The notes under the pieces: model-generated
What the model saw: the letters and a program-made list of their open reading frames with translations, nothing else
Told to the model about the DNA's origin: nothing
Database searches by the model: none
Program-made: the position numbers and the translations under genes
From: an uncultured bacterium
Lineage (GTDB): Bacteria > Bdellovibrionota > JACOXK01 > 2-02-FULL-40-11
Length of the DNA: 64,000 nucleotides
Assembly: GCA_964371555.1 (NCBI GenBank)
Contig: CAYJMQ010000004.1
Location: forward strand, 1,380 to 65,379
Direction: 5' to 3'
Part shown: in pieces, positions 1 through 64,000 of the stretch
Position numbering within the stretch: the first letter of the stretch is position 1
How the letters are laid out: each line of letters begins with the position of its first letter

Positions 1-152
1 CCTGAAGAAGTTTTACCCGGTCAAAATCACGACATTTTTTGAAAAGATCCATATGTTGAAAGTTGACACCTTCAAAATGCCATATAATCGTCAGACATTA
101 CTCAAGCTTACACGATCTTGTCAATTTCTTTTTAAATTGTTAAGAACACCAG

Positions 153-608
153 ATGAATTTTAAGATGGGTTTTAAGACACTTGAATCGAATTCGGAGAGT
201 CATACAAAACAGGTCGCAGAAACTGTTGCAAAACTGCTACAGGGGGGGGATGTTATTGGGCTTCAGGGGGATCTTGGAGCGGGGAAAACAACATTTGTGC
301 AGGGGTTGGCTTCCGGACTTCATTTGAAAGAAGGGTATGTTGTGTCGAGTCCCACCTTCACATGGGTTCATGAATATCCGTGTGAAAAATTCATGCTCTA
401 TCATATTGACTTTTATCGTTTGGAAAACAGCTCAGACGCTTATTCGTTGGGGTTGGAACGGTGTTTTGATAAAAATTCAATTGTTGTTGTTGAATGGTTT
501 GAAAAGGCGAGGGATGTTTTGCCGGAGAATATTTTTGAAATTCATTTCCAATGGAAGGACTTTCAGAGTCGAACGATTGCGATCAGCAATGACTTAATCT
601 TTTTTTAA
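153..608 (+). CDS. tsaE: tRNA threonylcarbamoyladenosine (t6A) biosynthesis protein TsaE (YjeE-family P-loop ATPase)
   Basis: A 151-aa ORF. It has the Walker A motif GDLGAGKTTFVQG and the YjeE-typical SSPTF...VHEY / HIDFYRL motifs. Confidence 0.8.
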   Translation: MNFKMGFKTLESNSESHTKQVAETVAKLLQGGDVIGLQGDLGAGKTTFVQGLASGLHLKEGYVVSSPTFTWVHEYPCEKFMLYHIDFYRLENSSDAYSLGLERCFDKNSIVVVEWFEKARDVLPENIFEIHFQWKDFQSRTIAISNDLIFF

Positions 609-663
609 TCTTTTCCGAAAAGAATAATAAGAGTGGACAACGGTTGGGGACAAAGGGGGGGCT

Positions 664-987
664 ATGAGAACGGCAAAGAAGCGGTGTCAGGAAAAGAAAT
701 GCCGAAGCGAGGCAACTACCGCTCATTTCTGCAGGTTCCACTACATTGCGCGTTGGGGGGATCGACCGGAAAGACATGCTTTGAGGCGGGAAGAGAAGCT
801 CAATTATTATATTCGTGAGATCACAAGGCGCTATCCCGAAGAATATCTGGAAATTATCAAGCGGGACCTCTCATCAGAAGAAAGTTTCAAAAAATCACTG
901 CGCGAAATGAACATCAAATTTGACGAAGGTGAAACCGCAAGCGAATTTGAAAGACAAGAGATTCTAAAGAAAGTAAAAAGCCGCTAG
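664..987 (+). CDS. Hypothetical small basic protein with an N-terminal Cys/His cluster (possible zinc ribbon)
   Basis: A 107-aa ORF lying between tsaE and miaB on the same strand. It contains C-x4-C-x10-C-x2-H and a charged C-terminal half. I recognise no family. Confidence 0.35.
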   Translation: MRTAKKRCQEKKCRSEATTAHFCRFHYIARWGDRPERHALRREEKLNYYIREITRRYPEEYLEIIKRDLSSEESFKKSLREMNIKFDEGETASEFERQEILKKVKSR

Positions 988-1037
988 TCTCAATTATTGA
1001 CGGAGTCTCTTATTTCTAATATGAAAAAGAGATTCTT

Positions 1038-2333
1038 GTGAAATATTATCTTAAAACTTACGGCTGCCAGATGAATGTCTATGATTCCGACCGGATGACG
1101 CGGCTTCTTAAGCCGCTCAATTTTTCGCAGACGCAGGATGAGGGAGAGGCAGATCTGATTCTTTTTAATACCTGCACGGTCCGTGAAAAGGCAAAACATA
1201 AATTCCTGAGCGATTTGGGGCGATTGAAAATGCGCAAGCGTAAATGTGAGAATTTAATGATTGGTGTGGGAGGATGCGTTGCCCAGGAAGAGGGGGAGGG
1301 ACTTTTAAAACGTCTGCCGCATCTTGATTTTGTTTTTGGGGTTGATCAGCTCGATCAGCTTCCTGCTATTTTAAAGAGGGTGAGTCGCACACGCGAGCGT
1401 ATTGCGCTGACAGCCTGGGATACGGAGCCTAAATTTTCTCTGTCATATCTTCAACCGGCGAGAGGGCCCGTTTCCGCGTTGGTAACCATTATCAAAGGGT
1501 GCGATAAATTTTGCTCATTCTGTATTGTTCCATTCACGAGGGGACGGGAGAAGAGTCGGCATCCGGGAGAAATCGTGCAAGAGATTGAAGGGATGGTTTC
1601 AATGGGGACGCGCGAGGTGATGCTTCTCGGGCAGAATGTGAACTCATACTTATATGAAAAGCATGATTTCCCGGCGCTGCTTCGCATGGTTTCTCAAATT
1701 AAAAACTTAAAGCGCGTTCGTTTCACAAGCCCGCATCCATCCGATTTTTGCGACGGAATGATTGCCTGCTATGTCGATCTTAAAAATCTTTGCAGGCATC
1801 TCCACCTCCCTGTGCAGGCTGGAAATAATGAAATATTAAAAAGAATGCGACGGTGGTATACCGTTGAGCGCTACCGATCGCGCATTCAAAAATTACGGGA
1901 AGCTGTCCCCGGCATTGCCGTATCCACAGATATTATCGTTGGTTTTCCAGGAGAATCTGAAGAGGCATTTGAAGATACGCTGCGGCTCCTGAAAGATATT
2001 CGCTACGATTCTATTTTTTCTTTTGTCTATTCCCCCCGCACAGGAACCCAGGCGGGTGGGTATGAAGACGATGTGTCCCGGGAAGAAAAAGAAAGAAGAC
2101 TCCATCGCCTTCAAAAACTTCAGGACGAAATCTCTCTTGAAATCAACGAATCCAAAGTGGGAGAAACGGTTGAGGTTTTGGTTGAAAAAGAATCAGAAGA
2201 AGGACTTCAAGGCAGAACCGATACGAATAAAATTGTCCATTTTAGAGGGGATTCAAAACTTTCAGGGGAGTTTGTTTCGATCAAACTGACGAAGGCCTTT
2301 CCACACAGTTTAGCCGGCGAATTGGCCAGTTGA
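1038..2333 (+). CDS. miaB: tRNA-i6A37 methylthiotransferase MiaB (radical SAM)
   Basis: The N-terminus is MKYYLKTYGCQMNVYDSDRM. The radical-SAM motif CDKFCSFCIVP is present, as is a TRAM-like C-terminus. It is 431 aa. The start is probably GTG at 1038. Confidence 0.85.
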   Translation: MKYYLKTYGCQMNVYDSDRMTRLLKPLNFSQTQDEGEADLILFNTCTVREKAKHKFLSDLGRLKMRKRKCENLMIGVGGCVAQEEGEGLLKRLPHLDFVFGVDQLDQLPAILKRVSRTRERIALTAWDTEPKFSLSYLQPARGPVSALVTIIKGCDKFCSFCIVPFTRGREKSRHPGEIVQEIEGMVSMGTREVMLLGQNVNSYLYEKHDFPALLRMVSQIKNLKRVRFTSPHPSDFCDGMIACYVDLKNLCRHLHLPVQAGNNEILKRMRRWYTVERYRSRIQKLREAVPGIAVSTDIIVGFPGESEEAFEDTLRLLKDIRYDSIFSFVYSPRTGTQAGGYEDDVSREEKERRLHRLQKLQDEISLEINESKVGETVEVLVEKESEEGLQGRTDTNKIVHFRGDSKLSGEFVSIKLTKAFPHSLAGELAS

Positions 2334-2355
2334 CAAACCAAAAATTCAAGAGTAA

Positions 2356-3858
<1,503 letters not shown>

Positions 3859-5391
3859 ATGCGCCAACGAATTCTCATTCTCGATTTTGGTTCACAATAT
3901 ACACAACTGATTGCGCGCCGGATTCGTGAATGTAATATCTATTGCGAGATTCATCCCTATTCATTGAAATTAGAAGAGATTGTTTCATTCCGGCCAGCGG
4001 GGGTGGTTCTTTCGGGGGGACCTGCGTCGGTGTTGTCTCCAGATGCTTATTTGATTGATCCAAAAATCTTTGAGTTAAACATTCCGATCTTGGGGATTTG
4101 CTATGGAATGCAGCTTATAGTGAAAGCGCTCGGCGGAAAAGTGGTGAAAGCCGAAGCGCGGGAATATGGTCGTGCGACGATCGAGCTTTGCGCCTCATCT
4201 CAACTTTTCTCCGGCTTTAAAACGGGAGAAAAGCTGCGGGTGTGGATGAGCCACGGCGATCGGATTGAAGATCTGTCAAAAAACTTTATCTCTATCGCAA
4301 CCTCAGAAAATTCGAAGGTTGCCGCCTGTCAGGATGAGGCGAGAAAATTTTACGCGCTTCAATTTCATCCGGAAGTGGTTCATACGCCAGAGGGGAAAAG
4401 GATCCTTTCAAATTTTTTGTTCCTGATTTGTAATTTAAGCCCCTCCTGGACGATGCGATCGTTCATTGACTATTCCATTGAGGCGGTTCGAAAACAGGTG
4501 GGCGATCACCATGTTATTTTGGGGGTAAGCGGGGGGGTCGATTCATCGGTAACCGCCGCTCTTCTGAAACGAGCCATTCCCAATCAGCTCACATTGATTT
4601 TCATCAATAATGGATTTTTAAGGCTCAATGAGGAAAAAAAAGTTGTCGAATTTTTTCATGACTATGATCTTCGTTATGTTGATGCAAGCGAGCGATTTTT
4701 AACAGCGCTCAAAGGGGTTACCGATCCAGAAGAGAAAAGAAAAAAGATCGGTCATATCTTTATTGAAATCTTTGAAGAAGAGGCCAGAAAAATTCCCAAA
4801 GCAAAATTTCTGGGGCAGGGGACACTCTATCCGGATGTGATTGAATCACGATCATTTAAAGGCCCCTCTGCAACGATCAAAACGCATCATAATGTGGGGG
4901 GACTCCCGCCAAAGATGAATCTTGAACTGATTGAGCCTCTCCGTGAGCTCTTTAAAGATGAGGTGCGTCTTCTTGGAAAAGAACTTCAAATGCCGAATGA
5001 GTTGATTTTCAGACAACCATTTCCGGGGCCGGGGCTTGCGGTGCGGATTCTGGGTGAAGTGACGGTGGCCAGGCTTTCGGCTCTTCAGAAAGCGGATCAT
5101 ATTGTTGTTTCAGAGATTAAAGAAGCAGGGCTCTACCATAAAATCTGGCAGTCATTTGCCGTGCTCCTTCCCATAAAAACCGTCGGTGTCATGGGGGATG
5201 AGCGGACATACGAACATGTCATCGCGGTTCGCGCCGTCAAAAGCGAAGATGGCATGACCGCCGACTGGGTCGATCTCCCGCACGAACTTCTCGCCCGTAT
5301 TTCAAACCGCATCATTAATGAGGTCTCCGGCATCAATCGTGTTGTCTACGACATTTCTTCCAAGCCACCCAGCACGATTGAGTGGGAGTAA
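3859..5391 (+). CDS. guaA: GMP synthase (glutamine-hydrolysing)
   Basis: The N-terminal GATase is [24 protein letters not shown]. The PP-loop is [10 protein letters not shown]. The C-terminus is the dimerisation domain. It starts 1 nt after the guaB stop. Confidence 0.9.
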
Positions 5392-5440
5392 AAAAACCCT
5401 TTGCAATTCGATATTTTTTTGAATAACTTTTCTGCCTCAC

Positions 5441-5515
5441 AGGCGCGTAGCTCAGCGGTAGAGCACTACTTTGACGTAGTAGGGGTCGTGAGTTCAATCC
5501 TCACCGCGCCTACCA
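5441..5515 (+). tRNA. tRNA-Val (anticodon GAC), CCA encoded
   Basis: It folds by hand into a cloverleaf. Acceptor AGGCGCG pairs with CGCGCCT. The D-stem is GCTC/GAGC. The anticodon stem is CTACT/AGTAG with loop TTGACGT. The T-loop is GGTCGTGAGTTCAATCCTCAC. The terminal ACCA is present. Confidence 0.85.
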
Positions 5516-5640
5516 TTTCTTCGAAATGGTTCGTCTCCTGATTTATGACTCGGCGTCATTTTCGAAAATCGCTTGCAGAATCAGAACTGCTCATATATAT
5601 GTAATTTTATCTTTTGCCATGATGACCTTTTATATATTCC

Positions 5641-7548
5641 ATGAAAAAAATTGAGCTGACCTTTCCTGATGGATCGCATCAGGCCTTCCCATCCGGTGTT
5701 GTTGGCTTGGAAGTAGTCAAAAAGTTTCCATCTCTTGCCGCGATCGCGCTAAAAATTGATGATGCCGCAATTATCGATCTCATGACCCCTATTGAGAAGG
5801 ATTGCCATGTCCGGATTTTAACGCCCAAAGATCGCGACGCTTTGGAAGTTCTCCGTCACTCCACAGCCCACATTATGAGTGAAGCGGTTCAACAGATTTT
5901 CCCGGACGCAAAGGTAACCATAGGCCCCGCGACCGAACAGGGATTTTATTACGACTACGACTTTGAGCCGGGCTTCACCCCTGAAGATTTAAATAAAATT
6001 GAGAAGAAAATGTCAGAAATTATTGAATCCAAAAGCCCTTTTCAAAGAACGACAATCGATAAAAAAGAGGCGCTTAAAAAATTTCGTCTGATGAATGAGA
6101 ATTATAAAGTTGAAATTTTAAATCAAATTCCGGAAGAAAAGGTGAGCATCTATAAACATGGAAAGTGGGAGGATCTCTGTCGGGGGCCGCATCTTCCTCA
6201 CACAGGATGGGTAAAGGCTTTTAAACTCCTATCGATTGCCGGGGCCTATTGGCGCGGCAATGTCAAAAACAAAATGCTTCAGAGAATTTATGGAACCGCT
6301 TTTTTTTCAGAAAAAGAGCTGGGGGATTTTTTGCATCAGCTTGAAGAGGGGAAAAAAAGGGATCACAGAAAGCTTGCAAAAGAGCTCGATCTTTTGAGTT
6401 TTCACCCCGAATCGCCGGCAAGTCCCTTTTTTCATCCGAAAGGGGAGATGATCTATAGCGAACTTATCAGTTACTGGAAAGAGACGCATCTGGCACGGCA
6501 TTATGAGTTTGTAAAAACCCCCTTTATTTTGAGCTCTGAGCTCTGGCATCGAAGCGGCCATTATGAAAATTATAAGGAAAACATGTATTTCGTAAACATT
6601 GATGAACAGGAATATTCAGTCAAACCGATGAATTGCCCGGGGCATATTCTGATTTTTCAATCGCATAAACATTCGTACCGTGAATTTCCAATTCGTCTTG
6701 CCGAGATAGGGCAGGTCCACCGGCATGAACTCTCCGGTGTGGCCCACGGTCTCATGCGTGTGAGAACCTTCTCGATTGATGACGCGCATATCTTTTGTCG
6801 GGAGGATCAGATTGAAGGGGAGATCTCTTCTGTCGTCGAGCTGATTCTTACCATGTATAAAACGTTTGGTTTTCATGAATATAAAATGGAGCTCTCCACA
6901 CGCCCTGAAAAATCGATTGGGGGGGATGAGATGTGGGCAGCCGCTATTTCGGCGCTTGAAAACGCCCTGAAGAAAACAAAATTAGAGTATCAGATCAACC
7001 CCGGTGAAGGGGCATTCTATGGACCTAAAATCGATTTTCATGTGAAAGATATTCTTGGAAGAATGTGGCAGTGCGGCACGATTCAGCTTGATTTTTCGAT
7101 GCCAGAACGTTTCGATTTGACTTATACGGGGAGCGATGGGAAAGAACATCGTCCGGTGATGATCCATCGCGCCGTTTATGGTTCTCTTGAGCGTTTTTTG
7201 GGGATTCTCATCGAGCATTATGGCGGGGCTTTCCCCGTTTGGCTCTCCCCGGTTCAAGCGATTGTTATGAACGTAACCGATCATCAGCTCTCCTATGCCC
7301 AAAAAATTTATGAGGACTTGGGAAAGGGGGGGGGAATCCGCGCCGATTCGGATTTTAGAAATGAAAAACTCGGGTTTAAAATCCGGGAAGCGCAGCTTAA
7401 AAAAATTCCCTACATGGTCATCATCGGAGATCGGGAGATGGAGTCTCAAACGCTTTCTCTCAGAGAGAGGGGTGGAAAGACATCCGGAGGGGTTCCTTTA
7501 GAGGAGTTTCTCAAACGCATTAAAAACGAAGTCGAACAAAGGAGGTAA
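5641..7548 (+). CDS. thrS: Threonyl-tRNA synthetase
   Basis: A 635-aa ORF with an N-terminal TGS domain, then the editing domain, a class II core (motifs MNCPGH and FRLAEIGQVHRHE) and a C-terminal anticodon-binding domain. Confidence 0.9.
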   Translation: MKKIELTFPDGSHQAFPSGVVGLEVVKKFPSLAAIALKIDDAAIIDLMTPIEKDCHVRILTPKDRDALEVLRHSTAHIMSEAVQQIFPDAKVTIGPATEQGFYYDYDFEPGFTPEDLNKIEKKMSEIIESKSPFQRTTIDKKEALKKFRLMNENYKVEILNQIPEEKVSIYKHGKWEDLCRGPHLPHTGWVKAFKLLSIAGAYWRGNVKNKMLQRIYGTAFFSEKELGDFLHQLEEGKKRDHRKLAKELDLLSFHPESPASPFFHPKGEMIYSELISYWKETHLARHYEFVKTPFILSSELWHRSGHYENYKENMYFVNIDEQEYSVKPMNCPGHILIFQSHKHSYREFPIRLAEIGQVHRHELSGVAHGLMRVRTFSIDDAHIFCREDQIEGEISSVVELILTMYKTFGFHEYKMELSTRPEKSIGGDEMWAAAISALENALKKTKLEYQINPGEGAFYGPKIDFHVKDILGRMWQCGTIQLDFSMPERFDLTYTGSDGKEHRPVMIHRAVYGSLERFLGILIEHYGGAFPVWLSPVQAIVMNVTDHQLSYAQKIYEDLGKGGGIRADSDFRNEKLGFKIREAQLKKIPYMVIIGDREMESQTLSLRERGGKTSGGVPLEEFLKRIKNEVEQRR

Positions 7549-7552
7549 TACT

Positions 7553-8101
7553 ATTAAAGCGCCGCGTCGAAATCGGGGGATCTATGCCCCCAAGATAAGG
7601 GTTATTGGAGAAAAAGGGGAACAAATGGGGATTATGCCAGTTCAGCAGGCTTTGGATCTTGCGTATCAAAGTGGGCTTGATCTGGTTGAAATTGCCCCTC
7701 AGGCAAATCCGCCAGTATGTAAGATCATCGATTATGGCAAGTATCTCTATGAGATTAAAAAACAACAGCAGAAAGCCAAAAAGAAACAGGTGGTTATTAA
7801 GCTTCATGAAATTAAATTCGGTGTGCGCACCAATGATCATGATTTAGAGCATAAGCTTCGAAAGATCTGGGAATTTTTGGATGAGGGGGATCGTGTGAAG
7901 ACAACGGTTGTCTTTCGTGGCCGGGAGATGGAGCATAGAGATCTGGGCAAAATAATGCTTGACAAAATAGTTGGAAAACTTGAAGGTATCGGCACAATTG
8001 AGCAGATACCCAAATTAGAAGGAAAGACGCTTTTCATGGTGTTTGCCCCGGTAAAAGCAGCAAAAAAAGAGAAAAAACCCGATGAAATTAAAAACCAATA
8101 G
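7553..8101 (+). CDS. infC: Translation initiation factor IF-3, initiating at a non-canonical ATT (AUU) codon
   Basis: The ORF-track ATG at 7625 lacks the conserved IF-3 N-terminus. An in-frame ATT at 7553 restores IKAPRRNRGIYAPKIRVIGEKGEQMGIMPVQQAL... A GGAGG lies 7 nt upstream of it and overlaps the thrS stop. The AUU start of infC is a conserved autoregulatory feature. Confidence 0.75.
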   Translation: MKAPRRNRGIYAPKIRVIGEKGEQMGIMPVQQALDLAYQSGLDLVEIAPQANPPVCKIIDYGKYLYEIKKQQQKAKKKQVVIKLHEIKFGVRTNDHDLEHKLRKIWEFLDEGDRVKTTVVFRGREMEHRDLGKIMLDKIVGKLEGIGTIEQIPKLEGKTLFMVFAPVKAAKKEKKPDEIKNQ

Positions 8102-8279
8102 CGGCGCTGCGAAAAGGATGCGGTTTACCAAGAAGGGAAAAATTAAGCGAAGCAGAGCCAGACGCAGGCACCTTTTAACCGTAGGGAAGACAGAAAGTCG
8201 CAAACGGCATTTGAGAAAAGCGGCTTATGTGGAATCTTCTGAAGCCCATCGGATGCGAAGGCTGATGCCGTATGGGTAG
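8082..8279 (+). CDS. rpmI: 50S ribosomal protein L35
   Basis: A 65-aa highly basic ORF, MKLKTNSGAAKRMRFTKKGKIKR. It overlaps the infC 3' end by 20 nt. Confidence 0.85.
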   Translation: MKLKTNSGAAKRMRFTKKGKIKRSRARRRHLLTVGKTESRKRHLRKAAYVESSEAHRMRRLMPYG

Positions 8280-8281
8280 TC

Positions 8282-8314
8282 GCGAAACCATTTTCGAAGA
8301 AAAAATGGTTTCGC
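8282..8314 (+). promoter_or_regulatory. Intercistronic stem-loop with perfect 13-bp arms between rpmI and rplT
   Basis: GCGAAACCATTTT-cgaagaa-AAAATGGTTTCGC. It lies directly after the rpmI stop and 25 nt before the rplT ATG. Confidence 0.5.
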
Positions 8315-8338
8315 AATATATAAATGTAAGGATAAATT

Positions 8339-9758
<1,420 letters not shown>

Positions 9759-9759
9759 A

Positions 9760-11820
9760 ATGATCTTAAGTTCCGAATGGCTTTCAGAGTATTTTGCCCT
9801 TCCTAAAAATCTCGATCTTGTTTTTGAAAAGCTTACAGGTATCGGCCTTGAGGTCGAAAATATCCAAAAAAGGAAGCTCGATACGAAATCTCCGCATGTT
9901 ACATTTGAAATCAACGCGCCCCCGAACCGGTCCGATGTTTCAAGTTTTATCGGTGTCGCGCGTGAGCTTTCCGTTGTCTTCAACAAAGATATTCGACTGC
10001 CAAAAGTTCTCATCCCCAAAACAACAAAAAATGACTCGAAAGAAAATATTCAGAAAGAAATCAAGGTCTCTCTTAAAGATTCAAAAAAATGCCCCCGTTA
10101 TATGGGTCGGTTTATCGCGGATGTTAAAATTGGCCCTTCACCGGAGTGGCTCAGGCGCCGATTGGAATCTGTTGGCCAGCGGTCGATTAATAATATCGTC
10201 GATATCACAAATTATGTGATGCTCGAGTACGGTCAGCCTCTGCATGCGTTTGATGCCAGCCGCATTGCGGATCGAATCATTATTATACGATCCGCGATTC
10301 AAAATGAAAAAATAATGACTCTCGATGGCGAAGAGAGAATTTTAACATCGGACGATCTTGTGATTGCAGACAGCTCAGGCCCCATTGCTCTTGCCGGCAT
10401 CATGGGAGGCGCCCGGTCGGAAGTCTCTCAAGACACGAAAAATATTTTTCTGGAAAGCGCCTATTTTGATCCGGTAGCCATTCGAAAAACATCAAAGCGC
10501 CTCGGTTTAAGCTCCGAATCATCGAAGCGGTTCGAGCGGAATGTGGATATAAACGGGGTTAAGACCGCTCTCGATCGCGCGGCAGCGCTCTATTCTTCAA
10601 TAGCTCAGGGCCGGGCGCTTCGGGATCGTATAGATATTTTCCCAAAAAAAATTGCCCCTAAAAAAGTAACCTTAACATTTGAGCGCCTGAAGCAATATCT
10701 GGGATATGAACCCAACCCTTCGAAAGTGAAGCAAACATTAAAACAGCTCGGATTTTTGCCGAAGGCTCCGCTCACCTATGAAATCCCGACTCATCGTGTC
10801 GATATTTCGCGGGATGTCGATCTGATTGAAGAGATCGCGCGATTTGAAGGATACGAAAAAATCCCCTCGATCGAACCGATCGGTTCCGCCGCTCTTCAAC
10901 AGAAAATTGAAAAAAATCGTCTGTTGGAGAGAAAAATAAAAGAAACCCTCTCGTTTCTTGGCTTTACAGAAGTTATAAACTATAGCTTCTGTTCCCAAAA
11001 AGATCTTGAAAAAATTGGTTGGCGTGGCGGGGTGGTTAAAATTCAAAATCCGATAGGGGAGGAGATGGCTGTTCTTCGTCCGACCCTCTCGGCTTCGCTT
11101 CTTAAAATCCTCAAACTAAATATCGATCGCCAGATCCGGAATGTTCGGATTTTTGAGTTGCGATCGGTGTTTGATGAAAAACAAAGGGAAACGAAAATGC
11201 TTGCCGGGCTTTTGAGCGGCCCCCGTTATCCGCTTCATTGGAAACTCAAAGAGGAGGGGATCGATTATTTTGATTTAAAAGGGGTGGTGAGTCATTTTTT
11301 TGGGGCCTTGCGCCACAGGGTAAGTTTTCGTGAAGCTGCGAGTGGTCCCTATTTTCATCCCAGACTTTCAACAAAAATTTGGATCAGTGGAAAATGCTAT
11401 GGCGAAATGGGGAGCATTCACATCCCAACCCTCGATATGTATGATCTCAAACAAGAGGCCTACTTATTTGAAATCAATGTATCAGAGCTTGAAAAGAGCG
11501 GTTTTAGAAAAATTGTTTTTGAACCCCTTTCAAAGTTTCCGGCAGTTCTTCGCGATTTATCGATTTTGGTTCCACTCAAACGCGCTGTTTTATTTGACGA
11601 GCTTTATGAAACAATTGAAAAAGAAGGGGGGGGGCTTGTGACCCGCGTAGAACTCTTTGATATTTACAAAGGGGACTCCATACCTCCCGGAACTGAGAGC
11701 TATACCTTTGCCTTGACATATCAATCGAGCGGCGGAACGCTGAGAGATGAAGAAGTGAATCGTCGACATGAGCATATTTGTCTCAAGCTTTCAGAAAAAT
11801 ATGAAGCCAAAATCAGGTAA
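9760..11820 (+). CDS. pheT: Phenylalanyl-tRNA synthetase beta subunit (short form lacking the N-terminal OB-fold B2 domain)
   Basis: It starts 2 nt after the pheS stop. B1-like MILSSEWLSEYF...GLEVE is followed directly by TFEINAPPNRSDV...GVARE. The B3/B4, B5 and C-terminal FDX-like domains are present. It is 686 aa against about 795 in E. coli. Confidence 0.8.
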   Translation: MILSSEWLSEYFALPKNLDLVFEKLTGIGLEVENIQKRKLDTKSPHVTFEINAPPNRSDVSSFIGVARELSVVFNKDIRLPKVLIPKTTKNDSKENIQKEIKVSLKDSKKCPRYMGRFIADVKIGPSPEWLRRRLESVGQRSINNIVDITNYVMLEYGQPLHAFDASRIADRIIIIRSAIQNEKIMTLDGEERILTSDDLVIADSSGPIALAGIMGGARSEVSQDTKNIFLESAYFDPVAIRKTSKRLGLSSESSKRFERNVDINGVKTALDRAAALYSSIAQGRALRDRIDIFPKKIAPKKVTLTFERLKQYLGYEPNPSKVKQTLKQLGFLPKAPLTYEIPTHRVDISRDVDLIEEIARFEGYEKIPSIEPIGSAALQQKIEKNRLLERKIKETLSFLGFTEVINYSFCSQKDLEKIGWRGGVVKIQNPIGEEMAVLRPTLSASLLKILKLNIDRQIRNVRIFELRSVFDEKQRETKMLAGLLSGPRYPLHWKLKEEGIDYFDLKGVVSHFFGALRHRVSFREAASGPYFHPRLSTKIWISGKCYGEMGSIHIPTLDMYDLKQEAYLFEINVSELEKSGFRKIVFEPLSKFPAVLRDLSILVPLKRAVLFDELYETIEKEGGGLVTRVELFDIYKGDSIPPGTESYTFALTYQSSGGTLRDEEVNRRHEHICLKLSEKYEAKIR

Positions 11821-11917
11821 TTGTTTTAACAACTTAGCACTCTTTCGGATTGACATAAATATTTGCGTTTGTTATTCTTTTTATGCCAATTTGTGGTGGA
11901 AAACATAAGGGGGCCAC

Positions 11918-12202
11918 ATGACAAAAGCTGAACTTATTGCGCAGGTTTATGAAAGGGTTGGTTTTTCAAAAAAGGATTCATCGGAATTGGTCGAGCTGAT
12001 TTTTGAGATGATGAAGGCGGCGCTCACCAACGCTGAAAAGATTAAAATTTCTGGTTTCGGGAATTTTATTGTCCGTCAAAAGAGGTCACGCATGGGGAGA
12101 AATCCTCAAACAGGGGAGTCGATAGAGATCTCGGCACGAAAAGTTTTGGTCTTTCACCCGAGCCAGGTATTAAAAGCACAGCTGAATCCTCATCGAAAGT
12201 GA
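11918..12202 (+). CDS. ihfA: Integration host factor alpha subunit
   Basis: MTKAELIAQVYERVGFSKKDS...GFGNFIVRQKRSRMGRNPQTGESIEI. It sits in the classic position after pheST. Confidence 0.85.
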   Translation: MTKAELIAQVYERVGFSKKDSSELVELIFEMMKAALTNAEKIKISGFGNFIVRQKRSRMGRNPQTGESIEISARKVLVFHPSQVLKAQLNPHRK

Positions 12203-12208
12203 TTTGGA

Positions 12209-12577
12209 ATGAAAAAAGAATTTGTAATTCCGCCGATTCCGGATCGGCTCTATTTTAAGATTAGCGAAGTCAGTCAGATCACAGGGGTTCCAGCCTATGT
12301 TTTGCGATATTGGGAAACAGAGTTTGAAATTTTAAAGCCCCCAAAATCAAAGGCAAACCAGCGGGTTTATGAGAGAAAGCATATCGAAAATATTTTTGTG
12401 GTAAAAAAGCTTCTCTGGCATGAGCGCTACAGCATTGAGGGGGCCAAACAGAAGCTTATTGAATTAAAACGAAAGGGGCGCGAAGAAGTACTCGATCCTT
12501 CCAAAGTAACCGAAGCGCAAAAAATGCGCCGGATCAAGAACGAACTCAAAGACCTCATTCAATTCCTTCGCGCATAG
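12209..12577 (+). CDS. MerR-family transcriptional regulator
   Basis: The HTH is YFKISEVSQITGVPAYVLRYWETEF. It is 122 aa. The same ihfA / MerR-like / tRNA-Pro arrangement occurs in pseudomonads. Confidence 0.7.
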   Translation: MKKEFVIPPIPDRLYFKISEVSQITGVPAYVLRYWETEFEILKPPKSKANQRVYERKHIENIFVVKKLLWHERYSIEGAKQKLIELKRKGREEVLDPSKVTEAQKMRRIKNELKDLIQFLRA

Positions 12578-12585
12578 ACTTTTAA

Positions 12586-12661
12586 CGGGGTGTGGCTCAG
12601 CCTGGCCTAGAGCACTCGCTTGGGGTGCGAGAGATCGGTGGTTCAAATCCACTCACCCCGA
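12586..12661 (+). tRNA. tRNA-Pro (anticodon GGG), no encoded CCA
   Basis: It folds by hand. Acceptor CGGGGTG pairs with CACCCCG (C1-G72 is typical of bacterial tRNA-Pro). The D-stem is GCTC/GAGC. The anticodon stem is CTCGC/GCGAG with loop TTGGGGT. The T-arm is GGTGGTTCAAATCCACT. Confidence 0.8.
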
Positions 12662-12696
12662 TTGATTTAAATCGATTTAGTTTATAGAGTAAAACC

Positions 12697-13122
12697 ATGA
12701 GATTGTTCCTGATATGGGGTGTTATTTTATGGTTACCCATGAACGTGTTTGGTGATTCTTGTAAAGAATGGTTCAAAAAAGAAAAATTAAAACCAGGAAA
12801 AGATTGTCTTATGAAATGCGTTTCTACACCTGTCGAAATGGGAACATTTCATTGTACATCTACTTGTGAGGAATTATGTAAATCATCCTTATCAACTCAA
12901 GCCATACATAATTTACTATTATATCCAGGGTTAACGAAGAAGGAGAGAGCTTTAATAGCGGAAAAACCAATGGATTTAGCAAATAATCGAGCAGGCATTT
13001 TAGCAGCTGAAGAACTGGAAAAGAATCACAAAAGGACAAGCAAAGCTCTTGAGGAAAGGGCTTTAGAAGAGATGCGACATAATAGATTAATCGTTTTAGA
13101 CAAGAAAGGAATGCCAAAGTGA
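12697..13122 (+). CDS. Hypothetical secreted Cys-rich protein
   Basis: It has a signal peptide, MRLFLIWGVILWLPMNVFG. There is an N-terminal 8-Cys segment and then a charged helical tail. The region is extremely AT-rich. I recognise no family. Confidence 0.45.
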   Translation: MRLFLIWGVILWLPMNVFGDSCKEWFKKEKLKPGKDCLMKCVSTPVEMGTFHCTSTCEELCKSSLSTQAIHNLLLYPGLTKKERALIAEKPMDLANNRAGILAAEELEKNHKRTSKALEERALEEMRHNRLIVLDKKGMPK

Positions 13123-13535
13123 AAATTTTATTTAGAAAATTATTGGTAATCGGTTCAGTCTTTTTATTTATTTCAGCTACTCTCCTGTATGCTCAGCTTT
13201 TTCAGAAAGGGATATTCATGTCGGTTAAAGAGGCTGAGAAAAAGTGGGAGAGTAGATCATTTAATGCCGAAGCGTTTAAGAAAGGCAATATGTCTGTTCG
13301 GGCTTCTATGGCTGCCAGTATTATAAAAGAAAAATCTTTGCTTGGAAAAACAAACGTTGAAATTTGGAAGCTGTTGGGGAGACATGATGGATATTATTTT
13401 AGCGATTTGATCCCTACCTATATTATTGAAGATAATTCCATGCGGGGAGGCGACGTATGGCAGATCGTGTTTTTTTTGAATAGGGATGATCGGGTTAAAA
13501 CGATAACAATTCATAAAAATAGTTCTGAATATTAA
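13119..13535 (+). CDS. Hypothetical exported or membrane-anchored protein
   Basis: Its GTG start overlaps the upstream TGA (GTGA), which suggests translational coupling. There is an N-terminal hydrophobic segment. I recognise no family. Confidence 0.4.
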   Translation: MKILFRKLLVIGSVFLFISATLLYAQLFQKGIFMSVKEAEKKWESRSFNAEAFKKGNMSVRASMAASIIKEKSLLGKTNVEIWKLLGRHDGYYFSDLIPTYIIEDNSMRGGDVWQIVFFLNRDDRVKTITIHKNSSEY

Positions 13536-13553
13536 ATAAATGGAGGGCTTTTT

Positions 13554-14057
13554 GTGCCATTTACGCCATACCATTTTGGCCCTGGCTTATTAATTAAAGC
13601 TGTTTTTCGAAGAAAATTCAGTTTAGGAATTTTTATTTTGGCTCAAATTCTTATTGATTTTGAGGTTATCTGGAATCTATTAAAAGGAAATGATCGGCTT
13701 CATACTTTTTTCCATTCGTATATCGGCTCTTGTGTCGTTATTATAATTGTTGTTATTTTTGCTTACTTTATCAGCCATTTTTTAGATAAATATATTTATT
13801 TAAAAAATTTGTTTTCAAAGTTTATACCGTTAGATTCAAAACCATTTTTTTTCTCAGCCATCATTGGAGCGTGGTCGCATGTTTTTTTAGATAGTTTGAT
13901 GCATGCTGATATGACGCCATTGTATCCATTTTTTGCCAATAATTTTTTACTGAATCGAATATCATTATTGTCCTTGCATTTGGGCTGCGTATTTTCAGGA
14001 GGAATAGGCGCCGTGATATGGGGGGTAACTAAATTTAGAGAATATAAACAGTCGTAG
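13554..14057 (+). CDS. Hypothetical polytopic membrane protein (His-rich, possibly a membrane-bound metal-dependent hydrolase of the YdjM/DUF457 type)
   Basis: It has about 4 hydrophobic helices. Conserved-looking His and Asp residues occur at helix ends (YHFGPG, HSYIG, WSHVFLDSLMHAD). The family call is tentative. Confidence 0.35.
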   Translation: MPFTPYHFGPGLLIKAVFRRKFSLGIFILAQILIDFEVIWNLLKGNDRLHTFFHSYIGSCVVIIIVVIFAYFISHFLDKYIYLKNLFSKFIPLDSKPFFFSAIIGAWSHVFLDSLMHADMTPLYPFFANNFLLNRISLLSLHLGCVFSGGIGAVIWGVTKFREYKQS

Positions 14058-14112
14058 TCTCCATATTATTTGTTAACTGTCCACAAAAGGGAACTTGTCC
14101 CTTGCCAATACC

Positions 14113-14142
14113 GGTTCGCATACCGTACACCCGCCCCGATTG
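14113..14142 (+). repeat. Degenerate direct repeat of the tRNA-Pro 3' end (putative attR-like remnant)
   Basis: CCGGTTCGCATACCGTACACCCGCCCCGATTG was compared with the tRNA 3' half GGTTCAAATCCACTCACCCCGATTG. There is a 9-bp exact CCCCGATTG core plus flanking similarity. It lies at the point where the AT-rich block ends. Confidence 0.35.
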
Positions 14143-14260
14143 TGCCCAAAAAGAATCTCTCCCTAATACCCCAAAAAATGCCGGTCAATAAAATTAGCGA
14201 CTATCTTCCAGCTTGGGCCAATCATTGAAGCTTTCTGGAATTTTTGCTTCACATTCTGCG

Positions 14261-14920
14261 TTATCTAATCCGCTGAAGGATCCGTGCCCCTTCGTTCTCA
14301 TCGATGATCATAAATTTATTTTCTTTCGGCTCAAAGGCATAGACGTTTCCGGTACCGATATCAAACCACCATCCATGCAACCTGAGGGCACCTGTCGTCA
14401 GGCCATTGTCCACTTGGGGGTAGGTCTTTAGATTTTCTAGCTGACTCATCACATTTATCTGGGAAAGCTGGTCTTGAAGGCTTAACGAAGGGTCAAAGGC
14501 CTTTCCTTCTTCCAGTTGACGTCTTGCTTCATGGCCGTGCCGGATCCACTGTTTCAAATTCGGCGTAATTCCTTCTTTGCTCAAGAGAGATGCCATGCCA
14601 GCGCACCCAGAATGGCCGCAGATAATAATGTCCTTCACCTTCAGCATCTCCAACGCGATTTCAATTGCCGCAGCCTCAGACTCCCCATTCGGGTTTTCTT
14701 TGTCCGGATTGGCCGGGGGCACCAAGTTGCCCGGATTCCTGACAACGAAAAGGTCTCCCGGATCGGTGGATGCGAAGAGATTTGGAGCGACACGACTATC
14801 GGAGCAGGCGATCATGAGCGCGTCGGGGAACTGACCCAAGGCCAGATGCGCAAACTGTTCCCGGAGCCCCGGAAGGACGTTCTGGTGAAAATTGATGACC
14901 CCCTGTACTAACTTAATCAT
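14261..14920 (-). CDS. Beta-class carbonic anhydrase
   Basis: The zinc-ligand motifs are CSDSRV and HSGCAG. It is 219 aa and ends in MIKLVQGVI...-type CynT/Can architecture. Confidence 0.8.
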   Translation of the reverse strand: MIKLVQGVINFHQNVLPGLREQFAHLALGQFPDALMIACSDSRVAPNLFASTDPGDLFVVRNPGNLVPPANPDKENPNGESEAAAIEIALEMLKVKDIIICGHSGCAGMASLLSKEGITPNLKQWIRHGHEARRQLEEGKAFDPSLSLQDQLSQINVMSQLENLKTYPQVDNGLTTGALRLHGWWFDIGTGNVYAFEPKENKFMIIDENEGARILQRIR

Positions 14921-14975
14921 AATTTCTTAAATCCTTGTAGATGTCCCCTATAATAACGTTGCTCTCCTTTTTTAA

Positions 14976-15875
14976 TCAACCGAAGAGTTTTTTACGGGCG
15001 GCTTCGGAAATGGCAACGACTGCGGGATGTTTGAGTCTCCGCTCTACGGAGATGGCGTAGAACCGCTCTCGCACATCTTCCACCCGCCCGATGGCCTGAA
15101 CCTGATACTGTCTCTGAACTTCGGTCTCTATCACCGAGGGTACGGCAAAAATCCCGTTCCCCGTCTGTCCAAATACCTTCAGTAATGCGCTGTCCTCAAA
15201 CTCACCGACCACCCGGGGACGAATCCCTTTTGACATCAACCACTGATCGAGGGAACGTCGCTCGGTCGTATTTTCTGTTGGGAGCAAAAGAGGGGCTCCG
15301 TCTAAAGACTTTGGGAATCCTCGCCGATAAGCCGCTGCCAGACGTGGCGCCGCCATGAAAACCACGCCGCATTCCCCGAGAAGATGGTTAAACGCCCGGA
15401 TTCGAATTGTCGGTCCGACGGGGGCATCTGACAGAACGACATCGAGGTGATGCACCGCCAGTTCCGCCAGGAGCCGGTCTGGTTTGTCTTCGCGGCAGAC
15501 GATCTGAACCGGTTCGGAGAGGCGTAAAGCTGGTTCTAAAAGCCTGTAGGCCACCAGCTTCGGAACGACGTCGGCCACACCCACAAGGAGGCATAGAGGT
15601 CGAGAAGAGGGACCACCTTTCAAAACATCCTGAAGTTCCCGTCCCAGCGAGAAAATTTCATCGGCATAGCGAAAAACCACCCGACCGACGTCGGTCAAAA
15701 TCAGATTTCGTCCCGATCGCTGAAAGAGTTTTTCTCCCAACGATTCCTCAAGAGATCGGATCTGTCCGCTAATAGTCGGTTGGGCCAGACGAAGTTCCGA
15801 TGTCGCGCGGGCAATACTCCCTTCCTTCGCAACGGTCCAAAAATAAAGGAGATGGTGATAGTTAATCCAATTCAT
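14976..15875 (-). CDS. LysR-family transcriptional regulator, NhaR-like
   Basis: The N-terminal HTH INYHHLLYFWTVAKEGSIARA...TISGQIRSLEE closely resembles E. coli NhaR. A C-terminal substrate-binding domain is present. It was trimmed to M7 of the ORF-track frame. Confidence 0.7.
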   Translation of the reverse strand: MNWINYHHLLYFWTVAKEGSIARATSELRLAQPTISGQIRSLEESLGEKLFQRSGRNLILTDVGRVVFRYADEIFSLGRELQDVLKGGPSSRPLCLLVGVADVVPKLVAYRLLEPALRLSEPVQIVCREDKPDRLLAELAVHHLDVVLSDAPVGPTIRIRAFNHLLGECGVVFMAAPRLAAAYRRGFPKSLDGAPLLLPTENTTERRSLDQWLMSKGIRPRVVGEFEDSALLKVFGQTGNGIFAVPSVIETEVQRQYQVQAIGRVEDVRERFYAISVERRLKHPAVVAISEAARKKLFG

Positions 15876-15982
15876 CCACCTATTCGGATACATCGGATAA
15901 ACAAATGAATCAATTCAAAACTATCTATTAGTCAATTTTGGGTTCATATCCTAAAAACGTCGGTCTTGGTTGGAAGAAAGAA

Positions 15983-16861
15983 ATGACTAAGCCACTTATG
16001 GAATCCGATATCCCCTATTTGCCGCTCCTCTTTCACGGCAAGGTCCGGGACATTTATGACTTGGGAGAAGAGTTACTCCTTGTAGCAACCGACAGGCTCT
16101 CAGCCTTTGACGTTGTCTTTCCGACTCCGATCCCTGGCAAGGGGGAGATCCTGACTCAACTGAGCTACTTCTGGTTTCAGAAGATGAAGGAGATCATCCC
16201 CAACCACGTGTCCGAGCGACCTGTCGATGAGATCTTCAAGACGAAAGAGGATGTCGTCCTCTATGGTAAGCGCTCCATGCGCGTCAAAAAGACAACGCCG
16301 TTAGCCATCGAGGCCATCATACGCGGCTACCTTTCGGGCTCAGGCTGGAGCGATTATCAAAAAAACGGTGCCGTCTGCGGGATCAAGCTTCCGAATGATA
16401 TGAAGGAGTCCGAAAAAATCCCAGAACCCATTTTTACACCGGCCACAAAAGCTCCCCAAGGACAACATGACGAAAATGTTTCATTTGAGGTGGCCTGCAA
16501 GATCGTCGGTCGTGAGACGGCGGAAAAAGTCCGCCATGTGAGTCTGCGTATTTATAAGGAAGGATTGGCCCATGCGAATAGCCGTGGGCTTCTCTTGGCC
16601 GACACGAAGTTTGAGTTTGGTATCCTGAACGGGGAACTGATCCTCATCGATGAGGTCCTCACGCCGGATTCGTCCCGCTTTTGGCCGAAGAACCAATATC
16701 AGGTGGGGATATCGCCCCCGAGTTTCGACAAACAATTTGTGAGGGATTACCTCACGAAAATTGGCTGGAACAAGAAGCCACCAGCGCCGGAATTGCCGCC
16801 GAACATCGTTGAACAGACTGCCGCCCGTTATCGGGAGGCCTTGGAGCGCCTGACGAAATGA
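15983..16861 (+). CDS. purC: Phosphoribosylaminoimidazole-succinocarboxamide synthase (long form)
   Basis: Motifs GKVRDIYD, LLLVATDRLSAFDVV and LADTKFEFG are present. It is about 292 aa from the ATG at 15983. The ORF-track start at 15938 is also possible. Confidence 0.8.
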   Translation: MTKPLMESDIPYLPLLFHGKVRDIYDLGEELLLVATDRLSAFDVVFPTPIPGKGEILTQLSYFWFQKMKEIIPNHVSERPVDEIFKTKEDVVLYGKRSMRVKKTTPLAIEAIIRGYLSGSGWSDYQKNGAVCGIKLPNDMKESEKIPEPIFTPATKAPQGQHDENVSFEVACKIVGRETAEKVRHVSLRIYKEGLAHANSRGLLLADTKFEFGILNGELILIDEVLTPDSSRFWPKNQYQVGISPPSFDKQFVRDYLTKIGWNKKPPAPELPPNIVEQTAARYREALERLTK

Positions 16862-16902
16862 CCAAGAGGAGCGGGAAATAAAAATGATGCTGGGGGTTCT
16901 CA

Positions 16903-17310
16903 CTAGATCTTCCCCTTTAGCCTAGCAAGCCATTGTGGAGGGAAAACAAAATAAAGAACCAGTATCAGCACACCGAATGCCAAGTAGGCGGTCTTAAACA
17001 CCCACGGCTCAAAATTATAATAAAGAAGCCTGCTCACCCAGTAGCTGATGAATGAGCCACCATAACCCTGCTTTCCGGCCATCAAACGGAGCTTCTCCTC
17101 CCAAGTCGTCCATGGACAAGCAATACCCAATAAAGTTTGCCCCATCATTATGCCAACTAAAAGAAGATGAATATTACGAAACCATGAATTCAGCACAAAC
17201 GACCACCTAAAAACCTTACCCATAAGAACAAGAGGAACTGGCACGATAATACAAAGAACATACAGAAAATGAATGACCAAAAGAAGATCAGCTAAGAACA
17301 GAAGTAACAT
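16903..17310 (-). CDS. Hypothetical small membrane protein (DUF2784-like)
   Basis: A 135-aa ORF with 4 predicted TM helices. An ACPWTTWE motif is typical of DUF2784 as I recall it. Confidence 0.4.
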   Translation of the reverse strand: MLLLFLADLLLVIHFLYVLCIIVPVPLVLMGKVFRWSFVLNSWFRNIHLLLVGIMMGQTLLGIACPWTTWEEKLRLMAGKQGYGGSFISYWVSRLLYYNFEPWVFKTAYLAFGVLILVLYFVFPPQWLARLKGKI

Positions 17311-17513
17311 GATTTCAGAATAGTATTTGCATCGGTTAGAATGCCTAAATTTTCACTTCCACCGGTGGCAGTACTGGATGTACGAGCTGTCAACTTCGGA
17401 TTCACTGAGAGCAACACTATTTCCAGAGACTTCATAACCAAAGAAAGGGAGAATCAAGTGAACAGCTCTCAAACTAGCATTTTTCAAAGAATCAATTCTA
17501 AAAAATTAAACCC

Positions 17514-18257
17514 TTATCTCCGAACTGGCTCTATATAATTTCGAAAGAGAATTCCTACCTTTTGCAGCGCAACCTCCATTGCAAATCGAATCATAAAGTT
17601 GGGGAGAACGCTTGAAATGTTTTCTGTTTCCATCTCACCCTGGAAAATGGCAAGTAATGAATCTTCTTTTTCTCTGTTTCTGGAAACACGATGCCCCATC
17701 TGAGTGGAAACCAGTGTGGGTCTTATTTTTTGAACCGTCATCGTTCCCCTAAATCCAACAAATCGCTCATTTTCAAATTTTAATCCAAGAGAATTCGCGG
17801 GGACAACTTGAAAATTGATAATCGTGCGGTCAATCAGTTTTTCCTCATGGATTTTCATAAGGCTCTCCACTTCATAATCGATCAATGCTGTTTTTAATGC
17901 TGATTTTATATGAATGTAGGTTCCCCCCGTCTTTATCTTTTTTAACGAGGAGGCCTTGATATATTTGGGCGCGATCTTCTCCAAAGATTCGTAATCAGTC
18001 ATAAATTTCGTAACCTGTTCCAGAGAAACATGGTGAAGTATTCCCCCGGCTTTGACAGAAAGCATGCGTAAATTTTCTTTTTCAGGATGCGTAAGGGTAT
18101 TTACAACACTGATGATCTCGCGATTCATCATCCTCTTTTGGATTTCTGCCCGATGATAAAAATCAATGGCGGGTTTTAAATCGAGGGGGCAAAAAAGAAT
18201 AAGGACAAGGCAACAAAAGAAAACAGTTCCCCACCATTTTCCATTGGCCGTTTTCAT
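17514..18257 (-). CDS. Hypothetical secreted protein
   Basis: It has an N-terminal signal or anchor, WWGTVFFCCLVLILFCPL. It is 247 aa. It is the last gene of the LMF-like operon and follows the EF-hand lipoprotein after a 93-bp gap. I recognise no family. Confidence 0.4.
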   Translation of the reverse strand: MKTANGKWWGTVFFCCLVLILFCPLDLKPAIDFYHRAEIQKRMMNREIISVVNTLTHPEKENLRMLSVKAGGILHHVSLEQVTKFMTDYESLEKIAPKYIKASSLKKIKTGGTYIHIKSALKTALIDYEVESLMKIHEEKLIDRTIINFQVVPANSLGLKFENERFVGFRGTMTVQKIRPTLVSTQMGHRVSRNREKEDSLLAIFQGEMETENISSVLPNFMIRFAMEVALQKVGILFRNYIEPVRR

Positions 18258-18350
18258 TATGATCTACTAGAACCTTACATTTCAAGTGTAGCAGATGTTG
18301 ACAAAACATTGCAAGAAGTCGCTGGCGCCCATTTCCTTAAGGACATGGGC

Positions 18351-20696
18351 TTACGGCTGTTTCAAATATCCCCTCATGACATGCGCGAGGAGACTCGCGA
18401 CTTTAAGGCGGTCAGACCCGATTTTTGAAGATGAAAAGAGAAGATCGGCGCTGAATTCCGGGAGTTTTCCAAATGAGAGAGAATATTCAAAAACACGTCT
18501 GTAGATTACTTTTTTATCTATAAACGGCATCAAAAAATTATTGAGTAAAATAGATAAGAACTTTCCAATGGCGCCAAAGACCGGAATTTTTCCTGCGGCG
18601 CCCGGCTGACTGTTATATTCATCAACTAATTTTTCAATGATCGGTTCAAAGTGTCTATACATCAATCGGATCTCACTTTTGTTTAGAGTTCCATCCTGAT
18701 CATTGTCAAAACGCAGAAAAAGATGTTCGATCGTTCGCACAATCATAAAGATTGCTGACAGCTCTTTCACAGAAATAATTTGAGGGTGATTCCTTCCAAT
18801 AAGCTGAACGATCGTTTCAATGTATTGAATGATGTCCTTTTCTGACATCACCTTCATGGCCACTGGAAAATACCACCGAAGCGTTGGAACCTTTTTAAGC
18901 GATTCCACAAGATTTTCTCTGAGCAAGCCGATCTCTTTTGAGTTTGGGAACTGATGGTGGAAGGGGATGACCTCATGATCCCAATAAAACCAGGTTACAG
19001 CCCGATTGTTTTCAAGAATAAAGCTCGTCGCTTCGATAATTTCATAACGATCGAGAGTGTTGTCGCCATTGCTGTTATAGAGCATCTGATCTGAAAGGAG
19101 CATAAGAATTTTTCCAAGTGTCTTGGTGTCCAAATCAAGCGGATTGGTCCAAATTCTTCGATGGGGGGTCAGATTCTCTTTTTTATCCCCTTCGGTGAGC
19201 ATGTCGAGTCCTTTCACAAGCCTCTGGAGGGTCGCCAGAAATGATGTGAGCTCTATATCTCCAATTTCAGCAGGGGAGCCGGGATCAAGCGGAACCATGG
19301 AGAGCTTTCCATCGCGGTTTTTATCATAGGCTGAAATGATGCGATCGATCGGCACAAACGCTGTCTGCGTGAGTGTAAAGGAATGCTTTCGAATGACCTC
19401 GGTTTTCTGAAAGGGGGTTGTCCAAAGATAGAGCGTCTTTGTGAAATCAGAAATCATCAGCTTAAATTTTTTCCTGATCTCCGGGGAGAGATTTCCGTCA
19501 TGAGCCTTAATCCATGCCGCTATTTCTTCTTTTTTGATTTCATAAATTTCCCCTGAAAAAGAAAAAAGGGAAGAGGCCTTTCCATAAATATCGATACTTT
19601 CATCAAAAATTTTAAGAAGCTCTTTAATTTCATCGCGACCCAAAACTTGAGGATTTCCCCCAAATAATTGCATTTTAAACTCAAAGACCGCGGTCACAAA
19701 TTCGCGAGCCTTTCCACCGATATGCGCGTGAAGAAGCTCAAGGAGTGTAATTAACTCCTCACGTTTTATTTCTGAAAGATTTTTATCAAAAAATGCCTTT
19801 AGCAATACCTGCAAAAGATATTGATAGGCATGAAGGAAACTAAGAGAGTCTTTGGATGTCCAGATCTCTTTCTCCAGATGCTGGTTGATTTGAGTGACCA
19901 GATGGTAGACCGATTCCAGATATGTTAAGAATTCTGGCATCTCACGGGCGACAACATTCTCTTCGCTCTCTCCAAAAAGCATACGATTGGCGAGATAGCC
20001 AGCCCGAATGTAGTGCGATCCGATCTCGTCTTCGAGCCCTTCCCAAAGCTGATATTGTCTGAGAAGGAGCTCTTTTGGAGTATCATGATCGATCAGACCG
20101 TGATTATTTTCAAACATCGCGCGGATCAGATCGATGTAACCGCTAAAGAGTCTTTTCCTCAGTTCCCAGTAGAGATCTTCTTTTTTATGGGTCTCTCTGT
20201 ATGAAAAAGAGAGCTTCGAAAGCCGGCTGATTTTTTGAGAGCCCCTCCTGACCCTTTTTATAACCTCTTCAATTTCAGAAAAACGGATTGAGTCCCCTCG
20301 TTCACCCAAAAGAAGATTACGCGCCGAAAAGAGGCGGTCGACCCAGATCTGAAGTTCCTCAGGATCACCGAGAATTTTTGAGTTGAGTAGTGTTTCTATT
20401 TCCCTTCTCGTGAGCTCCCCTTTTTTGCGTGGTTCAATTTGTTCATCGGCCTCATGGAGTATGGAGAGCAGACATTCTGTCGTTTGGCTAATTTCATTTT
20501 CACCCAGGGTTCCCATTTCAAAATGATTTTTAATTTTATCAAGATCGATTTGGCAGGAACCGTCGCTGAGGGCCGGATCATTTGTGAGGTCGAGCCGCTC
20601 TTTATTTGATCTGGGCGAAGGGGCTTTTTCTCCAACCCAGCCGCAGCCAGTTATCCACACAAACACAAGACTTAAAAGAAGATATTTAAAAAACAT
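18351..20696 (-). CDS. Large lipoprotein with EF-hand calcium-binding loops
   Basis: A 781-aa ORF. The lipobox is LVFVWITGC. There is a canonical EF-hand loop DNDQDGTLNKSE plus the further DxNxDG-like loops DKNRDGKLS and NGDNTLDRYE. It is mostly helical. It overlaps the upstream OMP gene by 11 nt. Confidence 0.5.
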   Translation of the reverse strand: MFFKYLLLSLVFVWITGCGWVGEKAPSPRSNKERLDLTNDPALSDGSCQIDLDKIKNHFEMGTLGENEISQTTECLLSILHEADEQIEPRKKGELTRREIETLLNSKILGDPEELQIWVDRLFSARNLLLGERGDSIRFSEIEEVIKRVRRGSQKISRLSKLSFSYRETHKKEDLYWELRKRLFSGYIDLIRAMFENNHGLIDHDTPKELLLRQYQLWEGLEDEIGSHYIRAGYLANRMLFGESEENVVAREMPEFLTYLESVYHLVTQINQHLEKEIWTSKDSLSFLHAYQYLLQVLLKAFFDKNLSEIKREELITLLELLHAHIGGKAREFVTAVFEFKMQLFGGNPQVLGRDEIKELLKIFDESIDIYGKASSLFSFSGEIYEIKKEEIAAWIKAHDGNLSPEIRKKFKLMISDFTKTLYLWTTPFQKTEVIRKHSFTLTQTAFVPIDRIISAYDKNRDGKLSMVPLDPGSPAEIGDIELTSFLATLQRLVKGLDMLTEGDKKENLTPHRRIWTNPLDLDTKTLGKILMLLSDQMLYNSNGDNTLDRYEIIEATSFILENNRAVTWFYWDHEVIPFHHQFPNSKEIGLLRENLVESLKKVPTLRWYFPVAMKVMSEKDIIQYIETIVQLIGRNHPQIISVKELSAIFMIVRTIEHLFLRFDNDQDGTLNKSEIRLMYRHFEPIIEKLVDEYNSQPGAAGKIPVFGAIGKFLSILLNNFLMPFIDKKVIYRRVFEYSLSFGKLPEFSADLLFSSSKIGSDRLKVASLLAHVMRGYLKQP

Positions 20697-22062
20697 AACT
20701 CCCCTTCATCCAGATCCGATCATTGGCGCGAAACATCCCCCAATAGGTCTGCTCTTCGCCGGAGATGACATCAAAACCGATACCAAATTTCATCTGTGTA
20801 AAAGGTCCCAGAGCGACTTCCCCCCGCAGCTGCCTCTGTCTCATAGAAAGATCTGTTTCACAAGAAAGGGAAAATTGAGAAGCAGCCGATGGCCGTAGAG
20901 CTATTTTTGAAAACAACGTTTGTTCGGGGTGGCTGGGGAGAGGGGAGGGGGGGATCGCGGCATCCCTCAAATTTTTCGTAAATAGGGCGGCCACAGTCCA
21001 CTCAGGGAGCCAGCGACGGTTTGTTTTCATCTGAACCCCTGTCATATTTTTTAATGCCGATTCGCGATCGACATAAACCCCATCGTAAAAAAAATCGATA
21101 TCCCAAAAGATTTTGCTCTGGATGATGTTCACCCCAGACTGGAAACCGATCATCTGCTCCCGAATAAATTCGGGATAAAGATGAACCATCGCCTCTAATA
21201 ATGACTCATCTTTAATATGAAGTTTAGCGTTATGACGAAGAGTCGGCTCAGGATTGAGATAAGCGGCCCCCAGAGCGGCAAAACGGATCCGTTCTGTCTG
21301 TAAAGAAATCCGCAGCCATCCCCCTTGATTCAATACGACATTTTTGGCTGATGGGAGATGAAGCGAATAATCGATAGGAATCACCGCATCCCCCACTTTT
21401 ATTTCTTCAAAAAGAGGGGGGAGCCAGCGGGAAACAGAACTGAGATGCTCATCTGAAGTTTTTTCAAACCGAATCCCCCCCCTGTTTGGAATAAACAGCG
21501 GTGAAAAGAAAAGTTCAATTTGGAAGATGGGGCGCTGATAGGAACCAAGAATTCCAACGATTCCATCGGTGATGTTCGTTAATGGATCAATCACAAATTT
21601 TGGAAACATTTTTTGAAGCGGCCCCCCGCACATTGTATCGATATCCCGCTTTGCCCAGTCTGGAAGGATTCTTCCAATTCGCAGGTTTAAATTTTTTGAA
21701 TTTAAGCCTGCAAATATTTCTCGAACATCAAACCAGTCTGATGTCTGCTGCGGAATGACCCCCCAGAGATCTACGGAGAGTCCATACTGAAACCATGCCG
21801 GTCTTTTCTTCGATTTGTGCGATAAATTCAGATGATACCTCGACTCCAGTTGATTATTGAGGTGTATGGATGAATAGGCAAGCGCCATCGCCTCCGCCTC
21901 GAGAGTCTGTGAATAAATCGTACCCCCGATACCAATGACACCCAAGATATAAAGAAGAAGAGAAAGAAAGAATACCGTTCGAGACAACACCCTTATCACG
22001 AACGGAGTTGTAGCACAGTCCTTTGCCCTATCCAATAAAAAGTAATTTAATTCCCCGTCCAC
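20686..22062 (-). CDS. Putative outer-membrane beta-barrel protein
   Basis: A 458-aa ORF. It has an internal signal-like segment VFFLSLLLYILGVIGIGGTIYSQTLEAEA, so the true start is probably downstream of the ORF-track M. Amphipathic beta patterning runs throughout. The C-terminus ...WMKGSYVF ends in Phe. It abuts the upstream gene. Confidence 0.45.
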   Translation of the reverse strand: MDGELNYFLLDRAKDCATTPFVIRVLSRTVFFLSLLLYILGVIGIGGTIYSQTLEAEAMALAYSSIHLNNQLESRYHLNLSHKSKKRPAWFQYGLSVDLWGVIPQQTSDWFDVREIFAGLNSKNLNLRIGRILPDWAKRDIDTMCGGPLQKMFPKFVIDPLTNITDGIVGILGSYQRPIFQIELFFSPLFIPNRGGIRFEKTSDEHLSSVSRWLPPLFEEIKVGDAVIPIDYSLHLPSAKNVVLNQGGWLRISLQTERIRFAALGAAYLNPEPTLRHNAKLHIKDESLLEAMVHLYPEFIREQMIGFQSGVNIIQSKIFWDIDFFYDGVYVDRESALKNMTGVQMKTNRRWLPEWTVAALFTKNLRDAAIPPSPLPSHPEQTLFSKIALRPSAASQFSLSCETDLSMRQRQLRGEVALGPFTQMKFGIGFDVISGEEQTYWGMFRANDRIWMKGSYVF

Positions 22063-24012
22063 TCATGAAGGTCGATCAGGTTTCTTATCAATTACAACGG
22101 GTGTGACGGGGAGGGTTGCTTTCAAGGTACGCCTCCACCAGGCGCGGGTATTCTTTTTGGTCTTTAGATCGGTAAAATGATATTCGTAGAATTGGATGCG
22201 TAAATATTTGGGTGGTTTTCCCTCAAAGGGATTTTTTTCAAGAAGGGAGATGACATCGGGAGTCCCTTGATAAAGACGCATGAGGAAGTTTTGAAACCAA
22301 AACGACTGCTGAAAATTTTGAAGCGGCAAAAACCACATCTGCCAGTCAAGGCGCGGCTGGTGCGGGGCCACAAAAGAAGGCCGGCGTTTGATGTCCCCCG
22401 GTTTGTATTTAAATTCATAAGCGAGCCAGTTTTTATTGTCATAGCTCCCTTCAAGAACGATTTCATTTCGTTCTGTCGTCATCACGGCAAAAAGCCCATA
22501 GCTATTCACAAGATGGAAGGTCTGCGCGACAGCAATCATTTTTTTAAGCGGGGAGGGAATACGCCTTGAAAAATGCGCAATCATGAAGGTACTTGAAACA
22601 ATCAGAACAAAAAGGGCGATGACCGCAATCAAAGATTGTCTACGGAGAGAGGCCGGAATTTTTTTCGGCTCTCTTTGAGAAAACCACCGTTTAAAACAGG
22701 TGTCGTCCAAAAGCAAAAAAGAAAGGGCGATCGTAAGCCAGTTGAAATAGGTGTAGTTACCCGTGAGGATGATTATCATCTGGAAAATCACAAGCCCGGC
22801 AAAACCGAAAAATTTGAGCCTTCTTGGAAAAAAGATCAAAAACGGGAGAAACAATTCGGACGCGAACATAAAACCACAGGAGACTTTGTCAAACCATTCG
22901 GGGAGCTGATGAACATACCAGGCGATCGGGGTGGGGAGCGGCTGCGTCTCATAGTGATAGTTCAGCGCTGTGAACGAATGCCATGTCGGATCGGCGCTGG
23001 TCAGCTTTACAACCCCTGAACTAAAGACGAGCCTGAAAAGAAGCCAACGGAGAAGAAAATGAATCAGATGCGATGGAATCACAAACTGTTTCCAGCGGGA
23101 TCTGATTTGAGAATGAAATAAGAAAATGGAAAGAAAGCCTGTTTCCAAGAGCAGGGCATCCCACTGAAACCGCATGAATTCGCCGCCCGCTATCGTTAAA
23201 GAAAGATAAAACACCCAGAGAAGCCATAGGGAAATTGTCGGCGCAAATCCTAAAAAGAGAATGATCGATAGAATAACGCCCCCCATCGATAGAAAGTCGA
23301 GAAAGAAGTTGGTCGGGCTAAGCCACGCAAGTGTTGGAAACCAAAAGTAGGCCGAGGATCCCACGTGGGTTTTGATCGCTTTTAAGAGAAGTTCAACAGG
23401 AAGTATCCCATCTGCGCCGATGAGCCCCCGGATCTGAATCCAGAGCGAGAAAAAAGCAATTCCATAGATGATGGCAAGGGCTTTGACAAACAGCCAGCTT
23501 GAAAAAAGATAGGTCGGCGGCTCAACTGTTTTTCCCCAAAAGAGCGTCGTTAATTTTGAAAAAAGCGGTCGATGGTTTGCAATGAACCGGTAAATCGATT
23601 CCGTTACAAACGAAGCCCCCGGAATATTTTTATAACACCAAAACATCCATTTTCTTCCACGGGCATAAGAGAGCGATTTAAAGACGGCCGCGGCTCCGCT
23701 ATAAATGGTTCCATCCGTTTCGACAAACTGCACGGAAGATTTGAACTGGTCTTTCGTAATTTTTGTAAATTGAGCCAAAACGTCCTGAAACGGCGCGTAT
23801 GCGACCGCATCGCCTGTCATCTTTTTCCAACGCTCAATCCAGAGGCGGCAAAATCCGCACTGACCATCGTAGATCATCCACGGGCACGGGTGGGTTCGCA
23901 TACCGGTTTCAAGTCTAATAAAAACGATCGCAAAAGACCAGATTTCTGTGAGATAGGGAGGGAATATGGATATAAACAAAGAATATGCCCTCGCAACAGA
24001 GCGGGCGGGCAT
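22063..24012 (-). CDS. Fusion protein: N-terminal DUF393/DCC-family thiol-disulfide oxidoreductase domain plus lipase maturation factor (LMF1)-like polytopic membrane domain
   Basis: The CPWMIYDGQCGFCRLWIERW motif is the DCC1-like Cys pair. It is followed by more than 8 TM helices and a C-terminal soluble region, the architecture of bacterial LMF homologues. The likely start is MRTHPC at 23904. Confidence 0.5.
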   Translation of the reverse strand: MPARSVARAYSLFISIFPPYLTEIWSFAIVFIRLETGMRTHPCPWMIYDGQCGFCRLWIERWKKMTGDAVAYAPFQDVLAQFTKITKDQFKSSVQFVETDGTIYSGAAAVFKSLSYARGRKWMFWCYKNIPGASFVTESIYRFIANHRPLFSKLTTLFWGKTVEPPTYLFSSWLFVKALAIIYGIAFFSLWIQIRGLIGADGILPVELLLKAIKTHVGSSAYFWFPTLAWLSPTNFFLDFLSMGGVILSIILFLGFAPTISLWLLWVFYLSLTIAGGEFMRFQWDALLLETGFLSIFLFHSQIRSRWKQFVIPSHLIHFLLRWLLFRLVFSSGVVKLTSADPTWHSFTALNYHYETQPLPTPIAWYVHQLPEWFDKVSCGFMFASELFLPFLIFFPRRLKFFGFAGLVIFQMIIILTGNYTYFNWLTIALSFLLLDDTCFKRWFSQREPKKIPASLRRQSLIAVIALFVLIVSSTFMIAHFSRRIPSPLKKMIAVAQTFHLVNSYGLFAVMTTERNEIVLEGSYDNKNWLAYEFKYKPGDIKRRPSFVAPHQPRLDWQMWFLPLQNFQQSFWFQNFLMRLYQGTPDVISLLEKNPFEGKPPKYLRIQFYEYHFTDLKTKKNTRAWWRRTLKATLPVTPVVIDKKPDRPS

Positions 24013-24952
24013 AATGGACCTTCAATTCAACTGTTTTAAAATCAAGGGTCTGGACACCCGCGATTTTTTGAACCGCATGCTCACAAACAATATTAAGGAT
24101 CTCAAAACAGGCTTTGGCTCTTACAATTGCCTTTGCGATAAAAAGGGGAAAATGCTCGCGGACCTTTATTGCTATTGCGCGCCAGATTGCGAACTAATTG
24201 AGTGCGATAAAAAATTGACAAACAAAGTCAGAGACATTTTAAAACGTCATCTTGTCATCGAAGATGTTCAAATAGAGGAACCTTTGTCCTGGAATGGGGT
24301 AGGGGTGGTGGGACCCGAAGCTCAAAACCTTCTTAATAAAATCCTCGATTCAAAAATTCCAACTGAAGAACTTCAATTTGTGGAAATGATCTACAAGAAA
24401 CATTCTCTTTTGATTATCCGCAAAAAATGCTGGGGTTTGGACGGATTTGAAATCTGGGGGGATGGGGAGGCGCTTTCTGATCTGAAAAACGAATGCGGGG
24501 TGCGCCCATGGCCAGAGCCCATTTCGCCCATTTCTGAAGAAATCCAGGAGATCCTCCGGATTGAGTCGAAAACCCCTTTGTATGGGGTTGATATGACCGA
24601 AGAGACAATTCCTCAGGAAGCGGATTTGTATCATGCCCTCCATTTCAATAAGGGGTGTTACATAGGACAAGAGACAATAGCGCGGCTGGAGCACAGGGGG
24701 CATGTGAATAAAAAACTGGTTCTTCTCAAACTAAGCGGTGACCGCTTACCTATTGCAGGCATAAAAATTTTAACAAAGGAAGGGGAAGACGCGGGATATA
24801 TTACAAGTTCCTGTGATTCTCCAAAATACAACTCCGTCATTGCCCTGGCATATATCCGCTATTCTTATCTTTATAGTATCCCGGCATTAAAGGAATTTAA
24901 TGTTGGGACAAAAGGGGGGGCGGGGAGGGATCAGACTGCAATTTTGCTGTGA
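23966..24952 (+). CDS. ygfZ: Folate-binding Fe-S cluster repair / tRNA-modification protein YgfZ (GcvT-like)
   Basis: The GcvT-like fold has the YgfZ signature KGCYIGQE (HFNKGCYIGQETIARLEHRG). It is 328 aa. Confidence 0.7.
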   Translation: MDINKEYALATERAGIMDLQFNCFKIKGLDTRDFLNRMLTNNIKDLKTGFGSYNCLCDKKGKMLADLYCYCAPDCELIECDKKLTNKVRDILKRHLVIEDVQIEEPLSWNGVGVVGPEAQNLLNKILDSKIPTEELQFVEMIYKKHSLLIIRKKCWGLDGFEIWGDGEALSDLKNECGVRPWPEPISPISEEIQEILRIESKTPLYGVDMTEETIPQEADLYHALHFNKGCYIGQETIARLEHRGHVNKKLVLLKLSGDRLPIAGIKILTKEGEDAGYITSSCDSPKYNSVIALAYIRYSYLYSIPALKEFNVGTKGGAGRDQTAILL

Positions 24953-24962
24953 GAAGAGGGGA

Positions 24963-25337
24963 CTAAACGCTAAACGAACTCCCGCACCCGCAACTCCCCG
25001 TGGCATTGGGGTTTTTGATAACAAAACCGGCTCCTGTCAGCCCCATATTGTAATCGATCGTAGATCCGAGGAGAAGCTCGGCGCTTTGGGGATCAACCAA
25101 AAGTGTCGCCCCCCCGCATTCTACGATATTGTCGTTTGCTCTTTTATCGTCGAATTTAAATCCATACGTATACCCCGGACAGCCCCCCCCTTGAACATAG
25201 GCTCTGAGATATTTCCCCTTCGCCTCCGGGAGCTTCTCTGAGAGCTCCTTAATTTTATGAACCGCTTCATCGGTCAGCGCAACAATCGGGGTCCCTTTCG
25301 GGATATCGGGTGAAAACATCTTAAATTTCGAATCCAT
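24963..25337 (-). CDS. A-type iron-sulfur carrier protein (IscA/ErpA/HesB family)
   Basis: A 124-aa ORF. The conserved Cys triad is GGGCPGY ... SCGCGSSF. It is convergent with ygfZ. Confidence 0.8.
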   Translation of the reverse strand: MDSKFKMFSPDIPKGTPIVALTDEAVHKIKELSEKLPEAKGKYLRAYVQGGGCPGYTYGFKFDDKRANDNIVECGGATLLVDPQSAELLLGSTIDYNMGLTGAGFVIKNPNATGSCGCGSSFSV

Positions 25338-25653
25338 ATAAATAACCCTCTTTTAATGATTTTTTAATTTTCTAAGCCCATCTTAGCCACTGCAAACAAA
25401 AAAAGCAACACTGCGCTTTTTCCATCTGCTCTGTAATCATTATACTACACTCGATTGTTTCATTGCCACTGTCGCCAGGGAATATCAGATACCTCTTTGG
25501 ACTTTAGATAAGATCTTCAAACGAGCACAACCGATCATAGGCTTCGAGCTATTTGAATAGTCTCAATGAAGCCTAATACTTTACATAATAACCCTTATCT
25601 GACGTTGTAGACTGCCGGGGGGAAATGGAAGGGGGGCACTCTCTCCCCTTCTC

Positions 25654-26784
25654 CTATTGCGCTTCTGGCAAGAGGTAGAACGGATCTATGGCATGTAATG
25701 AAGCCAATCTCGTAAAAAGATAGAGACGCTCATTGGCAAAAGCAGGCTGTGCAAACATGCCGGAATCTGTCGTATACCGCCAGATCGGCTCTCCATTGTC
25801 AGTCGCAATTGAATAGACATAACTGCTCGGCGTTCCAAAGATAAGCTGATCTTCAATCAGAAGAAAATCGGTCGTCGCCCCTTCCTTAAAACGAAATCTC
25901 CAGAGCTCTTCACCGTCATCCTGATCCAATGCAATCACATCTTCGTGCGTTGAAAGGTAGATGCGGGAAGTATCGTTCGCCAGCGCGGTAGCGCTCGAAA
26001 ACTTTCTTTTCCATCGAATTTCCCCATCTATACTGCTTAAGGCGTAGACAAAACCATCTGATGTCGCCACAAAAATCCTTCTTTCTGAAACAATCGGTGT
26101 AACATCGATATCTACAAATTTATCCCCTTCTGTCAGTTTTTTGAACCAGACAACAGCGCCATTAAATGCATTCAGGACGGCAATGCTCCCATCTGAAAAT
26201 CCCGCATAAATTTTACCATCTTGAAAGACAGGCGAGGATGTCCCCCTCACCGATATTTTTTGGCTGTATCCTTTATTGTAGTACCAAAGCCATTTCCCCG
26301 TATCTGACTTTAACGCGTAGAGCCCGTTTTTGACGGTTAAAAAATAGACAATTCCCCCTTTAATGAGGGGACGCGAAAGAATTTCAGTTTCTGTGTCATA
26401 ACTCCAGATCGTTTGCCCGGATTTGGCGTCAATACAGTAAAAATGTCCATCATTCGCGCCAAAGTAAATTTTTCCATCAAAATATTGAGGGTTCGACTCC
26501 ACCCCCCCCTCGATGAATTTCTTCCAGATAATTTTTCCTGATTTTCTGGACAACGCAAAAAAGCGGTTGCGCACAGAGCCCTGATAAATCGTATCCCCTA
26601 TAATGAGCGGGGATGAGCGTTCTTCAGGTTTATTCAATCTCCCGGTAAGATCAGAGGCGGTAAAAAGACGCGCGATGAAATGCTGCTTGGGAATCCGGCC
26701 CGATTCATTTTTGGGGAATCGCTCAAGCGAATGGCTGCAGCCAAAAGCGGTGAAAAAAATCAGCAGTACTAAAATATATTTCAT
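25654..26784 (-). CDS. bamB: Outer-membrane protein assembly factor BamB (PQQ-like beta-propeller lipoprotein)
   Basis: The lipobox is FTAFGCS. Repeated GxIYxG...DGxLYALDxxTGxxxW blades are present. yfgM-bamB synteny is conserved. Confidence 0.75.
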   Translation of the reverse strand: MKYILVLLIFFTAFGCSHSLERFPKNESGRIPKQHFIARLFTASDLTGRLNKPEERSSPLIIGDTIYQGSVRNRFFALSRKSGKIIWKKFIEGGVESNPQYFDGKIYFGANDGHFYCIDAKSGQTIWSYDTETEILSRPLIKGGIVYFLTVKNGLYALKSDTGKWLWYYNKGYSQKISVRGTSSPVFQDGKIYAGFSDGSIAVLNAFNGAVVWFKKLTEGDKFVDIDVTPIVSERRIFVATSDGFVYALSSIDGEIRWKRKFSSATALANDTSRIYLSTHEDVIALDQDDGEELWRFRFKEGATTDFLLIEDQLIFGTPSSYVYSIATDNGEPIWRYTTDSGMFAQPAFANERLYLFTRLASLHAIDPFYLLPEAQ

Positions 26785-27464
26785 TCAGAGCGGACCAATC
26801 GGGCGTACGCGCGGGCCTTGTCGGCATAGCTGGTATCCGGAAATTCATCGGCTACACGCAGATATGTCTCTTTTGCCTCCGAAAAACGAGCTAGTTTTTC
26901 ATAACAACGGCCGACTCCAAAGTAGGCGGATGAGAGCCAAAAAGCATTTGGGCGCGCCCCAAATGTCCAGAGAAGAATTCGCGTTTTTTTAATATCGGTA
27001 ATTTCCCTGAAATAAGAAATTGCCTTTTCGCACTCCCCTGCCATCTCATGCATATAGCCCAGATTGTAATATGCCAGCAATCTATAAAAACGATCCTTGC
27101 TCAACCTTAACGCGGATTCATAAGAGTGAATCGCTTCCTTCCATTTCTTCTCCCCCGCATTTAACTCACCCAGTTTAAAATATGCGAGGAGCGCCCCCTT
27201 CGATTTTGGATATTTCCGGGACATCTCTTCGAAAACTTTTGTGTCTGGTTTTAGCTCAGCGGTATAAAATGCCGAAAGCGAGACATCTTCTCTTGACTTT
27301 TTCCACTGATCGATGGCAATTCCGGCAGCAACCAGTCCCAAAAATAACAGACAGACACTCATAACAACCTTGATATTCTCCTGTCCCCATTGATATCCTT
27401 TTCTGAGAGAGGCAAGAACAATATCCGGTCGTTTTAAAAGCTTTCTACTAAATTCATCTGACAT
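26781..27464 (-). CDS. Membrane-anchored TPR protein, YfgM-like
   Basis: A 227-aa ORF with an N-terminal TM anchor (VVMSVCLLFLGLVAAGIAI), then TPR repeats. It overlaps the bamB start by 4 nt, as with yfgM-bamB in E. coli. Confidence 0.6.
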   Translation of the reverse strand: MSDEFSRKLLKRPDIVLASLRKGYQWGQENIKVVMSVCLLFLGLVAAGIAIDQWKKSREDVSLSAFYTAELKPDTKVFEEMSRKYPKSKGALLAYFKLGELNAGEKKWKEAIHSYESALRLSKDRFYRLLAYYNLGYMHEMAGECEKAISYFREITDIKKTRILLWTFGARPNAFWLSSAYFGVGRCYEKLARFSEAKETYLRVADEFPDTSYADKARAYARLVRSE

Positions 27465-27535
27465 ATCAATACGTTAGTCTTATAGAAAAGTTTTCTTTTA
27501 TTGTCAATTGATTCTTACTCTGCTATGATAAAAAT

Positions 27536-28219
27536 ATGAAAAAATCCAAAGCGGTTTGGATTTTTTTTGCTATTTGTATTTCCTTCTTTTCGCCGTCTGC
27601 TTTGGGTCAGGCGCCGGATCTCTTCGAAGACGCTTCCGCCTATGGCTACGATTTAAAACAAGAATCTGAGGATGAGCTTTTTTTCTACGAGTCCCGTTTC
27701 GTCGATATCGGACTGCATGTCGGGGGGCGAAGTTTCACCGGGGGGCTGGGAACCCTTTTTGGAACCGGATTGAGCGTCGGTGGTTTTATAGCCTATTTTT
27801 TTACGCGAAGTTTTGCGATCGAATTTACAATCAATAACAGCTGGCATCAATTTCTGATTGACGGAATAAAGGGAACCGCGATGCTTCTTGACATTCTGGG
27901 GCGGGGAAAGTTCTATTTCACTTCAGACGAGTTTTCGCGCGCGCTGACATTCGCCAATCCTTATATCTTTGTTGGCGGCGGGCAATTCATTCGGACAAAA
28001 TCGCGAAGCGATGTTCCGGCCCAGACAACTGACGAGGGCCCTGGCATTGAATTTGGGGGAGGCTTTGAAATTCCACTCAAAGAACGACAGCTTTATCTGG
28101 GAGTAAAACCCTCTTACCAGCTTATCTTCTTTCAGGATGAGGGCAATCGCACCAATCGCGGCACGCAGCTTAACGGGGATACGATTAGCTTTGTCATGAA
28201 TCTTACCTATAGTTTTTAA
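27536..28219 (+). CDS. Small outer-membrane beta-barrel protein (OmpA/OmpW-like fold)
   Basis: It has a signal peptide ending in ALGQAPD. Alternating hydrophobic beta strands are present. The C-terminus ...NLTYSF ends in Phe. It is inverted relative to the flanking rnc-der / yfgM-bamB genes. Confidence 0.5.
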   Translation: MKKSKAVWIFFAICISFFSPSALGQAPDLFEDASAYGYDLKQESEDELFFYESRFVDIGLHVGGRSFTGGLGTLFGTGLSVGGFIAYFFTRSFAIEFTINNSWHQFLIDGIKGTAMLLDILGRGKFYFTSDEFSRALTFANPYIFVGGGQFIRTKSRSDVPAQTTDEGPGIEFGGGFEIPLKERQLYLGVKPSYQLIFFQDEGNRTNRGTQLNGDTISFVMNLTYSF

Positions 28220-28227
28220 ATGTAACT

Positions 28228-28300
28228 GTGTGGGGAGATATGTTCCCTTCGCGCGCTGGCAGCGTAGCTGAGGCACGCTCCGGGAAATATCTCCCCACAC
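28228..28300. terminator. Long imperfect palindrome between convergent genes (bidirectional terminator or REP-like element)
   Basis: GTGTGGGGAGATATgTTCCC ... GGGAAaTATCTCCCCACAC. The arms are about 19 bp around a 34-nt GC-rich loop. It sits between the stop of the + strand OMP gene and the stop of der. Confidence 0.5.
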
Positions 28301-28306
28301 TTTCTT

Positions 28307-29629
28307 TCAAACCTTCCTGTATACAAACCTAATGGGAATGCCCCACAGATCATAAGTTTCCCGTATCCTGTTTTTCAAATACCGATCATACTGGGGCTCC
28401 ATATCAGCCTCAGTCATCTTTACTTCAAACACCGGCGGGGCGTGATCCTTCTGAACGATATCAAAGAATTTTATGAATTTCCGTCCCCTACTCTTCTTAA
28501 TGGAAATCCCTCTGCTCAAAGTCCACTGACTGAAGCGCTCCTTCAGCTCTTCCCGATCAATCACTTTTTCATAAGAAGATTTAACGGCTGTCAGGAGCTC
28601 ATAAATTTTTGAGATATTTCTCGATTCTTTCGCAGAAATAAATAGAACCGGAAGTTTATGAAACGCATTAAATTTTTGCGCCAAAAGTCTTTCCCAAAAG
28701 GTATTGCTTTTTTTTTCGTCCGGAAGCAGATCCCACTTGTTAATCAGAAGAACAATCGCCACCCCTCGTCTCCATGCAAGATCTGCGATTTTTAAATCCT
28801 GATCGCCGGGGCCCTCTATGGCATCTATGACAAGAAGAAGAATGTCTGCGCGATTGAGCGATTCAAGCGCTTTCTTTACAGACAGGGATTCTATTTTTTC
28901 ATGAATTTTTTTCTTTTTTCTTAACCCGGCCGTATCGATAAAAAGAAAGTTCTGTCCATTTACTTCAATCATCGAATCAATGGCATCGCGTGTCGTTCCG
29001 GAAATCGGACTTACAATGACACGCTCTTCAGACAAAAGCTGATTCATCAGTGTCGATTTTCCGACATTGGGGCGGCCCATAATCGCCGCCCGGATCATAT
29101 ACGATTCGGGCGGCTTATTTTGCTGAGTGAGCGTGAATGTCTCGTCACAACGTTTGAGCAGATGTTTAAGACCTTCCCCTCTTTCTGCCGCAATCTTTTC
29201 AAAAACTCTCCCAAAAAAACGATAAAATTCGCCTTCAGATTTTTTGAAGTAGTGGGTATCTATTTTGTTTACAATCGGGACTATCGGCTTATTCTGCTTG
29301 CGGACTTTCTCAAGCAATTCATAATCAAGCTTTGTGATTTCCGACTGACCATCACATACAAAAAGAAATCCATCCGCTCTGTTGAGCAGTTGTTCATATT
29401 GTTTCAAAATGCTTTGCCTAAGCTCGGATTTTTCCAATTCAAACCCGCTGGTATCGACAATTTTAAATGTGCAATCGCGCCAATAGACGCTCTCTATCTG
29501 GTAGTCTCGCGTCACACCGCTTTCTTTGGCGACAATCGCTTTATTCTTGCACGCTAATTTATTAAAGAGTGTCGATTTGCCGACATTCGGCCGGCCGACA
29601 ATGGCAATCATAAAAATATTGGCTGTCAT
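28307..29629 (-). CDS. der: Ribosome-biogenesis GTPase Der (EngA)
   Basis: It has two tandem GTPase domains, each with GRPNVGKSTL and DTAG motifs, and a KH-like C-terminus. The start was trimmed to MTANIFMIAIVGRPNVGKS so that it does not overlap rnc. Confidence 0.85.
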   Translation of the reverse strand: MTANIFMIAIVGRPNVGKSTLFNKLACKNKAIVAKESGVTRDYQIESVYWRDCTFKIVDTSGFELEKSELRQSILKQYEQLLNRADGFLFVCDGQSEITKLDYELLEKVRKQNKPIVPIVNKIDTHYFKKSEGEFYRFFGRVFEKIAAERGEGLKHLLKRCDETFTLTQQNKPPESYMIRAAIMGRPNVGKSTLMNQLLSEERVIVSPISGTTRDAIDSMIEVNGQNFLFIDTAGLRKKKKIHEKIESLSVKKALESLNRADILLLVIDAIEGPGDQDLKIADLAWRRGVAIVLLINKWDLLPDEKKSNTFWERLLAQKFNAFHKLPVLFISAKESRNISKIYELLTAVKSSYEKVIDREELKERFSQWTLSRGISIKKSRGRKFIKFFDIVQKDHAPPVFEVKMTEADMEPQYDRYLKNRIRETYDLWGIPIRFVYRKV

Positions 29630-29633
29630 CTGG

Positions 29634-30347
29634 TTAAAACCGGTCTTCTTCTTTGAGAACCTGGAGCGCGAATCTGGCGGCATCCTGTTCTGCTTCTTTT
29701 TTGCTTTTGCCAGAACCCAATGCCAGAAGTCGCCCTTTGATGCTGACCTCTACGCGAAAAGTCTTATTGTGGTCGGGACCGGTCTCCTCCTTTACCTGAT
29801 AGCGGGGAACTTTTTTATAACGATTTTGCATTTCTTCCTGAAGCCTTGTTTTATAGTCATGATCAAAACCTGTTTTTTTTGCCTGCGCAATCAATGGAAG
29901 AAATTGATCCTGAACAACGGCATAAACCTTTTCATATCCTCCATCCATATAAATAGCGGCCAAAACCGCCTCGTATGTATTCGCTAAAATCGAATTCTTT
30001 GTCCTCCCCTTCGTCTGCTCTTCCCCTTTCCCAAGGTAGATCAGTTTTCCAAGTTCAAGCTGGGAGGCGACCGTTGCAAGTTGGGTCTCATTCACAATCG
30101 AGGCGCGGAGCCGGGAGAGTTCCCCTTCCGCAGCTTCCGGGAAATGCTCCATCAGAAGATCGCTCACAACCAGTTCCAAAACCGCGTCACCCAGAAACTC
30201 AAGCCGCTCATTGTGTTTGAGTTTTGAAGCCAGATTTTCGTACGAATAAGATTTATGAATCAGCGATTCTGTAAGTAGATTCTGGTCTTTAAACTGATAT
30301 CCCAGGGTTTTTTCCAATCTTTCAAAAAGAGGACTTTTTCTCTGCAT
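29634..30347 (-). CDS. rnc: Ribonuclease III
   Basis: The signature is ERLEFLGDAVLEL. A C-terminal dsRBD is present. It is 237 aa. Confidence 0.9.
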   Translation of the reverse strand: MQRKSPLFERLEKTLGYQFKDQNLLTESLIHKSYSYENLASKLKHNERLEFLGDAVLELVVSDLLMEHFPEAAEGELSRLRASIVNETQLATVASQLELGKLIYLGKGEEQTKGRTKNSILANTYEAVLAAIYMDGGYEKVYAVVQDQFLPLIAQAKKTGFDHDYKTRLQEEMQNRYKKVPRYQVKEETGPDHNKTFRVEVSIKGRLLALGSGKSKKEAEQDAARFALQVLKEEDRF

Positions 30348-30391
30348 ACGGAAGCCATACTACACAATGCCTATATTTCGGTCAATGTACC

Positions 30392-30733
30392 CTACTGCGC
30401 TCCCAAAAACTCAAAAACAGGGGGCCAGAGGAGCGTGGTTGCAATCCCTGTCCCGATCAAAAAAAGAATCAGAACAACTGTCATGTTCCATTCCCGATTC
30501 TTAAGAATCCTTCCCAAAATAAGCCAACTTAAAAGCCAGACGACGAGCATCAACGTCTCTTTTCCTGAATATGGGCCGATCCCTTCCGCCCCCGGTATCC
30601 AAATTTTACCCACCTTATGGACAACTGTTTTAAAATTCGAAGAGATTTCTGTTCCGAGATTAACCACCGCCAATGTCAAAAAACCAAGCATTGCTGATAG
30701 AACAGCTGCCTGCGCGGCCCCCTGTTTGTTCAC
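30392..30733 (-). CDS. Hypothetical small membrane protein
   Basis: A 113-aa ORF with 3 hydrophobic helices. I recognise no family. Confidence 0.35.
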   Translation of the reverse strand: MNKQGAAQAAVLSAMLGFLTLAVVNLGTEISSNFKTVVHKVGKIWIPGAEGIGPYSGKETLMLVVWLLSWLILGRILKNREWNMTVVLILFLIGTGIATTLLWPPVFEFLGAQ

Positions 30734-30747
30734 AATTTCCTCCCCTT

Positions 30748-31317
30748 TTAAACGGATTTAAGTTTTGTTATTGCAGCCCCCAGACCAAACGCGATTAAAA
30801 AATAAAAAAAGCCAAGCATCAGTAAAAGCGATACGGTCATTCTCAGGGACCGGTTTTCTTTTAAACGATCTCCGCTGATCCAAATAATATAAGTGGCAGA
30901 AACCAAAAGAGGGAGCGTAAAGAGGGCTGTAAATTCTTTAAACTCAAAGAAAATCTTGTGGATCTCCGGGGTCGTTTTCAAAAAATAAGATCGAGGTCCC
31001 TCTTGAGATCGATAGGGAATATAGATCCAGTTGCCAAACAGAATGGTAAAAAAACAGATGATTGAATTGATGAGACTCCCTATCTCAAGCTCTTTGATAT
31101 TGATTTCAGCCCCCATCCAAAGACGAAATGCCTGATAAAGCCCAATGGTGGTCGTCACCATGAAAATCCCTGCAAATAGCCCATGAAATGCGCTGCGAAT
31201 CGCATATTCGCTGCCGCCCAGCAGTTGCGAGGCGGGCGCAGTTATCAGCAAAATTGAAACTGCGATAGCAGCCATGAACATCACAACATAGGCAATCAAC
31301 ACCCCATTTGTTTTCAT
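30748..31317 (-). CDS. Hypothetical polytopic membrane protein
   Basis: A 189-aa ORF with about 5 TM helices. It is tightly linked to the downstream small membrane ORF. Confidence 0.4.
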   Translation of the reverse strand: MKTNGVLIAYVVMFMAAIAVSILLITAPASQLLGGSEYAIRSAFHGLFAGIFMVTTTIGLYQAFRLWMGAEINIKELEIGSLINSIICFFTILFGNWIYIPYRSQEGPRSYFLKTTPEIHKIFFEFKEFTALFTLPLLVSATYIIWISGDRLKENRSLRMTVSLLLMLGFFYFLIAFGLGAAITKLKSV

Positions 31318-31369
31318 CTCATCCCCCTAAAGTATCAGCGTAATGAAATTGGCGAAAAAAATCTACTCC

Positions 31370-32680
31370 TTAGAAATTGTATTGCGCGCGAAGGAGGACG
31401 AGAGACTCGTAGTCTTCTGATTCACTCCCCACGGGAACCTGTTCATCCAGATCTGTAAACTCATAATTGAGCATCAATCGGGTATGTTTGTTTGGCCACC
31501 AATTGAGCGCTGCGGTGGCAGCCTTGGCGCTGTTTGAACCTGTGAGGAAACCCGCCTGAAATGGAGCTTCATTGACTAAAAACTGTTCAACACGAACCAC
31601 AATTTCCCATGCCCCACTCCCCTCCTCTTTCCAGGAAAACTTCTTATTGGGCACGATCCAGCGATCCTTCGGTTTTCTCTCCCCGGTCAAAAGATAGCTG
31701 ATTGAGAGATACCAAGCATCTGTCTTGACATCTTCTTTCCGTCCAGACCGATCAACGTTATCAAATCTTGCGCTCACATATTCCGACTTAATATCCCCCG
31801 GCCCAAAAATCCATTGCAGCTCAGCCCCATATCTTCGTCTCTGATCTGCATGACGTGTTGCAGCGCCGTAAGTTGCAAAACGATTCCCACCGACGGTTGA
31901 GAAACCGGTGGCGGCAAGATCTTCTCTCGATCGACCGATTGTAAAAGAGCCCCCAATATAAAACTCTTTCCACGTTTCATTTCCAGATCTCTTAAAAGGG
32001 GCAAAAATCAAACGGGTTGCTCCATCAAAGGCGTCGTTATTGTCCTCAAGGGTTCTGGAACGTCCGTTAAATGCCCCGACAGCATATTCCAATAGCCCCT
32101 GGAATGGATTTCCAAAGATCATAAAGCCGATATCTTCCGCAGCTTCAATATTTTGAACGCCGATACTCTTTTCAATAAGATCGGTCCAGAGAGAAGAATA
32201 TTGACTTTCAAGACTAAAGGGGACTTTAAACTGACCAAGCCTCATTCTGAAATCAGAGAAATATTTGTATTGCAGCCACGCCTCCTGAAGGTTTGCCGAT
32301 GCCCCCGCAAACTGAGGGAAGAGACGATATTCAAAGTGATCTTCAAGAATACCCCGGATATCGAGCCTGGCACGACGGTTTCGAAACCGCGTATTCCCTT
32401 CATTCCCATGATTAAAGACATTGAGATCCCCCTGATACCACCCCCCGATTTTCAATGTGTCGTCTTTCCCCTTGAGATAGAATCCGTCGTCATAGATCGT
32501 TCGAAGCGATTCTTCGGTGTCCCCATTTGCTCTTTCATAAAGCCGGAATTCTTCAATCGTCTCCCAGATAATCTTTTTCAAAGACTCCTGATCGTCTGGC
32601 ATTTTTGATTCCTCGGAATAACTGGCAGACAAAGAAATAAAAAAAAAGAGGCCTGTGATAACCTGAAATAGTTTTTTCAT
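31370..32680 (-). CDS. Outer-membrane beta-barrel porin-like protein (possibly phosphate-selective porin O/P family)
   Basis: It has a signal peptide. It is 436 aa. The C-terminus ...LLRAQYNF ends in Phe. The size and strand pattern resemble OprO/P. The family call is tentative. Confidence 0.4.
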   Translation of the reverse strand: MKKLFQVITGLFFFISLSASYSEESKMPDDQESLKKIIWETIEEFRLYERANGDTEESLRTIYDDGFYLKGKDDTLKIGGWYQGDLNVFNHGNEGNTRFRNRRARLDIRGILEDHFEYRLFPQFAGASANLQEAWLQYKYFSDFRMRLGQFKVPFSLESQYSSLWTDLIEKSIGVQNIEAAEDIGFMIFGNPFQGLLEYAVGAFNGRSRTLEDNNDAFDGATRLIFAPFKRSGNETWKEFYIGGSFTIGRSREDLAATGFSTVGGNRFATYGAATRHADQRRRYGAELQWIFGPGDIKSEYVSARFDNVDRSGRKEDVKTDAWYLSISYLLTGERKPKDRWIVPNKKFSWKEEGSGAWEIVVRVEQFLVNEAPFQAGFLTGSNSAKAATAALNWWPNKHTRLMLNYEFTDLDEQVPVGSESEDYESLVLLRAQYNF

Positions 32681-34014
32681 AAAGCAACCAATTTTTCACC
32701 TTCACGCGCAGAGGGAATCAGAAAAATTTCCTCATTCAGGGATTTCCTTATGGAGGGTTTATCTGACAAAAGTTTGCCCGTGCCAATGACTATCGATACA
32801 TAATTTCGACTTAATGCCTTCACTTCTTTCTCTTCTATGCCATCCCCTGGGCCATCCCCTGGGTTTTTTTCTACAAGAGCAGACAGTTTTTTCCCAACTT
32901 GATTTTCCAAAAAGGCGATATGGCGCCGCTGACTCATCTCTCGAAGCCTCTCTGCCCGCCTTCCAATTTCTGATCTCTTCACCTGCTCAGGGAATCTTAC
33001 AGCCGAAGTCCCCTCTCGGCTGGAGTATGGAAACACGTGGAGCTTGCTCCAGGGGATAGACTCGAGGAAATGACAGCTGTTGTGAAATCTCTCTTCAGTT
33101 TCATACGGAAAACCGCAGATCAGATCGATACCAATAAAAACATCTTTAAAATCGTTCGAAATTTTTCTGATCAGCTTTTCATAATAAGAAACCGAATAAT
33201 TTCTTTTCATCTTCTCCAAAATGAAGTCATCACCCGACTGAAGCGGCAGATGAAAATGGGGACAAAAGATGACGGAATCTCTAAGAACAGATAGCAGTTC
33301 ATCACTCACATCTTCCGGCTCGAGCGAGCTGATCCGGAGTCGAAGAAGCTTTGTTTCATTTTCAATTCGTCGGACCAACGCCGCCAGAGTAACTTTGGGC
33401 GAAAGATCGGCTCCGTAAGAACCTAAAGAGACCCCCGTCAGAACCACCTCTTTGACATCGGCATCGATAAGCGTTCGAATCTGGTCGATAACTCGATCTG
33501 GCGCAAGACTCCTGCTCTTCCCCCTTGCATAAGGAATCACACAAAAGGTGCAGAAATCGTTGCAGCCATCCTGAATCTTTAGAAAAAAACGGGTGCGTTC
33601 AGCCGGTTTTTGAACGGGAGAATGCTGAAATTCGATATTTTTAAACGCATTTTGGACCCAAAGCTTTGGTTGAATCAAAAATCGATGTTCATTTAAAATT
33701 TCGGGGATCTTGTGTTTCAGGGTATTCCCAACGATAAAATCGATCCCTTCCATCTTTGCCCATTCCTGAAATCTCGTCTGGGCAGAACATCCGGTGATGA
33801 CAATGGCGGCATTCGGATTTTTCTTTTTAAAACGTCGAATCGCCTGTTTTGCTTCCTGATCCGCTTTTTCAGTCACCGTGCAGCTATTGACAATATAAAT
33901 ATCGGCAACGTCATCCGTAGAGACAGATTCAAATTCAGAGAGGCTCGATTTGAGCATTTCACTATCTGAATAATTCACCTTGCAGCCAAATGTCTCAACC
34001 GCAACCCGCTTCAA
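32677..34014 (-). CDS. Radical-SAM methylthiotransferase of the MiaB/RimO/MtaB family (MtaB-like)
   Basis: MKRVAVETFGCKVNYSDSE is the UPF0004 domain. The radical-SAM cluster is CNDFCTFCVIP. It is 445 aa with a short C-terminus. It overlaps the mnmA stop by 4 nt. Confidence 0.7.
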   Translation of the reverse strand: MKRVAVETFGCKVNYSDSEMLKSSLSEFESVSTDDVADIYIVNSCTVTEKADQEAKQAIRRFKKKNPNAAIVITGCSAQTRFQEWAKMEGIDFIVGNTLKHKIPEILNEHRFLIQPKLWVQNAFKNIEFQHSPVQKPAERTRFFLKIQDGCNDFCTFCVIPYARGKSRSLAPDRVIDQIRTLIDADVKEVVLTGVSLGSYGADLSPKVTLAALVRRIENETKLLRLRISSLEPEDVSDELLSVLRDSVIFCPHFHLPLQSGDDFILEKMKRNYSVSYYEKLIRKISNDFKDVFIGIDLICGFPYETEERFHNSCHFLESIPWSKLHVFPYSSREGTSAVRFPEQVKRSEIGRRAERLREMSQRRHIAFLENQVGKKLSALVEKNPGDGPGDGIEEKEVKALSRNYVSIVIGTGKLLSDKPSIRKSLNEEIFLIPSAREGEKLVAL

Positions 34015-35117
34015 CGGATCCCCCTTTCGATAAATCCCCCCCCCAACAGACGCTCCTTCTCATAAAAAACCACAGCCTGTCCCGGGGTGACGGCCCGCTG
34101 GGGAGTTAAAAATGTCAGCTGAATTTGAGAAGGAGACTCATTATAGGAAGCATCCAATTCAGCCTCAATCTCGAAAACACTGTGTCGAATGCGGGTTGTT
34201 ACCTCATTTGATTTCGGCATGGAAAGCCAATTTATCTGTTTTGCGATGAGACCACGAAATTGCAAATCCTTTCTCTCACCTACCGTTACTGTATTTGTTC
34301 TTGAATCAATATCGATCACATAGAGTGGTTCTTTGGGGGATGGTCCAAAAGCTCCAATTCCCTTCCTCTGCCCCACCGTAAATCGGAATGCCCCGTCATG
34401 TTCGCCCAAAATTTCCCCTTTTTGATCAACAATGGAGCCAGAATATTTGCCGGCACCGCCATTTAGTTTTCCTTCAATGAAAGAGGCATAATTGTTATTC
34501 GGGATAAAACAGATCTCCATACTTTCGGGCTTATCCGCATTGGGGAGATTTGCCCGTTTTGCGATATCGCGCACTTCAGATTTGGTCAGTCCCCCCAATG
34601 GAAAAAGGAGATAGGAGAGCTCTTTTTTGGGCAAACCAAAAAGAAAATAGCTCTGATCTTTTTTGCGATCTTTGGCTTTTAACACCTCGTACTCTGAAGT
34701 TTCACGATTATGATGAATGCGCGCGTAATGCCCTGTTGCCAAATAGTCGGCCTTGAGCTCTTTTGCCTTCATCAGGAGATTTTTGAATTTTACCTCTTCA
34801 TTGCATTTCACACAGGGATTCGGTGTGCGCGCGTTAAGATATTCGCCAACAAAATAGTCGACCACTTTTTCTTTGAAAACTTTTTCAAAGTTTAAAACAT
34901 AATAAGGGATATCTAAAATCTGTGACACACGGCGGGCTTGATCGACCTCTTTCAAAGAGCAGCAGCTGTCGAAGCGATCATCCGAGTCAGAGTGGTCATA
35001 AAGCTGCATTGAAACCCCGATGACTTCGTATCCATCTTCTTTAAGAATCGCAGCCGCTGTCGACGAATCGACCCCGCCTGAGAGCGCCACAACCACTCTT
35101 TTTTTCTTTACTGACAT
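34011..35117 (-). CDS. mnmA: tRNA-specific 2-thiouridylase MnmA
   Basis: The PP-loop is VVVALSGGVDSS. Catalytic-Cys regions are present. The ORF-track start overlaps iscS by 55 nt. The internal MSVKKKRVVVAL at 35117 is the likely start. Confidence 0.85.
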   Translation of the reverse strand: MSVKKKRVVVALSGGVDSSTAAAILKEDGYEVIGVSMQLYDHSDSDDRFDSCCSLKEVDQARRVSQILDIPYYVLNFEKVFKEKVVDYFVGEYLNARTPNPCVKCNEEVKFKNLLMKAKELKADYLATGHYARIHHNRETSEYEVLKAKDRKKDQSYFLFGLPKKELSYLLFPLGGLTKSEVRDIAKRANLPNADKPESMEICFIPNNNYASFIEGKLNGGAGKYSGSIVDQKGEILGEHDGAFRFTVGQRKGIGAFGPSPKEPLYVIDIDSRTNTVTVGERKDLQFRGLIAKQINWLSMPKSNEVTTRIRHSVFEIEAELDASYNESPSQIQLTFLTPQRAVTPGQAVVFYEKERLLGGGFIERGIR

Positions 35118-36265
35118 GCCCTGTTCATCCTTCGAAGGTCTGAGACAATTTCGGGCAGACACCGAATGACTGTTTCAATATCCTCCTCTTTTGTTTGATA
35201 CCCCAGACTAAAACGAACAGAGCTAAGGGCCAATTCCTCCGAAACCCCCATTGCCAAAAGCACATGTGAAGGATCAAGCAATCCGCTCGAGCAGGCGGAG
35301 CCAGATGAGGCGGCAATCCCCTGAAGATCGAGATTGAGAAGCAGCCCCTCCCCATCGAGTCCGTCAAAGCTTACATTCAATGTGTTTGGAACACGCGCCG
35401 CCCCCAAACCATTGACATAAGCCCCTGATATGCAGCTCACTATCCCCTCCTCCAGGGCATTCCTCAATTTTTCTATTCGCTTCATATCGAAAAAATTTTC
35501 CTCTTCAATCTGCTGGCAGGCAGCGCCGAATCCAACGATAGCTGGAACATTCTCTGTCCCCCCCCGTCTTTTTCTCTCCTGATTTCCACCATGAATCAAT
35601 GCATCAAGCTTCATCCCGCCCCGAATAATAAGCGCTCCCGCCCCTTTTGGACCATAGATCTTATGGCTTGAGAGAGAGACAAGATCAGCAGGAATCTCAT
35701 CAAAGTAAAAGGGCATTTTCCCGGCAAGCTGCACAGCGTCGGTATGAAATACAATCTGCCGCTCTTTTAAAAGAGCGGCAATTTTCTTTATCGGCATGAT
35801 CGCCCCGGTCTCATTATTTGCAGCCTGAACAGAAACAAGAATCGTATCTTTGCGAATGGCGTTTTTAAGTTCATCCAAATTGATTTCACCCCTGGCATTG
35901 ACAGAAAGATAAGTCACCTCTGCTCCGTATGTTTTCAAATAGTGAAGACACTCCAGAATCGATTTGTGTTCCACTTTTGTCGAAATAATATGACGCCCTT
36001 TCTTCTGAAATTTAAAATAAACCCCTTTTAGCGCCAGATTATTCGCTTCTGTGCCGCCACTCACAAAAATAACTTCTTGAGGATCAACGTGAAAAAGGCT
36101 GGCGACTTTTTCACGTGAAATCATCACCCCCTCTTTTGCCTCGCGCCCCGCCCAATGAATACTCGATGGATTTCCATAAGATGCTTTCAGATACGGAACC
36201 ATCGCTTCATAGACGGCGGGTTTCAGCGGGGTTGTTGCGTTGTAATCGAGATAGATTCGTGACAT
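35108..36265 (-). CDS. iscS: Cysteine desulfurase (IscS/NifS class)
   Basis: MSRIYLDYNATTP. The PLP-Lys region is SLSSHKIYGPKG. The active-site region is SSGSACSSG. It is 385 aa. Confidence 0.85.
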   Translation of the reverse strand: MSRIYLDYNATTPLKPAVYEAMVPYLKASYGNPSSIHWAGREAKEGVMISREKVASLFHVDPQEVIFVSGGTEANNLALKGVYFKFQKKGRHIISTKVEHKSILECLHYLKTYGAEVTYLSVNARGEINLDELKNAIRKDTILVSVQAANNETGAIMPIKKIAALLKERQIVFHTDAVQLAGKMPFYFDEIPADLVSLSSHKIYGPKGAGALIIRGGMKLDALIHGGNQERKRRGGTENVPAIVGFGAACQQIEEENFFDMKRIEKLRNALEEGIVSCISGAYVNGLGAARVPNTLNVSFDGLDGEGLLLNLDLQGIAASSGSACSSGLLDPSHVLLAMGVSEELALSSVRFSLGYQTKEEDIETVIRCLPEIVSDLRRMNRACQ

Positions 36266-36357
36266 CTGCTTTTCTCCGGGACGTGTCCCTTCGGGATCAA
36301 ATTGTACGAAGTAACATTTCTTCCCGCGTCAGTCAACGGAGAGGGAACAATGACCTC

Positions 36358-37599
36358 TTAAAACGAATAACGAGCTTCCAAAATAGTGCTGTTTTTTCCA
36401 TCCAGATGTTCCGGATGTAGAAGTCCTTCCAAGGTGAAACGCATATTCGGACTCGGTTGGGCAACGAAACTAATGACATAACGACTAAAATCTTGAAAAT
36501 CGCTTTCATGGTAATTAAATTCTTCGTAACGAAAGACAGGAGTCAACCATGCCCAAAAAAACTGATTATAAAGAAGCTCGATGGCAAAACTGTTTGTATT
36601 GAGCTTTCTTCCAAGTGCGTCCATGTTGCCATCTCTGCCTGCCTGGAAAAGCCCGCTCAATTCAAACGAGTGGTATTCAACACCTATATCTCCCCCCACG
36701 CGAAAAAAACTGTTTCTAAAAGCGGCATTATCGGTCGTATAGTTCGACCTCCCAAAATAACCGAAGCCCCCCGCACGTAACCCCTCGCTCATATCCCCTT
36801 CCCCATTAAAATGCATGCCGACCGGCTTCCAAAGAAGCCTCGCATAGTAATCTTTTTGTGATCCGATGTCATTCAAATTGCCACTGCCATTGACCACCGC
36901 GGCCGAATAAGAAAGCCGATCCGCTACAATACCGTTGAGCTCTGCGCCAAGCTGGCTATTTCTCATTCTGAATGCTGAGGGAGAAAGATTGGGACCAGCC
37001 GTTACAACGCGTGTGTCGCTATAAAGATAGTTTCTCAGCATTAATCTTCTGTGAGCAGAAAAGGCATTGGTGGCTGGTTCAAAATAACCGAGCTGAAGAT
37101 TGAATGCGTTTTTGGGCAAGCGCGCGCCGAAAAGATCATAAATCCCCAAAAACATTCGCGAAAAAGGGGTGCCGGGAAAGGTACCTTCATCAATGGCTGT
37201 AAAATCTGCCCAAAATGAAAAGGTTTCTCCCAGACTATCACCATAAAAAAATTCGAGTTCATGAAGCTCAAACGTAAAACGACTGTCCTCCACTCTTTGT
37301 GCCCTCAGATGTCCCACTCCGCCCGCGGGGAAAATAGCAGCGACCTTAGACGGCCACTCCCCCCCCAAAGGAATCTGCTTGATCTTTGCCATCTCCTCAT
37401 CCCCTTTTGGAAATCGATAGCCATGAAGACGAAATGACTCGCCATAAGCATTAAGTTTGGGATAAGCGGTGTGACAAAGATTACAGCTTGTTCCATATTT
37501 TCGCGCAAAATAAGGCATTCCAAATGATAAGGACGGCAACAATATGAGACCGACAACAAAGATTGTGGTACGCATTTTTCTCCCCCTTTTGTAGTTCAT
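36358..37599 (-). CDS. Outer-membrane beta-barrel protein with an N-terminal CxxCH haem-binding motif
   Basis: It has a signal peptide. The mature N-terminus carries SCNLCHTAYPKLN (C-x-x-C-H). The rest has amphipathic beta-strand patterning. The C-terminus ...ILEARYSF ends in Phe. Confidence 0.45.
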   Translation of the reverse strand: MNYKRGRKMRTTIFVVGLILLPSLSFGMPYFARKYGTSCNLCHTAYPKLNAYGESFRLHGYRFPKGDEEMAKIKQIPLGGEWPSKVAAIFPAGGVGHLRAQRVEDSRFTFELHELEFFYGDSLGETFSFWADFTAIDEGTFPGTPFSRMFLGIYDLFGARLPKNAFNLQLGYFEPATNAFSAHRRLMLRNYLYSDTRVVTAGPNLSPSAFRMRNSQLGAELNGIVADRLSYSAAVVNGSGNLNDIGSQKDYYARLLWKPVGMHFNGEGDMSEGLRAGGFGYFGRSNYTTDNAAFRNSFFRVGGDIGVEYHSFELSGLFQAGRDGNMDALGRKLNTNSFAIELLYNQFFWAWLTPVFRYEEFNYHESDFQDFSRYVISFVAQPSPNMRFTLEGLLHPEHLDGKNSTILEARYSF

Positions 37600-37627
37600 T
37601 TTAAAATAGTTTTTTGTCTAAGAATTC

Positions 37628-38902
37628 TCATCGTCCGACCATTGCCAGAATATCTGCTCGAGCAAGATGATAATTCTTTCGTAGTTCCGAATATCTTTTC
37701 TTATATTCGATATATTTTTGCGTTGCGCTAAGAACATCTGGAGAGTTTTTAACACCTCTCTTATATTCGCCCAGTGTTCGATCGAAATAAAGTTTCCCTA
37801 ACTTCAAGTTTTTCTCCCCAATATGAACAAGCTCGTGAATGACTTTTAATTCTGATTTCATTGCCTCAAAACGAGCTTCTAATTCTTTTTGACGTTGAAG
37901 AGAAAGACTCTCAAATGCCATGGCTTGAAGACCTGCGGCAGCGCCTTCTGCTTTAGATTGAAAACCATCAAAAATATCAAGAGTTACTTTAATCCCGCCA
38001 ACAGTTTCATATCGAGCATTCCGTGTGGCTGCTTCTCGTTCTCTCTGCGTATACAAAAAATACCCCGCATAACCATCAATACTGGGAGTCCACCAACGAT
38101 AAAATTGTTTTTTTTGAAATTCAAAAGCTTCTTGATTTGCTTTTAATTGTAAAATTTCTCGATGAGAATTAATTAAATCCGCCTTTAAAGCCAAAAGGCC
38201 CTCATCGTGCTGATGTGGAGCGGCATCAATAGTTTCAAGATTTGTCTCTGGAGACAATCCCAATACAGCGTTTAACTCACGTTGAAAATTAGAAGACATC
38301 AATTCAGCCTGTCTCAAGTCTTGTTCAAGTTGAATTTTATTGATTTCAAACTCAATTCTGTCTGTAAGGGTTGCTAAGCCTGCTTGAATACGTTTTTCAG
38401 AAGCTCCTTTATTTTTTTCATTAAGATCTAGCGCTTCTTTAAAAATGTTTTGTGTCTCTTTTTGGAAAACTAAATTCCAATAAATTCCTCTTGCCTTCGT
38501 TAATTCCTCAAAATATATTTTTTGCTGTTCCTGCTGAGAAGCATTCAACTGTTTTTCTCGGACAGATCCTTCTAATGAATCCCGCCCCCCTTTAAAAAGA
38601 TTTATTTTTGTCTCAATTCCTCCAAAGGGTTGTTGCCTGGTGTCGCCAAATTCCCCGGATTTGAATGATTCCCCTCCAACTGAAACACCTAACGTAGGAA
38701 GATAAGACCGCAAAAGATACCCTGTGCGAGCTTCTCCCGATTGAACTGAAAAAGTGGCTCCCTGAACACTTTTATTTTTTTCTTTTACAAGGCTTGGTAA
38801 ATCTTCAAAGTTAATTTTAAGAGCGGTGGTTCCCGTTCCTCTTGAAGGAACCACCGCAATTGTTAAAATAATAATTTTAATAAATGATTTTTTATTCAAC
38901 AT
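37628..38902 (-). CDS. Outer-membrane efflux factor (TolC/CzcC family)
   Basis: It has a signal peptide. It is 424 aa with a duplicated helical/beta architecture. It is the last gene of the RND operon. Confidence 0.65.
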   Translation of the reverse strand: MLNKKSFIKIIILTIAVVPSRGTGTTALKINFEDLPSLVKEKNKSVQGATFSVQSGEARTGYLLRSYLPTLGVSVGGESFKSGEFGDTRQQPFGGIETKINLFKGGRDSLEGSVREKQLNASQQEQQKIYFEELTKARGIYWNLVFQKETQNIFKEALDLNEKNKGASEKRIQAGLATLTDRIEFEINKIQLEQDLRQAELMSSNFQRELNAVLGLSPETNLETIDAAPHQHDEGLLALKADLINSHREILQLKANQEAFEFQKKQFYRWWTPSIDGYAGYFLYTQREREAATRNARYETVGGIKVTLDIFDGFQSKAEGAAAGLQAMAFESLSLQRQKELEARFEAMKSELKVIHELVHIGEKNLKLGKLYFDRTLGEYKRGVKNSPDVLSATQKYIEYKKRYSELRKNYHLARADILAMVGR

Positions 38903-38906
38903 ATTT

Positions 38907-39323
38907 TTAATTTTGAGGAGGCTCTACCTGAAAAGTAACTGTCTCCTTTTTGCCTTTATAATCTACGATAAGTTCTAAGAGATATCTATGGGTACCTTTG
39001 ATTTGAGGTTTTGCTTCAAAGTGATCGTTGACAATATCTAATTTAATCGTTTGTTTTTTCTTTTTTGGTATCTGCACGGCTGCCACAATAGAAATATCTT
39101 TAAGAGATATAGGAGAGAGTTTATGGGTTAAAGGGTAGAGCTTTATCCCGGATGAATCATTCACAAGCTCGATATAAAGCAGGGTTACCCCTTTCACTGT
39201 TCCTCCATGAGGAGCTTGAATGGCGCCAGGGAGAACATCGTGTCCTTCATGTGCTTGAACAAAATCCCAGGACGTTATTAATCCCAGGATGAAAAAAGTT
39301 AAAATAAGATATCGATATTTCAT
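38907..39323 (-). CDS. Small periplasmic His-containing protein (candidate metal-binding accessory protein)
   Basis: A 138-aa ORF with a signal peptide. The mature protein begins HEGHDVLPGAIQAPHGG. It is wedged between the RND pump and the OMF. It overlaps the pump stop by 4 nt. It resembles neither an MFP nor CusF by eye. Confidence 0.4.
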   Translation of the reverse strand: MKYRYLILTFFILGLITSWDFVQAHEGHDVLPGAIQAPHGGTVKGVTLLYIELVNDSSGIKLYPLTHKLSPISLKDISIVAAVQIPKKKKQTIKLDIVNDHFEAKPQIKGTHRYLLELIVDYKGKKETVTFQVEPPQN

Positions 39324-42300
39324 GTGTCATGACCTCCTTCGATAACAGGTTTTTGATAAGTTGCAGCTCTTTCAGCCGATTTTCTTCCAAAATGGAAGAA
39401 GACTGTTGGGGTTACAATCATATCCAAAAGAGTGGAGCTAAAAAGTCCCCCCACAATAACAACAGCAACCGGGTGCAAAATTTCTTTACCAGCTTGTCCT
39501 TTAGCCAGAACAAAAGGAATAAGCGCTAACATGGCTGTCAATGCTGTCATTAAGACAGGGACAAGTCGTTCAAGAGAACCTCGAATGACCATCTGTCTAG
39601 AAAAATTTTCACCTTCATGTTTCATGAGATGAAGATAATGAGAAATCATCATAATGCCATTTCGGCTGGCAATGCCGCAAAGCGTAATAAAGGCTACCAA
39701 TGTTGCTACGGACAAAATGCGAGAAGAAAGAAAAATAGCAATAAGGCTCCCAATTAAAGCCATGGGAATATTAAGCATAATTTGGATGGCAATAAAGCTG
39801 GATTTGAAATGTCCATACAAAACCAGAAATATACCTAAGAGAGAAAGGATGCCCAAAAAAGTAATGAGTTTTGAAGCTTTTTGCTGACTTTCAAATTGAC
39901 CTCCAAAATTAATAAAATAACCATCAGGTAATTTTATATTTTTGCTGATTTTAGATTTTATATCTTGAATTAAACTATCTAAGTCTCGACCGGATGCGTT
40001 GGCTTGAACCACGATTCTTCTTTGAACGTTTTCTCGATTGATAATATTTGGGCCTGTCGATTCATATACATCAGCTACCTCTTCCAAAGTTACCCGTGTA
40101 CCATCGGGCATAATTTTTATAAGTGTTTTTTTCATAAGTTCAATGTTAGAACGGGAACTGTCATCAAATCTCATAAATACATTAAAAAATCTTTGGTTCT
40201 CCAAAGTATAGGCTACAATTTCACCATGTAATGCCATCTCAAGCATCGATGCAAGACTACCCAGAACAATGCCATATTTGGCTGCTTCTTCTCTTAATAA
40301 CTGAATTTTTACTTGAGGGATGAGCACCTGTTGCTCTATTTGCAGGTCAACCAATCCCCGGGTACCTTCAATGGCCTTGTGAATTTCAGCTGCCTTGTTT
40401 CTTAATGTCGTTAGATCTGTTCCGAAAATCTTAATCGCAATTTGAGCACGAACCCCTGACAGCAAATGATCTAATCTGTGGGATATTGGCTGGCCAATAT
40501 TTACATAAATGCCAGAAATGGTGGTTAATTTTTCTCGAATGTCATTTAAAACAGCTTCTCGAGATCGATGAGATTTGGCCTTAAAATCGACATCGATTTC
40601 AGAATAATGGACACCTTCAGCATGTTCATCCATTTCTGCGCGTCCTGTTCTCCTGGCAACTGATTTCACCTCAGAAACACTTAAAATAAGTTGTTCAGCC
40701 TGGGTACCAATTTTATTACTTTCTTCAAGAGAAATACCCGGATTTGCTAAGACAGTAATGGTAGCTGTGCCTTCGTTGAATTTAGGCAAAAATTCTTTTC
40801 CCATAAATAAAATTAATGTCAATGAGGCAAGAAAGAGTATGCCTAACCCACCCATCACAATTTTGGGATGGTCTAGCCCCCAATTGAGAAATTTTTCATC
40901 CCAATATTTTAAAAAGCGCACAAACCATCCTTCATCTCGCTCCATGAGTTTGCCTTTGGTTAAAAGATAGGAACAAAGAGCAGGGGTTAGGGTTAAAGAT
41001 ACGATGAGAGAAGCTACTAAAGAAACACTATAAGCAATTCCTAATGGAATAAAAAGCCTTCCTTCTATTCCACTTAAATAAAAGAGAGGAAGAAAAACAA
41101 GAACAACAATAATGGTCGCAAAAACAATAGAGTTTCTTACTTCGGAAGAAGCATTATAAATAACTTCTAAAACGGGCAAAGGTTTTCCCAGTTTTTTATT
41201 TTCTCTAAGCCTGCGAAAAATATTTTCTACATCCACAATAGCATCATCTACCAATTCACCGATCGCAACAGCTAATCCGCCTAATGTCATCGTGTTTACC
41301 GTAATGCCAAAAAGTTTCATCACAATGGCAGTTATGACAAAAGAGAGAGGAATGGCTGTGAGGGTAATCATTGTTGTCCGAAAATTAAGTAAGAAAATAA
41401 AAAGTACGATGATGACAAGAATAGCGCCATCCCGCAGTGCTTCTTCGACATTATGAATGGCAGCTTCAATAAAGTGGGATTGCTTAAATAAGTCCTTTTC
41501 TAATTTAACATCGCTTGAAAATCCTTTTGCAATTTCATCGAGCGCTTTATCAATACGCTTTGTGAGCTCTACCGTATTTGCTCCAGGTTGTTTTTGAATA
41601 CTCAATATAACAGCCGGTTTGGCATTGACACTTCCATCTCCTCTTTTAATTTGAGCGCCAATTTTAACTTGAGCGACATCTTGAACAAGTTTTGGAACAC
41701 CAAAATGCAGCCCCACCACTGAATTAAGAATATCTTCTTCTGAACGAACCATTCCAATATTTCTTATTAGAAATTCTTTCTTCTCCTGATCAATAAATCC
41801 ACCGGTTGTATTTTGACTTAAATGGGTCAGCGAGTGTTCAATGTCTTCCAGGGTTAATTGAAAATTTTGAATTTTTTCCGCAGAAAGTAAAATTTGATAT
41901 TGCCGCACACCTCCTCCGATAGCAATCACTTGTGCAACACCGGGAATACTTAGAAGCCTTGGACGAATCACCCAATCTGCCAATGTTCTAAGTTCGAGAG
42001 GAGAAATTTCTCCTTTTTCAGAAATTAAACCAAGAAGCTGTATTTCCCCCATAATGGAAGCAATGGGCCCCATTACCGGGATTGCATTCTTTGGTAATTT
42101 TTCTTTTGCAAGTTGAAGTTTTTCAGATACAAGTTGTCTATTTCTATAAATATCCGTTCCCCAGTCAAACTCGACATAAACAACAGAAAGACCAATCCCG
42201 GAAGAAGAACGCACACGTTGAACACCTGGCAATCCATTTAAAACCGTTTCAAGTTGAAGAGTAACCAAAGTCTCTACTTCTTCAGGAGCCATCCCTGGCG

Positions 42301-42457
42301 CTTCAGTTAAAATAGTTACTGTGGGGCGATTTAAATCAGGGAATACATCTACAGGCAGATGCATCAGTACATAGGTGCCGTAAACCAGCAAAAAAGCTGC
42401 GCTAGAGACAACAAAAAGTCGATTGGTCAAAGAAAAACGAATAATTTTATTAAGCAT
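39320..42457 (-). CDS. Heavy-metal efflux RND transporter (CusA/CzcA family)
   Basis: A 1045-aa ORF with 12 TM helices and two large periplasmic loops. The N-terminus MLNKIIRFSLTNRLFVVSSAAFLLVYGTYVLMHLPVDVFPDLNRPTV aligns with CusA/CzcA. Confidence 0.8.
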   Translation of the reverse strand: MLNKIIRFSLTNRLFVVSSAAFLLVYGTYVLMHLPVDVFPDLNRPTVTILTEAPGMAPEEVETLVTLQLETVLNGLPGVQRVRSSSGIGLSVVYVEFDWGTDIYRNRQLVSEKLQLAKEKLPKNAIPVMGPIASIMGEIQLLGLISEKGEISPLELRTLADWVIRPRLLSIPGVAQVIAIGGGVRQYQILLSAEKIQNFQLTLEDIEHSLTHLSQNTTGGFIDQEKKEFLIRNIGMVRSEEDILNSVVGLHFGVPKLVQDVAQVKIGAQIKRGDGSVNAKPAVILSIQKQPGANTVELTKRIDKALDEIAKGFSSDVKLEKDLFKQSHFIEAAIHNVEEALRDGAILVIIVLFIFLLNFRTTMITLTAIPLSFVITAIVMKLFGITVNTMTLGGLAVAIGELVDDAIVDVENIFRRLRENKKLGKPLPVLEVIYNASSEVRNSIVFATIIVVLVFLPLFYLSGIEGRLFIPLGIAYSVSLVASLIVSLTLTPALCSYLLTKGKLMERDEGWFVRFLKYWDEKFLNWGLDHPKIVMGGLGILFLASLTLILFMGKEFLPKFNEGTATITVLANPGISLEESNKIGTQAEQLILSVSEVKSVARRTGRAEMDEHAEGVHYSEIDVDFKAKSHRSREAVLNDIREKLTTISGIYVNIGQPISHRLDHLLSGVRAQIAIKIFGTDLTTLRNKAAEIHKAIEGTRGLVDLQIEQQVLIPQVKIQLLREEAAKYGIVLGSLASMLEMALHGEIVAYTLENQRFFNVFMRFDDSSRSNIELMKKTLIKIMPDGTRVTLEEVADVYESTGPNIINRENVQRRIVVQANASGRDLDSLIQDIKSKISKNIKLPDGYFINFGGQFESQQKASKLITFLGILSLLGIFLVLYGHFKSSFIAIQIMLNIPMALIGSLIAIFLSSRILSVATLVAFITLCGIASRNGIMMISHYLHLMKHEGENFSRQMVIRGSLERLVPVLMTALTAMLALIPFVLAKGQAGKEILHPVAVVIVGGLFSSTLLDMIVTPTVFFHFGRKSAERAATYQKPVIEGGHDT

Positions 42458-42477
42458 TTTCTTGTATTTTAAATCTC

Positions 42478-42870
42478 TTATTCGAGACGGCTCGAAACCA
42501 ACCGTATAAGCTCGTCAATTTTTTCTTCGATTTTAACCTTATTATTTTCTTTCATGGTCATTCGTACACAACTTCGAATATGTTGTTTTAAAATGGCCAT
42601 TTCAATAAACTTAAGTCCCGCTGCGACGGCTTTAAATTGAATTAGGATATCGACACAATATCTCCGTTCTAAAATCATGTTTTCGATACCGCTCATCTGC
42701 CCTTTGACTTTGCTCAAGCGTGAAAGAAGTGATGTGTAATCAGGATGGTTTTTAGATGGGTCAGTGGGCACAGTTGCATCCTGGCAATGTTTACACTTTT
42801 TATGCGAATCACCTCCTAAAATTACATTTTCCATATATAGAATTCTCCTTTCTCTCTTTCTTATTGACAT
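42478..42870 (-). CDS. CsoR/RcnR/FrmR-family metal-sensing transcriptional repressor with an N-terminal Cys/His-rich extension
   Basis: The core is KVKGQMSGIENMILERRYCVDILIQFKAVAAGLKFIEMAILKQHIRSCV, which is the DUF156 signature with the conserved Cys and His ligands. The extension is HKKCKHCQD. The likely start is MENV at 42834. Confidence 0.75.
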   Translation of the reverse strand: MSIRKRERRILYMENVILGGDSHKKCKHCQDATVPTDPSKNHPDYTSLLSRLSKVKGQMSGIENMILERRYCVDILIQFKAVAAGLKFIEMAILKQHIRSCVRMTMKENNKVKIEEKIDELIRLVSSRLE

Positions 42871-42896
42871 ATACCCTATGGGGGGTATATGTCAAT
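42865..42896. promoter_or_regulatory. Palindromic operator embedded in divergent sigma70-like promoters
   Basis: TTGACATATACCC-TATGGG-GGGTATATGTCAA. The 13-bp arms are perfect. The ATACCC...GGGGTAT core resembles the B. subtilis CsoR operator. TTGACA -35 boxes lie on both strands, each about 16-17 nt from a TATATG -10-like hexamer. Confidence 0.55.
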
Positions 42897-43055
42897 AAAA
42901 CAATAAGAAATGAAGAGAGAGATCATGAAAAAATCAAAGGGGATTATATTTTACGTATTTGCCACACTCCCTCAGAGTTTTATGCTATGGAAACAGGTCA
43001 GGTGTTATGTTATGGCCCTGACGGTGGAATTTGACTTTTTGGAAGGGGGATATTT

Positions 43056-43733
43056 ATGATACGACATATTTTTTTAGGAACCTGGATCATAGGTTCATTG
43101 CTTATACTAGGGTGCCAAGATGAAGATCAATCGTTTAAAGAGTTACAAAAAAAGACTGGAAAATTTGGTATGGAAGGCGAGTTTGAAGCAGAAAATGAAA
43201 GGGCCATTAAAATGGAAGAGGATCTTTCCAGAAGACATCATTTTTATCAGTCCTTAAAAGGAACGTATGAAGGAACTCTTCAAGAAGAAGGCGGAAGTTT
43301 TAATTTAAGAATTACTTTTGCTCCTAGTCTTCCACCATATCCGAAAGATCCTAGTCGCATTAGAACTATTGAGGAAATAACATCAGATCTTACAAATTTG
43401 TATTTTAATGTACAAGTCATTCAATGGAGTCCTCAAAATCCTCTAACTTCTGTAGGATGTCGGGTAGAAGGGGTCAGACCAGATATGATTACAGGAGAAG
43501 TTTTTATCTCTTCAGAAATTTGTCCCAATTTTTATGCTCTTCTTTTATCTGATGCCACCTCTCAAGATAGCATAGGAACATTAAACAATAATCAAGAGAA
43601 AGAACTTGCAACAAGCCTTGCTCAAGCCATTATTGAAGGTCAACTCACAACGGTTTCTCAAATTCAAGGTCAAGTACGTCCTACGACAAATGCTGCTATT
43701 TATGAGTTTATCGCAAAAAGGGTTGAGATGTGA
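43056..43733 (+). CDS. Hypothetical lipoprotein
   Basis: The lipobox is LLILGCQ. It is 225 aa. It is the first gene of the divergent operon. I recognise no family. Confidence 0.45.
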   Translation: MIRHIFLGTWIIGSLLILGCQDEDQSFKELQKKTGKFGMEGEFEAENERAIKMEEDLSRRHHFYQSLKGTYEGTLQEEGGSFNLRITFAPSLPPYPKDPSRIRTIEEITSDLTNLYFNVQVIQWSPQNPLTSVGCRVEGVRPDMITGEVFISSEICPNFYALLLSDATSQDSIGTLNNNQEKELATSLAQAIIEGQLTTVSQIQGQVRPTTNAAIYEFIAKRVEM

Positions 43734-45004
43734 AGAATATCCTTAATGCTTTTTTTATTTTCTTCTTTTCTTTATTTTCTTTGGAATCTTTGGCTTCATC
43801 TGACTCTTTAACTATCTCTCTTGAAGAGATTACTCAAAAAATAAGTACAGAAAATTATCTGGTTTTAGAAAATGCCCAGCGTGTTTATCAGGCAAAAGAA
43901 GCCATCGAAGTTTCGAGAGGAAATCTTCTTCCTCATCTTAACTTTTGGAAAGTAGCTGCAATCACTTTTGAACCGATGGCAGCTATTGGCATGGTTGAAG
44001 ATATAGCTCCCTTTTTGGTACCTGCAAATTGGTTTAGAGTTAAAGAACAAGAGATACTTTATTTGGCTACTCAAGAATCTTATCGAGCTCTCTGGGCCAA
44101 TGAATTGATGACTGGTCGAAATCTCTATTTTAAAATTTTGTTTGATGAAATTCTTTTGGAAAAAATTCAGGAAAATAAAAATCTAATTAATCAAATTTTG
44201 AATATTTCAAAAATGCGAGAGAAATTAGGCGGACAAAGGCAAACTATTTCTCAAGATATTGAGGTAAGAGTTTTAGCCCTCCAGGAAGATATTCGATCTT
44301 TAGAAGTTTTAATCAATGAGGAACTTAATTCTCTTTCTTATTTGATGGGACATGCAAGTGAGGTGGAAATTAAACCACAACCCATTGATCTTCCCGAATT
44401 TGAAAATTTTGAACCGTTGAATTACACAGATTTTGAATTTAGAGTGCTAGATACAGCTCCTGAATTGAGACAGATGGAATATTTAGTGAAGGTAGCTGAC
44501 TTGGTTAAAAAAGAAGAAGAGTTTTCATTTTTAGGGGGATCGAATTTAAGTCGAGGCGTTGCAGGAGGAGTTTTTGATGGACTTCCAATGGGTGTAGGAG
44601 GGCTTGGATTTGGGCTTGCCCCTGCAATTCGTGTGGCTAAGGCGCAAAAAGAAATTTTAAAAATTCAAAAAAGAGGAATCGAAGAGGTTCTTAAAAGGCA
44701 ACTTAAAAATTTAGTCAATAATTATAATTTAGACTTAGAAAATCATGTGAATTTAAAAAGACGCTCAGAGCTTACAAAAAATATTTTAGACAACCTCTTT
44801 AGAAGATTAACCTTGGGAGAAGAAATAGAAGTTTTAGATCTTGTGGAAGCTTCAAGAAATTATATTCAAGCATCCAGTTCCTTTTTTGCCATCAATTATC
44901 GTTTTTTAGCCAATGAAGATAAGCTTTCACGTCTTATTTTTCATGGAGACTATGATAAAAAGCCAGCCGGTTTAGAAGAAGTAGAAAAGAGAAGCAAAGA
45001 ATAA
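43730..45004 (+). CDS. Outer-membrane efflux protein-like (TolC-family) protein
   Basis: It has a signal peptide. It is 424 aa. The N-terminal LTISLEEITQKISTENYLVLENAQRV is the OMF helix signature, and the repeat halves are duplicated. It overlaps the upstream stop by 4 nt. Confidence 0.5.
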   Translation: MKNILNAFFIFFFSLFSLESLASSDSLTISLEEITQKISTENYLVLENAQRVYQAKEAIEVSRGNLLPHLNFWKVAAITFEPMAAIGMVEDIAPFLVPANWFRVKEQEILYLATQESYRALWANELMTGRNLYFKILFDEILLEKIQENKNLINQILNISKMREKLGGQRQTISQDIEVRVLALQEDIRSLEVLINEELNSLSYLMGHASEVEIKPQPIDLPEFENFEPLNYTDFEFRVLDTAPELRQMEYLVKVADLVKKEEEFSFLGGSNLSRGVAGGVFDGLPMGVGGLGFGLAPAIRVAKAQKEILKIQKRGIEEVLKRQLKNLVNNYNLDLENHVNLKRRSELTKNILDNLFRRLTLGEEIEVLDLVEASRNYIQASSSFFAINYRFLANEDKLSRLIFHGDYDKKPAGLEEVEKRSKE

Positions 45005-45472
45005 ATGAAAAAAATTTTAAAACTCAGTTTTTTATTTTTAATTTTTACAGGATGTAACGAAGAGGAGGAAATTCAAAAATGGATTGATAAGGTAGATAAT
45101 CTCCGATCAAAAGTAGAACAAGAATTACCTATTACTCCCTATCAAGATTCTCAACATCAGGCTTTTAAAGAATACTTTTCCGAACTTAATCAAATGATAT
45201 TAAAATTAGGGGATGATGAAGAACTCATAAAGCCATTTAATGGGGTTGTTTCAAAAAGTGATTTGGTCGTTTTATGTCCGAAAATCTTTTTGTCTAAAGA
45301 AAATTGGATGCTTCTCATGGGAAGATGTCAAAAAAATCGTTTCTTTTTATGTGCTGAAGAAGTTCGTTCTTATCCTACCATCGTCTCTCGGCTCAGAGAA
45401 CACTTAGGTACGGAACAACAAAAAAGATTTGACGAAGTATCAGCATGTCGGGAAATATCAGAAGTTCAATAG
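45005..45472 (+). CDS. Hypothetical lipoprotein
   Basis: The lipobox is LIFTGCN. It is 155 aa. It starts 1 nt after the upstream stop. Confidence 0.45.
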   Translation: MKKILKLSFLFLIFTGCNEEEEIQKWIDKVDNLRSKVEQELPITPYQDSQHQAFKEYFSELNQMILKLGDDEELIKPFNGVVSKSDLVVLCPKIFLSKENWMLLMGRCQKNRFFLCAEEVRSYPTIVSRLREHLGTEQQKRFDEVSACREISEVQ

Positions 45473-45494
45473 ATGTGAAATATCACATGTTACA

Positions 45495-45857
45495 TTACAT
45501 TTTAATAGTGGCTCCTTTTACACCTTCCAACGTAGAAGCCTCTACCTCGATTGATCCACCAAATGTCCAACGTTTAAAAAGTATACACCATCGCCCTTGA
45601 AAATCAGTCAGTGTTGTATAATAAGATTCATCATGTTTTACAGTTACCAATAGCGGCTTTTTACCTTCCGGATGAGTAGCTGTTCCACAAGCTTCTAGAG
45701 CACCATTCCCCCTAATGTTCGTGAGAGAGGTTATTTTTAAATCTATCTCTTTTGCAAAAGCCCCTTTTATATTTATAAGGCCTAAAACAATTGCAACACA
45801 AAATCCAATATTTATTACCATTTTCTTCATTTTCATCCTCCATTGGGTAATATGCAA
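45495..45857 (-). CDS. Hypothetical small secreted protein
   Basis: It has a signal peptide (MKKMVINIGFCVAIVLGLINIKGAFA). It is about 110 aa mature and has 2 Cys. I recognise no family. Confidence 0.4.
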   Translation of the reverse strand: MHITQWRMKMKKMVINIGFCVAIVLGLINIKGAFAKEIDLKITSLTNIRGNGALEACGTATHPEGKKPLLVTVKHDESYYTTLTDFQGRWCILFKRWTFGGSIEVEASTLEGVKGATIKM

Positions 45858-45978
45858 AATTTCCGCGATTAAGTCCAGTCAACTTCCATGTAGTTTTTTG
45901 CGATGAGTGATTTTTAAATGACACAACTCCTATTTTTTGCTTGTCATGAGAACAGCGCTTTTCTATACTCCGCTTGAG

Positions 45979-46494
45979 ATGGATTCAATACGGGAGAAAA
46001 TCCGGGATATTCCTGACTTTCCCAAAAAGGGGGTTATTTTTAAAGATATTACCCCTCTTCTGAATGACGCGAAGATATTCAAAAAAGTAATCAGCATCTT
46101 TCTTGAATGCTACCAAAATGAAAAAATTGATAAGGTGGTGGCGATTGAATCGCGTGGATTTATTTTTGGTTCGGTTTTGGCCTATGAGCTCAACGCGGGT
46201 CTTTGCGTGGTTCGAAAAATGGGAAAACTCCCATATAAGACAATCAAGAAATCGTACGACTTGGAATATGGAACAGACCACCTTGAAATTCACGAAGACT
46301 CCATTAAAGCGGGGGAACGGGTCTTGATTGTCGATGATCTTCTGGCAACCGGCGGAACTGCGGAGGCGGTCATTCATCTCGTAAAAGAGCTTGGCGGAAC
46401 GGTTGCGGGTCTTGCCTTCCTGATTGAGCTGCGGTTTCTCAAAGGGAGAGAGAAACTCAAAGGCTACGATATCTATACGATGATTCAGTATTAA
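45979..46494 (+). CDS. apt: Adenine phosphoribosyltransferase
   Basis: DFPKKGVIFKDITPLL ... VVAIESRGFIFG ... VLIVDDLLATGGTAEA is the PRPP-binding motif. The ORF-track start at 45937 is also possible. Confidence 0.85.
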   Translation: MDSIREKIRDIPDFPKKGVIFKDITPLLNDAKIFKKVISIFLECYQNEKIDKVVAIESRGFIFGSVLAYELNAGLCVVRKMGKLPYKTIKKSYDLEYGTDHLEIHEDSIKAGERVLIVDDLLATGGTAEAVIHLVKELGGTVAGLAFLIELRFLKGREKLKGYDIYTMIQY

Positions 46495-47453
46495 TCGTCA
46501 AAAGGGATATCAAGAGGTTCCATCAAAGGGGACGGCGCCAGATCCTTTATTTGAAAACATTCAAAAACAGGGAGTGAGCAGTCAGCATAGGGAGCCACAC
46601 GAAAATCTGCTACCTTGAAACATGCATAAGTGTAGGCCTCTTCGAGAGAAACAATTCCGCTGCCATCAAAGTCTGCTTCTGGAATCAGCGGACCTTCTGG
46701 ATAGCTCCCATTTAAAGCGGAAAAAAAATGATAGGTGAAAACCCCAAAATCGTAGGCTTCGCACTTCTGTGCCTCAGTATCAGTATAACGTTCCCCGTTC
46801 TTAAAAGGAGCCCAATAGCTTTTTTTGCTCTCATCAGCCGAAGCAAAAAAAAGATACTCGCGGCCATTATTGTCCAAGATTTCTCTACCAAAAACTTCTA
46901 TAAAAGAACCGCTATAACAAGCCTCTATAAAAAGGGTGATCTCCTGCGACCCGTGAAAGTTTTTCTTAAGCCACTCTTTCAATTCGACGCTTTCAATATC
47001 TTTATTTTCCCCGATGATTGATTCCAGACAAAGCCTGCTCTTTAACCCATGCATGGTAAAGTAGAGAAAAATTTGCGCGTTATGGTTTTTAACTTTTTCT
47101 CCAAGCTCTTTAAAGGCATCAGCGACATTGTTAAATGTCGTCCCCCATTTCACATCCCATCTTCCATCCCCGTCTAAATCAGGGAGCGTGTTTTTCAAGC
47201 CGCCATCTTTCCAGGCCAAAGAAACCAAGGGGCTTACCACAATGATATTTTCTTTTGGCACCCCCCTTTTTATCAGAGTCAAATAAACAAGTTTCAAATT
47301 GTTGGTTGTCCAGGGCTCTTTTGATCCTTGAACCAGAATCGCATACGTCTGATCCCCCCCCTCCAAAGTTCTCTCATCTTCGGGATTTGGCCAACAGAGA
47401 GAAGGAAAAAAAATGGGAAAAAGCATCAAAAATAAGAGTCCTCTCATAAACAA
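46491..47453 (-). CDS. Secreted caspase-like cysteine peptidase, C13 (legumain/GPI-transamidase)-like
   Basis: It has a signal peptide. The His-Gly dyad is in FTMHGLKSRL and the catalytic Cys is in IEACYSGSF, matching the C13 H-G ... A-C-x-S-G arrangement. It is 320 aa. Confidence 0.5.
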   Translation of the reverse strand: MFMRGLLFLMLFPIFFPSLCWPNPEDERTLEGGDQTYAILVQGSKEPWTTNNLKLVYLTLIKRGVPKENIIVVSPLVSLAWKDGGLKNTLPDLDGDGRWDVKWGTTFNNVADAFKELGEKVKNHNAQIFLYFTMHGLKSRLCLESIIGENKDIESVELKEWLKKNFHGSQEITLFIEACYSGSFIEVFGREILDNNGREYLFFASADESKKSYWAPFKNGERYTDTEAQKCEAYDFGVFTYHFFSALNGSYPEGPLIPEADFDGSGIVSLEEAYTYACFKVADFRVAPYADCSLPVFECFQIKDLAPSPLMEPLDIPFDD

Positions 47454-47608
47454 TCTCCTAGTATATGCTTCTGCAACAGACGTGCCACAATATAACTTTT
47501 CTACTTTAAAAAATTATGATGTTATTTCATAAGGTTAAAAAGTTCCCGACTTAAAGTGTTGGCCGTCATCCGGCAAAAAATGACATTTTTTGTCGCGCGG
47601 CAGCCGAC

Positions 47609-48238
47609 TTATGGCAAATAATTGATCGGATTTTGCGGCTCTTCGAAGCGGCGGATTTCGAAATGGAGATGGGGGCCGGTGGAGCGGCCGGTGGAGCCGA
47701 TGCGCGCAATCGCCTGCCCTCTTTGGACCCTCATCCCTTTTGTGACGAGAAGTTTTGAGGCGTGCGCGTAAACAGTCGAAATACCGTGCCCATGGTAAAT
47801 AATGACAACATTCCCATAACCAGGATCCTCTCCACTGTGAATGACTTTCCCTGAACGAACCGCCTTGATTTTTGAACCGAAAGGGGCCAGGATATCGATG
47901 CCGTTGTGGAATGTCCCCCACCTTCTCCCATATTCAGAAGAAACAACCCCTCTGACAGGCCAGATAAAGAGATGGCTTTTCCGCTCCCCCCTAAAAGATT
48001 CTCCATACGATGCTTTGAGCGGTCCACGGGGTTCCGACAGATTTATCTGTGGTTCATTTGGAGAAACAGCGATTTTTTCAAGGGAAGGGTTAAGCCCGGC
48101 AAGCCTCTCTAAGTCGATCTGATACCGGTGGCAAATACGCGGAACCGTCTCCCCCTTTTCGACTGTATGTTTATTCTGCGGATTTTCAAAATGCGCACAG
48201 CCAACGCAAACCAAAAGCGCTAAATAAAAATATTTCAT
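47609..48238 (-). CDS. LysM domain plus M23-family metalloendopeptidase (NlpD/LytM-like)
   Basis: LysM is EKGETVPRICHRYQIDLERLAGLNP. The M23 motifs are HNGIDI, YGNVVIIYHGHG and GPHLHFEIR. Confidence 0.8.
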   Translation of the reverse strand: MKYFYLALLVCVGCAHFENPQNKHTVEKGETVPRICHRYQIDLERLAGLNPSLEKIAVSPNEPQINLSEPRGPLKASYGESFRGERKSHLFIWPVRGVVSSEYGRRWGTFHNGIDILAPFGSKIKAVRSGKVIHSGEDPGYGNVVIIYHGHGISTVYAHASKLLVTKGMRVQRGQAIARIGSTGRSTGPHLHFEIRRFEEPQNPINYLP

Positions 48239-48268
48239 TTCAATTTACTTATCGGACTAATCGAGATG

Positions 48269-48859
48269 TTAATTTAAAAATACGTTGACAAGATAAAAAC
48301 CTAAAATAAGCAAAGCAAAAAAGAGCAGGGTCAGGAGATTAAAATATCTATCAATAAATTCTTTAATGGATTCGCCAAAAAAATAGATGAGCAGCCCCAC
48401 CAAAAAAAACCGCGCCGAACGGCTGAGAAGAGAGGCTATGACAAATACGCCAAAATGGATCGAAAAGGCCCCTGAAGCGATTGTGAAGAGCTTATAAGGA
48501 ATCGGCGTAAAACCTGCAACCGCGATGGCCCAGGCATCGTATTTTTGAAAAAGAATTTTGACATGCTCATATTGCGCCTCAAGTCCATAAAAATTAAGAA
48601 TCGGCCAGCCAATGAGCGACATAAGATAAACGCCGATGGCATACCCCGCCATTCCCCCCAAAACAGAGGCGACAGATGAAACAGACGCATAAAAAAATGA
48701 GCGTTTCGGTCGTGAAATTGAAAGGGCGATCTGCAGCACATCCGGGGGGACCGGGAAAAAAGACGACTCGGCAAATGAAATTCCAAAAAGCGCGGGTGTT
48801 CCATAGGGGGTATGCGCCCAGTGGAGAACCCAATTATAAAGAGTTTTGAGTAGTTTCAT
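48269..48859 (-). CDS. DedA/YqaA-family (SNARE-associated domain) membrane protein
   Basis: A 196-aa ORF with 4-5 TM helices. It has the YqaA-like N-terminus ...GISFAESSFFPVPPDVL. Confidence 0.55.
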   Translation of the reverse strand: MKLLKTLYNWVLHWAHTPYGTPALFGISFAESSFFPVPPDVLQIALSISRPKRSFFYASVSSVASVLGGMAGYAIGVYLMSLIGWPILNFYGLEAQYEHVKILFQKYDAWAIAVAGFTPIPYKLFTIASGAFSIHFGVFVIASLLSRSARFFLVGLLIYFFGESIKEFIDRYFNLLTLLFFALLILGFYLVNVFLN

Positions 48860-49619
48860 GCAGCGTTTTCAAATTCCATTTTTTTAGGCGGCGGATTGTT
48901 TCATGATGGGTTGCATCAATATGGAGAGGGGTTACAGAAACATAGCGCTCATTAATGGCCTTGCAGTCGGTGTCCCCTTTTTGGTCATAGCCAAGATATT
49001 TCCCCCCCAGCCAATAGTAATTTCTCCCTCTCGGATCTTTTTGTTCCATGATCCGGTCGCTATAATATCGGAAACCGGTTCTGACGACACGAATTCCTTT
49101 AATATCCCGAAGCGGCAGCTCCGGGACATTGACATTTAAAAGAACCTGCTCAGGGAGCCCTGTTTTCAAAACCTGTTTTGCAATCTGATACGCATATTCC
49201 GCGGCAGGGCCAAAATCGATATCGTTATCAAGACCTTCATGGACCAGGGAAATGGCGATCGCGGGAACTTTCAAAAAAGTTGCCTCCCGGGCAACCGCAA
49301 CGGTTCCCGAATAGTGTGTGTCACTGCCGAGATTGGCCCCCCGGTTAATCCCTGAAACCACAAGATCGGGCTTTGATCGAAGAAGCTTTTTAATCCCGAT
49401 ATAGGCGCAATCGGCCGGGGTTCCATTGATAGAATAAAAACCGGAATGGATCGATTCAACCCGGATCGGTTTATGAAGCGTGAGCGAGTGCCCCGTCGTC
49501 GACCGCTCCTGAGAAGGAGCAATGACCGTCACTTTTCCAAGTCGTTTCAGGCTTTCAGCAAGAACCTGAAGTCCCGGCGCTAAAATCCCATCATCATTCG
49601 AAATAAGTATGGAAGGCAT
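48834..49619 (-). CDS. surE: 5'/3'-nucleotidase SurE
   Basis: MPSILISNDDGILAPGLQVLAESL ... VVSGINRGANLG. Confidence 0.85.
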   Translation of the reverse strand: MPSILISNDDGILAPGLQVLAESLKRLGKVTVIAPSQERSTTGHSLTLHKPIRVESIHSGFYSINGTPADCAYIGIKKLLRSKPDLVVSGINRGANLGSDTHYSGTVAVAREATFLKVPAIAISLVHEGLDNDIDFGPAAEYAYQIAKQVLKTGLPEQVLLNVNVPELPLRDIKGIRVVRTGFRYYSDRIMEQKDPRGRNYYWLGGKYLGYDQKGDTDCKAINERYVSVTPLHIDATHHETIRRLKKWNLKTLHETTQNSL

Positions 49620-49752
49620 CGAGACTATTTCGTAGGAAGCTTTGGCGGTGTTGTGCCAAACTTTTTTATTTTCTTTTTTCTTTTTTTCCCAAGCTTCGTT
49701 TTTTTGCGAAGCCTTCGAATCTCAGTCATGCGTGTATTTGAGACCATATAAT

Positions 49753-50724
49753 CTATCCTTTCAAATTGAGTGTCCGGACGAACGCATCTAATGCCTGCTC
49801 AGTTGTGTAATGATAACTGAACCCAATTTCCTTTTTCAACTTCGAATTTTCAATCAGCCACGGATAACGAATAAAGTCAAGCAGCCCTGCCGGCGCCTCT
49901 GTAAGAGACTTGCATCGAATCCTCCATGCCGCTTCTGTCAACGGATAGATGACAGCGGGCGGGAGTCCCAAAAGGCGTCGCCTGAATTTTTGGGCAGCGA
50001 GGCTCAGCCTAACCACGCCATCCGGCGCCGCATTGTATGCCCCTCTTCTCCCCTGAAGCACAAAATGATAAAAAATTTCCGCAATGTCATCTTCATGAAC
50101 AAACTGCATCTGTGGATCATATCCACGCACCGAAAAAACAACTCTTTTTTGCATATAACGCGCAATAAAATTTTTCACATGCGGCCCCATCACAATACAG
50201 GGACGAAAAACAATCACATCGCACTCGGGGTGTTTGCTCTGATATTCGCTGCAAAGGCGCTCCATAAGAACCTTATCTCTGGCGTATGGGTAATCCTCAT
50301 TGCCTCTCAGGGGATCTTCTTCTTTTAGAAACTGAGGATTTGCCGCATGAGCGCCATAGGCCGTGCCAGAACTTGCCATGAGGATTCTCTTGACCCCTGT
50401 TTTCTCACATGCCTCAAAAACATTTCTTGTCCCGCCGACATTGACACGATACATCAGATCTTCGTCATGAACCGGATCGACGATAAAAGCGAGATGAACA
50501 ACCACATCGACTTCATGAATCTTAAAAATCTGATCGAGCTTCTGATTGATATCCATACGGTACGTCTCTACCTTTTGAAATTTTCCGGATGGAATCTTTT
50601 GGTCGATCGAGACGATCTTTGAAATTGAATCTTGAGATTCAAGAAGATGAAGAAGGCGGGTTCCGATATATCCGGCCGCCCCGGTCACCGCAACGACGTG
50701 TGATCCGTCTTTAAAGCCCGTCAT
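49753..50724 (-). CDS. NAD-dependent epimerase/dehydratase family protein
   Basis: The Rossmann motif is VAVTGAAGYIGTRL. A YxxxK-type SDR-extended fold is present. It is about 323 aa. Confidence 0.7.
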   Translation of the reverse strand: MTGFKDGSHVVAVTGAAGYIGTRLLHLLESQDSISKIVSIDQKIPSGKFQKVETYRMDINQKLDQIFKIHEVDVVVHLAFIVDPVHDEDLMYRVNVGGTRNVFEACEKTGVKRILMASSGTAYGAHAANPQFLKEEDPLRGNEDYPYARDKVLMERLCSEYQSKHPECDVIVFRPCIVMGPHVKNFIARYMQKRVVFSVRGYDPQMQFVHEDDIAEIFYHFVLQGRRGAYNAAPDGVVRLSLAAQKFRRRLLGLPPAVIYPLTEAAWRIRCKSLTEAPAGLLDFIRYPWLIENSKLKKEIGFSYHYTTEQALDAFVRTLNLKG

Positions 50725-50829
50725 TCCACCCACCATTCAACATTGACAGGCACTCTCCAAAAAAAGGGGGAGGTTGTCAAGCTGGAGTTATTTGACACCT
50801 GAAAAACTTTTACCTATGATTGGTTTGGC

Positions 50830-51042
50830 ATGGCAATTCAAAACATATCAGAAGAAACAAAATATTTTTTGCAAAAACTCCTTGAAACGGGCGAGAAGTG
50901 GCTTGCTGAGGAAATTAAAAAGATTTATGACTCATCAACCGATGAGAAAGATTTCCTTGAAGAAACGAATCTCTACCTCACCCGCCTTGAAATCAAGATT
51001 AAAACCTTAAAAGAGGAATGCGAAAAGCTTACCGCTCTTTAA
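50830..51042 (+). CDS. Hypothetical small acidic coiled-coil protein
   Basis: A 70-aa ORF that is entirely helical and charged. It fills an otherwise empty intergenic gap. Confidence 0.3.
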   Translation: MAIQNISEETKYFLQKLLETGEKWLAEEIKKIYDSSTDEKDFLEETNLYLTRLEIKIKTLKEECEKLTAL

Positions 51043-51475
51043 GATGCTCCATTGCGGAACCGGCGGGCGCTCTCTCCGGACTAAAAACAGACCGCTCATG
51101 CGCGGCATTTTTTTGCGCCGCTTTTTCGGGGCATTCTTCTTTGCAGCGATAAAAATCGCTCCATGCGGCCCCCCGGTCAACCTCGCTTAAACTCTCCTGA
51201 ATGAGTCTGTCTTTTTCCTGTTGGCACGATTTATAGCAATCCTGTTCGTCTCTCACAAGCTGCGATTCCGTTGAAACATCAAATGGCAGGACCTGATTGA
51301 CCGTATTGTCTAAAACAACCGCCGTCCCTTGAGCCACGGGGGTTAAGGGATTGACTTTTTTAACCTCTTCGGCTGTCGACTCGTCCCGTTTTGTCTGTGA
51401 AAACCCATTGCTCCCAATCAATGAAATAATCGCTGTCAGACAGACGACGAGCAGATAAAAACCATTGGACTTCAT
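51029..51475 (-). CDS. Hypothetical secreted Cys-containing protein
   Basis: The signal peptide is MKSNGFYLLVVCLTAIISLIGSNGFS. There are 4 Cys (CYKSCQQ ... YRCKEECPEK). Confidence 0.4.
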   Translation of the reverse strand: MKSNGFYLLVVCLTAIISLIGSNGFSQTKRDESTAEEVKKVNPLTPVAQGTAVVLDNTVNQVLPFDVSTESQLVRDEQDCYKSCQQEKDRLIQESLSEVDRGAAWSDFYRCKEECPEKAAQKNAAHERSVFSPERAPAGSAMEHLKER

Positions 51476-51650
51476 ATATTTAATTGTATCCAAAAAATTC
51501 AATTCGTCTAGTAGCGCAGTTCGACACCTGGCTAACAAAAATTGTCATCAATTTTATTCTAAAGCTCTACAAATCTGACTAAGTTATTGAAATGACTCAT
51601 AGCTGATTTTGGCACGCGACTTGCTCTAAGTTTTAAGTAGAGAGGTTATT

Positions 51651-52448
51651 ATGAAAAAAACATCCCTTTTACTCATAACGTTAATGGTTTTATCGGCCTG
51701 TGGAACCGAATCGCGAAAGTCTGAACCGGCTGCGAACCAGACCCCCCCCACTCAGGGACCTGATGTTCAGGCTGAAAACCGTCCTGTCCCCACCCCTCCT
51801 GAAAAGGGGATGCCCAATCTCCTGATCGATCAGGAGATTGAGAACCTGACCGCCCAATATGCCGGGGCCGAGATTGTTCTTAAGATCAAAACAGTTAAAG
51901 ATAGAATTTCTGTTTATTATGGAGATGAGGTTTTAAAAATTGACCGAGAAAAATCATCCTACTTTGTAAGAATTATCGCGCTAACTCAGGCAGAGCCGAA
52001 ACTCATCATCGACCGATTCTATGAAAATGGCGAGCATCTCTCAAAAGAGATCACACTGAAAAAGACCGCATCGGAGGCAGATGAAGTCGTCTATGAATCG
52101 AACGATGATTTGAATGAAAAAGTAGAGGAGAGAGACGGGTATCTCGTGAAAGTAAGGACGGCCCCAAGCTGCCGTGTCAGTTATAAAGATGGCAAATGGT
52201 CTGTCAGATATCGAGAAATAGAATCAAAGACACTCACCAAAATCGATAAGAATAGAAAGTCATTGGCATTGGCAAACGAACTCTTTGGTAAAGTGCTTGC
52301 ACTTAACGAGGTCAAAGAGGCGCTTCCAGAAGATACAGAGCCGAAAGATATCCATAAGATAAAACTCTACTTCTCGGTTTACGCTAAAGGAATGGCTGAG
52401 AAGCCAGATCAACAGCCAGATCAACAGATAGACAAACAGCCAGAGTAA
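51651..52448 (+). CDS. Hypothetical lipoprotein
   Basis: The lipobox is LMVLSACG. The C-terminus is Pro/Gln-rich (QQPDQQIDKQPE). It is 265 aa. Confidence 0.45.
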   Translation: MKKTSLLLITLMVLSACGTESRKSEPAANQTPPTQGPDVQAENRPVPTPPEKGMPNLLIDQEIENLTAQYAGAEIVLKIKTVKDRISVYYGDEVLKIDREKSSYFVRIIALTQAEPKLIIDRFYENGEHLSKEITLKKTASEADEVVYESNDDLNEKVEERDGYLVKVRTAPSCRVSYKDGKWSVRYREIESKTLTKIDKNRKSLALANELFGKVLALNEVKEALPEDTEPKDIHKIKLYFSVYAKGMAEKPDQQPDQQIDKQPE

Positions 52449-52506
52449 AACCCGTATAAGCTTCAATTTTCCAAAAAGCTTCCGATAAGGGGAGTAAGGA
52501 GGCCAG

Positions 52507-54918
52507 ATGCCAAAGGTAAAGGGAACCCATAAGTTTTCGATACCACAGCAGATGCCGGTTCTTCCGATATTAAGCGTTGTCGTTTTCCCCTTCGCCATTG
52601 TCCAGCTCCTCGTCCGGCGCGATCGAAACGTCAATCTGCTTCGCTCGCTGAAAGGCGCTAACCAGATCATCGCTCTTGTAGCCCCCAAAAGCTTCGAAAA
52701 CGCGGAACCGGGGTCGAAAGATCTGCATGAATACGGCGTTGCCGCAAAAATTGTAAGCAAGGAAGAGATCGGCGAAGACACATTCCAAATTGCGCTTCAG
52801 GGGCTCTGCCGGATCAGAGTTAAAAAATATACACAGGAAAACCCATACCTCGTCGCGGAAATCACAGAGGTTGTTGAGAAAGAATCGGAAGATCTTGAAA
52901 CAAAGGTTCTCATGGAAAATCTCATTGAGCTGTTTAACCGCTTCGTTTCAGAAAACCCGCGCTACAGTTCAGAGATCGTAAGAATTGTTGAAATGAATCT
53001 CGACGAAGGCCCCAGTGTCATCACAGATCTGATCGCCTCTTATATCAATTTTAAAATGGAAGAAAAGCAGCATATTTTGGAAACGCTCGATGTGAAGCTC
53101 CGGATGCGCAAACTCATCGAGTACCTCGGCAAAGAAATCGATTTTTTGAAAGTCGAGGGAGAAATTCAATCGAAGGCCAGACAGGAGATGGAAAAGTCGC
53201 AGCGCGAATATTTTCTGAGACGGCAGCTGGATGAAATTAAAAAAGAATTGGGTGAAGATGACCAGGCCAACACAGATCTTCTTGAACTCAAAGAAAAACT
53301 CAAAAAGAAAAAATTTCCCAAAGAAACGATGGAAGTCATCAAAAAAGAGCTCTCGCGTCTCGAGCGCCTGAGCACGGTCGCAGCAGACTATCATGTAATC
53401 CGGACATATCTCGATTGGCTGATCGAGCTTCCGTGGGAACACGCGACGGAGGATATGTTAAACATTCATCAGGCAAAAAAGATTTTGGATGAAGATCATT
53501 ACGGCCTGGAGAAGGTCAAAGAAAGAATTCTTGAATATCTGGCGGTTTTAAAGCTCAAAAAAGATCTCAAAGGCCCGATTCTCTGCTTTGTCGGACCTCC
53601 GGGCGTCGGAAAAACATCGCTTGGGCAATCGATCGCAAGGGCAATGAACCGAAAATTTATGCGCATTTCTCTGGGCGGCGTCAAAGATGAAGCTGAAATC
53701 CGGGGCCACCGAAGGACCTATGTCGGCGCCCTCCCCGGCCGGATCATTCAGGGGATCAAAAAAGCGGGAACCAGCAATCCCCTCTTTATGATCGATGAAA
53801 TTGACAAAATCAGCGGCGAGCGCGGAGATCCTTCATCTGCGTTGCTCGAAGTCCTCGATCCAGCTCAAAACAACACTTTTAAAGATAACTATATTGAAAT
53901 CCCCTTCGATCTTAGCCAGGTCATGTTTATTACCACTGCAAACCTTCTCGATCCGATTCCTGAACCGCTCAAGGATCGGATGGAGGTCATAAAACTCTCC
54001 GGGTATACTCTGGAAGAAAAAGTGATCATTGCCAACGACCATATCATTCCACGACAGATTAAGGAGCATGGCTTAACCCGGGAAAAAATTCATTTTACAG
54101 ATGAGGCTGTCAAACTCATTGTTAAAGGCTATACGCGTGAAGCGGGTGTGAGAAATCTTGAGCGGGAACTCAGCCATGTCTGCAGAAAAGTGGCAAAAGA
54201 AATTGCCGAAGGATCCCATGAAAATTTCATTATCAAGGCCAACAACCTAAACAAATATCTCGGTCCCAAAAAGATGTTTGAAGATGAAGCCCTGCAAATA
54301 AGCGAGATCGGGATTGCGCAGGGACTCGCATGGAATGAGGCTGGCGGAGCGCTGCTCCATATCGAAACAACGAAAATCCCATATTCAGAGGGGGTCAAAT
54401 TCACCGGCCAGCTTGGGGATGTTATGAAAGAATCGGTTCAGGCAGCCATGAGTTATGTCCAGAGCAACTCAGAGGCGCTTGGAATCGATCCCAAAGAATT
54501 TAAAAACTATATGATTCATGTCCACTTCCCTGCCGCGTCCATCCCCAAAGACGGGCCCTCGGCGGGGGCAGCGATTGCCACAGCGATTGCGTCGCTTATG
54601 AGTCAACGCGCGGTCAATAAAGATGTCGCAATGACCGGAGAAATCTCATTGCGAGGGCATGTTCTGCCTGTGGGGGGGATTAAAGAAAAAGTTCTTGCAG
54701 CCTATCGGGCCGGGATAAAGACGGTTATTCTCCCTTCCAAGAATAAAAACGATCTTCTCGATATTCCGAATGAGGTTAAAAGAAAAATTACGTTTGAACT
54801 TGTAGAAACGATGGATGAGGTATTCAAGGTTGCCTTGCTTTCAGCGAAGGGGGAGACAGAAGAAGAGCAGGAAGCGAAAAAAAAAGTGGTCGCCAATGAG
54901 CGAAGCCGTGCAAGGTAA
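52507..54918 (+). CDS. lon: ATP-dependent Lon protease
   Basis: An 803-aa ORF with the LON N-domain, an AAA+ module (GPPGVGKTS) and a protease domain (DGPSAGAAIATAIAS with catalytic Ser, and K). Confidence 0.9.
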   Translation: MPKVKGTHKFSIPQQMPVLPILSVVVFPFAIVQLLVRRDRNVNLLRSLKGANQIIALVAPKSFENAEPGSKDLHEYGVAAKIVSKEEIGEDTFQIALQGLCRIRVKKYTQENPYLVAEITEVVEKESEDLETKVLMENLIELFNRFVSENPRYSSEIVRIVEMNLDEGPSVITDLIASYINFKMEEKQHILETLDVKLRMRKLIEYLGKEIDFLKVEGEIQSKARQEMEKSQREYFLRRQLDEIKKELGEDDQANTDLLELKEKLKKKKFPKETMEVIKKELSRLERLSTVAADYHVIRTYLDWLIELPWEHATEDMLNIHQAKKILDEDHYGLEKVKERILEYLAVLKLKKDLKGPILCFVGPPGVGKTSLGQSIARAMNRKFMRISLGGVKDEAEIRGHRRTYVGALPGRIIQGIKKAGTSNPLFMIDEIDKISGERGDPSSALLEVLDPAQNNTFKDNYIEIPFDLSQVMFITTANLLDPIPEPLKDRMEVIKLSGYTLEEKVIIANDHIIPRQIKEHGLTREKIHFTDEAVKLIVKGYTREAGVRNLERELSHVCRKVAKEIAEGSHENFIIKANNLNKYLGPKKMFEDEALQISEIGIAQGLAWNEAGGALLHIETTKIPYSEGVKFTGQLGDVMKESVQAAMSYVQSNSEALGIDPKEFKNYMIHVHFPAASIPKDGPSAGAAIATAIASLMSQRAVNKDVAMTGEISLRGHVLPVGGIKEKVLAAYRAGIKTVILPSKNKNDLLDIPNEVKRKITFELVETMDEVFKVALLSAKGETEEEQEAKKKVVANERSRAR

Positions 54919-54956
54919 ATATTTGAGTTTACGAAATGAGTTGTGATAAAATTAAC

Positions 54957-55010
54957 AAATCAGCTGGAAAGAGCCGCCGCTCGCAGAGCCGCCGCTCGCA
55001 GAGCTGATTT
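54957..55010 (+). repeat. Inverted repeat (AAATCAGCT/AGCTGATTT) enclosing a tandem 15-bp direct repeat (GAGCCGCCGCTCGCA x2) downstream of lon
   Basis: This was seen directly in the sequence. It is probably the lon terminator with an unusually structured loop. Confidence 0.45.
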
Positions 55011-55025
55011 ATCGGAGGATACACT

Positions 55026-55634
55026 ATGATGCCTGAATGGTTTATAAAAGGGGGGCCGGTGATGTGGCCGATTCTCATCTGTTCGATTGTGGCTCTGGCC
55101 ATTTTTCTTGAGAGAATTTTATCGCTGAGACGCCATAAAGTTATTCCAAAAGATCTTGCCGATACGGTTGATGAACTCGTGGGCCAAAAAAAATTTTCAG
55201 AAGCCCACACTTTGTGTAAACAAAATAAATCATCCTTTTCCAAGATTGTTCTGACAGCCTTGAGACATGAAGGAAAACAGAGAGACCTCATTAAGGAAAA
55301 TGTCGAAGAGAGTGGAAAAAAAGAATCGCTTCAACTTGGGAAAAATATTCACGCATTGGCCACCATTGCCCACATTTCCCCATTGTTAGGGCTCCTTGGA
55401 ACCGTGCTCGGCATGCTTCAAGTCTTTGCTGTAATCACAGAAAAGGGGGTTGGAAATGCCCAGTCGCTCGCGGGGGGGATCTCCCAAGCGCTCATTACAA
55501 CCGTTGCCGGCCTGATCGTTGCCATTCCAACGGTAGTTGCCTATCGCTATCTGGGCGCCAGGGTAAAGACATTTGTTGCAGAAATTGAAGAGTACTCATT
55601 GAAAATAGTTGATGAGCTTACAGGGGATTCTTAA
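55026..55634 (+). CDS. MotA/TolQ/ExbB-family proton channel
   Basis: A 202-aa ORF with 3 TM helices. MMPEWFIKGGPVMWPILICSIVALAIFLERILSLRR is typical ExbB/TolQ. Confidence 0.8.
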   Translation: MMPEWFIKGGPVMWPILICSIVALAIFLERILSLRRHKVIPKDLADTVDELVGQKKFSEAHTLCKQNKSSFSKIVLTALRHEGKQRDLIKENVEESGKKESLQLGKNIHALATIAHISPLLGLLGTVLGMLQVFAVITEKGVGNAQSLAGGISQALITTVAGLIVAIPTVVAYRYLGARVKTFVAEIEEYSLKIVDELTGDS

Positions 55635-55637
55635 ATC

Positions 55638-56063
55638 ATGAATTTTTCACAAAATGACCAGGAAAAAGACGATGTAACCATCGAACTGACTTCCCTTATT
55701 GATGTTATCTTCATGTTGGTCCTTTTTTTTCTGATCACAACCACCTTTGCGTCAGCGCCTGGTTTTAAGGTTGATCTCCCCAAGTCATCCGCGAGCGATA
55801 TCACGCGTGACCGGAAGGATCTTACGATTTCAATCGCCCAGGACCGATCTATCGCAATTAATCAAAAATATGTGACAGACGATGAACTCAAAGACCGCCT
55901 CTATGAAGAGGCCCAGCTTAATCCAGCCACCCTTGTTATCATTCAGGCCGATCAGAGTGTTTCGCACGGCAAAGTGGTTCAGGTGATGGACCTCGCCAAA
56001 CAAGCCGGACTCAATCATCTCGCCATTGCGACCGAACCGAAAGACGGCGATGCCCCAAATTGA
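55638..56063 (+). CDS. ExbD/TolR-family protein
   Basis: A 141-aa ORF with a single N-terminal TM helix (IDVIFMLVLFFLITTTF) and a periplasmic domain. Confidence 0.8.
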   Translation: MNFSQNDQEKDDVTIELTSLIDVIFMLVLFFLITTTFASAPGFKVDLPKSSASDITRDRKDLTISIAQDRSIAINQKYVTDDELKDRLYEEAQLNPATLVIIQADQSVSHGKVVQVMDLAKQAGLNHLAIATEPKDGDAPN

Positions 56064-56415
56064 GCCCCATTTAAAAAAAAAAATTCGTTGGGTGATCTTC
56101 GGTTTTGTCATTTTTACCCTTTTTTTCACGGCCTTTGGAGATCGCGGGCTTCTTAAAATTTTTCGCCTCAAAAAAGAGTTCAAGAGACTCGAAGCTTCTC
56201 TCAAAAATCTTGAGAACCAAAATACCGATATCTCTAAAAACATTGAAAAAATGAAAAAAGAGAGGGCATTTCAGGAGAGATCGGCTCGTGAAACCCTTGG
56301 ACTGGTGCAGGATGATGACATTGTTTATGAGTTTCAGGATGAGTTGAGGGCTAAAACTTCAGCTCAAAAGAGCGATGCCGCGGTAAATGAAATAGCCGCT
56401 GAGAATAAAAAATAA
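56050..56415 (+). CDS. Septum formation initiator (FtsB/DivIC-like) coiled-coil membrane protein
   Basis: It has one TM helix followed by the leucine-zipper-like coiled coil LKKEFKRLEASLKNLENQNTDISKNIEKMKK. Confidence 0.5.
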   Translation: MPQIEPHLKKKIRWVIFGFVIFTLFFTAFGDRGLLKIFRLKKEFKRLEASLKNLENQNTDISKNIEKMKKERAFQERSARETLGLVQDDDIVYEFQDELRAKTSAQKSDAAVNEIAAENKK

Positions 56416-57051
56416 AACCGCCGTCCCCTTCTCAATGACAATGAGCCATCTCCCAGATTTTGGAAAGACTGCAAGGAGTCCGGTAAAAATCCCAAGTCCG
56501 ACAAATAAAAGCCCCATCCCCAGCGCAAAACAAAACATCATGAGCGCCCCGTAAACAAGACTCTGACGTGTCGCGATAAAGGTTAAAATCGCCCCCAGAA
56601 GCGGGACAGTGCAAGGGGCCACAATAAAACCCGAGGTAATCCCCATTACAAACGCGTCTCCCCTCCCCCCCCCAAGGTTGGAAAGGGCTTTGGGGACCGG
56701 TATGCGAATCCATTCCATCTGTATCAGACCGAAGAAAAACAAGATTCCGCCGACCGTAAAAAAAACAGACGGGGTCATCGTAATCTTTCCAAAAACCTTT
56801 CCGGTAAGAGCGGCAAAAACCCCAAGCGCCGTGTATGTCATCGCCATTCCGATCACATAAATCAGCGACAGCCAGACTGCGTGCAGATGAGATTTCGCCC
56901 TGCTGCTGATAAACGTTACCGTAATCGGTATGACAGGATAAACACAGGGGGTTAGACTCGCCAAAATTCCTGAAACGAAGGCCAAAACAAACGCCCCAAA
57001 AAACCCAAGAGACGATCCTTCAGACAATGCCTGAGAAAATAAATCGGTCAT
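56359..57051 (-). CDS. ccdA: Cytochrome c-type biogenesis / thiol:disulfide electron-transfer membrane protein CcdA (DsbD transmembrane domain)
   Basis: A 230-aa ORF with 6 TM helices and the conserved Cys in LTPCVYPVIP. Confidence 0.7.
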   Translation of the reverse strand: MTDLFSQALSEGSSLGFFGAFVLAFVSGILASLTPCVYPVIPITVTFISSRAKSHLHAVWLSLIYVIGMAMTYTALGVFAALTGKVFGKITMTPSVFFTVGGILFFFGLIQMEWIRIPVPKALSNLGGGRGDAFVMGITSGFIVAPCTVPLLGAILTFIATRQSLVYGALMMFCFALGMGLLFVGLGIFTGLLAVFPKSGRWLIVIEKGTAVLFFILSGYFIYRGIALLS

Positions 57052-57054
57052 TTT

Positions 57055-58464
57055 TTAATCATCGGTATATTTTTTTATTTGAATTCCGATTTTATCTGAA
57101 AGCTCATTCAAACGCGCTTTCAGGTTTTTGGCGGTGCAGACAATCGTTATTTGAAGATCATCGGGCTTGCTCAACATCTGAATGGCCTCACGTGCCTGAT
57201 CGAGCGTTACTTTTCGAATACGATCCTGATAGGTATCCAGATAATCGGAAGGCAACCCCATCAGTTCAATTGCCACCCACTGTCCAATGCGCTTCCTGGC
57301 GGTGTCGATTTTAAAAGAAAATTCGTTGATGAGATTGCTTTTGGATCGCTCAAATTCGTCTTTTGTCACCCCTTTTTTTACATAATCTTTATAGAGAGAA
57401 AGGACGAGTTTCAACGTCTCAATCGTATCTTTCTCGGCCGGGAAGACCCACATCGCAAATTCGCCAGGCGCTTTTCCAGGACTAAACCAGCTATATGCCC
57501 CATAGCTCCACCCCCGCTTCACGCGCACCTCCTGCATGAGAGTAGAGGTAAATCCGCCGCCAAAAGCATTGTTGGCCACCATCAGCGGAAAAAATTGGGG
57601 ATGATGAATGTCTATTCCGTAATGCCCGATAATAATTTGTGTCTGGGTCCGGGCTGGTTTATCAATGAGCAGAATCTTTTTCCCTTTCCACGATTTTAAC
57701 TTTGGATAACTGAATGCCGCTAGCTGGCCTGCCGTCATCTCTTTAAAATGATGAGATAGTTTCTGAGAGATCTTTTGTGAATCAATGTCGCCGGCCGCGG
57801 CAAAGAAAAAATTGTTGCGCACGAAATAGGTTTTGTAGTGGGAAACAATTTTTTCACGGGTCATTTTTTTAACCGTTGACTCGCGACCTTCGGAATGAAA
57901 GGCATACGGATGGTCCTCAAATAATGCCCTCTTGAAGAAATACTTCACGACGGACTGGTCGTTTTCACGCATCTCCCTCAAATCTGCGATCGTCTCCCGT
58001 TTTTCTTTTTCAAACTCTTTGGCGTCAAATTTGGGATGCAAAATGACATCTGAAAAAATCTCAAGAAATTTGTCGAGATTGCGTGTGAGGGTCTGCCCAA
58101 ACACCTGAACCCCCTCCGCGCCGACTGACACATCGATATCCGCGCCAAGCTGATCCAATTCATCACGAAGCCGCTCACGGCTCCGCGTCAGTGTCCCCCG
58201 AAGAAGCATATTGCCGACAAGGGAGGTCAGTCCTTCCAGTTCAGGCGGATCCCACACATAACCATATCTGCCTACCGCGTAAATGGTGGCGACCGGAAGG
58301 CTTTTATCTTCAGAGATAATGAGTTTTTGTCCCGTTGAAAGCTGTGTCATGTTAACCGATGCCAGGCACCTCTTTGTTGAAAACCCTGAATCCCACCACC
58401 CCAACCACAAAGAAACGCTAAAAAAAACCAAAAAAAGCTTACTATATTTGAAATTGAGTTTCAT
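57055..58464 (-). CDS. M16-family (pitrilysin-like) zinc peptidase, second subunit or paralogue
   Basis: It has a signal peptide after MKLNFKYSKLFLVFF and the M16 domain architecture. It appears to lack an intact HxxEH inverted zinc motif, so it may be the non-catalytic partner. Confidence 0.6.
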   Translation of the reverse strand: MKLNFKYSKLFLVFFSVSLWLGWWDSGFSTKRCLASVNMTQLSTGQKLIISEDKSLPVATIYAVGRYGYVWDPPELEGLTSLVGNMLLRGTLTRSRERLRDELDQLGADIDVSVGAEGVQVFGQTLTRNLDKFLEIFSDVILHPKFDAKEFEKEKRETIADLREMRENDQSVVKYFFKRALFEDHPYAFHSEGRESTVKKMTREKIVSHYKTYFVRNNFFFAAAGDIDSQKISQKLSHHFKEMTAGQLAAFSYPKLKSWKGKKILLIDKPARTQTQIIIGHYGIDIHHPQFFPLMVANNAFGGGFTSTLMQEVRVKRGWSYGAYSWFSPGKAPGEFAMWVFPAEKDTIETLKLVLSLYKDYVKKGVTKDEFERSKSNLINEFSFKIDTARKRIGQWVAIELMGLPSDYLDTYQDRIRKVTLDQAREAIQMLSKPDDLQITIVCTAKNLKARLNELSDKIGIQIKKYTDD

Positions 58465-58468
58465 TATT

Positions 58469-59932
58469 TTATTTTGGTGATTTTTTACGCCGCCTTTCTT
58501 TCTTTTTAACCTTCTTTGCCGCTCCCGTCTTTGACAAAGATGGGGCCAAAGATAGGGGCACTGCGGCCACAACGGTACGATTATCGGCTGCCAGATAGTT
58601 CTTCGCAACCTTCTGAATATCGGCCGTTGTTACAGCCTGATAACCGTCCAGCAAATGAAGCGCCGTTTTGTAATCGCCGGAAATAATATGATAATGCCCC
58701 AGCGCCCGCGCTTTTCCGTTCACACTTTCGAGCCCCCGGTAATAGTCCATCTCAAAACGGTTTTTGGCCCGATCCAACTCTTTTTGGTGAACCCCCTCTT
58801 TTTGAATCTTTCCAATTTCTTTAAAAATCCGTTCATCCGCCTTTTTAACCGAATGCCCTTTTCGCATGGAGGTTGCGATTTGAAAGAGCGCCGGATCTTT
58901 AAAGTGCGGGAGCGCTGCAGAAATCTGTGTTGCAATCTCTTCATCGATTACCATCCTTTTATATAAGCGGGAACCCTCCCCGTTAAAAAGGATTTCCGCC
59001 AGAAGTTCCAACGCCGGAGTATCGCGATGTTTATAATCTGTCGCATGGTAGGCGTAGATCGCTTTTTCAGTATCGATATCATCCCGCTCTAAAACTGCGC
59101 GCCTCGGGGACCGCTGCGGCGGCTCTTCAGGAATTTCCAGTTCCCGGATTTCGGAAGATGGAATCGATCCATAATATTTTTCAATCCAGCCAAGAACTTT
59201 CTCCTGATTAAAATTTCCAACAACAATGATGGTCGCGTTGTTTGGCGCATAATAGGTCTTATAAAAATAGATACAATCTTCAAGGCTCAGTTTTGAAATA
59301 TCTTCCATCCAGCCAATGGTCGGCTGTCCGTAAGGATGAATCTCGTAAGCCAGCGAGTCGAGCTTTTCATTCATCGCACCGTCAATGTCATTATCAACAC
59401 GGAATCTTCGTTCATTCTGAATGACCCCCCGCTCCGACTCAATCTGTTTTTCATTTAAAATCATATTGCTCATGCGATCGGCCTCCAGCCGGATGACAAG
59501 CTCCATTTTTTCGGGATCGCTCGGCAACACCTCATGATAATAGGTCCAGTCAACCCAGGTTGCGGCATTGGTAATTGCCCCATTGGCCTCCATGATACGA
59601 TCAAATTCCCCTTCTTTGAGGTTTTTGGTCTCTTTAAAGAGAAGATGCTCAAAAAAATGCGCAATCCCCGTCTTCCCTTTTTTTTCATGTCTGGAACCGA
59701 CATTGAACCAGGTATGATACGCAAATACGGGAACTTTTTTATCAATGGCAAGAATGATATCGAGTCCATTGCGAAGTTTGTGGCGCGTGATTTCAACGTC
59801 CCCCCATGCCTCTGTCTTCTCAATCATATATTTCCTCTCTTTTTTTATTTTTCTGACAGCTGCAAAAACAGCCGTAAGAAAAATCAGGAAAATAAACAAC
59901 CATGCTGTCCAATGCTTGCGAAGAGATTCCAT
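58469..59932 (-). CDS. M16-family zinc peptidase (catalytic, HxxEH)
   Basis: GIAHFFEHLLFK is the inverted zinc-binding motif. It is 487 aa. It lies immediately upstream of its paralogue. Confidence 0.7.
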   Translation of the reverse strand: MESLRKHWTAWLFIFLIFLTAVFAAVRKIKKERKYMIEKTEAWGDVEITRHKLRNGLDIILAIDKKVPVFAYHTWFNVGSRHEKKGKTGIAHFFEHLLFKETKNLKEGEFDRIMEANGAITNAATWVDWTYYHEVLPSDPEKMELVIRLEADRMSNMILNEKQIESERGVIQNERRFRVDNDIDGAMNEKLDSLAYEIHPYGQPTIGWMEDISKLSLEDCIYFYKTYYAPNNATIIVVGNFNQEKVLGWIEKYYGSIPSSEIRELEIPEEPPQRSPRRAVLERDDIDTEKAIYAYHATDYKHRDTPALELLAEILFNGEGSRLYKRMVIDEEIATQISAALPHFKDPALFQIATSMRKGHSVKKADERIFKEIGKIQKEGVHQKELDRAKNRFEMDYYRGLESVNGKARALGHYHIISGDYKTALHLLDGYQAVTTADIQKVAKNYLAADNRTVVAAVPLSLAPSLSKTGAAKKVKKKERRRKKSPK

Positions 59933-59942
59933 TATGTCATTA

Positions 59943-60680
59943 TTAAAAATCTTCGATTAAATTGACCGACTGTCCGTTTAACGACCGGATGTGGATCAGA
60001 AACCGCCTCGATTCTTTCATGTCTGCCTGAATATTGGATGATAGATCCACAGCATGCGTAAATGGGACAGGCGCCTCGGAGTCTGGGACCCCTGACCACC
60101 TTCTTTCGTCGACCCTTGCAATAGGCAAAACATCGATCACATTATTGAGAGGTCGGCTTACAATCACATGATCGATCTGCATCATCCTATTGGGAAAGAT
60201 TCCCATTAATTCCAAAACATACGGATTTTTTGAAACCAGTTCGGCTTTTTTGACAGGGGCATACAGATGGTCATCGGTTTTATCGTTTTTGGCCTCTTTC
60301 ACAGGAAGGAGCGCCGAAGGCAAAACTTCATCAGCCACAAAGACGCCATAATTTTGCGCCTTTAAAATGCCAATATCGATGACCTTTTCATAGGGGACCA
60401 TCATCTGAAAACAGTGCCCGTCATAATAATAAGCCTGCTGCACAATTTGAATTCTTTCGCCTGTCACAGATACTTTTGAAGGACCTGATTTATAACAGGT
60501 ATTTGGAAAGATTCCTTCAATAACTATCTGAATGTTATCGTTATCATCGAACCCCCCCGGAGCATAGACAGTGGAAACCGGCGCTTCGACCAAAGTAGGG
60601 CGATTGCCGTCTGTTCCAAAAAGAGACGAGCTCAAAAATAAGAAAGTAAAAAATATATAAAAGTAAACCCTGTAAATCAT
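59943..60680 (-). CDS. Hypothetical secreted protein
   Basis: The signal peptide is MIYRVYFYIFFTFLFLSSSLFG. It is about 245 aa. I recognise no family. Confidence 0.4.
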   Translation of the reverse strand: MIYRVYFYIFFTFLFLSSSLFGTDGNRPTLVEAPVSTVYAPGGFDDNDNIQIVIEGIFPNTCYKSGPSKVSVTGERIQIVQQAYYYDGHCFQMMVPYEKVIDIGILKAQNYGVFVADEVLPSALLPVKEAKNDKTDDHLYAPVKKAELVSKNPYVLELMGIFPNRMMQIDHVIVSRPLNNVIDVLPIARVDERRWSGVPDSEAPVPFTHAVDLSSNIQADMKESRRFLIHIRSLNGQSVNLIEDF

Positions 60681-60893
60681 CTTTTTCTCCTTTAGTCGCA
60701 AGTCCATTTCCTGCGGCATGATATCACTTTCCCTTTTTTGCCGATTTTCTCTGTTCGCGTTTCAGTTCCGCCCTTCTCTTCTCCCGCGCCTTCTTTTTCG
60801 CGCGGTGTTTTCTCTGAATCATTTTTCGTGTTCGCTTTGAATCGTCTCTTCCCATATCCCCTCCCATCCATTTCAGGCTATTGATTCCTTAAC

Positions 60894-61424
60894 TTAAAAT
60901 TGACTGGAAAAACAATTTATAATTTCTTGAATGATTTTTACCGTCGGTTTTTCATCAACTTCAATCACCCACTGCGACTCATTATAATAATCAACGCGTT
61001 GAGACAAGAGAAATCTGATGTCTTCATCCGATTTTCCAGGCGATTTTCCAGGAAGAATCGGATGTCTTCTCTGAACAATGGTTTCCCACGATGCCTTAAG
61101 ATAAATCCATTTTCCAGACTGTTTTAAAAGAGAGCGGTTTTTTTCTGAAATAACGGTCCCTCCGCCGGTCGCAAGAACATAACAGGCTGGCTTGGGTCTC
61201 TTCACAAATCCCTCTAAACATTGCGTTTCCAATAACCGAAAATACGATTCCTTGTTCTCTTCAAATAATTTTGTGATGGATATGCGATATGCCTCTTCAA
61301 TCATCTCATCGAGATCAAAGCAGGGGATCTCGCATTGTCTGGCAATAGCTTTAGCCAGCGTCGACTTTCCTGCGCCAGGCGGACCGACCAAAATAAGAGG
61401 AATTTTAAAATTTATGACCGTCAT
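60894..61424 (-). CDS. aroK: Shikimate kinase
   Basis: The P-loop is LILVGPPGAGKSTLAKAIA. The shikimate-binding region is GGGTV. It is 176 aa. Confidence 0.7.
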   Translation of the reverse strand: MTVINFKIPLILVGPPGAGKSTLAKAIARQCEIPCFDLDEMIEEAYRISITKLFEENKESYFRLLETQCLEGFVKRPKPACYVLATGGGTVISEKNRSLLKQSGKWIYLKASWETIVQRRHPILPGKSPGKSDEDIRFLLSQRVDYYNESQWVIEVDEKPTVKIIQEIINCFSSQF

Positions 61425-61487
61425 CTCTGCGGGCTGCAGCCCTGCGGGCGGCGGCCCTTTTGCGAAGGGTAAATCTTTCGCAAAAAA

Positions 61488-63821
61488 TCAGTAAAAGCGC
61501 AAGGCTTTTACCGGAGCCAATCCCTGGGGTCTTGTGTAATGAACCATAAGTTGCACCGCGGAGCCATCCGGCGAAGTATTGAGCAACGAAAACCTCACCC
61601 CCATTTTGGGCACAACGACTGAATTGTATGGCTGTTCTGCGCGATAATACGTATTTGAATCGTCAAAAATAGGATTGGCCTGAGTCCCCCCCAGGAAAAT
61701 TTTCCCCATCCCGCCAAGATCATATTTCTGGGAGGCTTCGAAGCCAAATCCCGCGTCATGAAGCTGGAAGCGCGTGGAAAATGCTTCCTTTTCATTCACC
61801 CATTCAACCTCCGGACGCGCATCGACAACCAAAAGACCCCCTTCACCCGGATGCTGTCCCACTTGATTATCACCGAGATTTCTTGATGCATTCCGGTACC
61901 ACAAAACGAGCCCAGGCTGATACGCGTACCGATGAACGAACGGAGGCAGAATGAAGTAATAAATCGAATTCAGCGCCTGGTCGAATCCGTAAGGTGTTCT
62001 CCACTCAAGCATATAGCTATGGGGATATTCCCGACGGACTTGGCCATTCTCAAGCCGCACAAAACCGCTGCGGCTCCACGGGTGAGAGTCCGATTCTTCA
62101 AAGTTCTCACGGAACCCAATGGCATCGATCGTCAGATCATCGATTGCAAATCCCTTCCCCCCTTCTGCCGGATCGGTCACATATCGAAAACGAAGGCGCC
62201 GCTTCATTCCGACATAAGGAGTCAGATCAAACTCCGCATCGACCCATTCCCCTTGGGTTGTCCCCGTAATCCCGTACCCGATATTGGCCCCATTCGGATT
62301 CTCTTCAGTTGTAATATTGCCGGGAATCGGAGCCAATTTTCCTTCGTCGTTTTCAATTTCGACATAGGCATAGTCGTAAGCCAACTCAATGTCATAATTG
62401 GCCTTGAACCTGAGAACCGCTTTTTCAGCGCCTGAAAGATCAATCTCTGTGGCTAACGCATGAACGCTGTCATGGCCCACATCGCTATATTCATAAAAGT
62501 TTCCTTCGGCAGGCTCAAAAACTTTAAAAACCTTCATCTGTTGAGGAAGATCGATTTTTAAGGCCTGCGCTTTGTGCCCATGAAACTCAGCCCGATCGAG
62601 CAGCGCAAATTTATGAACATCCGCATGATCGAGAGAAACCTCGTCATAATCGAGCCATCCCAGTTCCATTTTTTCATAGGCGCTAAAGTGTGTGGGAGTC
62701 GTGCCAAGCGGACGGTCGGCCAACGATGCCCAACTCCCGGCTGACATGATCGACCAGAATCCCACGGATGACTCACTTTTATTTCTGGGTCTCGTGTCAT
62801 AAAGATCTGGAAGTCCCAAATCATGACCAAACTCATGTGAGAAAACACCGGGCGCGCCATTCTCCGGCATCATCGTGTAATCGAGAAGCCAAATATCGTT
62901 TACCGGATCGACCTGAATCCCGCCGCGCTGCGCAAATCTGGAAGGCCCTTTGATCAGCGGCATGCCCGGAGGTTGAAAATTCGCACGCCCCCTGTGAGAC
63001 CAAATGGCATCATCCCCCTGGGCGCCCCCCTTCGCCTCCTGCCCCACCCCCGCATGGACGATCATCACGTGGTCGACATATCCATCCGGTTCATCAAAAT
63101 CCCCATCCTGATCCCAATCATATCGATCGACGAGATCATATTGCGACCAGTCGACAGCGCCGGCCGTAGAGGGGATAAGATCGTCGATAATTCTCCACAC
63201 AGGACCATTCGCATTATCTATATTGTGTTCTTCTCCGTCTTTTCCATAATAAACCTCGGGATATGGCACGGAAAACCAGCCATAAACATCCCCCTCGACG
63301 GTATATCTTCCGGAAGAATTTTCGAGGTAAAAATTGGCCATCGTATGGGCGCCGACTGTCCGGTCAAAAAGCATTTTTTGATAATGTTCGGCAGAAAAGT
63401 CTTTGACCCAAAACGTCGCGTTATCATACGCCATCGGCTCTGCAATCTGATTGTGTTTGGGGCCGACCCCTTCCGCGTCAGAAAACTCAACCAAAAGCGT
63501 GAGAATTTTACTTGTCGTCCTTAATTCGTACGGAACCGTTTCGCTGTTTGGAACAAACGGGAACGGATCTCCATGTTTAAAATCAAAAATACTGAAAGAC
63601 CCCTTTCCGGTCCCCCCACCGCCAAAAGAAGAGAAATCAGCTGTCAAGTCTTTGAGACGCTCAATCGAATAGTCGTGTAATTTTTTTTCGCCAGGCGACT
63701 GAATCACACAGCCATATTGTTTAAATTCGGCAAAGACCGGAAGAGAATTAAGAAAAGAGAAAAAGAGAAAAAGAGAAAAAACCTTTTTCATCCCATCTTT
63801 CATTATCGATACCTCCTGCAA
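61488..63821 (-). CDS. Secreted M6-family (immune inhibitor A / PrtV-like) zinc metalloprotease
   Basis: It has a signal peptide (MKKVFSLFLFFSFLNSLPVFA). The HEFGHDLGLPDLYD motif is the HExxH...D motif characteristic of the M6 family. It is 777 aa. Confidence 0.65.
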   Translation of the reverse strand: MQEVSIMKDGMKKVFSLFLFFSFLNSLPVFAEFKQYGCVIQSPGEKKLHDYSIERLKDLTADFSSFGGGGTGKGSFSIFDFKHGDPFPFVPNSETVPYELRTTSKILTLLVEFSDAEGVGPKHNQIAEPMAYDNATFWVKDFSAEHYQKMLFDRTVGAHTMANFYLENSSGRYTVEGDVYGWFSVPYPEVYYGKDGEEHNIDNANGPVWRIIDDLIPSTAGAVDWSQYDLVDRYDWDQDGDFDEPDGYVDHVMIVHAGVGQEAKGGAQGDDAIWSHRGRANFQPPGMPLIKGPSRFAQRGGIQVDPVNDIWLLDYTMMPENGAPGVFSHEFGHDLGLPDLYDTRPRNKSESSVGFWSIMSAGSWASLADRPLGTTPTHFSAYEKMELGWLDYDEVSLDHADVHKFALLDRAEFHGHKAQALKIDLPQQMKVFKVFEPAEGNFYEYSDVGHDSVHALATEIDLSGAEKAVLRFKANYDIELAYDYAYVEIENDEGKLAPIPGNITTEENPNGANIGYGITGTTQGEWVDAEFDLTPYVGMKRRLRFRYVTDPAEGGKGFAIDDLTIDAIGFRENFEESDSHPWSRSGFVRLENGQVRREYPHSYMLEWRTPYGFDQALNSIYYFILPPFVHRYAYQPGLVLWYRNASRNLGDNQVGQHPGEGGLLVVDARPEVEWVNEKEAFSTRFQLHDAGFGFEASQKYDLGGMGKIFLGGTQANPIFDDSNTYYRAEQPYNSVVVPKMGVRFSLLNTSPDGSAVQLMVHYTRPQGLAPVKALRFY

Positions 63822-64000
63822 AACCTTTTATATTTGCTGGTTACAAACGAGGACATCTACAACACACTGTAACTTAAGCGGAACTGTAAAATTTAAAAAA
63901 GAGCTTGTCAATTAAATAGTTTTTGCTGAAAAAGTCATGCTGAGGGACGAAGTCCCGAAGCATCTCCGCTGGGATTCTTCGCGCTTTGCGCTCAGACACT

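Follow-up and report, generated by a model that had tools for sequence, protein, structure and literature searches.

A probable mobile-element islet decaying at the 3' end of tRNA-Pro, with a predicted disarmed DUF6973 toxin gene and a retained candidate immunity gene

Positions 12662-14152 of the window, by which we mean the whole 64-kb stretch of DNA analysed, are probably an islet left by a mobile element at the 3' end of the tRNA-Pro gene and now decaying, in which a disarmed toxin gene stands next to a kept immunity gene. Most likely a small mobile element has left here a relic that is well preserved but otherwise ordinary. The toxin-immunity function of the ORF1-ORF2 pair is predicted by analogy with a characterised effector system, the toxicity of ORF1 has presumably been lost with its conserved motifs, and integration would have depended on a recombinase acting in trans. 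The features discussed below are listed in Table 1.

Table 1. Features of the tRNA-Pro islet and of its right-hand context in the window
Feature	Position	Strand	Basis or remark
tRNA-Pro(GGG)	12586-12661	+	ARAGORN; Rfam 60 bits
Proximal att-like core CTCACCCCGATTG	12652-12664	+	final 10 nt of the tRNA and the 3 nt after it; L005 homology ends here
ORF1, 141 aa, DUF6973 (BteO-like, Min-Wnt-like) with internal deletion	12697-13122	+	DUF6973 homologues, L013 DNA alignment
ORF2, 138 aa, predicted cognate immunity protein, intact	13119-13535	+	AF2 fold match, position 3' of toxin gene
ORF3, 167 aa, YdjM/DUF4184-like membrane protein, intact	13554-14057	+	Pfam scores below cut-off, relatives
Islet non-coding tail, 48% GC	14058-14152	+	contains the distal att-like core; L013 homology ends at 14152
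Second block (context): beta-carbonic anhydrase (-), LysR (-), purC (+), DUF2784 (-)	14153-17513	.	missing in L005

Position and composition of the islet

The tRNA-Pro gene is the last gene of the conserved block thrS-infC-rpmI-rplT-pheS-pheT-ihfA-merR, and a block ending in tRNA-Pro was also found in the relatives L004, L005, L006 and L008. The islet starts 1-3 nt 3' of the tRNA gene and comprises three plus-strand ORFs in succession, directly behind the tRNA as originally predicted. Its GC content is 34.7% against 44% for the window, and only 2% of the 1481-bp windows within the 64 kb are equally AT-rich. GC3 ranges from 0.29 to 0.35 in the islet ORFs, against 0.43-0.46 in pheS, pheT, ihfA and merR. 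The GC and codon check proposed with the original prediction thus placed GC below the window mean and GC3 below these four genes. The atypical AT-richness was confirmed; the local GC of 20-30% that had been given was not, the lowest 200-bp window having 27%. The flanks, put at about 45-50%, measured 44% (left) and 51% (right).

No intrinsic terminator and no enrichment in promoter-like sites were found in the islet, and the Rfam search matched two tRNAs and no other RNA family. None of the three islet proteins had a match in PADLOC or PHROG, and no phage record with DUF6973 was found; a defence-system or phage origin was therefore rejected. An integrase or its remnant was detected neither in the islet nor adjoining it: the 1.49 kb hold three ORFs, none of them recombinase-like. 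Exact-sequence look-ups for ORF1, ORF3 and P0121 gave no match. A scan with PheT, aimed at close relatives, brought up loci of the distant Flavobacterium and Brevefilum and no others.

Terminal repeats

The sequence CCGGTTCGCATACCGTACACCCGCCCCGATTG, located at 14111-14142, had been read as a degenerate copy of the tRNA 3' end closing the islet. The exact 9-mer CCCCGATTG announced in that reading was recovered both at the tRNA 3' end with 3 further nucleotides (12656-12664) and at 14134-14142, within a distal att-like core CCCGCCCCGATTG (14130-14142) that is identical to the tRNA copy at 11 of 13 positions. Dinucleotide shuffling of the 203-bp zone, using the window only, produced a match of at least 9 nt by chance in 251 of 5000 cases (p ~0.05), and 6% of the real 200-bp window tiles contained one. 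In the relative L013 the distal repeat is CTCACCCCGATTG, identical to the tRNA 3' end over 13 nt, a match reached in 2 of 5000 shuffles (p ~4e-4) and by none of the 1272 window tiles. The homology with L013 ends 10 bp past this tRNA-like repeat, beyond which the two right flanks have nothing in common. We consequently regard the repeat as marginal from the window and convincing only through L013.

The 3' core of the proposed copy was thus marginal in the shuffle test of the window, and its T-arm part was at chance level: for GGTTCGCATACC against GGTTCAAATCC, 2929 of 3000 shuffles scored equally well or better. A longer decayed tRNA copy in the tail was likewise rejected, because the sequence upstream of the 13-mer did no better than shuffles. 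A further tRNA-like match (20 of 24 positions, 50108-50131) lies inside an ORF and was taken as due to chance.

Comparison with relatives

L013 contains the same three genes at 91-94% nucleotide identity, with a full-length ORF1, and could be aligned to the window over 12748-14152 only, beyond which its genes are unrelated. Its sequence begins inside ORF1, that of L004 breaks off right at the tRNA, and the adjacency of the islet to tRNA-Pro in the L013/L004 lineage was assumed. Among the relatives, L005 alone (71% nucleotide identity, syntenic) spans an islet-free tRNA-Pro site. Its blastn alignment with the window breaks off at 12663 and is taken up again at 17530, so that the difference amounts to 4.85 kb (12664-17513), more than the 1.5-kb islet. 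It extends over the second block, which has a GC content of 51%, above the window mean; no att-like or other repeat beyond chance was found to bound 14153-17513, its right end at 17311-17513 included.

It had been suggested to check in relatives whether tRNA-Pro is directly followed by the carbonic anhydrase/LysR block. This arrangement was not found: L005 lacks both the islet and the block, and since the whole 4.85 kb is missing there, carbonic anhydrase and LysR were not the ancestral neighbours of the tRNA in L005. Nor was the islet present with native codon usage in all relatives, being absent from L005 and low in GC3. The genes 3' of merR/tRNA-Pro differ in every more distant relative, which marks a general synteny breakpoint, and the polarity (insertion or deletion) was therefore inferred from composition and mobility. 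L012 and L039 have merR with no tRNA-Pro after it and were unusable as empty-site comparators.

The ORF1 protein

ORF1 starts with a Sec-type signal peptide, followed by a conserved N-domain with 6 Cys and by a DUF6973 domain. The secreted 8-Cys protein of the original prediction is thus supported in its signal-peptide-like N-terminus and corrected in its Cys count. The three ORFs had also been described as having no recognisable family; their number was right, but ORF1 is a deleted DUF6973 gene and ORF3 is YdjM/DUF4184-like. Against the Pfam DUF6973 profile (PF22322, gathering cut-off of 27 bits), ORF1 scored only 15.9 bits, over profile positions 84-118, because of an internal deletion. In the DNA alignment with L013 this deletion is in frame, covers 210 bp (70 aa), has its junction at about 12957-12965 and is located between short imperfect repeats. 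The ORF1 homologues are 211-228 aa long with a complete DUF6973, on which the full-length ones, including the L013 copy, score 65-80 bits. DAxRH, AHE and D[LI]xNN are kept together with the signal peptide and the 6 Cys in 9/9 other paired copies. The deletion takes out DAxRH and AHE and leaves MDLANNRAG alone. With these two motifs lost, ORF1 descends from the DUF6973 family in degraded form and is no intact member of it; as a toxin it is predicted to be disarmed.

The toxin assignment comes from BteO-BtiO, a T6SS effector-immunity pair of Bacteroides fragilis (He et al., PNAS 2025, PMC12541434; PDB 9uu0, 9uu1). BteO is a bactericidal effector neutralised by BtiO, with a mechanism reported as non-enzymatic, and both its toxicity and its binding to OmpA require the residues R143/H144, H167/E168 and D187/D191 (PMC12541434). 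A 63-aa fragment of BteO scored 40.8 bits on DUF6973 (cut-off 27). The family profile matched MBP-BteO (9uu0) with an E-value of 0.0048, and in this comparison the three pairs of essential residues align to the three family motifs. Full-length relatives have the equivalents of the RH and HE pairs; ORF1 has neither. Its remaining codons give a dN/dS of 0.19 against L013, with no sign of relaxed selection on the shortened gene, for which the substitutions are too few to judge. The shortened ORF1 may still be constrained, or the deletion may be recent.

The ORF2 protein

The stop codon of ORF1 and the GTG start of ORF2 overlap by 4 bp (GTGA), and the coupling of the two genes stands as it was first described. 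ORF2 has an N-terminal hydrophobic helix (residues 1-28) as membrane anchor, then a BamE-like/BtiO-like periplasmic domain. Its sequence profile had no match in the PDB. A Foldseek search of the PDB with its AF2 model (pLDDT 85) ranked BtiO (9uu1) first, with an E-value of 7.2e-3, a probability of 1.00, a TMt of 0.61 and 24% identity over 102 columns in the structural match; BamE chains came next, with probabilities of 0.57-0.80. Taken alone, neither the link to BteO (E 0.005) nor that to BtiO (Foldseek E 0.007) is more than modest.

L013-L023, L025 (twice), L027-L029 and L034 have an ORF2-like gene directly 3' of their DUF6973 gene, and the order toxin-then-ORF2 recurs in at least 12 loci. 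From the modelled fold and this gene order, ORF2 is predicted to be an immunity protein binding and neutralising the toxin in the periplasm of the producer. The secreted toxin module of the original prediction is therefore supported by homology and fold to BteO-BtiO, but probably not as an active module, the toxin gene being internally deleted.

The ORF3 protein

The third ORF had been described as a His-rich protein with four transmembrane segments; consistently, we counted 7 His and about 4 hydrophobic (TM) segments. A GGAGG is found 8 nt 5' of its GTG start. ORF3 scored 24.6 bits on YdjM (PF04307, cut-off 29) and 22.5 bits on DUF4184 (PF13803, cut-off 25). Its homologues comprise 1214 cluster representatives at E<=1e-3, and 27 of 27 relatives matched YdjM at E<=1e-3. 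All 15 invariant columns are kept in ORF3, among them H7, D35, E37, H50, H54, H109, D113 and H117, from which it is likely to be a YdjM-like membrane metallohydrolase. It is joined to the ORF1-ORF2 pair only here and in L013.

The module at other tRNA genes

The predicted toxin-immunity module adjoins tRNA-Leu(CAA) in L014-L020 and L023, and is also found near tRNA-Arg (L025) and tRNA-Phe (L032). At tRNA-Leu it belongs to a 2.9-kb AbiEi-AbiEii-DUF6973-ORF2 unit located between perfect 53-bp repeats of the 3' part of the tRNA. In L015 this element has no integrase of its own; the element next to it encodes a serine recombinase and a T4 coupling protein and has a relaxase-like gene. L019 shows an alternative left flank of the unit, and L021 an assembled circle or tandem junction of the element. 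Multiple tandem pairs and orphan ORF2-like genes occur at other loci (L025, L024, L030, L033), and DUF6973 domains are present on 13 plasmids.

The tRNA-targeting element originally postulated is thus supported as a discrete, horizontally mobile unit by its sharing with L013, its absence from L005 and the presence of its cargo at three other tRNAs. As to the integrase supposed to have been lost, the best-preserved related element (L015) is also without one, so the islet may have depended on mobilisation in trans from the start.

Proposed history of the islet

We propose that site-specific integration, presumably through a trans-acting recombinase, placed a tiny mobile element at the 3' end of tRNA-Pro. 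At either boundary of the islet would stand a short copy of the tRNA 3' end (core CTCACCCCGATTG), the distal one having decayed to 11/13, and the empty site would be expected to join the tRNA directly to a sequence beginning TGTGCCCAA. The cargo would have consisted of the two-gene toxin-immunity module and one extra gene, ORF3. The toxin domain of the ORF1 family would be delivered to the periplasm by its Sec signal peptide, and there, in the producer, ORF2 would bind and neutralise it. The 210-bp in-frame deletion would then have disarmed ORF1, leaving the immunity gene intact in an islet that would now be fixed. Given the deletion in ORF1 and the intact ORF2, the genome most likely retains protection while no longer making an active toxin.

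Alternative explanations

The islet could also be the left end of a larger, 4.85-kb insertion or rearrangement (12664-17513), or L005 could have deleted this whole stretch. L005 indeed lacks all of 12664-17513, the synteny breakpoint after merR/tRNA-Pro is seen in all relatives examined, and both sub-blocks are atypical in composition (35% and 51% GC against 44%). However, their GC deviates in opposite directions, the boundary between them falls at the tRNA-like repeat and no repeat was found at 17311-17513; as L013 shares 12748-14152 only and has unrelated genes beyond, we consider a single larger event unlikely. Still more doubtful, and indeed improbable, is that the three ORFs are native, vertically inherited envelope genes, AT-rich through the composition of membrane or secreted proteins, with a coincidental match of CCCCGATTG. 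Low values are also found for GC3, on which amino-acid composition has little influence; the islet is missing in L005; the 13-mer repeat of L013 lies exactly at the homology boundary; and homologous pairs occur at other tRNAs in repeat-flanked elements, with DUF6973 also found on plasmids. These observations outweigh the p-value of ~0.05 for the repeat in the window, the lack of a detected integrase, a dN/dS below 1 in all three ORFs, and an islet-L013 divergence of 6-9%, similar to the 12% between flank and L004 as co-inheritance predicts.

The function of the pair could be read differently as well, ORF1-ORF2 being a self-directed envelope module (for instance an OmpA/peptidoglycan-associated regulator or a lipid-head-group enzyme, with a membrane partner), ORF3 being enzymatic and the short ORF1 a functional variant. 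The export of ORF1 by Sec to its own periplasm with no dedicated export system nearby, the conservation of the rest of ORF1 (dN/dS 0.19) and the fact that YdjM and proteins of the BamE type are commonplace in the envelope agree with this, and the Lipocone superfamily is argued to consist mostly of lipid-head-group enzymes (PMC12419801). Yet the sole member of the family to have been characterised kills bacteria as an effector and is neutralised by the protein nearest to ORF2 (PMC12541434), the tandem pairs and orphan ORF2-like genes of L025, L024, L030 and L033 typify toxin-immunity islands, the module is found with AbiE and mobile-element genes, and the deletion in ORF1 takes residues needed for target binding. 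An envelope role thus seems quite unlikely, and a toxin-immunity module with a disarmed toxin remains our preferred reading.

Implications

In its widest form, this reading would add a hitherto undescribed delivery form of the BteO/Min-Wnt toxin family outside Bacteroidota: a Sec-exported 6-Cys toxin with a membrane-anchored BamE-like antidote, spread among uncultured 'Deltaproteobacteria'-like bacteria on integrase-less 1.5-3-kb mini-elements targeting tRNAs (Pro, Leu, Arg, Phe), the window representing a disarmed end state in which immunity is retained against toxin-making neighbours. We put this forward tentatively, as a possibility. The first member of the toxin family, BteO, was characterised only in 2025, and a new phylum, export route and vehicle would be added to it, the new setting being a Sec signal and a Cys-rich domain in place of a T6SS, and tiny tRNA-targeting elements. 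The window would also provide a natural knock-out: the counterparts of the RH and HE residues essential in BteO are gone and the immunity gene persists, the pattern expected if immunity outlives the weapon for defence. As the essential residues of BteO fall on the active site predicted for the Lipocone superfamily, the subfamily makes a useful second test case for deciding between a non-enzymatic OmpA binder and a lipid-head-group enzyme. For annotation, the ORFan family ORF2 acquires a likely role, and ORF1 is to be flagged as a degraded gene.

Comparison with known systems

The islet can be compared with tRNA-linked genomic islands and with the integrase-less cis-mobilisable elements (CIMEs) that accrete beside ICEs or IMEs, as in the Streptococcus thermophilus ICESt1/ICESt3 literature. 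The islet likewise lies 3' of a tRNA and has a candidate distal repeat of the tRNA end, an odd composition and accessory cargo. It differs in measuring only 1.5 kb and in its degenerate repeat of at most 13 nt, and no recombinase gene was found in it. The tRNA-Leu element of L015 fits better, with its perfect 53-bp att-like repeats, no integrase and an IME/ICE-like neighbour, and its junction is seen in L021. Compared with YdjM/DUF4184 proteins, ORF3 has the length of the family, about 4 TM segments and all the invariant His, Asp and Glu, while scoring just under both Pfam cut-offs; the linkage to a toxin-immunity pair is found only here and in L013.

With BteO, the ORF1 family shares the Pfam family DUF6973 and the same three motifs (AFRH, AHE, DLxNN), two of which are missing from the ORF1 of the window. 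In both cases the toxin gene comes before the gene of its partner, and the predicted fold of ORF2 is nearest to that of BtiO. The settings differ. BteO-BtiO sits in a T6SS variable region of Bacteroides, whereas the islet, in an uncultured 'Deltaproteobacteria'-labelled lineage, has immediate neighbours (tRNA-Pro, ORF2, ORF3, carbonic anhydrase) with no T6SS context, and the vehicle of such modules is tRNA-linked mini-elements. The N-terminus of BteO is a single TM helix and that of ORF1 a Sec signal peptide with a 6-Cys domain, which argues for a delivery route other than the T6SS. BtiO is secreted by a signal peptide, whereas ORF2 is TM-anchored.

DUF6973 also recalls the Lipocone superfamily, and in it the 'Min-Wnt' branch, by its motifs and by sub-significant matches to Wnt proteins. 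The domain is all-helical and soluble, and NNRAG resembles the sNxxGR motif of the SAW clade. The DUF6973 profile matched Wnt-8a across the NNRAG region with a sub-significant E-value of 0.21, and Foldseek gave a weak match of the DUF6973 model to Wnt3 (6ahy_B; probability 0.75, E 2.5). This Foldseek search of the PDB gave no significant match (best E 0.14, armadillo-like noise), with 9uu0 outside the top 50. The simplest Min-Wnt versions are mainly Gram-positive and are predicted to act enzymatically, with a 4-TM membrane protein given as an alternative partner (PMC12419801). It has been predicted that Min-Wnt toxins with a signal peptide occur in two-gene units, the partner being a membrane-anchored, BamE-like immunity protein (Burroughs, Nicastro, Aravind, eLife 2025, PMC12419801), and ORF1-ORF2 would likewise combine a signal-peptide toxin with a membrane-anchored partner of two-helix plus three-strand (BamE-like) fold.

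Organisation and composition of the islet

The islet comprises three ORFs on the forward strand directly 3' of tRNA-Pro, the latter being the last member of a conserved block formed by pheS, pheT, an IHF/HU gene and a MerR-family gene. The GTG start of ORF2 overlaps the TGA stop of ORF1 (GTGA), and a GGAGG is found 8 nt 5' of the ORF3 start. Beyond the non-coding tail, the beta-carbonic anhydrase and LysR genes lie on the opposite strand and converge on the islet.

Features of the islet (window coordinates) and of the related element at tRNA-Leu
Feature	Position	Strand	Length	Remarks
tRNA-Pro(GGG)	12586-12661			ARAGORN and Rfam
ORF1	12697-13122	+	141 aa	
ORF2	13119-13535	+	138 aa	
ORF3	13554-14057	+	167 aa	
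Non-coding tail 3' of ORF3			85 bp	terminates in CCGGTTCGCATACCGTACACCCGCCCCGATTG (14111-14142)
Direct repeats at tRNA-Leu	L015 5043-5095 and 7917-7969		53 bp	second copy is the 3' part of tRNA-Leu(CAA)

The original prediction of an AT-rich segment holds, although at a milder level than the anticipated 20-30% GC: the islet averages 34.7%, with a minimum of 27% over 200 bp, against 44.0% for the window, 44% for the left flank and 51% for the right flank. Equally AT-rich stretches represent 2% of the same-length windows across the 64 kb. GC3 is 0.29-0.35 in the islet genes versus 0.43-0.46 in the upstream housekeeping genes.

The cumulative GC skew peaks at about 13000-14500, where gene strand flips from mostly forward to mostly reverse; the islet may lie at a terminus-like switch point of strand bias, a type of position in which islands and rearrangements often build up. 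The tail also contains CCACAAAAGGGAACTTGTCCCTTGCCA (14080-14108), with a hairpin of 6-bp stem (AAGGGA/TCCCTT), which is unchanged in the close relative L013 versus 91% identity for the surrounding DNA. This hairpin may mark the end of a transcript or a site connected with recombination.

Identification of the ORF1, ORF2 and ORF3 proteins

None of the three ORFs had been assigned to a family. For ORF1 this no longer applies, as seven relatives were retrieved from the databases, the four closest (211-228 aa) carrying the Pfam domain DUF6973. Its alignment with these relatives showed that about 70 internal residues are missing from the window protein. Consistently, L013 DNA contains an extra 210 bp, in frame, between window positions 12957 and 12965, with short imperfect repeats on either side. 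DAFRH and AHE, two of the family motifs, fall within the deleted segment and the window ORF1 retains only MDLANNRAG. All three motifs, together with the signal peptide and a six-Cys N-terminal module, are kept in the 9 other ORF2-paired DUF6973 genes (9/9); the window protein itself has 6 cysteines rather than the 8 first counted. The dN/dS of the remaining ORF1 is 0.19, so the shortened protein may still have some use.

Searching the PDB with a DUF6973-family profile returned 9uu0, the MBP-fused Bacteroides fragilis T6SS effector BteO, with an E-value of 0.0048, followed by Wnt-8a (0.21). BteO can be considered a DUF6973 member because its aligned 63-residue fragment scores 40.8 bits on DUF6973, above the cut-off of 27. 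Both the toxicity of BteO and its binding to OmpA C-terminal domains need the residues R143/H144, H167/E168 and D187/D191 (PMC12541434), and these align to DAxRH, AHE and DLxNN of the family.

ORF2 matches no Pfam family. It has 8 close relatives, each located directly 3' of a DUF6973 gene where the contig permits. Its AlphaFold model (pLDDT 85) combines a membrane helix at the N-terminus with a helical hairpin and a small beta-sheet. The top PDB fold match of this model is 9uu1, BtiO (E-value 7e-3, probability 1.0, TM-score 0.61 on target), followed by BamE chains. BtiO being the cognate immunity protein of BteO (PMC12541434), the independent ORF1 and ORF2 searches thus point to both partners of one characterised effector-immunity pair. 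The sequence link to BteO and the structural link to BtiO are individually modest; by profile and predicted fold, these matches favour the initial guess of a toxin module.

ORF3 also has a recognisable family, of which it is a full-length member (1214 cluster representatives at E-values of at most 1e-3). YdjM was matched in 27/27 sampled members and DUF4184 in 21/27, and every invariant His, Asp and Glu residue is kept in ORF3. With its 7 histidines and roughly four hydrophobic stretches, it agrees with the predicted His-rich 4-TM protein. ORF3 accompanies the ORF1-ORF2 pair only in the window and L013.

Comparison of the tRNA-Pro site between relatives

L013 (Logan SRR22387837) contains all three islet genes at 91-94% nucleotide identity. 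Five informative contigs were obtained from the best MerR homologues. L005 (71% nucleotide identity) is collinear with the window over pheT and the genes that follow, the tRNA included, as far as 12663; after 180 bp, orthologues of window 17514-20696 follow, and the islet is therefore absent from L005. This contig is the sole islet-free comparator spanning the site and differs from the window by 4.85 kb, since the carbonic anhydrase-LysR-purC-DUF2784 block (14153-17513) is missing there as well. The check suggested for relatives, whether the carbonic anhydrase and LysR genes directly follow tRNA-Pro, is answered in the negative by this one site-spanning relative. L004, which shares 88% nucleotide identity with the left flank over 10.4 kb, is uninformative on the islet because its sequence stops precisely with the 3' end of tRNA-Pro. 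The left junction lies outside both close-relative contigs, L004 and L013.

The more distant relatives (L006, L008-L011, L012 and L039) each have different genes past merR/tRNA-Pro; synteny is generally broken at this point. Even so, the islet behaves as a unit of its own: it is present in L013 without the right-hand block, and the GC content of the two blocks departs from the genome mean in opposite directions (35% vs 51%).

Several other observations concern this region. In the closest relative, L004, the 13.4-kb contig breaks off on the last base of tRNA-Pro (region L004 10378-10456), and L013 begins about 78 bp past the equivalent point; these ends are compatible with population heterogeneity (an assembly branch) at the integration site. 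The block 14153-17513, GC-rich for this genome (51% GC, GC3 0.55-0.62 versus about 0.45), adds a second block of atypical composition to this hotspot and includes a housekeeping purine gene; no repeat bounding it was found. About 2.2 kb of the window (21786-24031) have no counterpart in the otherwise collinear L005. Further on, a low-GC region (about 37000-46500, 33-40%) carries genes for an RND transporter of the AcrB type and for outer-membrane efflux proteins. The window gene 36358-37599 directly follows merR in L039, which implies that the DNA was inverted or rearranged, one breakpoint being the tRNA-Pro site and the other the edge of the low-GC region.

The repeat at the islet ends

A degenerate copy of the tRNA 3' end had been proposed to close the islet. 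The exact 9-mer CCCCGATTG is indeed found at both 12656-12664 (tRNA end plus TTG) and 14134-14142, but the T-arm resemblance upstream of this core is at chance level, 2929 of 3000 shuffles scoring equal or better. When the tRNA 3' half was compared with the 203-bp zone that follows ORF3, a match of at least 9 nt arose in 251 of 5000 dinucleotide shuffles; 6% of the real 200-bp window tiles also gave one. By itself, the window 9-mer is weak evidence for a repeat. In L013, the copy CTCACCCCGATTG agrees with the tRNA end plus TTG over 13 nt without a mismatch, a length reached in 2/5000 shuffles and 0/1272 window tiles. Moreover, homology between L013 and the window stops at 14152, ten bases past the repeat, with unrelated sequence thereafter. 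The window copy is therefore probably a decayed version (11/13) of a short att-like core, which lies exactly at the edge of the unit common to both.

Elsewhere in the window, 50108-50131 matches the T-arm and acceptor 3' half of tRNA-Pro at 20/24 positions and outscores the islet's own repeat. We rejected it as a tRNA-derived repeat: it lies inside a 327-aa ORF (49753-50736, reverse strand) and is probably due to chance.

The predicted toxin-immunity pair at other tRNA genes

The DUF6973-ORF2 pair adjoins tRNA-Leu(CAA) in L014-L020 and L023, where, with AbiEi-AbiEii, it occupies a 2.9-kb segment between perfect direct repeats. No integrase was found in this segment. Three alternative structures were assembled on its far side: in L015/L016, an element bearing genes for a type IV coupling protein and a large serine recombinase, plus one relaxase-like gene; in L019 (1-1718), a different sequence as left flank; and in L021 (1328-1380), the right end joined back to the left end via a single repeat copy, which is a circle or tandem junction. 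The element looks active and trans-mobilised, in a CIME-like manner.

Two DUF6973-ORF2 pairs and an orphan ORF2 homologue are located 3' of tRNA-Arg(ACG) in L025, and another copy lies 24 bp from tRNA-Phe(GAA) in L032. Thirteen plasmids, and no phage record, carried DUF6973 domains, and no PADLOC or PHROG family matched ORF1, ORF2 or ORF3.

The L025 region (3521-8824) also encodes a 23S-rRNA-IVP protein and a histidine phosphatase, and resembles an array of toxin-immunity cassettes. Toxin-less ORF2-like genes also occur in L024, L030, L031 and L033. DUF4325 (STAS-like) and HATPase_c_2 genes adjoin the pairs at unrelated loci, separate in L013 (1643-2925) and fused in L025 (6480-7553). They weakly resemble the N-terminal region of the PADLOC DrmA model and may be a further conflict-system component travelling in the same islands.

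Proposed history and comparison with known systems

The best-supported reading of the islet is integration at tRNA-Pro, fixation, decay of the core and deletion within the toxin with immunity kept; the shortness of the repeat, the left junction outside the close-relative contigs, the single islet-free comparator with its 4.85-kb difference, the modest links to BteO and BtiO and the low dN/dS of the remaining ORF1 count against full confidence. A very small element, its cargo a Sec-exported BteO-like toxin, a membrane-anchored immunity protein and a YdjM-like gene, would have integrated at the tRNA-Pro 3' end in the ancestor of the window and L013 organisms. It would now be fixed, its distal att core decaying. 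In the window lineage, the 210-bp in-frame deletion would have removed the portion of the toxin that binds the target (or forms the active site), leaving the immunity gene intact. By analogy, the integrase-less tRNA-Leu relative suggests mobilisation in trans.

The secreted 'Min-Wnt' toxins of the Lipocone group, as described by Burroughs, Nicastro and Aravind (PMC12419801), form two-gene units with BamE-like immunity proteins that are anchored in the membrane. The ORF1-ORF2 arrangement fits this predicted unit, and the NNRAG motif and weak Wnt matches of the islet family agree with candidate membership. The BteO residues essential for 'non-enzymatic' OmpA binding (PMC12541434) occupy predicted Lipocone enzymatic active-site positions, and SAA, a related domain, binds OmpA (PMC12419801); the two papers disagree on how these residues act. 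tRNA-linked islets with toxin-immunity cargo are already well known, and the protein families were recently described, BteO-BtiO experimentally and Lipocone computationally. Mildly new are the Sec/6-Cys delivery form outside Bacteroidota, the carriage of the pair by mini-elements that lack an integrase and sit at several different tRNA genes, and the natural knock-out of residues that matter in BteO.

Follow-up and report, generated by a model that had tools for sequence, protein, structure and literature searches.

A DCC-LMF1 gene beside a lineage-restricted cassette for a putative outer-membrane barrel and an EF-hand lipoprotein: probably two independent units

Four minus-strand genes lie close together in a 64,000-nt stretch of DNA from an uncultured bacterium of the Bdellovibrionota (contig CAYJMQ010000004.1; the whole stretch is called the window here). 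They encode a DCC-LMF1 membrane protein, a putative outer-membrane beta-barrel protein, a 781-aa EF-hand lipoprotein and a 247-aa protein, and were originally predicted to form one self-contained system for maturation or export. Are the four genes coupled in this way, or do they stand side by side? Our analysis indicates that they are probably two independent units, the DCC-LMF1 gene (22063-23901) and a three-gene cassette (17514-22054).

Gene calls and the DCC-LMF1 protein

The open reading frames of all four genes were present where the original prediction placed them, and all four proteins have homologues at 44-88% identity, indicating that these are real genes. The window also encodes BamB, a TolC-like OEP and AcrB, which marks the organism as a diderm. 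The longest open reading frame of gene 1 (22063-24012, minus strand) has 649 aa; because almost all of the homologues listed are 597-650 aa long and their alignment begins at Met38, the true start is almost certainly this residue (ATG 23901, 612 aa), which also abolishes the overlap with a divergent GCV_T/YgfZ-like gene at 23966. The longest reading frame of gene 2 (20686-22062, minus strand, 458 aa, GTG) had suggested an abutment with gene 1 at 22063/22062. This proved to be an artefact of the longest-ORF choice: the homologues begin with MIRVLF..., which corresponds to GTG 21999 in the window and to starts at 8253 and 5882 in the related loci L004 and L089, respectively. The start at GTG 21999 therefore leaves a 63-nt gap to gene 1, mostly occupied by a conserved non-coding element. 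The 11-nt overlap predicted between genes 2 and 3 is real and recurs in related loci, and the 93-nt gap ahead of the last gene, encoding the 247-aa protein, was correctly placed.

With its revised start, gene 1 (22063-23901, minus strand) encodes a polytopic membrane protein with at least five hydrophobic helices. Pfam searches showed that a DCC1-like domain (PF04134, aa 47-151 of the long ORF, E 2e-12), an LMF1 domain (PF06762, 22690-23175, minus strand, aa 280-441, E 1.1e-58, 198 bits) and an LMF1_C domain (PF25179, 22120-22512, minus strand, aa 501-631, E 8.6e-52) all lie above the cut-offs, confirming the predicted fusion of a DUF393 CxxC domain to LMF1. The CxxC motif of the DCC domain (C-G-F-C, 23848-23859, minus strand) contains C15 and C18, the sole invariant cysteines of the protein among 16 sequences from many phyla. 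Since the protein appears to have no signal peptide, its N-terminal DCC-type CxxC thiol-disulfide oxidoreductase domain would be cytoplasmic, and LMF1_C would face the periplasm by analogy with the topology of eukaryotic LMF1.

The DCC-LMF1 fusion matched more than 5,330 database proteins, and all 120 of these matches that were listed combine PF04134, PF06762 and PF25179. Species-representative genomes, spanning about a dozen phyla, contained more than 600 matching stretches, and the family outnumbers that of the lipoprotein by more than 600 to 1. Within 8 kb of DCC-LMF1, no homologue of the barrel candidate, the lipoprotein or the 247-aa protein was found in 80 sampled loci from other phyla. 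Nor did a conserved neighbour emerge across the sampled loci: the biggest neighbour cluster, shadow ORFs aside, covers 14 of 82 loci, and a same-strand ORF lies at most 150 nt downstream in only 27 of 78, a heterogeneous set. By domain content and neighbourhood, gene 1 is typical of a widespread bacterial LMF1 family and usually stands alone, suggesting that its product most likely serves general envelope redox or protein maturation, not one dedicated cargo.

Synteny and upstream element of the three-gene cassette

The three cassette families are small, with 8, 4 and 4 relatives. We compared the only nine related loci found, mostly on short contigs, in which absence of LMF1 means that no LMF1 gene lies upstream of the cassette at the locus. 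The barrel candidate and lipoprotein genes are adjacent in all eight loci where both are readable. The 11-nt overlap of barrel stop and lipoprotein start (..TATGTTTTTTAA.., 20686-20696, minus strand) is shared by L001, L002, L004, L086, L088 and L089, so that it occurs in seven of eight loci with the window included; L003 is the sole related locus that shows the junction without it. The 247-aa gene lies downstream of the lipoprotein gene in the window, L004, L002, L088, L086 and L087, and is absent from L001 and L003. These results support the predicted grouping of the barrel candidate and the lipoprotein, with the 247-aa protein in closer relatives, as one unit; on sequence grounds, the three genes are a rare, lineage-restricted orphan cassette.

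An LMF1 gene stands upstream of the cassette in two of the seven loci with a readable upstream gene, namely the window and its closest relative L004. L002 and L088 keep the GCV_T flank and are missing LMF1, and different genes lie upstream in L089, L001 and L003. L089 is 87% identical to L004, yet its upstream gene differs, and the homology between the two begins at L089:5829 and L004:8200, right where the intergenic region starts.

Directly upstream of the barrel gene we found a conserved non-coding element of about 55 nt (22000-22054, minus strand), composed of an A/T-rich tract, then TTGGAT (22035-22030), a 17-nt spacer with TGC at its end, and TACAAC (22012-22007). Among the window, L004 and L089, ungapped pairwise identity over -45 to -1 is 60-93% in three bins of 15 nt, and the sequences upstream of about -60 are unrelated. 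The gene ahead of the element in L089 is not LMF1; the element is conserved whatever gene stands upstream and travels with the barrel gene. It was found once in the window, against 0.05 chance matches expected, and was left unflagged by a promoter scan. We infer, as our own reading, that the element is a promoter or 5' element belonging to the cassette. Its -10-like hexamer ends just 7 nt ahead of the GTG, so a promoter would imply a leaderless GUG start.

A local link could still have arisen recently if, in the sublineage of the window and L004 only, LMF1 was inserted upstream of the cassette and is now co-transcribed and co-regulated with it, a functional link that would not be ancestral. 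The adjacency is kept in these two genomes although their DNA has diverged by about 20%, the gaps measure just 63 nt in the window and 47 nt in L004, and LMF1 seems to have been inserted, or deleted, as one gene, since L002 and L088 have GCV_T next to the cassette. No terminator-like site was found between the four genes, and this, with the shared strand and short gaps in the window and L004, makes read-through co-transcription possible in this sublineage. However, L089 is without the adjacency despite its closeness to L004, the persistence of the element between LMF1 and the barrel gene argues for the cassette's own control, and an insertion signature was looked for around LMF1 and none was found. 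We consider this recruitment unlikely.

Proteins of the cassette and their proposed coupling

The product of gene 2 (20686-21999, minus strand, 437 aa), a member of an orphan family, had been predicted as an outer-membrane barrel, which is plausible but unproven. It has a signal-peptide-like N-terminus with no further hydrophobic or TM helix, the beta moment exceeds the alpha moment in 62% of windows versus 41% in the lipoprotein, and it ends in a conserved ...Y-V-F, whose aromatic motif Y-x-F/L is invariant in seven homologues. The AlphaFold (AF2) model is unusable, at pLDDT 31, and no Pfam, NCBIfam or PDB sequence match was found. It is quite unlikely that the 437-aa protein is no barrel and that the cassette proteins are instead periplasmic or associated with the inner membrane, such as a periplasmic Ca2+ sensor or buffer module. 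EfhP offers a precedent for bacterial periplasmic EF-hand Ca2+ sensors (PMC9132961), and the failed model and lack of an OMP family match fit such a reading; the signal-like N-terminus, beta-amphipathic composition and invariant C-terminal motif argue against it, as do the roughly 20 short strands that even the poor, beta-rich model contains.

The 781-aa protein (18351-20696, minus strand) was confirmed as an EF-hand lipoprotein by a conserved lipobox (I-T-G-C, aa 15-18, 20643-20654, minus strand; G-C kept in all six homologues with an N-terminus) and one canonical loop, DNDQDGTLNKSE (aa 664-675, 18672-18707, minus strand). This loop fits PROSITE PS00018, whose regex matches six of eight family members, and the Pfam EF-hand_1 call is marginal (26.6 bits vs a cut-off of 25.4). 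A second loop, NSNGDNTLDRYE (aa 541-552, 19041-19076, minus strand), has N at position 1, and its N543, D545, L548, D549 and E552 are invariant in eight sequences; a third, DKNRDGKLSMVP (aa 458-469, 19290-19325, minus strand), is without the position-12 Glu, and its D458, D462, L465 and S466 are invariant. The structure model shows an all-alpha protein of repeated helix/beta-bridge/helix units behind a long N-terminal tether, disordered in the model (aa 19-47). The protein comprises about ten EF-hand-like helix-loop-helix units, of which one is canonical, two have partial Ca2+ loops and the rest are degenerate. There are also two conserved N-terminal cysteines, a pair that could in principle be a substrate for an envelope redox factor.

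The 247-aa protein (17514-18257, minus strand) belongs to an orphan family with only 4 representatives among 1.84 billion, and has no Pfam or PDB match. Its single N-terminal hydrophobic segment makes the predicted secretion plausible, but by manual reading of the alignment the -3/-1 positions are poorly conserved, suggesting that the protein may be an uncleaved anchor.

For the cassette as a unit with its own 5' element, the conserved 11-nt overlap would give coupled, roughly equimolar synthesis of barrel and lipoprotein, which points to the two proteins forming a complex in the outer membrane. The barrel might anchor, expose or be capped by the lipoprotein, the conformation or partner binding of the complex may respond to Ca2+, and the exported 247-aa protein would complete the cassette in closer relatives. 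That DCC-LMF1 belongs to one dedicated envelope system, maturing the lipoprotein and/or the 247-aa protein by folding or disulfides for export by the barrel, is very unlikely and already largely refuted by synteny: the shared strand and closeness of the genes in the window and L004, the lack of terminator-like sites, the two lipoprotein cysteines and the literature tying eukaryotic LMF1 to redox and disulfide formation in the ER (PMC7197872, PMC12781119) would favour it, but the four genes are not co-conserved, an outcome that the original prediction had named as refuting it, with LMF1 missing upstream in five of seven readable loci (two of them GCV_T-flanked, one 87% identical to L004), no partner genes in 80 LMF1 loci, the disparity in family size and the cassette's own element against it, and the supposed lipid-acting cargo is not supported either, as domain searches detected a lipase or esterase domain in none of the four proteins.

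Comparison with known systems

Gene 1 shares its three-domain architecture, approximate length and invariant CxxC with the bacterial lipase maturation factor family. Its product is 48-53% identical to proteins of the family in Dadabacteria, Acidobacteria, Elusimicrobia, Zixibacteria, Verrucomicrobia, Planctomycetes and others, and shows no feature that sets it apart. The family is named in databases, where some JGI records label the fusion 'predicted DCC family thiol-disulfide oxidoreductase YuxK', and experimental work on a bacterial member did not turn up in a literature search. Eukaryotic LMF1 (ER lipase maturation factor 1) has the LMF1 and LMF1_C domains in common with it and has been discussed as contributing to ER redox homeostasis and as a candidate transmembrane conduit of reducing equivalents (PMC7197872, PMC12781119), which agrees with the joining of a CxxC oxidoreductase domain to LMF1 in bacteria. 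In contrast to it, the bacterial protein has a DCC domain added at its N-terminus, lacks invariant cysteines beyond the CxxC, and has no evident lipase client or conserved partner gene.

The cassette resembles several barrel-lipoprotein pairs. TbpB and other known Slam substrates are beta-rich in fold, whereas the cassette lipoprotein is all-alpha and EF-hand-like, with putative surface exposure; the long N-terminal tether is a likeness to Slam systems. In Slam (DUF560 barrel), as here for a putative barrel, an outer-membrane barrel gene adjoins a large-lipoprotein gene, an adjacency that serves to predict Slam substrates (PMC7857515), but searches matched neither DUF560 nor TPR in the barrel candidate. 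SusC/SusD and TbpA/TbpB follow the same logic of a barrel working with a neighbour-encoded partner lipoprotein, and the helical lid of SusD is a further likeness. The barrel candidate differs from SusC and TbpA in having only 437 aa and no Plug or TonB-dependent receptor domain, and the lipoprotein is without homology to TbpB or to SusD.

EfhP (PA4107) of Pseudomonas aeruginosa is much smaller than 781 aa and is not known to be a lipoprotein. Like the cassette lipoprotein, it is an exported cell-envelope protein with canonical EF-hand loop(s), two EF hands being reported and a periplasmic location predicted (PMC9132961). No sequence homology between the two was detected, and the 781-aa protein differs in that it is a lipoprotein, has about ten EF-hand-like units, only one of them canonical, and is encoded by a gene that appears translationally coupled to that of the barrel candidate. 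All told, the locus comprises a typical member of the widespread LMF1 family next to an orphan cassette restricted to its lineage.

Gene models and junctions

The ORF list of the window contained the four minus-strand genes at the coordinates originally predicted: gene 1 (LMF1; longest ORF 22063-24012, 649 aa), gene 2 (the barrel candidate BAR; longest ORF 20686-22062, 458 aa, GTG), gene 3 (the lipoprotein LIP; 18351-20696, 781 aa) and gene 4 (SEC; 17514-18257, 247 aa). Among the 120 homologues of gene 1 listed, nearly all were 597-650 aa long, and their alignments began at Met38 of the long ORF, so we take its real start to be the ATG at 23901 (612 aa). With this start, gene 1 no longer overlaps the divergent GCV_T/YgfZ-like gene at 23966. 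The homologues of gene 2 start with MIRVLF, which places the start of BAR at GTG 21999 (window), GTG 8253 (L004, the closest relative) and GTG 5882 (the related locus L089). The abutment of genes 1 and 2 at 22063/22062 is thus an ORF-extension artefact, and the true gap is 63 nt. The predicted overlap of genes 2 and 3 proved to be real, and the same 11-nt overlap (..TATGTTTTTTAA..) was found in six related loci (L001, L002, L004, L086, L088 and L089). At L003 (3638-3800, 3686-5869), a gap lies between BAR and LIP in place of the overlap, and its LIP homologue, the most diverged one, has neither signal peptide nor lipobox; a frameshift, a mis-assembly or genuine variation may explain this difference.

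A GC-rich hairpin (GCCCAUGUCCUUAAGGAAAUGGGC) lies directly 3' of the LIP stop codon (18258-18350, minus strand). It has no U-tract and is therefore not a classical terminator, and it is not universal, because the corresponding gap at L088 is only 29 nt. The whole LIP-SEC gap folded with a z-score of -2.2 compared to shuffled sequences. A DUF2784 membrane protein is encoded 203 nt downstream of the cassette (BAR, LIP and SEC) at 16903-17310 (minus strand) and is not syntenic in the relatives. Elsewhere in the window, we found a YdjM/DUF4184-like membrane protein (13554-14057, plus strand), an M6 InhA-like secreted metallopeptidase (61488-63821, minus strand) and, by Rfam scan, two tRNAs only. 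The GC content of the stretch 38000-46000 is 0.34-0.38, compared to about 0.45 elsewhere, and RND efflux genes lie within it; this stretch may be an acquired island. The efflux genes encode an AcrB-type pump (39320-42457, minus strand) and two TolC-like OEP proteins (37628-38902, minus strand, and 43730-45004, plus strand).

Synteny of LMF1 and the cassette

The synteny set consisted of the fetchable contigs carrying any cassette gene, on which all genes were mapped by tblastn. Read along the cassette strand, the gene order is FeS, GCV_T(-), LMF1, BAR, LIP, SEC in both the window and L004, whose LMF1 is 88% identical. The same flank without LMF1 precedes the cassette at L002 (FeS, GCV_T(-), BAR, LIP, SEC; LIP 64%) and at L088 (GCV_T(-), BAR, LIP, SEC; LIP 60%). 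At L001 (LIP 44%), a HEAT-repeat protein is followed by BAR, LIP and then opposite-strand genes, and at L003 (LIP 44%) the gene upstream of BAR is Lgt, prolipoprotein diacylglyceryl transferase, with an unrelated 272-aa protein after LIP. The upstream gene was not readable at L086 (BAR, which is cut, LIP, SEC) and L087 (LIP, SEC). The decisive locus against LMF1 coupling is L089, where a 1431-aa orphan without LMF1 precedes BAR and LIP, the latter cut by the contig end. L089 and L004 share 87% DNA identity across 1,520 nt, beginning at L089:5829 and L004:8200; the homology begins at the first bases past each upstream stop codon, and the DNA farther upstream is unrelated. The orphan of L089 (1539-5834) has a signal peptide, no Pfam domain and a 47-nt gap to the cassette, and no counterpart of it was found in the window or the other fetched loci.

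The reverse comparison started from the DCC-LMF1 fusion. A scan of species-representative genomes gave at least 600 matching stretches, from which 80 loci in about a dozen phyla were kept. After the neighbouring ORFs were clustered by all-against-all BLAST, the biggest cluster, LMF1 shadow ORFs aside, was a generic sigma-54-type AAA+ regulator present at 14 of 82 loci. A same-strand ORF lies within 150 nt downstream of the fusion at 27 of 78 loci, and these ORFs are mutually unrelated, so DCC-LMF1 is normally a stand-alone gene. Flanking repeats or a target-site duplication that would mark LMF1 as an insertion were also sought, and only short repeats at chance level were found.

The original prediction joined all four genes in one self-contained, LMF1-centred maturation or export system and named their co-conservation among its tests. 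Of the 7 loci whose upstream gene was readable, 2 have LMF1 in front of the cassette, while the BAR-LIP pair is present at all 8 readable loci and SEC at 6 of 8; conversely, BAR, LIP or SEC homologues were found within the 8-kb flanks of none of the 80 DCC-LMF1 loci of other phyla. The four genes are thus not co-conserved. The original observation holds in part: its domain calls are correct, and the proposed system is not supported; synteny makes LMF1 a neighbour of the cassette rather than its partner.

Directly 5' of BAR, we found a non-coding element of about 55 nt in the window (22000-22054, minus strand), L004 (8206-8252) and L089 (5835-5881), which is kept although the upstream gene of L089 differs. 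Over positions -45 to -1, taken in 15-nt bins, ungapped pairwise identity among these three loci is 60-93%, and in the first 15 nt of the BAR ORF it is 93-100%. The BAR proteins of the window and L004/L089 are about 62% identical, and the element is far better conserved than the adjoining coding sequence. In the element, an A/T-rich tract is followed by TTGGAT and TACAAC, which are 17 nt apart with TGC at the end of the spacer, and this combination occurs once in the window compared to 0.05 times expected by chance. From this layout, we infer that the element may be the cassette's own promoter (UP-element, -35 and extended -10) with a near-leaderless GUG start. A promoter scan of the window did not list it, and only a weak structure was predicted for its RNA (RNAalifold -6.8 kcal/mol; single-sequence z -1.3).

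Read-through from LMF1 into the cassette is a possible alternative for the sublineage of the window and L004, where the four genes would be co-transcribed. It agrees with the finding of no terminator-like site between them; however, the conserved promoter-like element sits in the gap between LMF1 and BAR. The best-supported reading is that two units stand side by side, Unit A (LMF1) and Unit B (the cassette). An LMF1-centred machine as proposed would have offered a genetic handle on LMF1 function, and the comparative data remove this handle.

Sequence features of the encoded proteins

The domain calls predicted for gene 1 all exceeded the curated Pfam cut-offs: a DCC1-like thiol-disulfide oxidoreductase domain (PF04134, formerly DUF393; aa 47-151, E 2e-12, 48.7 bits against a cut-off of 27.8), LMF1 (PF06762; aa 280-441, E 1e-58, 198.3 bits against a gathering score of 27) and LMF1_C (PF25179; aa 501-631, E 9e-52, 175.3 bits against a gathering score of 34.2). 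The protein is polytopic, with at least five hydrophobic segments in a Kyte-Doolittle scan. The CxxC motif is C-G-F-C (23848-23859), and both residues are invariant in 16 aligned DCC-LMF1 homologues from many phyla, forming the sole invariant cysteine pair; in the membrane and C-terminal domains, invariant W/Q/D/E/R/H residues are numerous instead (FQWDxLLLE, RLDWQMW). This pattern argues against a DsbD-like cysteine relay across the membrane and against a simple multi-cysteine relay through it. The family gave more than 5,330 significant matches in databases, and all 120 matches listed have the same three domains at about 50% identity; Dadabacteria, Acidobacteria, Elusimicrobia and Zixibacteria are among their sources. 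The name "lipase maturation factor family protein" is already in use for this family at NCBI. No lipase gene was found in the neighbourhood of gene 1 by ORF list and Pfam, and a literature search for bacterial LMF1/DCC fusions found no relevant paper. A search of LMF1 against PDB sequences returned nothing, and hence LMF1 has no relative of solved structure. Eukaryotic LMF1 is treated as an ER redox factor in the literature (PMC7197872, PMC12781119), and this points to a general role of DCC-LMF1 in redox or maturation processes of the envelope. Conversely, a DCC(CxxC)-LMF1 fusion fixed in thousands of bacteria of many phyla lends independent support to the redox-related view of the eukaryotic protein. 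Unit A is best regarded as a routine member of this widespread bacterial family, and nothing links it to a specific client.

Gene 2 was predicted to encode an outer-membrane beta-barrel, and the organism is diderm, since the window encodes BamB, a TolC-like OEP protein and AcrB. The N-terminus of BAR is signal-peptide-like in all homologues, and the hydrophobic segment there (aa 10-28) is the only one in the protein. BAR shows beta-type amphipathicity in 62% of windows, compared to 41% for the lipoprotein, and its C-terminus reads ...Y-V-F (Y-E-L in L003) with an invariant Y435. BAR therefore has the sequence features of an outer-membrane beta-barrel (a signal peptide, an aromatic beta-signal at the C-terminus and no TM helix in between), whereas the closed fold is putative: the AF2 model, built on a 4-sequence alignment, was beta-rich yet unusable (pLDDT 30.8). 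Pfam and NCBIfam assigned the window BAR (458-aa ORF) to no family, and PADLOC found nothing. Pfam searches of 7 family members at E <= 10 gave only noise, with one Porin_O_P match at E 0.11, and a profile search of the BAR alignment against PDB sequences gave nothing meaningful. A word-indexed search found 4 relatives. Amino acid identity between the window and L004 is 63% for BAR, 75% for LIP, 80% for SEC and 88% for LMF1; the greater divergence of BAR would fit a surface-exposed protein under diversifying pressure.

The assignment of gene 3 as a lipoprotein is supported by a lipobox, I-T-G-C (aa 15-18), which matches the pattern [LVI][ASTVI][GAS]C and whose G-C is kept in the 6 homologues that have the N-terminus. 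The canonical EF-hand loop was likewise found: the 12-residue DNDQDGTLNKSEI / DNDQDGTLNKSE (aa 664-675) matches PROSITE PS00018, a match that 6 of the 8 family members retain, and Pfam EF-hand_1 gave a marginal match (26.6 bits against a cut-off of 25.4), with EF-hand_5, EF-hand_6 and EF-hand_7 below their cut-offs. Two partial Ca2+ loops, NSNGDNTLDRYE (aa 541-552) and DKNRDGKLSMVP (aa 458-469), carry invariant ligand-type residues. The LIP model (pLDDT 67, pTM 0.67) is all-alpha, with about 30 residues past the lipidated Cys disordered. EF-hands come in pairs connected by a short beta-bridge. In the DSSP assignment of the LIP model, short strands that may be such bridges stand directly before helices at 94-96/136-138, 309-311/351-353 and 464-466/547-549, and the sequence at these sites carries the signature of an EF-hand exit helix (..LTRREIETLL, ..IRFSEIEEVI, ..IKREELITLL, ..LGRDEIKELL). 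Foldseek of the model matched multi-EF-hand proteins at E >= 0.16, and a profile search of the LIP alignment against PDB sequences gave nothing meaningful. Two cysteines, aa 48 and 75 (20472-20555; SCQID ... EC), are kept in all 6 homologues covering the region and may form a disulfide in the exported protein. The family has 8 relatives among 5.8 billion clusters.

The SEC protein, predicted to be secreted, has one N-terminal hydrophobic segment; judged by eye from the aligned -3/-1 positions, its cleavage site is weak, and hence the segment may either be cleaved off as a signal or stay as an anchor. Among 1.84 billion representatives scanned exhaustively with HMMER, 4 belong to the family. 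No family was assigned by Pfam (including a family-wide search at E <= 10, which gave only noise) or NCBIfam, the sole PADLOC match, to CARF3 at E 0.0047, is at noise level, and a profile search of the alignment against PDB sequences found no relative of known fold. An SRPBCC/START-like lipid-binding fold was set aside as unproven: hhalign gave probabilities of 0.16% against a Bet v 1 and 0.11% against a RatA-like reference sequence, although both alignments fell on the same DYESLEKIAP motif.

The cassette and known outer-membrane systems

The BAR-LIP pair is the invariant core of Unit B, and its two proteins are probably produced by coupled translation. In the simplest reading, they would form a 1:1 outer-membrane complex, in which LIP would be Ca2+-responsive and multi-EF-hand-like. 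A more specific proposal, which we consider improbable, is that this translationally coupled pair, under its own conserved 5' element, represents a new type of outer-membrane complex outside the Slam and TonB classes. Its dedicated barrel of about 16-20 strands would display or gate the giant multi-EF-hand LIP, a module switched by Ca2+ at the surface or in the periplasm, with SEC as an accessory or client. If true, this would be the first case of an outer-membrane system with a polymeric EF-hand lipoprotein at its centre. Two metagenome scans (LIP and BAR as seeds) and tblastn against plasmids added no further cassette loci. The cassette of BAR and a multi-EF-hand LIP is a true orphan limited to a small uncultivated lineage, one relative of which is recorded as "Deltaproteobacteria bacterium". 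Its rarity limits its general importance, and the residual novelty is that of a rare orphan barrel-lipoprotein cassette, which may be a new outer-membrane pair.

Unit B is similar in logic to the Slam/surface-lipoprotein and SusCD/TbpAB pairs (PMC7857515), but lacks their defining sequence features. The DUF560 barrel domain and N-terminal TPR of Slam were not found by Pfam in 7 BAR family members. Pfam and NCBIfam gave no match to the Plug/TonB-dependent receptor or SusD-like families of the SusC/SusD type, and BAR is only 437 aa long. The nearest characterised envelope EF-hand protein is EfhP, reported with only two EF hands and a predicted periplasmic location (PMC9132961), whereas LIP is multi-EF-hand-like.

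Follow-up and report, generated by a model that had tools for sequence, protein, structure and literature searches.

The gene at 36358-37599 of the window (the whole 64-kb stretch of DNA analysed here) encodes a protein that very probably belongs to the Cyc2 family of fused cytochrome-porin iron oxidases (Keffer et al. 2021, PMC8406198). We put at roughly 0.8 the probability that this protein is a Cyc2-type electron-transfer porin and, at the same time, is unrelated to the metal-efflux system encoded next to it. The original prediction, a porin-cytochrome function packed into one polypeptide, was right in structural terms and corresponds to the published definition of Cyc2; it is a rediscovery of a known haem-porin architecture rather than the description of a new one.

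According to the published definition, a Cyc2 protein has a signal peptide, one CXXCH motif, a PxL motif four residues downstream of it, and a length of at least 365 aa. In addition, the motif AxPxFAR[Q/K][T/Y] upstream of the CXXCH is described as 'unique to Cyc2', and the barrel, modelled on OprO/OprP, has 16 strands (PMC8406198). As a genetic marker of iron oxidation by microbes, Cyc2 is used more widely than any other, and the window copy adds to the family a divergent, Cluster-3-type member from what appears to be an uncultured delta-/Bdellovibrionota-like bacterium.

Gene model and sequence motifs

The cyc2-like gene and its predicted features are as follows.

36358..37599, minus strand: cyc2-like gene as given in the ORF list (ATG start, 413 aa)
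37580..37587, minus strand: Shine-Dalgarno-like AGGGGGAG, 4-5 nt 5' of the Met9 ATG
37519..37599, minus strand: signal peptide, the first 27 residues of the ORF as listed (read from the sequence)
37495..37515, minus strand: PYFARKY, residues 29-35, the Cyc2-defining PxFAR[Q/K][T/Y] motif (alignment and PMC8406198)
37471..37485, minus strand: CNLCH, residues 39-43, predicted single c-type haem attachment site (alignment)
37453..37461, minus strand: PKL, residues 47-49, the PxL motif, starting 4 residues after the CXXCH
36364..37326, minus strand: predicted 16-strand porin barrel, residues ~92-412 (AlphaFold2 secondary structure and Foldseek)

The open reading frame was found exactly where it had been predicted, on the minus strand and with 413 codons for amino acids. 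The listed protein begins with MNYKRGRKMRTTIFVVGLILLPSLSFG, continues with MPYFARKYGTSCNLCHTAYPKLN, and ends in ILEARYSF. Its true start is probably Met9 (ATG at 37575-37573), giving a 405-aa precursor; we prefer this start because AGGGGGAG stands just before it and because it lines up with the AGGAGG-N5-ATG of an 84%-identical homologue on contig L121. Both lengths, 413 aa as listed and 405 aa from Met9, lie above the 365-aa minimum for Cyc2.

The signal peptide and the single c-type haem signature that had been noticed at the N-terminus were recovered, and the latter is invariant in 50 of 50 aligned homologues and holds the only two cysteines of the protein (C39 and C42). By inspection, the leader opens with a basic n-region, has TTIFVVGLILLP as its hydrophobic core of 12 residues, and reads SFG ahead of the mature sequence MPYFARKY. 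Residues 2-19 form a helix in the AlphaFold2 model, and the leaders of all aligned homologues stop right before the PxFARKY block. The upstream motif reads in full GMPYFARKY, then GTS and the first cysteine, with G in place of the optional first A. The same 3-residue spacing between this motif and the CxxCH is common to ORFs of Acidithiobacillus, Zetaproteobacteria, Sideroxydans, and Gallionellaceae. Residues 38-50, SCNLCHTAYPKLN, include the haem motif and the sequence downstream of it, in the order H43-TAY-P47-K-L49. The protein thus carries every published sequence feature of Cyc2, with PYFARKY, CNLCH, and PKL in register. The 64-kb window has 207 ORFs with 60 aa or more, and of these the cyc2-like gene alone contains a CxxCH.

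Conservation and family size

A search of 5.8 billion proteins yielded 103 homologues, all of them unnamed or 'hypothetical' and free of Pfam matches save for one unrelated precomputed match. We aligned 50 of the 103, which on average are about 30% identical to the target. Ten columns were invariant (F31, R33, K34, Y35, C39, C42, H43, L49, G53, and G171), and five more were conserved in at least 90% of the sequences (P29, A32, P47, N50, and G60). From the position of these columns, the haem site and its flanks are under the strongest selection in the protein. The presence of the CxxCH is likewise judged to be far beyond chance, since it is invariant in all 50 homologues at this low level of identity. 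A search of the alignment for a distal haem ligand found no conserved Met or second His except H183; this residue of the strand 5-6 loop, with a conservation of 74%, is the sole candidate for such a ligand outside the haem head.

An HMM search had been suggested as a check on the protein. Pfam-A and NCBIfam gave zero matches, even at E<=10. When 1.84 billion cluster representatives were searched with a profile of the family, 5,779 relatives came up at E<=1e-3, including 799 at E<=1e-30. The family thus has more than 5,700 representatives at 50% identity, yet it is unrecognised by Pfam-A and NCBIfam, and Cyc2-type genes continue to carry 'hypothetical' labels in thousands of genomes.

Homology to proteins of iron oxidisers

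A degenerate DNA pattern for PxFAR[QK][TY]x3CxxCH, scanned over 185,579 species genomes, was found at no fewer than 120 loci. In 118 of the 120 matches listed, the motif is close to the N-terminus of an ORF that, where complete, typically has ~400-500 aa, and most of these ORFs end in an aromatic residue. The hosts among the matches listed include Mariprofundus, other Zetaproteobacteria, Acidithiobacillus, Sideroxydans, and Gallionellaceae, and also Nitrospira, Acidobacteriota, Gemmatimonadota, Bacteroidota, and Myxococcota. Next downstream of the Acidithiobacillus ORF is a gene for a 213-aa dihaem Cyc1-like cytochrome, which is the cyc2-cyc1 gene order of the rus operon.

In BLASTP comparisons, alignments with FARKY-type proteins covered the whole length of the target (E as low as 5.6e-36), while only the haem head was aligned with the FARQT-type proteins of iron oxidisers. 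E-values obtained in a small database and for the haem head only were 2.5e-14 for Mariprofundus, 6.8e-9 for the Acidithiobacillus ORF (58 aa), and 1.5e-7 for a Zetaproteobacteria ORF. Sequence homology to Cyc2 is defined by an E-value of at most 1e-5 to a cluster representative or, alternatively, by a FeGenie HMM hit; the E-value threshold is reached here with anchors that are metagenome-assembled (MAG) orthologues from those genera, in place of the proteins of A. ferrooxidans ATCC 23270 and M. ferrooxydans PV-1 and Leptospirillum Cyt572. Comparison of profiles extended the similarity over the full length of the protein: hhalign aligned the target family with the Acidithiobacillus-type group over 366 columns (99.6% probability, E 1.2e-24) and with the Zetaproteobacteria/Gallionellaceae/Sideroxydans group over 349 columns (99.2%, E 8.3e-20).

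Cluster placement, genomic context, and putative role

A neighbour-joining tree of 100 sequences, with three groups anchored by taxa, reproduced the three published Cyc2 clusters. In this tree the FARKY group contains the target, the second Mariprofundus paralogue, and Nitrospirota sequences. Surrogate HMMs gave the same picture, with 244 bits over the full length for the Cluster-3-type model, 49 bits for Cluster 2, and 26 bits for Cluster 1. We classify the target as a Cluster-3-type Cyc2, a label that derives from the second paralogue of Zetaproteobacteria and the Nitrospirota members of the group.

By analogy with the characterised Cyc2 proteins, we propose the following course of events. 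The precursor would be exported by the Sec pathway and its signal peptide cleaved, and the mature N-terminus, MPYFARKYGTSCNLCH, would receive one covalent haem c. The remaining ~320 residues would form a 16-strand barrel in the outer membrane, and the small haem domain would sit at the periplasmic mouth of this barrel, a position taken from the literature on Cyc2. A dissolved one-electron donor, most likely Fe2+, would enter the narrow pore and reduce the haem, and the electron would then be handed to a soluble periplasmic carrier. Family membership, motif conservation, barrel fold, and cluster placement were shown by the analysis itself; the covalent attachment of the haem, the outer-membrane location, Fe2+ as the substrate, and the path assigned to the electron are all drawn from the likeness to Cyc2.

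Genes that could accompany such a function were sought around the target and around its relatives. The window contains the following maturation-related gene.

56359..57051, minus strand: ccdA (DsbD_TM; Pfam PF02683, 3.3e-32)

The ccdA product is a thiol-reductant transporter that can be used by cytochrome c maturation. In the window, this gene is flanked by M16 peptidase genes. It had been proposed to look for ccm/ccs maturation genes with ccdA as a first hint, and of these only ccdA itself was confirmed; the 64-kb window holds no CcsA/CcsB or Ccm genes, so that ccdA is its sole maturation-related gene. No other cytochrome, oxidase, bc complex, or respiratory genes were found in the 64 kb, and the remaining genes of the window are housekeeping genes.

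The surroundings of related cyc2 copies are richer. Among the subclade's more distant members, the gene after cyc2 is conserved and encodes a secreted CarboxypepD_reg/fn3-like protein of ~200 aa, with 35-48% identity among four contigs; a homologue of this partner was not found in the window. Often near the related copies are genes for Rieske proteins and cytochrome b, for multihaem and cbb3-type c cytochromes, and for COX2 or cupredoxin-like proteins, as well as sigma-54 two-component regulators. A respiratory electron-transfer role is supported for the target's branch of the family, because Rieske/cytochrome b, cytochrome, and COX2 genes neighbour these related copies. The partner gene and the Rieske/cytochrome b clusters could offer leads to what accepts the electrons from Cluster-3 Cyc2 in the periplasm.

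Whether the window protein oxidises Fe(II) as its physiological role is an evenly balanced question. Three Cyc2 proteins, one per cluster, have been tested biochemically and all of them oxidise Fe(II); support for the function is best in Cluster 1, and the function of Cluster 3 is rated 'most uncertain' (Keffer et al., PMC8406198). We hold the Fe(II) role at no better than even odds because of this rating and because a part in Mn(II) oxidation has likewise been proposed for Cyc2. The nearest named homologues of the window's Lon protein come from uncultured 'Deltaproteobacteria bacterium' MAGs (97%, partial, then 75%), with a 'Bdellovibrionota bacterium' next at 58%; the host is therefore outside the recognised iron oxidisers, an observation that was counted against the main reading.

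The alternative that survives best is that the protein is a Cyc2 homologue with a role other than energy-yielding iron oxidation, such as the oxidation of Mn(II) or another dissolved reductant, Fe2+ detoxification at the cell surface, general extracellular electron exchange, or redox sensing. We regard this as possible and clearly less probable than the Fe(II) role. Besides the uncertain standing of Cluster 3, it can draw on the proposed participation of Cyc2 in the Mn(II) lithotrophy of Ca. Manganitrophaceae, on the occurrence of Cyc2 homologues in many organisms that are not known as iron oxidisers, and on the position of the window copy, alone among housekeeping genes and without the respiratory cluster of the more distant members. 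However, every tested member of the family oxidises Fe(II), and with 64 kb of the genome in view the missing partners in the window say little.

The adjacent metal-efflux block

A block of efflux genes lies directly 5' of the cyc2-like gene.

37593..45931 (approximate), both strands: putatively inserted low-GC block of 8.3 kb (GC content, L121 alignment, and junctions)
Genes of the block on the minus strand: TolC-like OEP, 138-aa ORF, CusA/CzcA RND pump, and CsoR/RicR-like repressor
Genes of the block on the plus strand: 225-aa ORF, weak OEP-like gene, and 155-aa ORF

The metal-efflux locus announced by the original prediction is real, with a CusA/CzcA-family RND pump (814 bits versus a cutoff of 701), TolC-like OEP genes, and a CsoR/RicR-like repressor. 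A search of the block for an adaptor (MFP) gene, and for functions of its four small ORFs, gave no family match even at E<=1. The functional side of the prediction, a coupling of metal redox chemistry with efflux, was not supported, since the block is foreign in GC content (32-38% against 44-47%) and absent from an 81%-identical relative, and since seven other homologue contexts have no efflux genes.

The base composition of the block genes (32-38% GC) differs from that of the cyc2-like gene (45.3%) and of both flanks (42-47%). The comparison with L121, the 3.2-kb contig that carries the closest homologue, defines the junctions. Two segments of this contig align to the window at ~81% nucleotide identity: L121 positions 3-1495 correspond to window positions 47379-45932 (C13 peptidase and apt genes), and L121 positions 1629-3180 correspond to window positions 37545-35961 (cyc2 and nifS). 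The homology stops at 45932 of the window and restarts at ~37592, and the gap between the aligned segments is 133 bp in L121 versus 8.4 kb in the window. In L121, cyc2 therefore adjoins apt, without efflux genes. Such an alignment points to an insertion, or at least an indel, at ~37593-45931, and we favour an insertion in the window because of the foreign base composition of the block. An 81-bp AT-rich intergenic region upstream of cyc2 has been replaced by the block, which is not part of the Cyc2 system and now occupies the site of the gene's native promoter region.

Other relatives give no sign of a lasting association. The 58%-identical homologue adjoins HU and MerR genes, which in the window lie 25 kb away, and none of the seven other contexts examined has efflux genes beside the cyc2 homologue. 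Judged from these comparisons, the juxtaposition of cyc2 and efflux genes looks accidental, a secondary arrangement rather than a conserved partnership. It illustrates clearly why a function should not be deduced from adjacent genes before relatives have been checked.

A haem-porin that works as part of the CzcA-type efflux system and links the redox chemistry of metals with their export at the outer membrane is in our view improbable. In its favour are the position of the gene on the same strand, 28 nt downstream of the OEP stop codon with no terminator-like site found in the spacer, and the plausible co-transcription under the CsoR/RicR-like repressor in this genome. But the contrast in GC content, the 133-bp spacer between cyc2 and apt beside the 84%-identical homologue, and the absence of efflux genes in every other context examined all speak against it. 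The candidate identity of the protein as a component of a CzcCBA/CusCBA system was rejected: Pfam-A and NCBIfam gave no OEP, HlyD, or ACR_tran match to it, and the association is missing in the closest relative and in the other contexts examined.

The position of the block may nevertheless have had consequences for expression of the Cyc2-type gene. The 8.3-kb foreign block would have been inserted ~17 nt upstream of the cyc2 ribosome-binding site. Because the block lies just upstream and the 28-nt spacer has no terminator-like element, it is plausible that cyc2 is transcribed in this genome by read-through from the efflux operon; if so, this would be a derived state. One could go further and imagine a stand-alone Cluster-3 Cyc2 that lost its promoter to the CzcA/CsoR island, became the last gene of a metal-derepressed operon, and now serves as a metal-stress-induced outer-membrane oxidase that detoxifies Fe2+/Cu+, rather than as a lithotrophic enzyme. 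We consider this scenario a long shot; if true, efflux and redox chemistry would have come together by accident and would now be functionally linked.

Predicted barrel structure

The stretch of ~370 strand-rich, porin-like residues ending in RYSF, from which an outer-membrane barrel had been predicted, is borne out by the structural model. AlphaFold2, run on the homologue alignment, gave a model with a mean pLDDT of 83.5 and a pTM of 0.81, in which the haem motif is surrounded by short helices (residues 30-70) and 16 long beta-strands span residues 92 to 412. The long loop between strands 5 and 6 (residues 174-215), which includes H183, has lower confidence, and the C-terminal residue of the barrel is aromatic. 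Thus a beta-barrel, whose absence from the model had been named as grounds for abandoning the prediction, is present. A Foldseek search of the PDB matched 16-strand porins (OmpU, PorB, Omp32, OprO 4RJW, and OprP 2O4V) with E-values of 1e-9 to 1e-11, and the top query-normalised TM-scores, both 0.56 (E ~1e-9), were those of OprO 4RJW and OprP 2O4V, templates that have been reported for Cyc2 as well. A sequence search of the PDB with the protein found no related solved structure.

The resemblance of the barrel to general and phosphate porins, and the presence of a true Porin_O_P gene 4 kb away, could suggest an ordinary diffusion porin, for example an anion porin of the OprO/OprP type in which the CxxCH is a haem-free string. 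The chance of this is minute: the CxxCH with its flanks is the most conserved part of a family with >5,700 representatives and contains the sole two cysteines, no Pfam porin model matched at E<=10, and hhalign gave only 10.6% probability for the cyc2-like family against the window's own Porin_O_P protein. Membership of the OprP family was rejected on the same search, in which the Porin_O_P HMM (PF07396) stayed unmatched at E<=10. The likeness of the protein to Porin_O_P porins is structural only.

Equally negligible is the idea that the protein is the barrel subunit of an MtrAB/PioAB/PCC-type complex sheathing a separate multihaem cytochrome; both are outer-membrane barrels tied to metal redox chemistry, but the protein has 16 strands versus ~26 and carries its haem site in the same chain, and the 64-kb window has no multihaem cytochrome gene and no other ORF with a CxxCH. 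Identity with an MtrB/PioB/MtoB porin, whose barrel of ~26 strands encloses a separate decahaem cytochrome encoded nearby, is contradicted by the strand count and the absent partner gene.

Comparison with known systems

The closest match is with Cluster 3 (Leptospirillum Cyt572 and the second Zetaproteobacteria paralogue), whose members have the same signal peptide, PxFARKY, CxxCH, PxL, and 16-strand barrel in ~400-430 aa. Within this group, a separate branch is made up of the target and the two relatives nearest to it (84% and 58% identity), which differ from the other members by a shorter segment after the haem head and by G rather than A at the first motif position. In addition, the window gene stands alone, whereas partner and respiratory genes accompany the neighbouring Cluster 3 branches.

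The Acidithiobacillus-type Cyc2 is likewise a fused monohaem cytochrome-porin, with full-length profile homology to the target over the 366 columns given above. It differs by the motif FARQT in place of FARKY, and pairwise similarity is confined to the haem head. Unlike the Acidithiobacillus-type gene, the window gene has no adjoining cyc1, cox, or rus operon. The Cluster 1 proteins of Mariprofundus ferrooxydans PV-1 and Gallionellaceae have the same domain plan, with profile homology over 349 columns (99.2%), while the Cluster-1-type HMM reaches the target with its 26 bits in the haem head alone. Finally, OprO and OprP (4RJW and 2O4V) provide the best query-normalised match to the barrel; unlike the cyc2-like protein, they have no haem domain, and no membership of a common sequence family is detectable between them and the target.

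Family coverage and start of the cyc2-like gene

The family of the cyc2-like gene (window 36358-37599) comprises more than 5,700 representatives at 50% identity, and it is detected by no model in Pfam-A (2025 copy) or NCBIfam release 20. Nearly all of the family members that we saw are labelled 'hypothetical' or are unnamed. The annotated start of the 413-aa database protein (identical to P0001) is probably 8 codons too early (window 37573-37599), since a Shine-Dalgarno sequence precedes Met9 of the open reading frame and the 84%-identical homologue from the closest relative begins at the aligned position.

Genes in the vicinity

The window features considered here are the following.

1038-2333 (+), MiaB/RimO-like radical-SAM methylthiotransferase paralogue
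18351-22062 (-), 781-aa protein, then 458-aa ORF
31370-32680 (-), haem-less OprO/OprP-family porin (PF07396, 1.1e-35)
32677-34014 (-), MiaB/RimO-like radical-SAM methylthiotransferase paralogue
37593-45931, low-GC block of 8.3 kb (GC 32-38%)
38907-39323, ORF of 138 aa in the block
43056-43733, ORF of 225 aa in the block
45005-45472, ORF of 155 aa in the block
45495-45857, ORF of 120 aa in the block

Besides a CusA/CzcA-family RND pump, the low-GC block upstream of cyc2 encodes two TolC-like OEPs and a CsoR/RicR-like repressor. It lacks an integrase, and a gene for a periplasmic adaptor (MFP) could not be recognised in it. Its four listed ORFs had no family matches even at E<=1, and no obvious target-site duplication was seen at the block junctions.

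The genes for the haem-less porin and the cyc2-like protein are 4 kb apart. When this porin was compared with the Cyc2-like family by profile, the probability was a non-significant 10.6%; a few barrel motifs nonetheless align. The second MiaB/RimO-like paralogue belongs, with mnmA and nifS, to a gene run that follows cyc2 directly on its 3' side; cyc2 and nifS are likewise adjacent on the contig of the 84%-identical homologue. Further away, the only family signal in the 781-aa protein is a single EF-hand-like calcium-binding loop, and the 458-aa ORF has no family matches.

Cyc2 genes in other genomes

In a Zetaproteobacteria MAG (L074), two tandem cyc2 copies carry identical haem heads (13-57 and 3293-3337, both +). 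In Acidobacteriota (L069) and Pseudoduganella (L099) loci, the Cyc2 motif lies 305-375 residues inside a longer ORF, called as the longest one, which could reflect either an N-terminal fusion or an artefact of such calling.

Four unrelated contigs encode, directly or one gene 3' of Cluster-3-type cyc2, a secreted protein about 200 aa long that is conserved among them; the window has no homologue.

L123, 10534-11142
L125, 9538-10167
L126, 2757-3443
L127, 2476-3072

These proteins share 35-48% identity and have weak CarboxypepD_reg/fn3_3 matches. Genes for Rieske, cytochrome b, multihaem c and cbb3-type c proteins often follow, and we regard the protein of about 200 aa as a candidate for a periplasmic role with Cluster-3-type Cyc2, either as its partner or as its electron acceptor.

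Follow-up and report, generated by a model that had tools for sequence, protein, structure and literature searches.

Organization of the Operon

The window analyzed here is a stretch of 64,000 nucleotides (64 kb) from an uncultured member of the Bdellovibrionota. On its minus strand, from 42870 to 37628, lie four tightly packed genes. They encode a repressor of the CsoR family, an RND pump of the CusA/CzcA family, a secreted protein of 138 aa, and a channel of the TolC type (Table 1), arranged as the original prediction described. The repressor and pump genes are separated by 20 nt, the stop codon of the pump gene overlaps the start codon of the small open reading frame (ATGA), and 4 nt lie between that frame and the gene for the outer-membrane factor (OMF). 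The OMF belongs to the TolC family, with two OEP repeats, and its match to TIGR01844 (E = 6e-18) falls below the cutoff.

Table 1. Features of the operon, with positions in the window
Feature	Position	Strand	Basis
CsoR/RcnR-family metal-sensing repressor	42478..42870	-	130 aa (longest ORF); PF02583 Trns_repr_metal, E = 8.6e-22
Heavy-metal RND permease, assigned to the NieA-like clade	39320..42457	-	1045 aa; PF00873, 894 bits; TIGR00914, 814 bits (cutoff 701)
Secreted protein, putative metal chaperone	38907..39323	-	138 aa; no Pfam/NCBIfam match
TolC-family outer-membrane factor	37628..38902	-	424 aa; PF02321 OEP, E = 1.6e-29, two repeats
Operator-like palindrome GACATATACCC-N6-GGGTATATGTC	42866..42893	.	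read from sequence and repeat search
Pump TM4 motif GELVDDAIVDVEN	41222-41260 (aa 400-412)	-	motif position read from sequence
Pump DEHAEGVH	40607-40630 (aa 610-617)	-	NieA motif
Pump HRLDH	40466-40480 (aa 660-664)	-	NieA motif
Small protein, predicted signal peptide	39252-39323 (~aa 1-24)		
Small protein, HEGHD	39237-39251		His motif
Small protein, APHGG	39201-39215		His motif
Small protein, Ig-like β-sandwich	(aa 42-133)		confident fold

The repressor shows the marks of the CsoR/RcnR family: the PF02583 domain, a Cys...His-X3-Cys ligand set at C72, H97, and C101 (C-H-C), and an operator-like GC-tract palindrome. It also carries an N-terminal HKKCKHC stretch. Its best NCBIfam match is RicR (51 bits, below the cutoff), and His42 could make it InrS-like (H-C-H-C). 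The palindrome, whose 11-nt arms match perfectly, covers the promoter; it is flanked by a TTGACA box on one side and the repressor start on the other and belongs to a 186-bp region shared with a divergent operon. The ATG of the longest open reading frame, at 42870, falls inside this palindrome. Translation of the repressor probably begins instead at position 42834, where an ATG lies 9 nt downstream of an AAGGAG Shine–Dalgarno sequence.

Assignment of the RND Pump

A full-length match to TIGR00914 above the curated cutoff places the pump in the HME-RND CusA/CzcA family. The predicted label of a CusA/CzcA-type pump holds at this level and breaks down below it, as the proposed check for a Met triad (Cu/Ag) or an Asp/Glu relay (Zn/Co) turned up neither the CusA triad nor the CzcA signature. 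The pump is 30% identical to CusA, with M573, M623, and M672 replaced by Thr, Tyr, and His; its homologues have Asn, Thr, Ala, or Ser at the first of these positions, Tyr or Val at the second, and His at the third. The transmembrane Met pairs of CusA are mostly replaced by Leu, Asp, or Cys, so that the pump lacks both features of the Cu(I)/Ag(I) exporters (HME4). As a control, a canonical CusA-like pump in a related locus (L004) keeps all three Met residues. CzcA/CnrA-type pumps (HME1/2) carry the TM4 signature DFG-X3-DGA-X3-VEN (PMC3637150), which is absent here; TM4 of the pump reads AIGELVDDAIVDVEN. Both HAEGVH and HRLDH, the histidine motifs described for NieA at the proximal site (PMC7060636), are present. 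Judged by these motifs, the pump is a member of the little-studied NieA-like clade (HME5 or proposed class 6) and is neither CusA-like nor CzcA-like.

The Small Secreted Protein

Cleavage of the small protein is predicted between VQA and HEGHD, which would leave a likely N-terminal His. The mature protein contains no Met and no Cys. Its family comprises 370 clusters at 50% identity and is unannotated: Pfam, NCBIfam, and relaxed Pfam scans of its members gave no matches, a precomputed PF25971 flag on one member (P0218) was not reproduced by the Pfam scans, and a sequence search of PDB chains returned nothing significant. Among the best 150 of the 370 representatives, nearly all are stand-alone proteins of 112–171 aa, with 125–150 aa the usual length of homologues, and residues are strongly conserved over the whole length. 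The exceptions among these 150 are a small number of shorter fragments and one protein of 219 aa that is joined to the C-terminus of a pump. The small frame is a real, conserved protein, and it is periplasmic and His-bearing as the original prediction described.

The closest fold to the small protein is that of the copper protein CrdA. The match is to a widespread Ig-like topology at 12–18% identity, so it supports a role and is no proof of homology to CrdA. The best fold match thus lies in the CopC/CrdA family, but the small protein has no Pfam match and no Met-rich loop. By analogy, its N-terminal His after cleavage may resemble His1 of CopC. The structural comparison with CusF and with domains of membrane-fusion proteins (MFPs), suggested in the original prediction, revealed a likeness to neither. 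CusF is an OB-fold protein with a Met/His/Trp site, features absent from the Ig-like sandwich, and the family profile scored E. coli CusF at E = 0.83. No lipoyl, beta-barrel, membrane-proximal, or hairpin domain was found, and in structure comparison the soluble 12-kDa domain did not resemble any MFP domain.

Homologues of the small protein also accompany pumps outside the Bdellovibrionota. On Acidovorax and Variovorax plasmids, one lies directly downstream of a NieA-like pump (E ~1e-12 with the family profile). In Magnetospirillum, the pump is followed by a related domain that is fused to cytochrome c, and in Hymenobacter a homologue fused to an HMBD stands upstream, before the OMF. Because all four of these operons also encode a normal MFP, the small protein appears to be an accessory beside adaptors and not a replacement for one. 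The proposal that it substitutes for the adaptor is not supported by this comparison. The alternative reading as a chaperone fits: the fold is like that of periplasmic metal-binding proteins, and the His-only chemistry matches the His-based site of the pump. Given the CrdA-like fold, the likely N-terminal His, and the pump-adjacent homologues in adaptor-bearing operons, the small protein is most likely a dedicated periplasmic metal chaperone, and its family appears to be the chaperone partner of the uncharacterized NieA-like pump clade.

Absence of an Adaptor Gene

RND pumps are held to need adaptor proteins for their connection to outer-membrane channels, and these adaptors are also drug targets. 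A canonical tripartite RND operon encodes an MFP together with its pump; this operon does not. We searched all six frames of the whole 64-kb window by phmmer with four MFP queries and with a profile built from eight diverse MFPs, and found no MFP gene or fragment at E ≤ 10. In the comparison loci, the same queries and profile recovered all known MFPs (E < 1e-100). Pfam MFP domains were likewise absent from the nine ORFs of 36.3–45.9 kb. The predicted lack of an adaptor in the operon and its flanks is thereby confirmed, and the proposed six-frame search for cryptic fragments came back empty.

It could be asked whether the 138-aa frame is itself the remnant of an adaptor gene, shortened to a pseudogene, or whether the adaptor is missing through an artifact of assembly or annotation. 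We rule this out with near certainty. The size of the family, its steady length, whole-length residue conservation, and a confident, independent Ig-like fold all speak against it, as do the lack of MFP similarity by sequence or structure and the same arrangement in complete genomes of cultured Bdellovibrio. The outcome that would have undone the original prediction, a small frame derived from an MFP, is contradicted by these stand-alone conserved homologues.

Recurrence across the Bdellovibrionota

Besides the window, 17 loci carry the trio of pump, small protein, and OMF in the same order, with tight spacing and no adaptor. All named sources are Bdellovibrionota, among them the cultured Bdellovibrio bacteriovorus and Bdellovibrio sp. 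HCB337. The module is present in complete Bdellovibrio genomes including CP168971.1, CP178621.1, and that of B. reynosensis; our literature search turned up no account of it from this genus. Across the related loci, identity to the window is 61–80% for the pump, about 32–62% for the small protein, and 23–55% for the OMF. The OMF is the least conserved partner, at 23–36% in most loci, and at least two OMF lineages occupy the same position. Its gene nonetheless lies directly 3′ of the small gene in all 17, often only a few bases away.

In ten loci, a second paralogue of the small protein adjoins the pump. We considered whether this upstream paralogue is a leftover MFP N-terminal domain and rejected the idea, as the profile gave no significant match to the Magnetospirillum MFP N-terminal domain or to "cep" proteins.

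The module sits on a low-GC island, and in locus L012 an IS3-type transposase adjoins it; together these suggest a self-contained unit in both movement and function. Other neighbors include a multicopper oxidase with CopB and a CusCBA-like cluster (L004) and P1B-ATPases with HMBD (L012 and L025). Sites of the form ATACCC-N-GGGTAT adjoin the CsoR gene or the pump in two loci (L005 and L015). Only a minority of the related loci also encode the CsoR-type repressor, which leaves the original prediction unsupported on this point. The adaptor gene carried by sister operons of other phyla was most likely lost from this module throughout the Bdellovibrionota, without the small protein replacing it.

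Possible Modes of Coupling between Pump and Channel

How might the pump reach its channel? A possible explanation, to which we give somewhat less than even credence, is that an adaptor is supplied in trans from another locus. The neighborhoods offer few candidates: the flanks of 8–10 kb are free of MFPs in 14 of the 17 related loci, as is the whole window. The nearby MFPs in the remaining loci belong to CusA-like pumps only 28% identical to the window pump, a distance far greater than that within the AcrB/AcrD pair, which shares AcrA. The apparent travel of the module as a unit on its low-GC island also sits poorly with dependence on a partner encoded elsewhere.

These observations could be read instead as direct docking of the NieA-like pump on its co-encoded OMF in the Bdellovibrionota, with the contact perhaps stabilized or gated by the small Ig-like protein and, in the loci that have one, by the paralogue. 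In favor of such adaptor-independent transport, none of the 18 modules contains an MFP and all 18 keep the OMF in the operon. In other phyla, an MFP gene directly precedes that of the orthologous pump in every case, which indicates that adaptor loss is derived and stable. The island, the IS3-type transposase in L012, and the ten loci with a second paralogue beside the pump are also in line with it. We nevertheless judge direct docking unlikely. Pump adaptations for docking were sought and rejected, as alignment with adaptor-dependent orthologues (57–60% identity) revealed no lineage-specific indels and only a single 1-residue difference. The coexistence of the small protein with MFPs in sister operons implies that its ancestral role was not bridging, and its domain is unlike any in an MFP. 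The low conservation of the OMF would be unexpected for a specific direct interface, and, to our knowledge, every characterized tripartite RND pump needs an adaptor.

The divergence of the OMF relative to the pump, with more than one lineage at the same position, would be easier to understand if the pump worked alone and took metal out of the cytoplasm or inner membrane as far as the periplasm, where the small protein would buffer or carry it, and if the OMF were a general exit or served other systems without a sealed duct. Adaptor-free RND proteins are known from other settings, and CusA by itself transports metal in proteoliposomes. We regard this arrangement as improbable: an OMF gene that directly follows the small gene in 18 of 18 modules is hard to explain without functional coupling, and TolC-like channels stay shut in the resting state, their opening normally requiring a partner.

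Proposed Mechanism and Metal

With moderate confidence, we interpret the locus as a metal-efflux operon of a NieA-like pump with the small protein as its dedicated periplasmic carrier. On this model, the CsoR-type repressor, bound to the promoter palindrome, would silence the operon until metal is present. The small protein would be secreted and cleaved after VQA, exposing His as its first residue, and would then act for its pump as CusF does for CusA. Conserved Glu52 and the flexible His motif near its N-terminus (HEGH...PHGG) may jointly capture a divalent metal, which would be handed to the periplasmic entry site of the pump, where His and Glu ligands would stand in place of the CusA Met triad. 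The pump would drive the metal out with the proton gradient, and exit would be through the co-encoded TolC-like channel.

Copper is the favored metal, with nickel a serious alternative. The C-H-C repressor and the neighboring genes point toward copper. The NieA motifs have been proposed as nickel sites (PMC7060636), and the lack of Met and Cys in the small protein argues against Cu(I).

An adaptor-less pump–channel operon, kept across a phylum and apparently mobile as a unit, suggests either an adaptor common to distant pumps or coupling without one. If true, docking of the latter kind would be the first adaptor-free exporter of the tripartite RND type. The analysis also defines a sizable family of periplasmic, His-rich, Ig-like proteins and gives the NieA-like clade a recognizable accessory gene, with a hypothesized histidine-based metal relay that would be the counterpart of the methionine relay in CusF and CusA.

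Comparison with Known Systems

The nearest described relative is nieIC-cep-nieBA of Cupriavidus neocaledonicus STM 6070, an RND system of the "HME5 / proposed class 6" type with a putative role in nickel efflux (PMC7060636). The link is drawn through the published motifs and the orthologues on Acidovorax, Variovorax, Magnetospirillum, and Hymenobacter plasmids, to which the window pump is 52–60% identical; the TM4 motif GELVDDAIV is also found in the Hymenobacter pump. In the Nie-type operons, the gene order is OMF–"cep"–MFP–pump; the adaptor is a normal one, and "cep" is anchored in the membrane. The operon described here lacks both, and its OMF gene has moved to the end. We found no follow-up work on Nie and no experimentally characterized member in the literature.

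CusCFBA of E. coli is likewise a single operon for a heavy-metal RND pump, an OMF, and a small secreted protein that carries metal, and in both systems the ligand chemistries of carrier and pump match each other. The differences lie in the carrier (a Met/His/Trp OB-fold in CusF, a His-only Ig-like sandwich here), in the Met triad of CusA, and in the adaptor CusB and two-component control of Cus. CrdA of Helicobacter pylori (crdA-crdB-czcB-czcA; PDB 9LL2, 9LL4) contains no His and relies on a Met-rich loop to bind metal, unlike the small protein, with which no sequence-level relationship was detected; an adaptor is part of the Crd system. A precedent for borrowing comes from AcrD of E. coli and Salmonella. 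This RND pump, which has no adaptor gene of its own, uses AcrA or AcrE encoded elsewhere (PMC8446912). Unlike the module described here, AcrD has no adjoining OMF gene and borrows from a closely related paralogous system; the window module encodes its own OMF, and no closely related adaptor-bearing paralogue was seen.

An Efflux Module without an Adaptor Gene

Four closely packed ORFs on the minus strand of the window encode a repressor, an RND permease, a small protein, as well as an outer-membrane factor (OMF; see table). The start of the small ORF overlaps the pump stop (ATGA), and gaps of 4 nt and 20 nt separate the small ORF from the OMF gene and the repressor gene from the pump gene, respectively. 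We searched all six frames of the 64-kb window for a membrane-fusion (adaptor) protein (MFP) using phmmer with four queries (E. coli CusB, E. coli AcrA, and two from related loci) and a profile of eight diverse MFPs, which recovered every MFP of the comparison loci at E<1e-100. Because these searches found none at E<=10, the adaptor absence claimed in the original prediction is fully borne out.

An identical pump–small ORF–OMF order, with minimal spacing and no MFP within the module, occurs in 17 distinct comparison loci from other genomes (L001/L007, L004-L006, L008-L015, L018, L019, and L024-L026), so the adaptor-less operon is real and more general than could be known from one sequence. Identity to the window proteins is 61-80% for the pump, 35-62% for the small protein (about 32% in L024-L026, the three most distant loci), and 23-55% for the OMF. 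Every source with a name belongs to Bdellovibrionota (MAGs of Bacteriovoracaceae, Bdellovibrionales, and Pseudobdellovibrionaceae), and the module is also present in complete Bdellovibrio bacteriovorus and Bdellovibrio sp. HCB337 genomes. We found no paper describing the module or the small-protein family.

Ten loci (L007 duplicating L001) carry a second, more distant small-protein paralogue immediately upstream of the pump. Its consensus is AHGEDKPGPHGGxIRMPGAFHTELV; two Cys are conserved in it, and its C-terminus is rich in His. This paralogue was either gained or kept in these loci; in the window and L005 it is absent and a CsoR gene occupies its place.

Positions of features in the window and in comparison loci
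Feature	Locus	Position	Strand	Details
CsoR/RcnR-family repressor	window	42478-42870	-	130 aa; PF02583, E 8.6e-22
RND permease	window	39320-42457	-	1045 aa; PF00873 894 bits; TIGR00914 (CusA/CzcA) 814 bits, cutoff 701
Small ORF	window	38907-39323	-	138 aa; no Pfam/NCBIfam match
TolC-family OMF	window	37628-38902	-	424 aa; PF02321, E 1.6e-29
Secreted ORF	window	36358-37599	-	413 aa; no Pfam/NCBIfam match
Inverted repeat	window	42866-42893		GACATATACCC-N6-GGGTATATGTC
Divergent trio, lipoprotein	window	43056-43733	+	225 aa
Divergent trio, weakly OEP-like	window	43730-45004	+	424 aa
Divergent trio, lipoprotein	window	45005-45472	+	155 aa
Second paralogue	L001	6346-6762	-	
Second paralogue	L004	6149-6610	-	
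Second paralogue	L006	6376-6786	+	
Second paralogue	L008	1846-2286	-	
Second paralogue	L011	4291-4686	+	
Second paralogue	L012	6353-6766	+	
Second paralogue	L013	395-862	+	
Second paralogue	L014	6259-6840	+	
Second paralogue	L015	3051-3500	+	
Other MFP-less RND operon	L001 (= L007)	14862-19235		
Other MFP-less RND operon	L012	12750-16794	-	
Other MFP-less RND operon	L012	16797-19147	+	
His-motif Ig-like modules	L021	5351-6994, 10159-10881		
His-motif Ig-like modules	L020	7003-7536, 8877-9488		
His-motif Ig-like module	L027	5191-5823		
His-motif Ig-like module	L028	5189-5815		

Other RND operons without an MFP gene occur in the same Bacteriovoracaceae/Bacteriovoracia MAGs. One, an OEP and RND pair, has the TM4 DFG..DGS..IEN, which we take to resemble DFG-DGS-VEN, the signature of HME3a; a second consists of an ArsR–152-aa–RND–CDF cluster that faces an OEP–102-aa–lipoprotein operon. 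RND operons lacking an adaptor may be more widespread in Bdellovibrionota.

The efflux cluster and the divergent trio form one low-GC island (GC 0.31-0.41 over ~37.6-45.9 kb vs 0.44-0.50 in the flanks), which suggests that both operons were acquired jointly by horizontal transfer. On one side its boundary coincides exactly with the OMF gene's 3' end; on the other it falls before an apt-like gene at 45937. The secreted ORF, which starts 28 nt past the OMF gene and outside the island, bears a CNLCH (CxxCH heme-type) motif near its N-terminus; its adjacency to the module is not conserved in other loci.

Pump Type, Regulation, and Metal

We read the pump residues from an alignment with CusA, with the CusA-like pump of L004 as an internal control. 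In the window pump, T/Y/H replaces the methionine triad that CusA uses for Cu(I)/Ag(I) (M573/M623/M672), and every module pump has His at the last position; the L004 control keeps M/M/M. TM4 of the window pump, AIGELVDDAIVDVEN, also differs from the CzcA-type DFG-DGA-VEN. The CusA/CzcA label initially given to this pump thus holds at the family level, where its TIGR00914 score exceeds the cutoff, and fails at the subtype level. The periplasmic loops contain DEHAEGVH (aa 610-617) and HRLDH (aa 660-664), of which HAEGVH and HRLDH match motifs described for NieA, the RND protein of the Cupriavidus neocaledonicus nieIC-cep-nieBA operon; Klonowska et al. (PMC7060636) assigned NieA either to HME5 or to a new class 6 that they proposed and, from motifs alone, suggested nickel export. 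The closest pumps outside Bdellovibrionota are all plasmid-borne (Magnetospirillum, 60% identity; Hymenobacter, 55-58%; Acidovorax/Variovorax/Azospirillum, 52-53%).

The repressor has a CsoR-type ligand pattern, C72...H97-X3-C101, and a Cys/His-rich N-terminal stretch. Between a TTGACA box and the repressor gene is a perfect inverted repeat of 11 nt, and in L005 and L015 ATACCC-N-GGGTAT sites flank either the CsoR gene or the pump. The start of the longest repressor ORF, ATG 42870, falls inside the palindrome; the in-frame ATG 42834, preceded by an AAGGAG Shine-Dalgarno and giving a 118-aa product, is the likelier start. A CsoR-type repressor gene, as first proposed, is present in the window, but elsewhere such genes accompany the module only in L005, L013, and L015; L012 has a fragment, and the remaining loci have none.

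Judged from its ligands, the C-H-C set of the repressor suggests Cu(I) sensing. His42 might supply a fourth ligand, like that of the nickel sensor InrS. Neighboring genes of the module lean toward copper: a multicopper oxidase with CopB and a Cus-like cluster in L004, and HMBD-bearing P-type ATPases in L012 and L025. Overall, copper is favored, with nickel a serious alternative.

The Small Protein and Its Homologues

An alignment of 30 close homologues of the small ORF, 124-148 aa long, shows H25, G27, H28, P32, P38, H39, G40, G41, E52, L53, and a C-terminal FQxEP to be invariant. Its profile retrieved 370 clusters at E<=1e-3 from 1.84 billion cluster representatives; nearly all of the best 150 stand alone and measure roughly 125-150 aa. 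In P0062, a 219-aa database entry, a small-protein homologue and the C-terminal end of an RND pump are joined in a single reading frame; whether a true fusion or a frameshift/gene-call artefact, P0062 indicates pump–small gene adjacency in another lineage.

In an AF2 model (pLDDT 84), a signal peptide is followed by a His-rich, flexible stretch (aa 24-41) and then by a beta-sandwich (aa 42-133). The fold matches are the H. pylori copper-resistance protein CrdA (10.7), a DUF4426 protein (10.4), and the periplasmic metal-binding proteins Tp34 (9.2), HftA (9.1), and FtrA-P19 (8.9). CrdA, in apo and Ag-bound forms, is likewise the top Foldseek match (E 1.3e-3, target-normalised TM 0.60-0.64). With a widespread topology and 12-18% identity, the modeled match is evidence of functional resemblance, short of proof of homology. 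The predicted cleavage, VQA|HEGHD, in which Ala at -1 is nearly invariant, would leave His as the first mature residue, perhaps recalling His1 of CopC.

The original prediction also allowed that this protein might substitute for the adaptor, a role that its homologues do not support. Acidovorax and Variovorax plasmid operons encode TolC, a 208-210-aa 'cep'-like protein, an MFP, and the pump, and the 131-aa gene directly 3' of the pump matches the small-protein profile (about 35-39 bits, E about 1e-12). The Hymenobacter homologue (177 aa) is fused to an HMBD and sits just upstream of the series TolC–hyp–MFP–pump. A related domain occurs in Magnetospirillum, where the gene after the pump encodes a 'cytochrome c' that matches the profile over its N-terminal half (E about 1e-7; 6e-5 vs all loci) and the 547-aa MFP has a 'cep'-like domain at its N-terminus. 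This coexistence, the main comparative finding, argues that the small protein is probably an accessory that NieA-like pumps had ancestrally and that ordinarily operates together with an adaptor, rather than one that arose to replace it. The Bdellovibrionota version has shed both the MFP and 'cep', and its OMF now stands in last position.

The 'cep' protein is membrane-anchored, with an N-terminal AHGGEDHG or AHGPNGEH and a C-terminal TM helix. It is one of several His-motif Ig-like modules that occur in NieA-like operons of Proteobacteria and Bacteroidota.

Coupling of Pump and Channel

The divergent trio shares a 186-bp regulatory region with the efflux operon and matches no Pfam family beyond a weak OEP match. 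Its 225-aa lipoprotein was modeled (AF2, pLDDT 88) as a 45-residue helix (aa 23-67) and an 8-stranded closed beta-barrel. We rejected it as a replacement adaptor, since the model has no MFP-like structural matches and the trio also stands, divergently, beside a canonical OEP-MFP-RND operon in L022/L023; the 225-aa protein also has a homologue in L012. Compared with adaptor-dependent orthologues, the module pumps have neither insertions nor deletions specific to their lineage, which argues against structural adaptation for direct docking.

Borrowing of a host adaptor has a precedent between closely related pumps, as practiced by AcrD. AcrD uses AcrA or AcrE (PMC8446912). No MFP lies within 8-10 kb of the module in 14 of the 17 loci, and those in L004, L006, and L008 each belong to a separate CusCBA-like cluster and serve very different pumps (28% identity to the module pump in L004, the case aligned). 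In addition, the module acts like a mobile unit, given the GC island in the window and an IS3-type transposase adjoining it in L012. Together, these observations make dependence on a host adaptor awkward.

Our best reading is that the operon would be a NieA-type efflux module under CsoR control, combining a histidine relay with a dedicated carrier in the periplasm, its co-encoded adaptor having been lost across Bdellovibrionota. The interest of the module lies in how pump and channel are coupled without a co-encoded adaptor. The proposed chaperone role of the small protein is supported by its periplasmic metal-binding-like fold and its His chemistry: just as the Met-based carrier CusF mirrors its pump, CusA, the mature protein here, with 6 His, 0 Met, and 0 Cys, mirrors the pump's His-based site.
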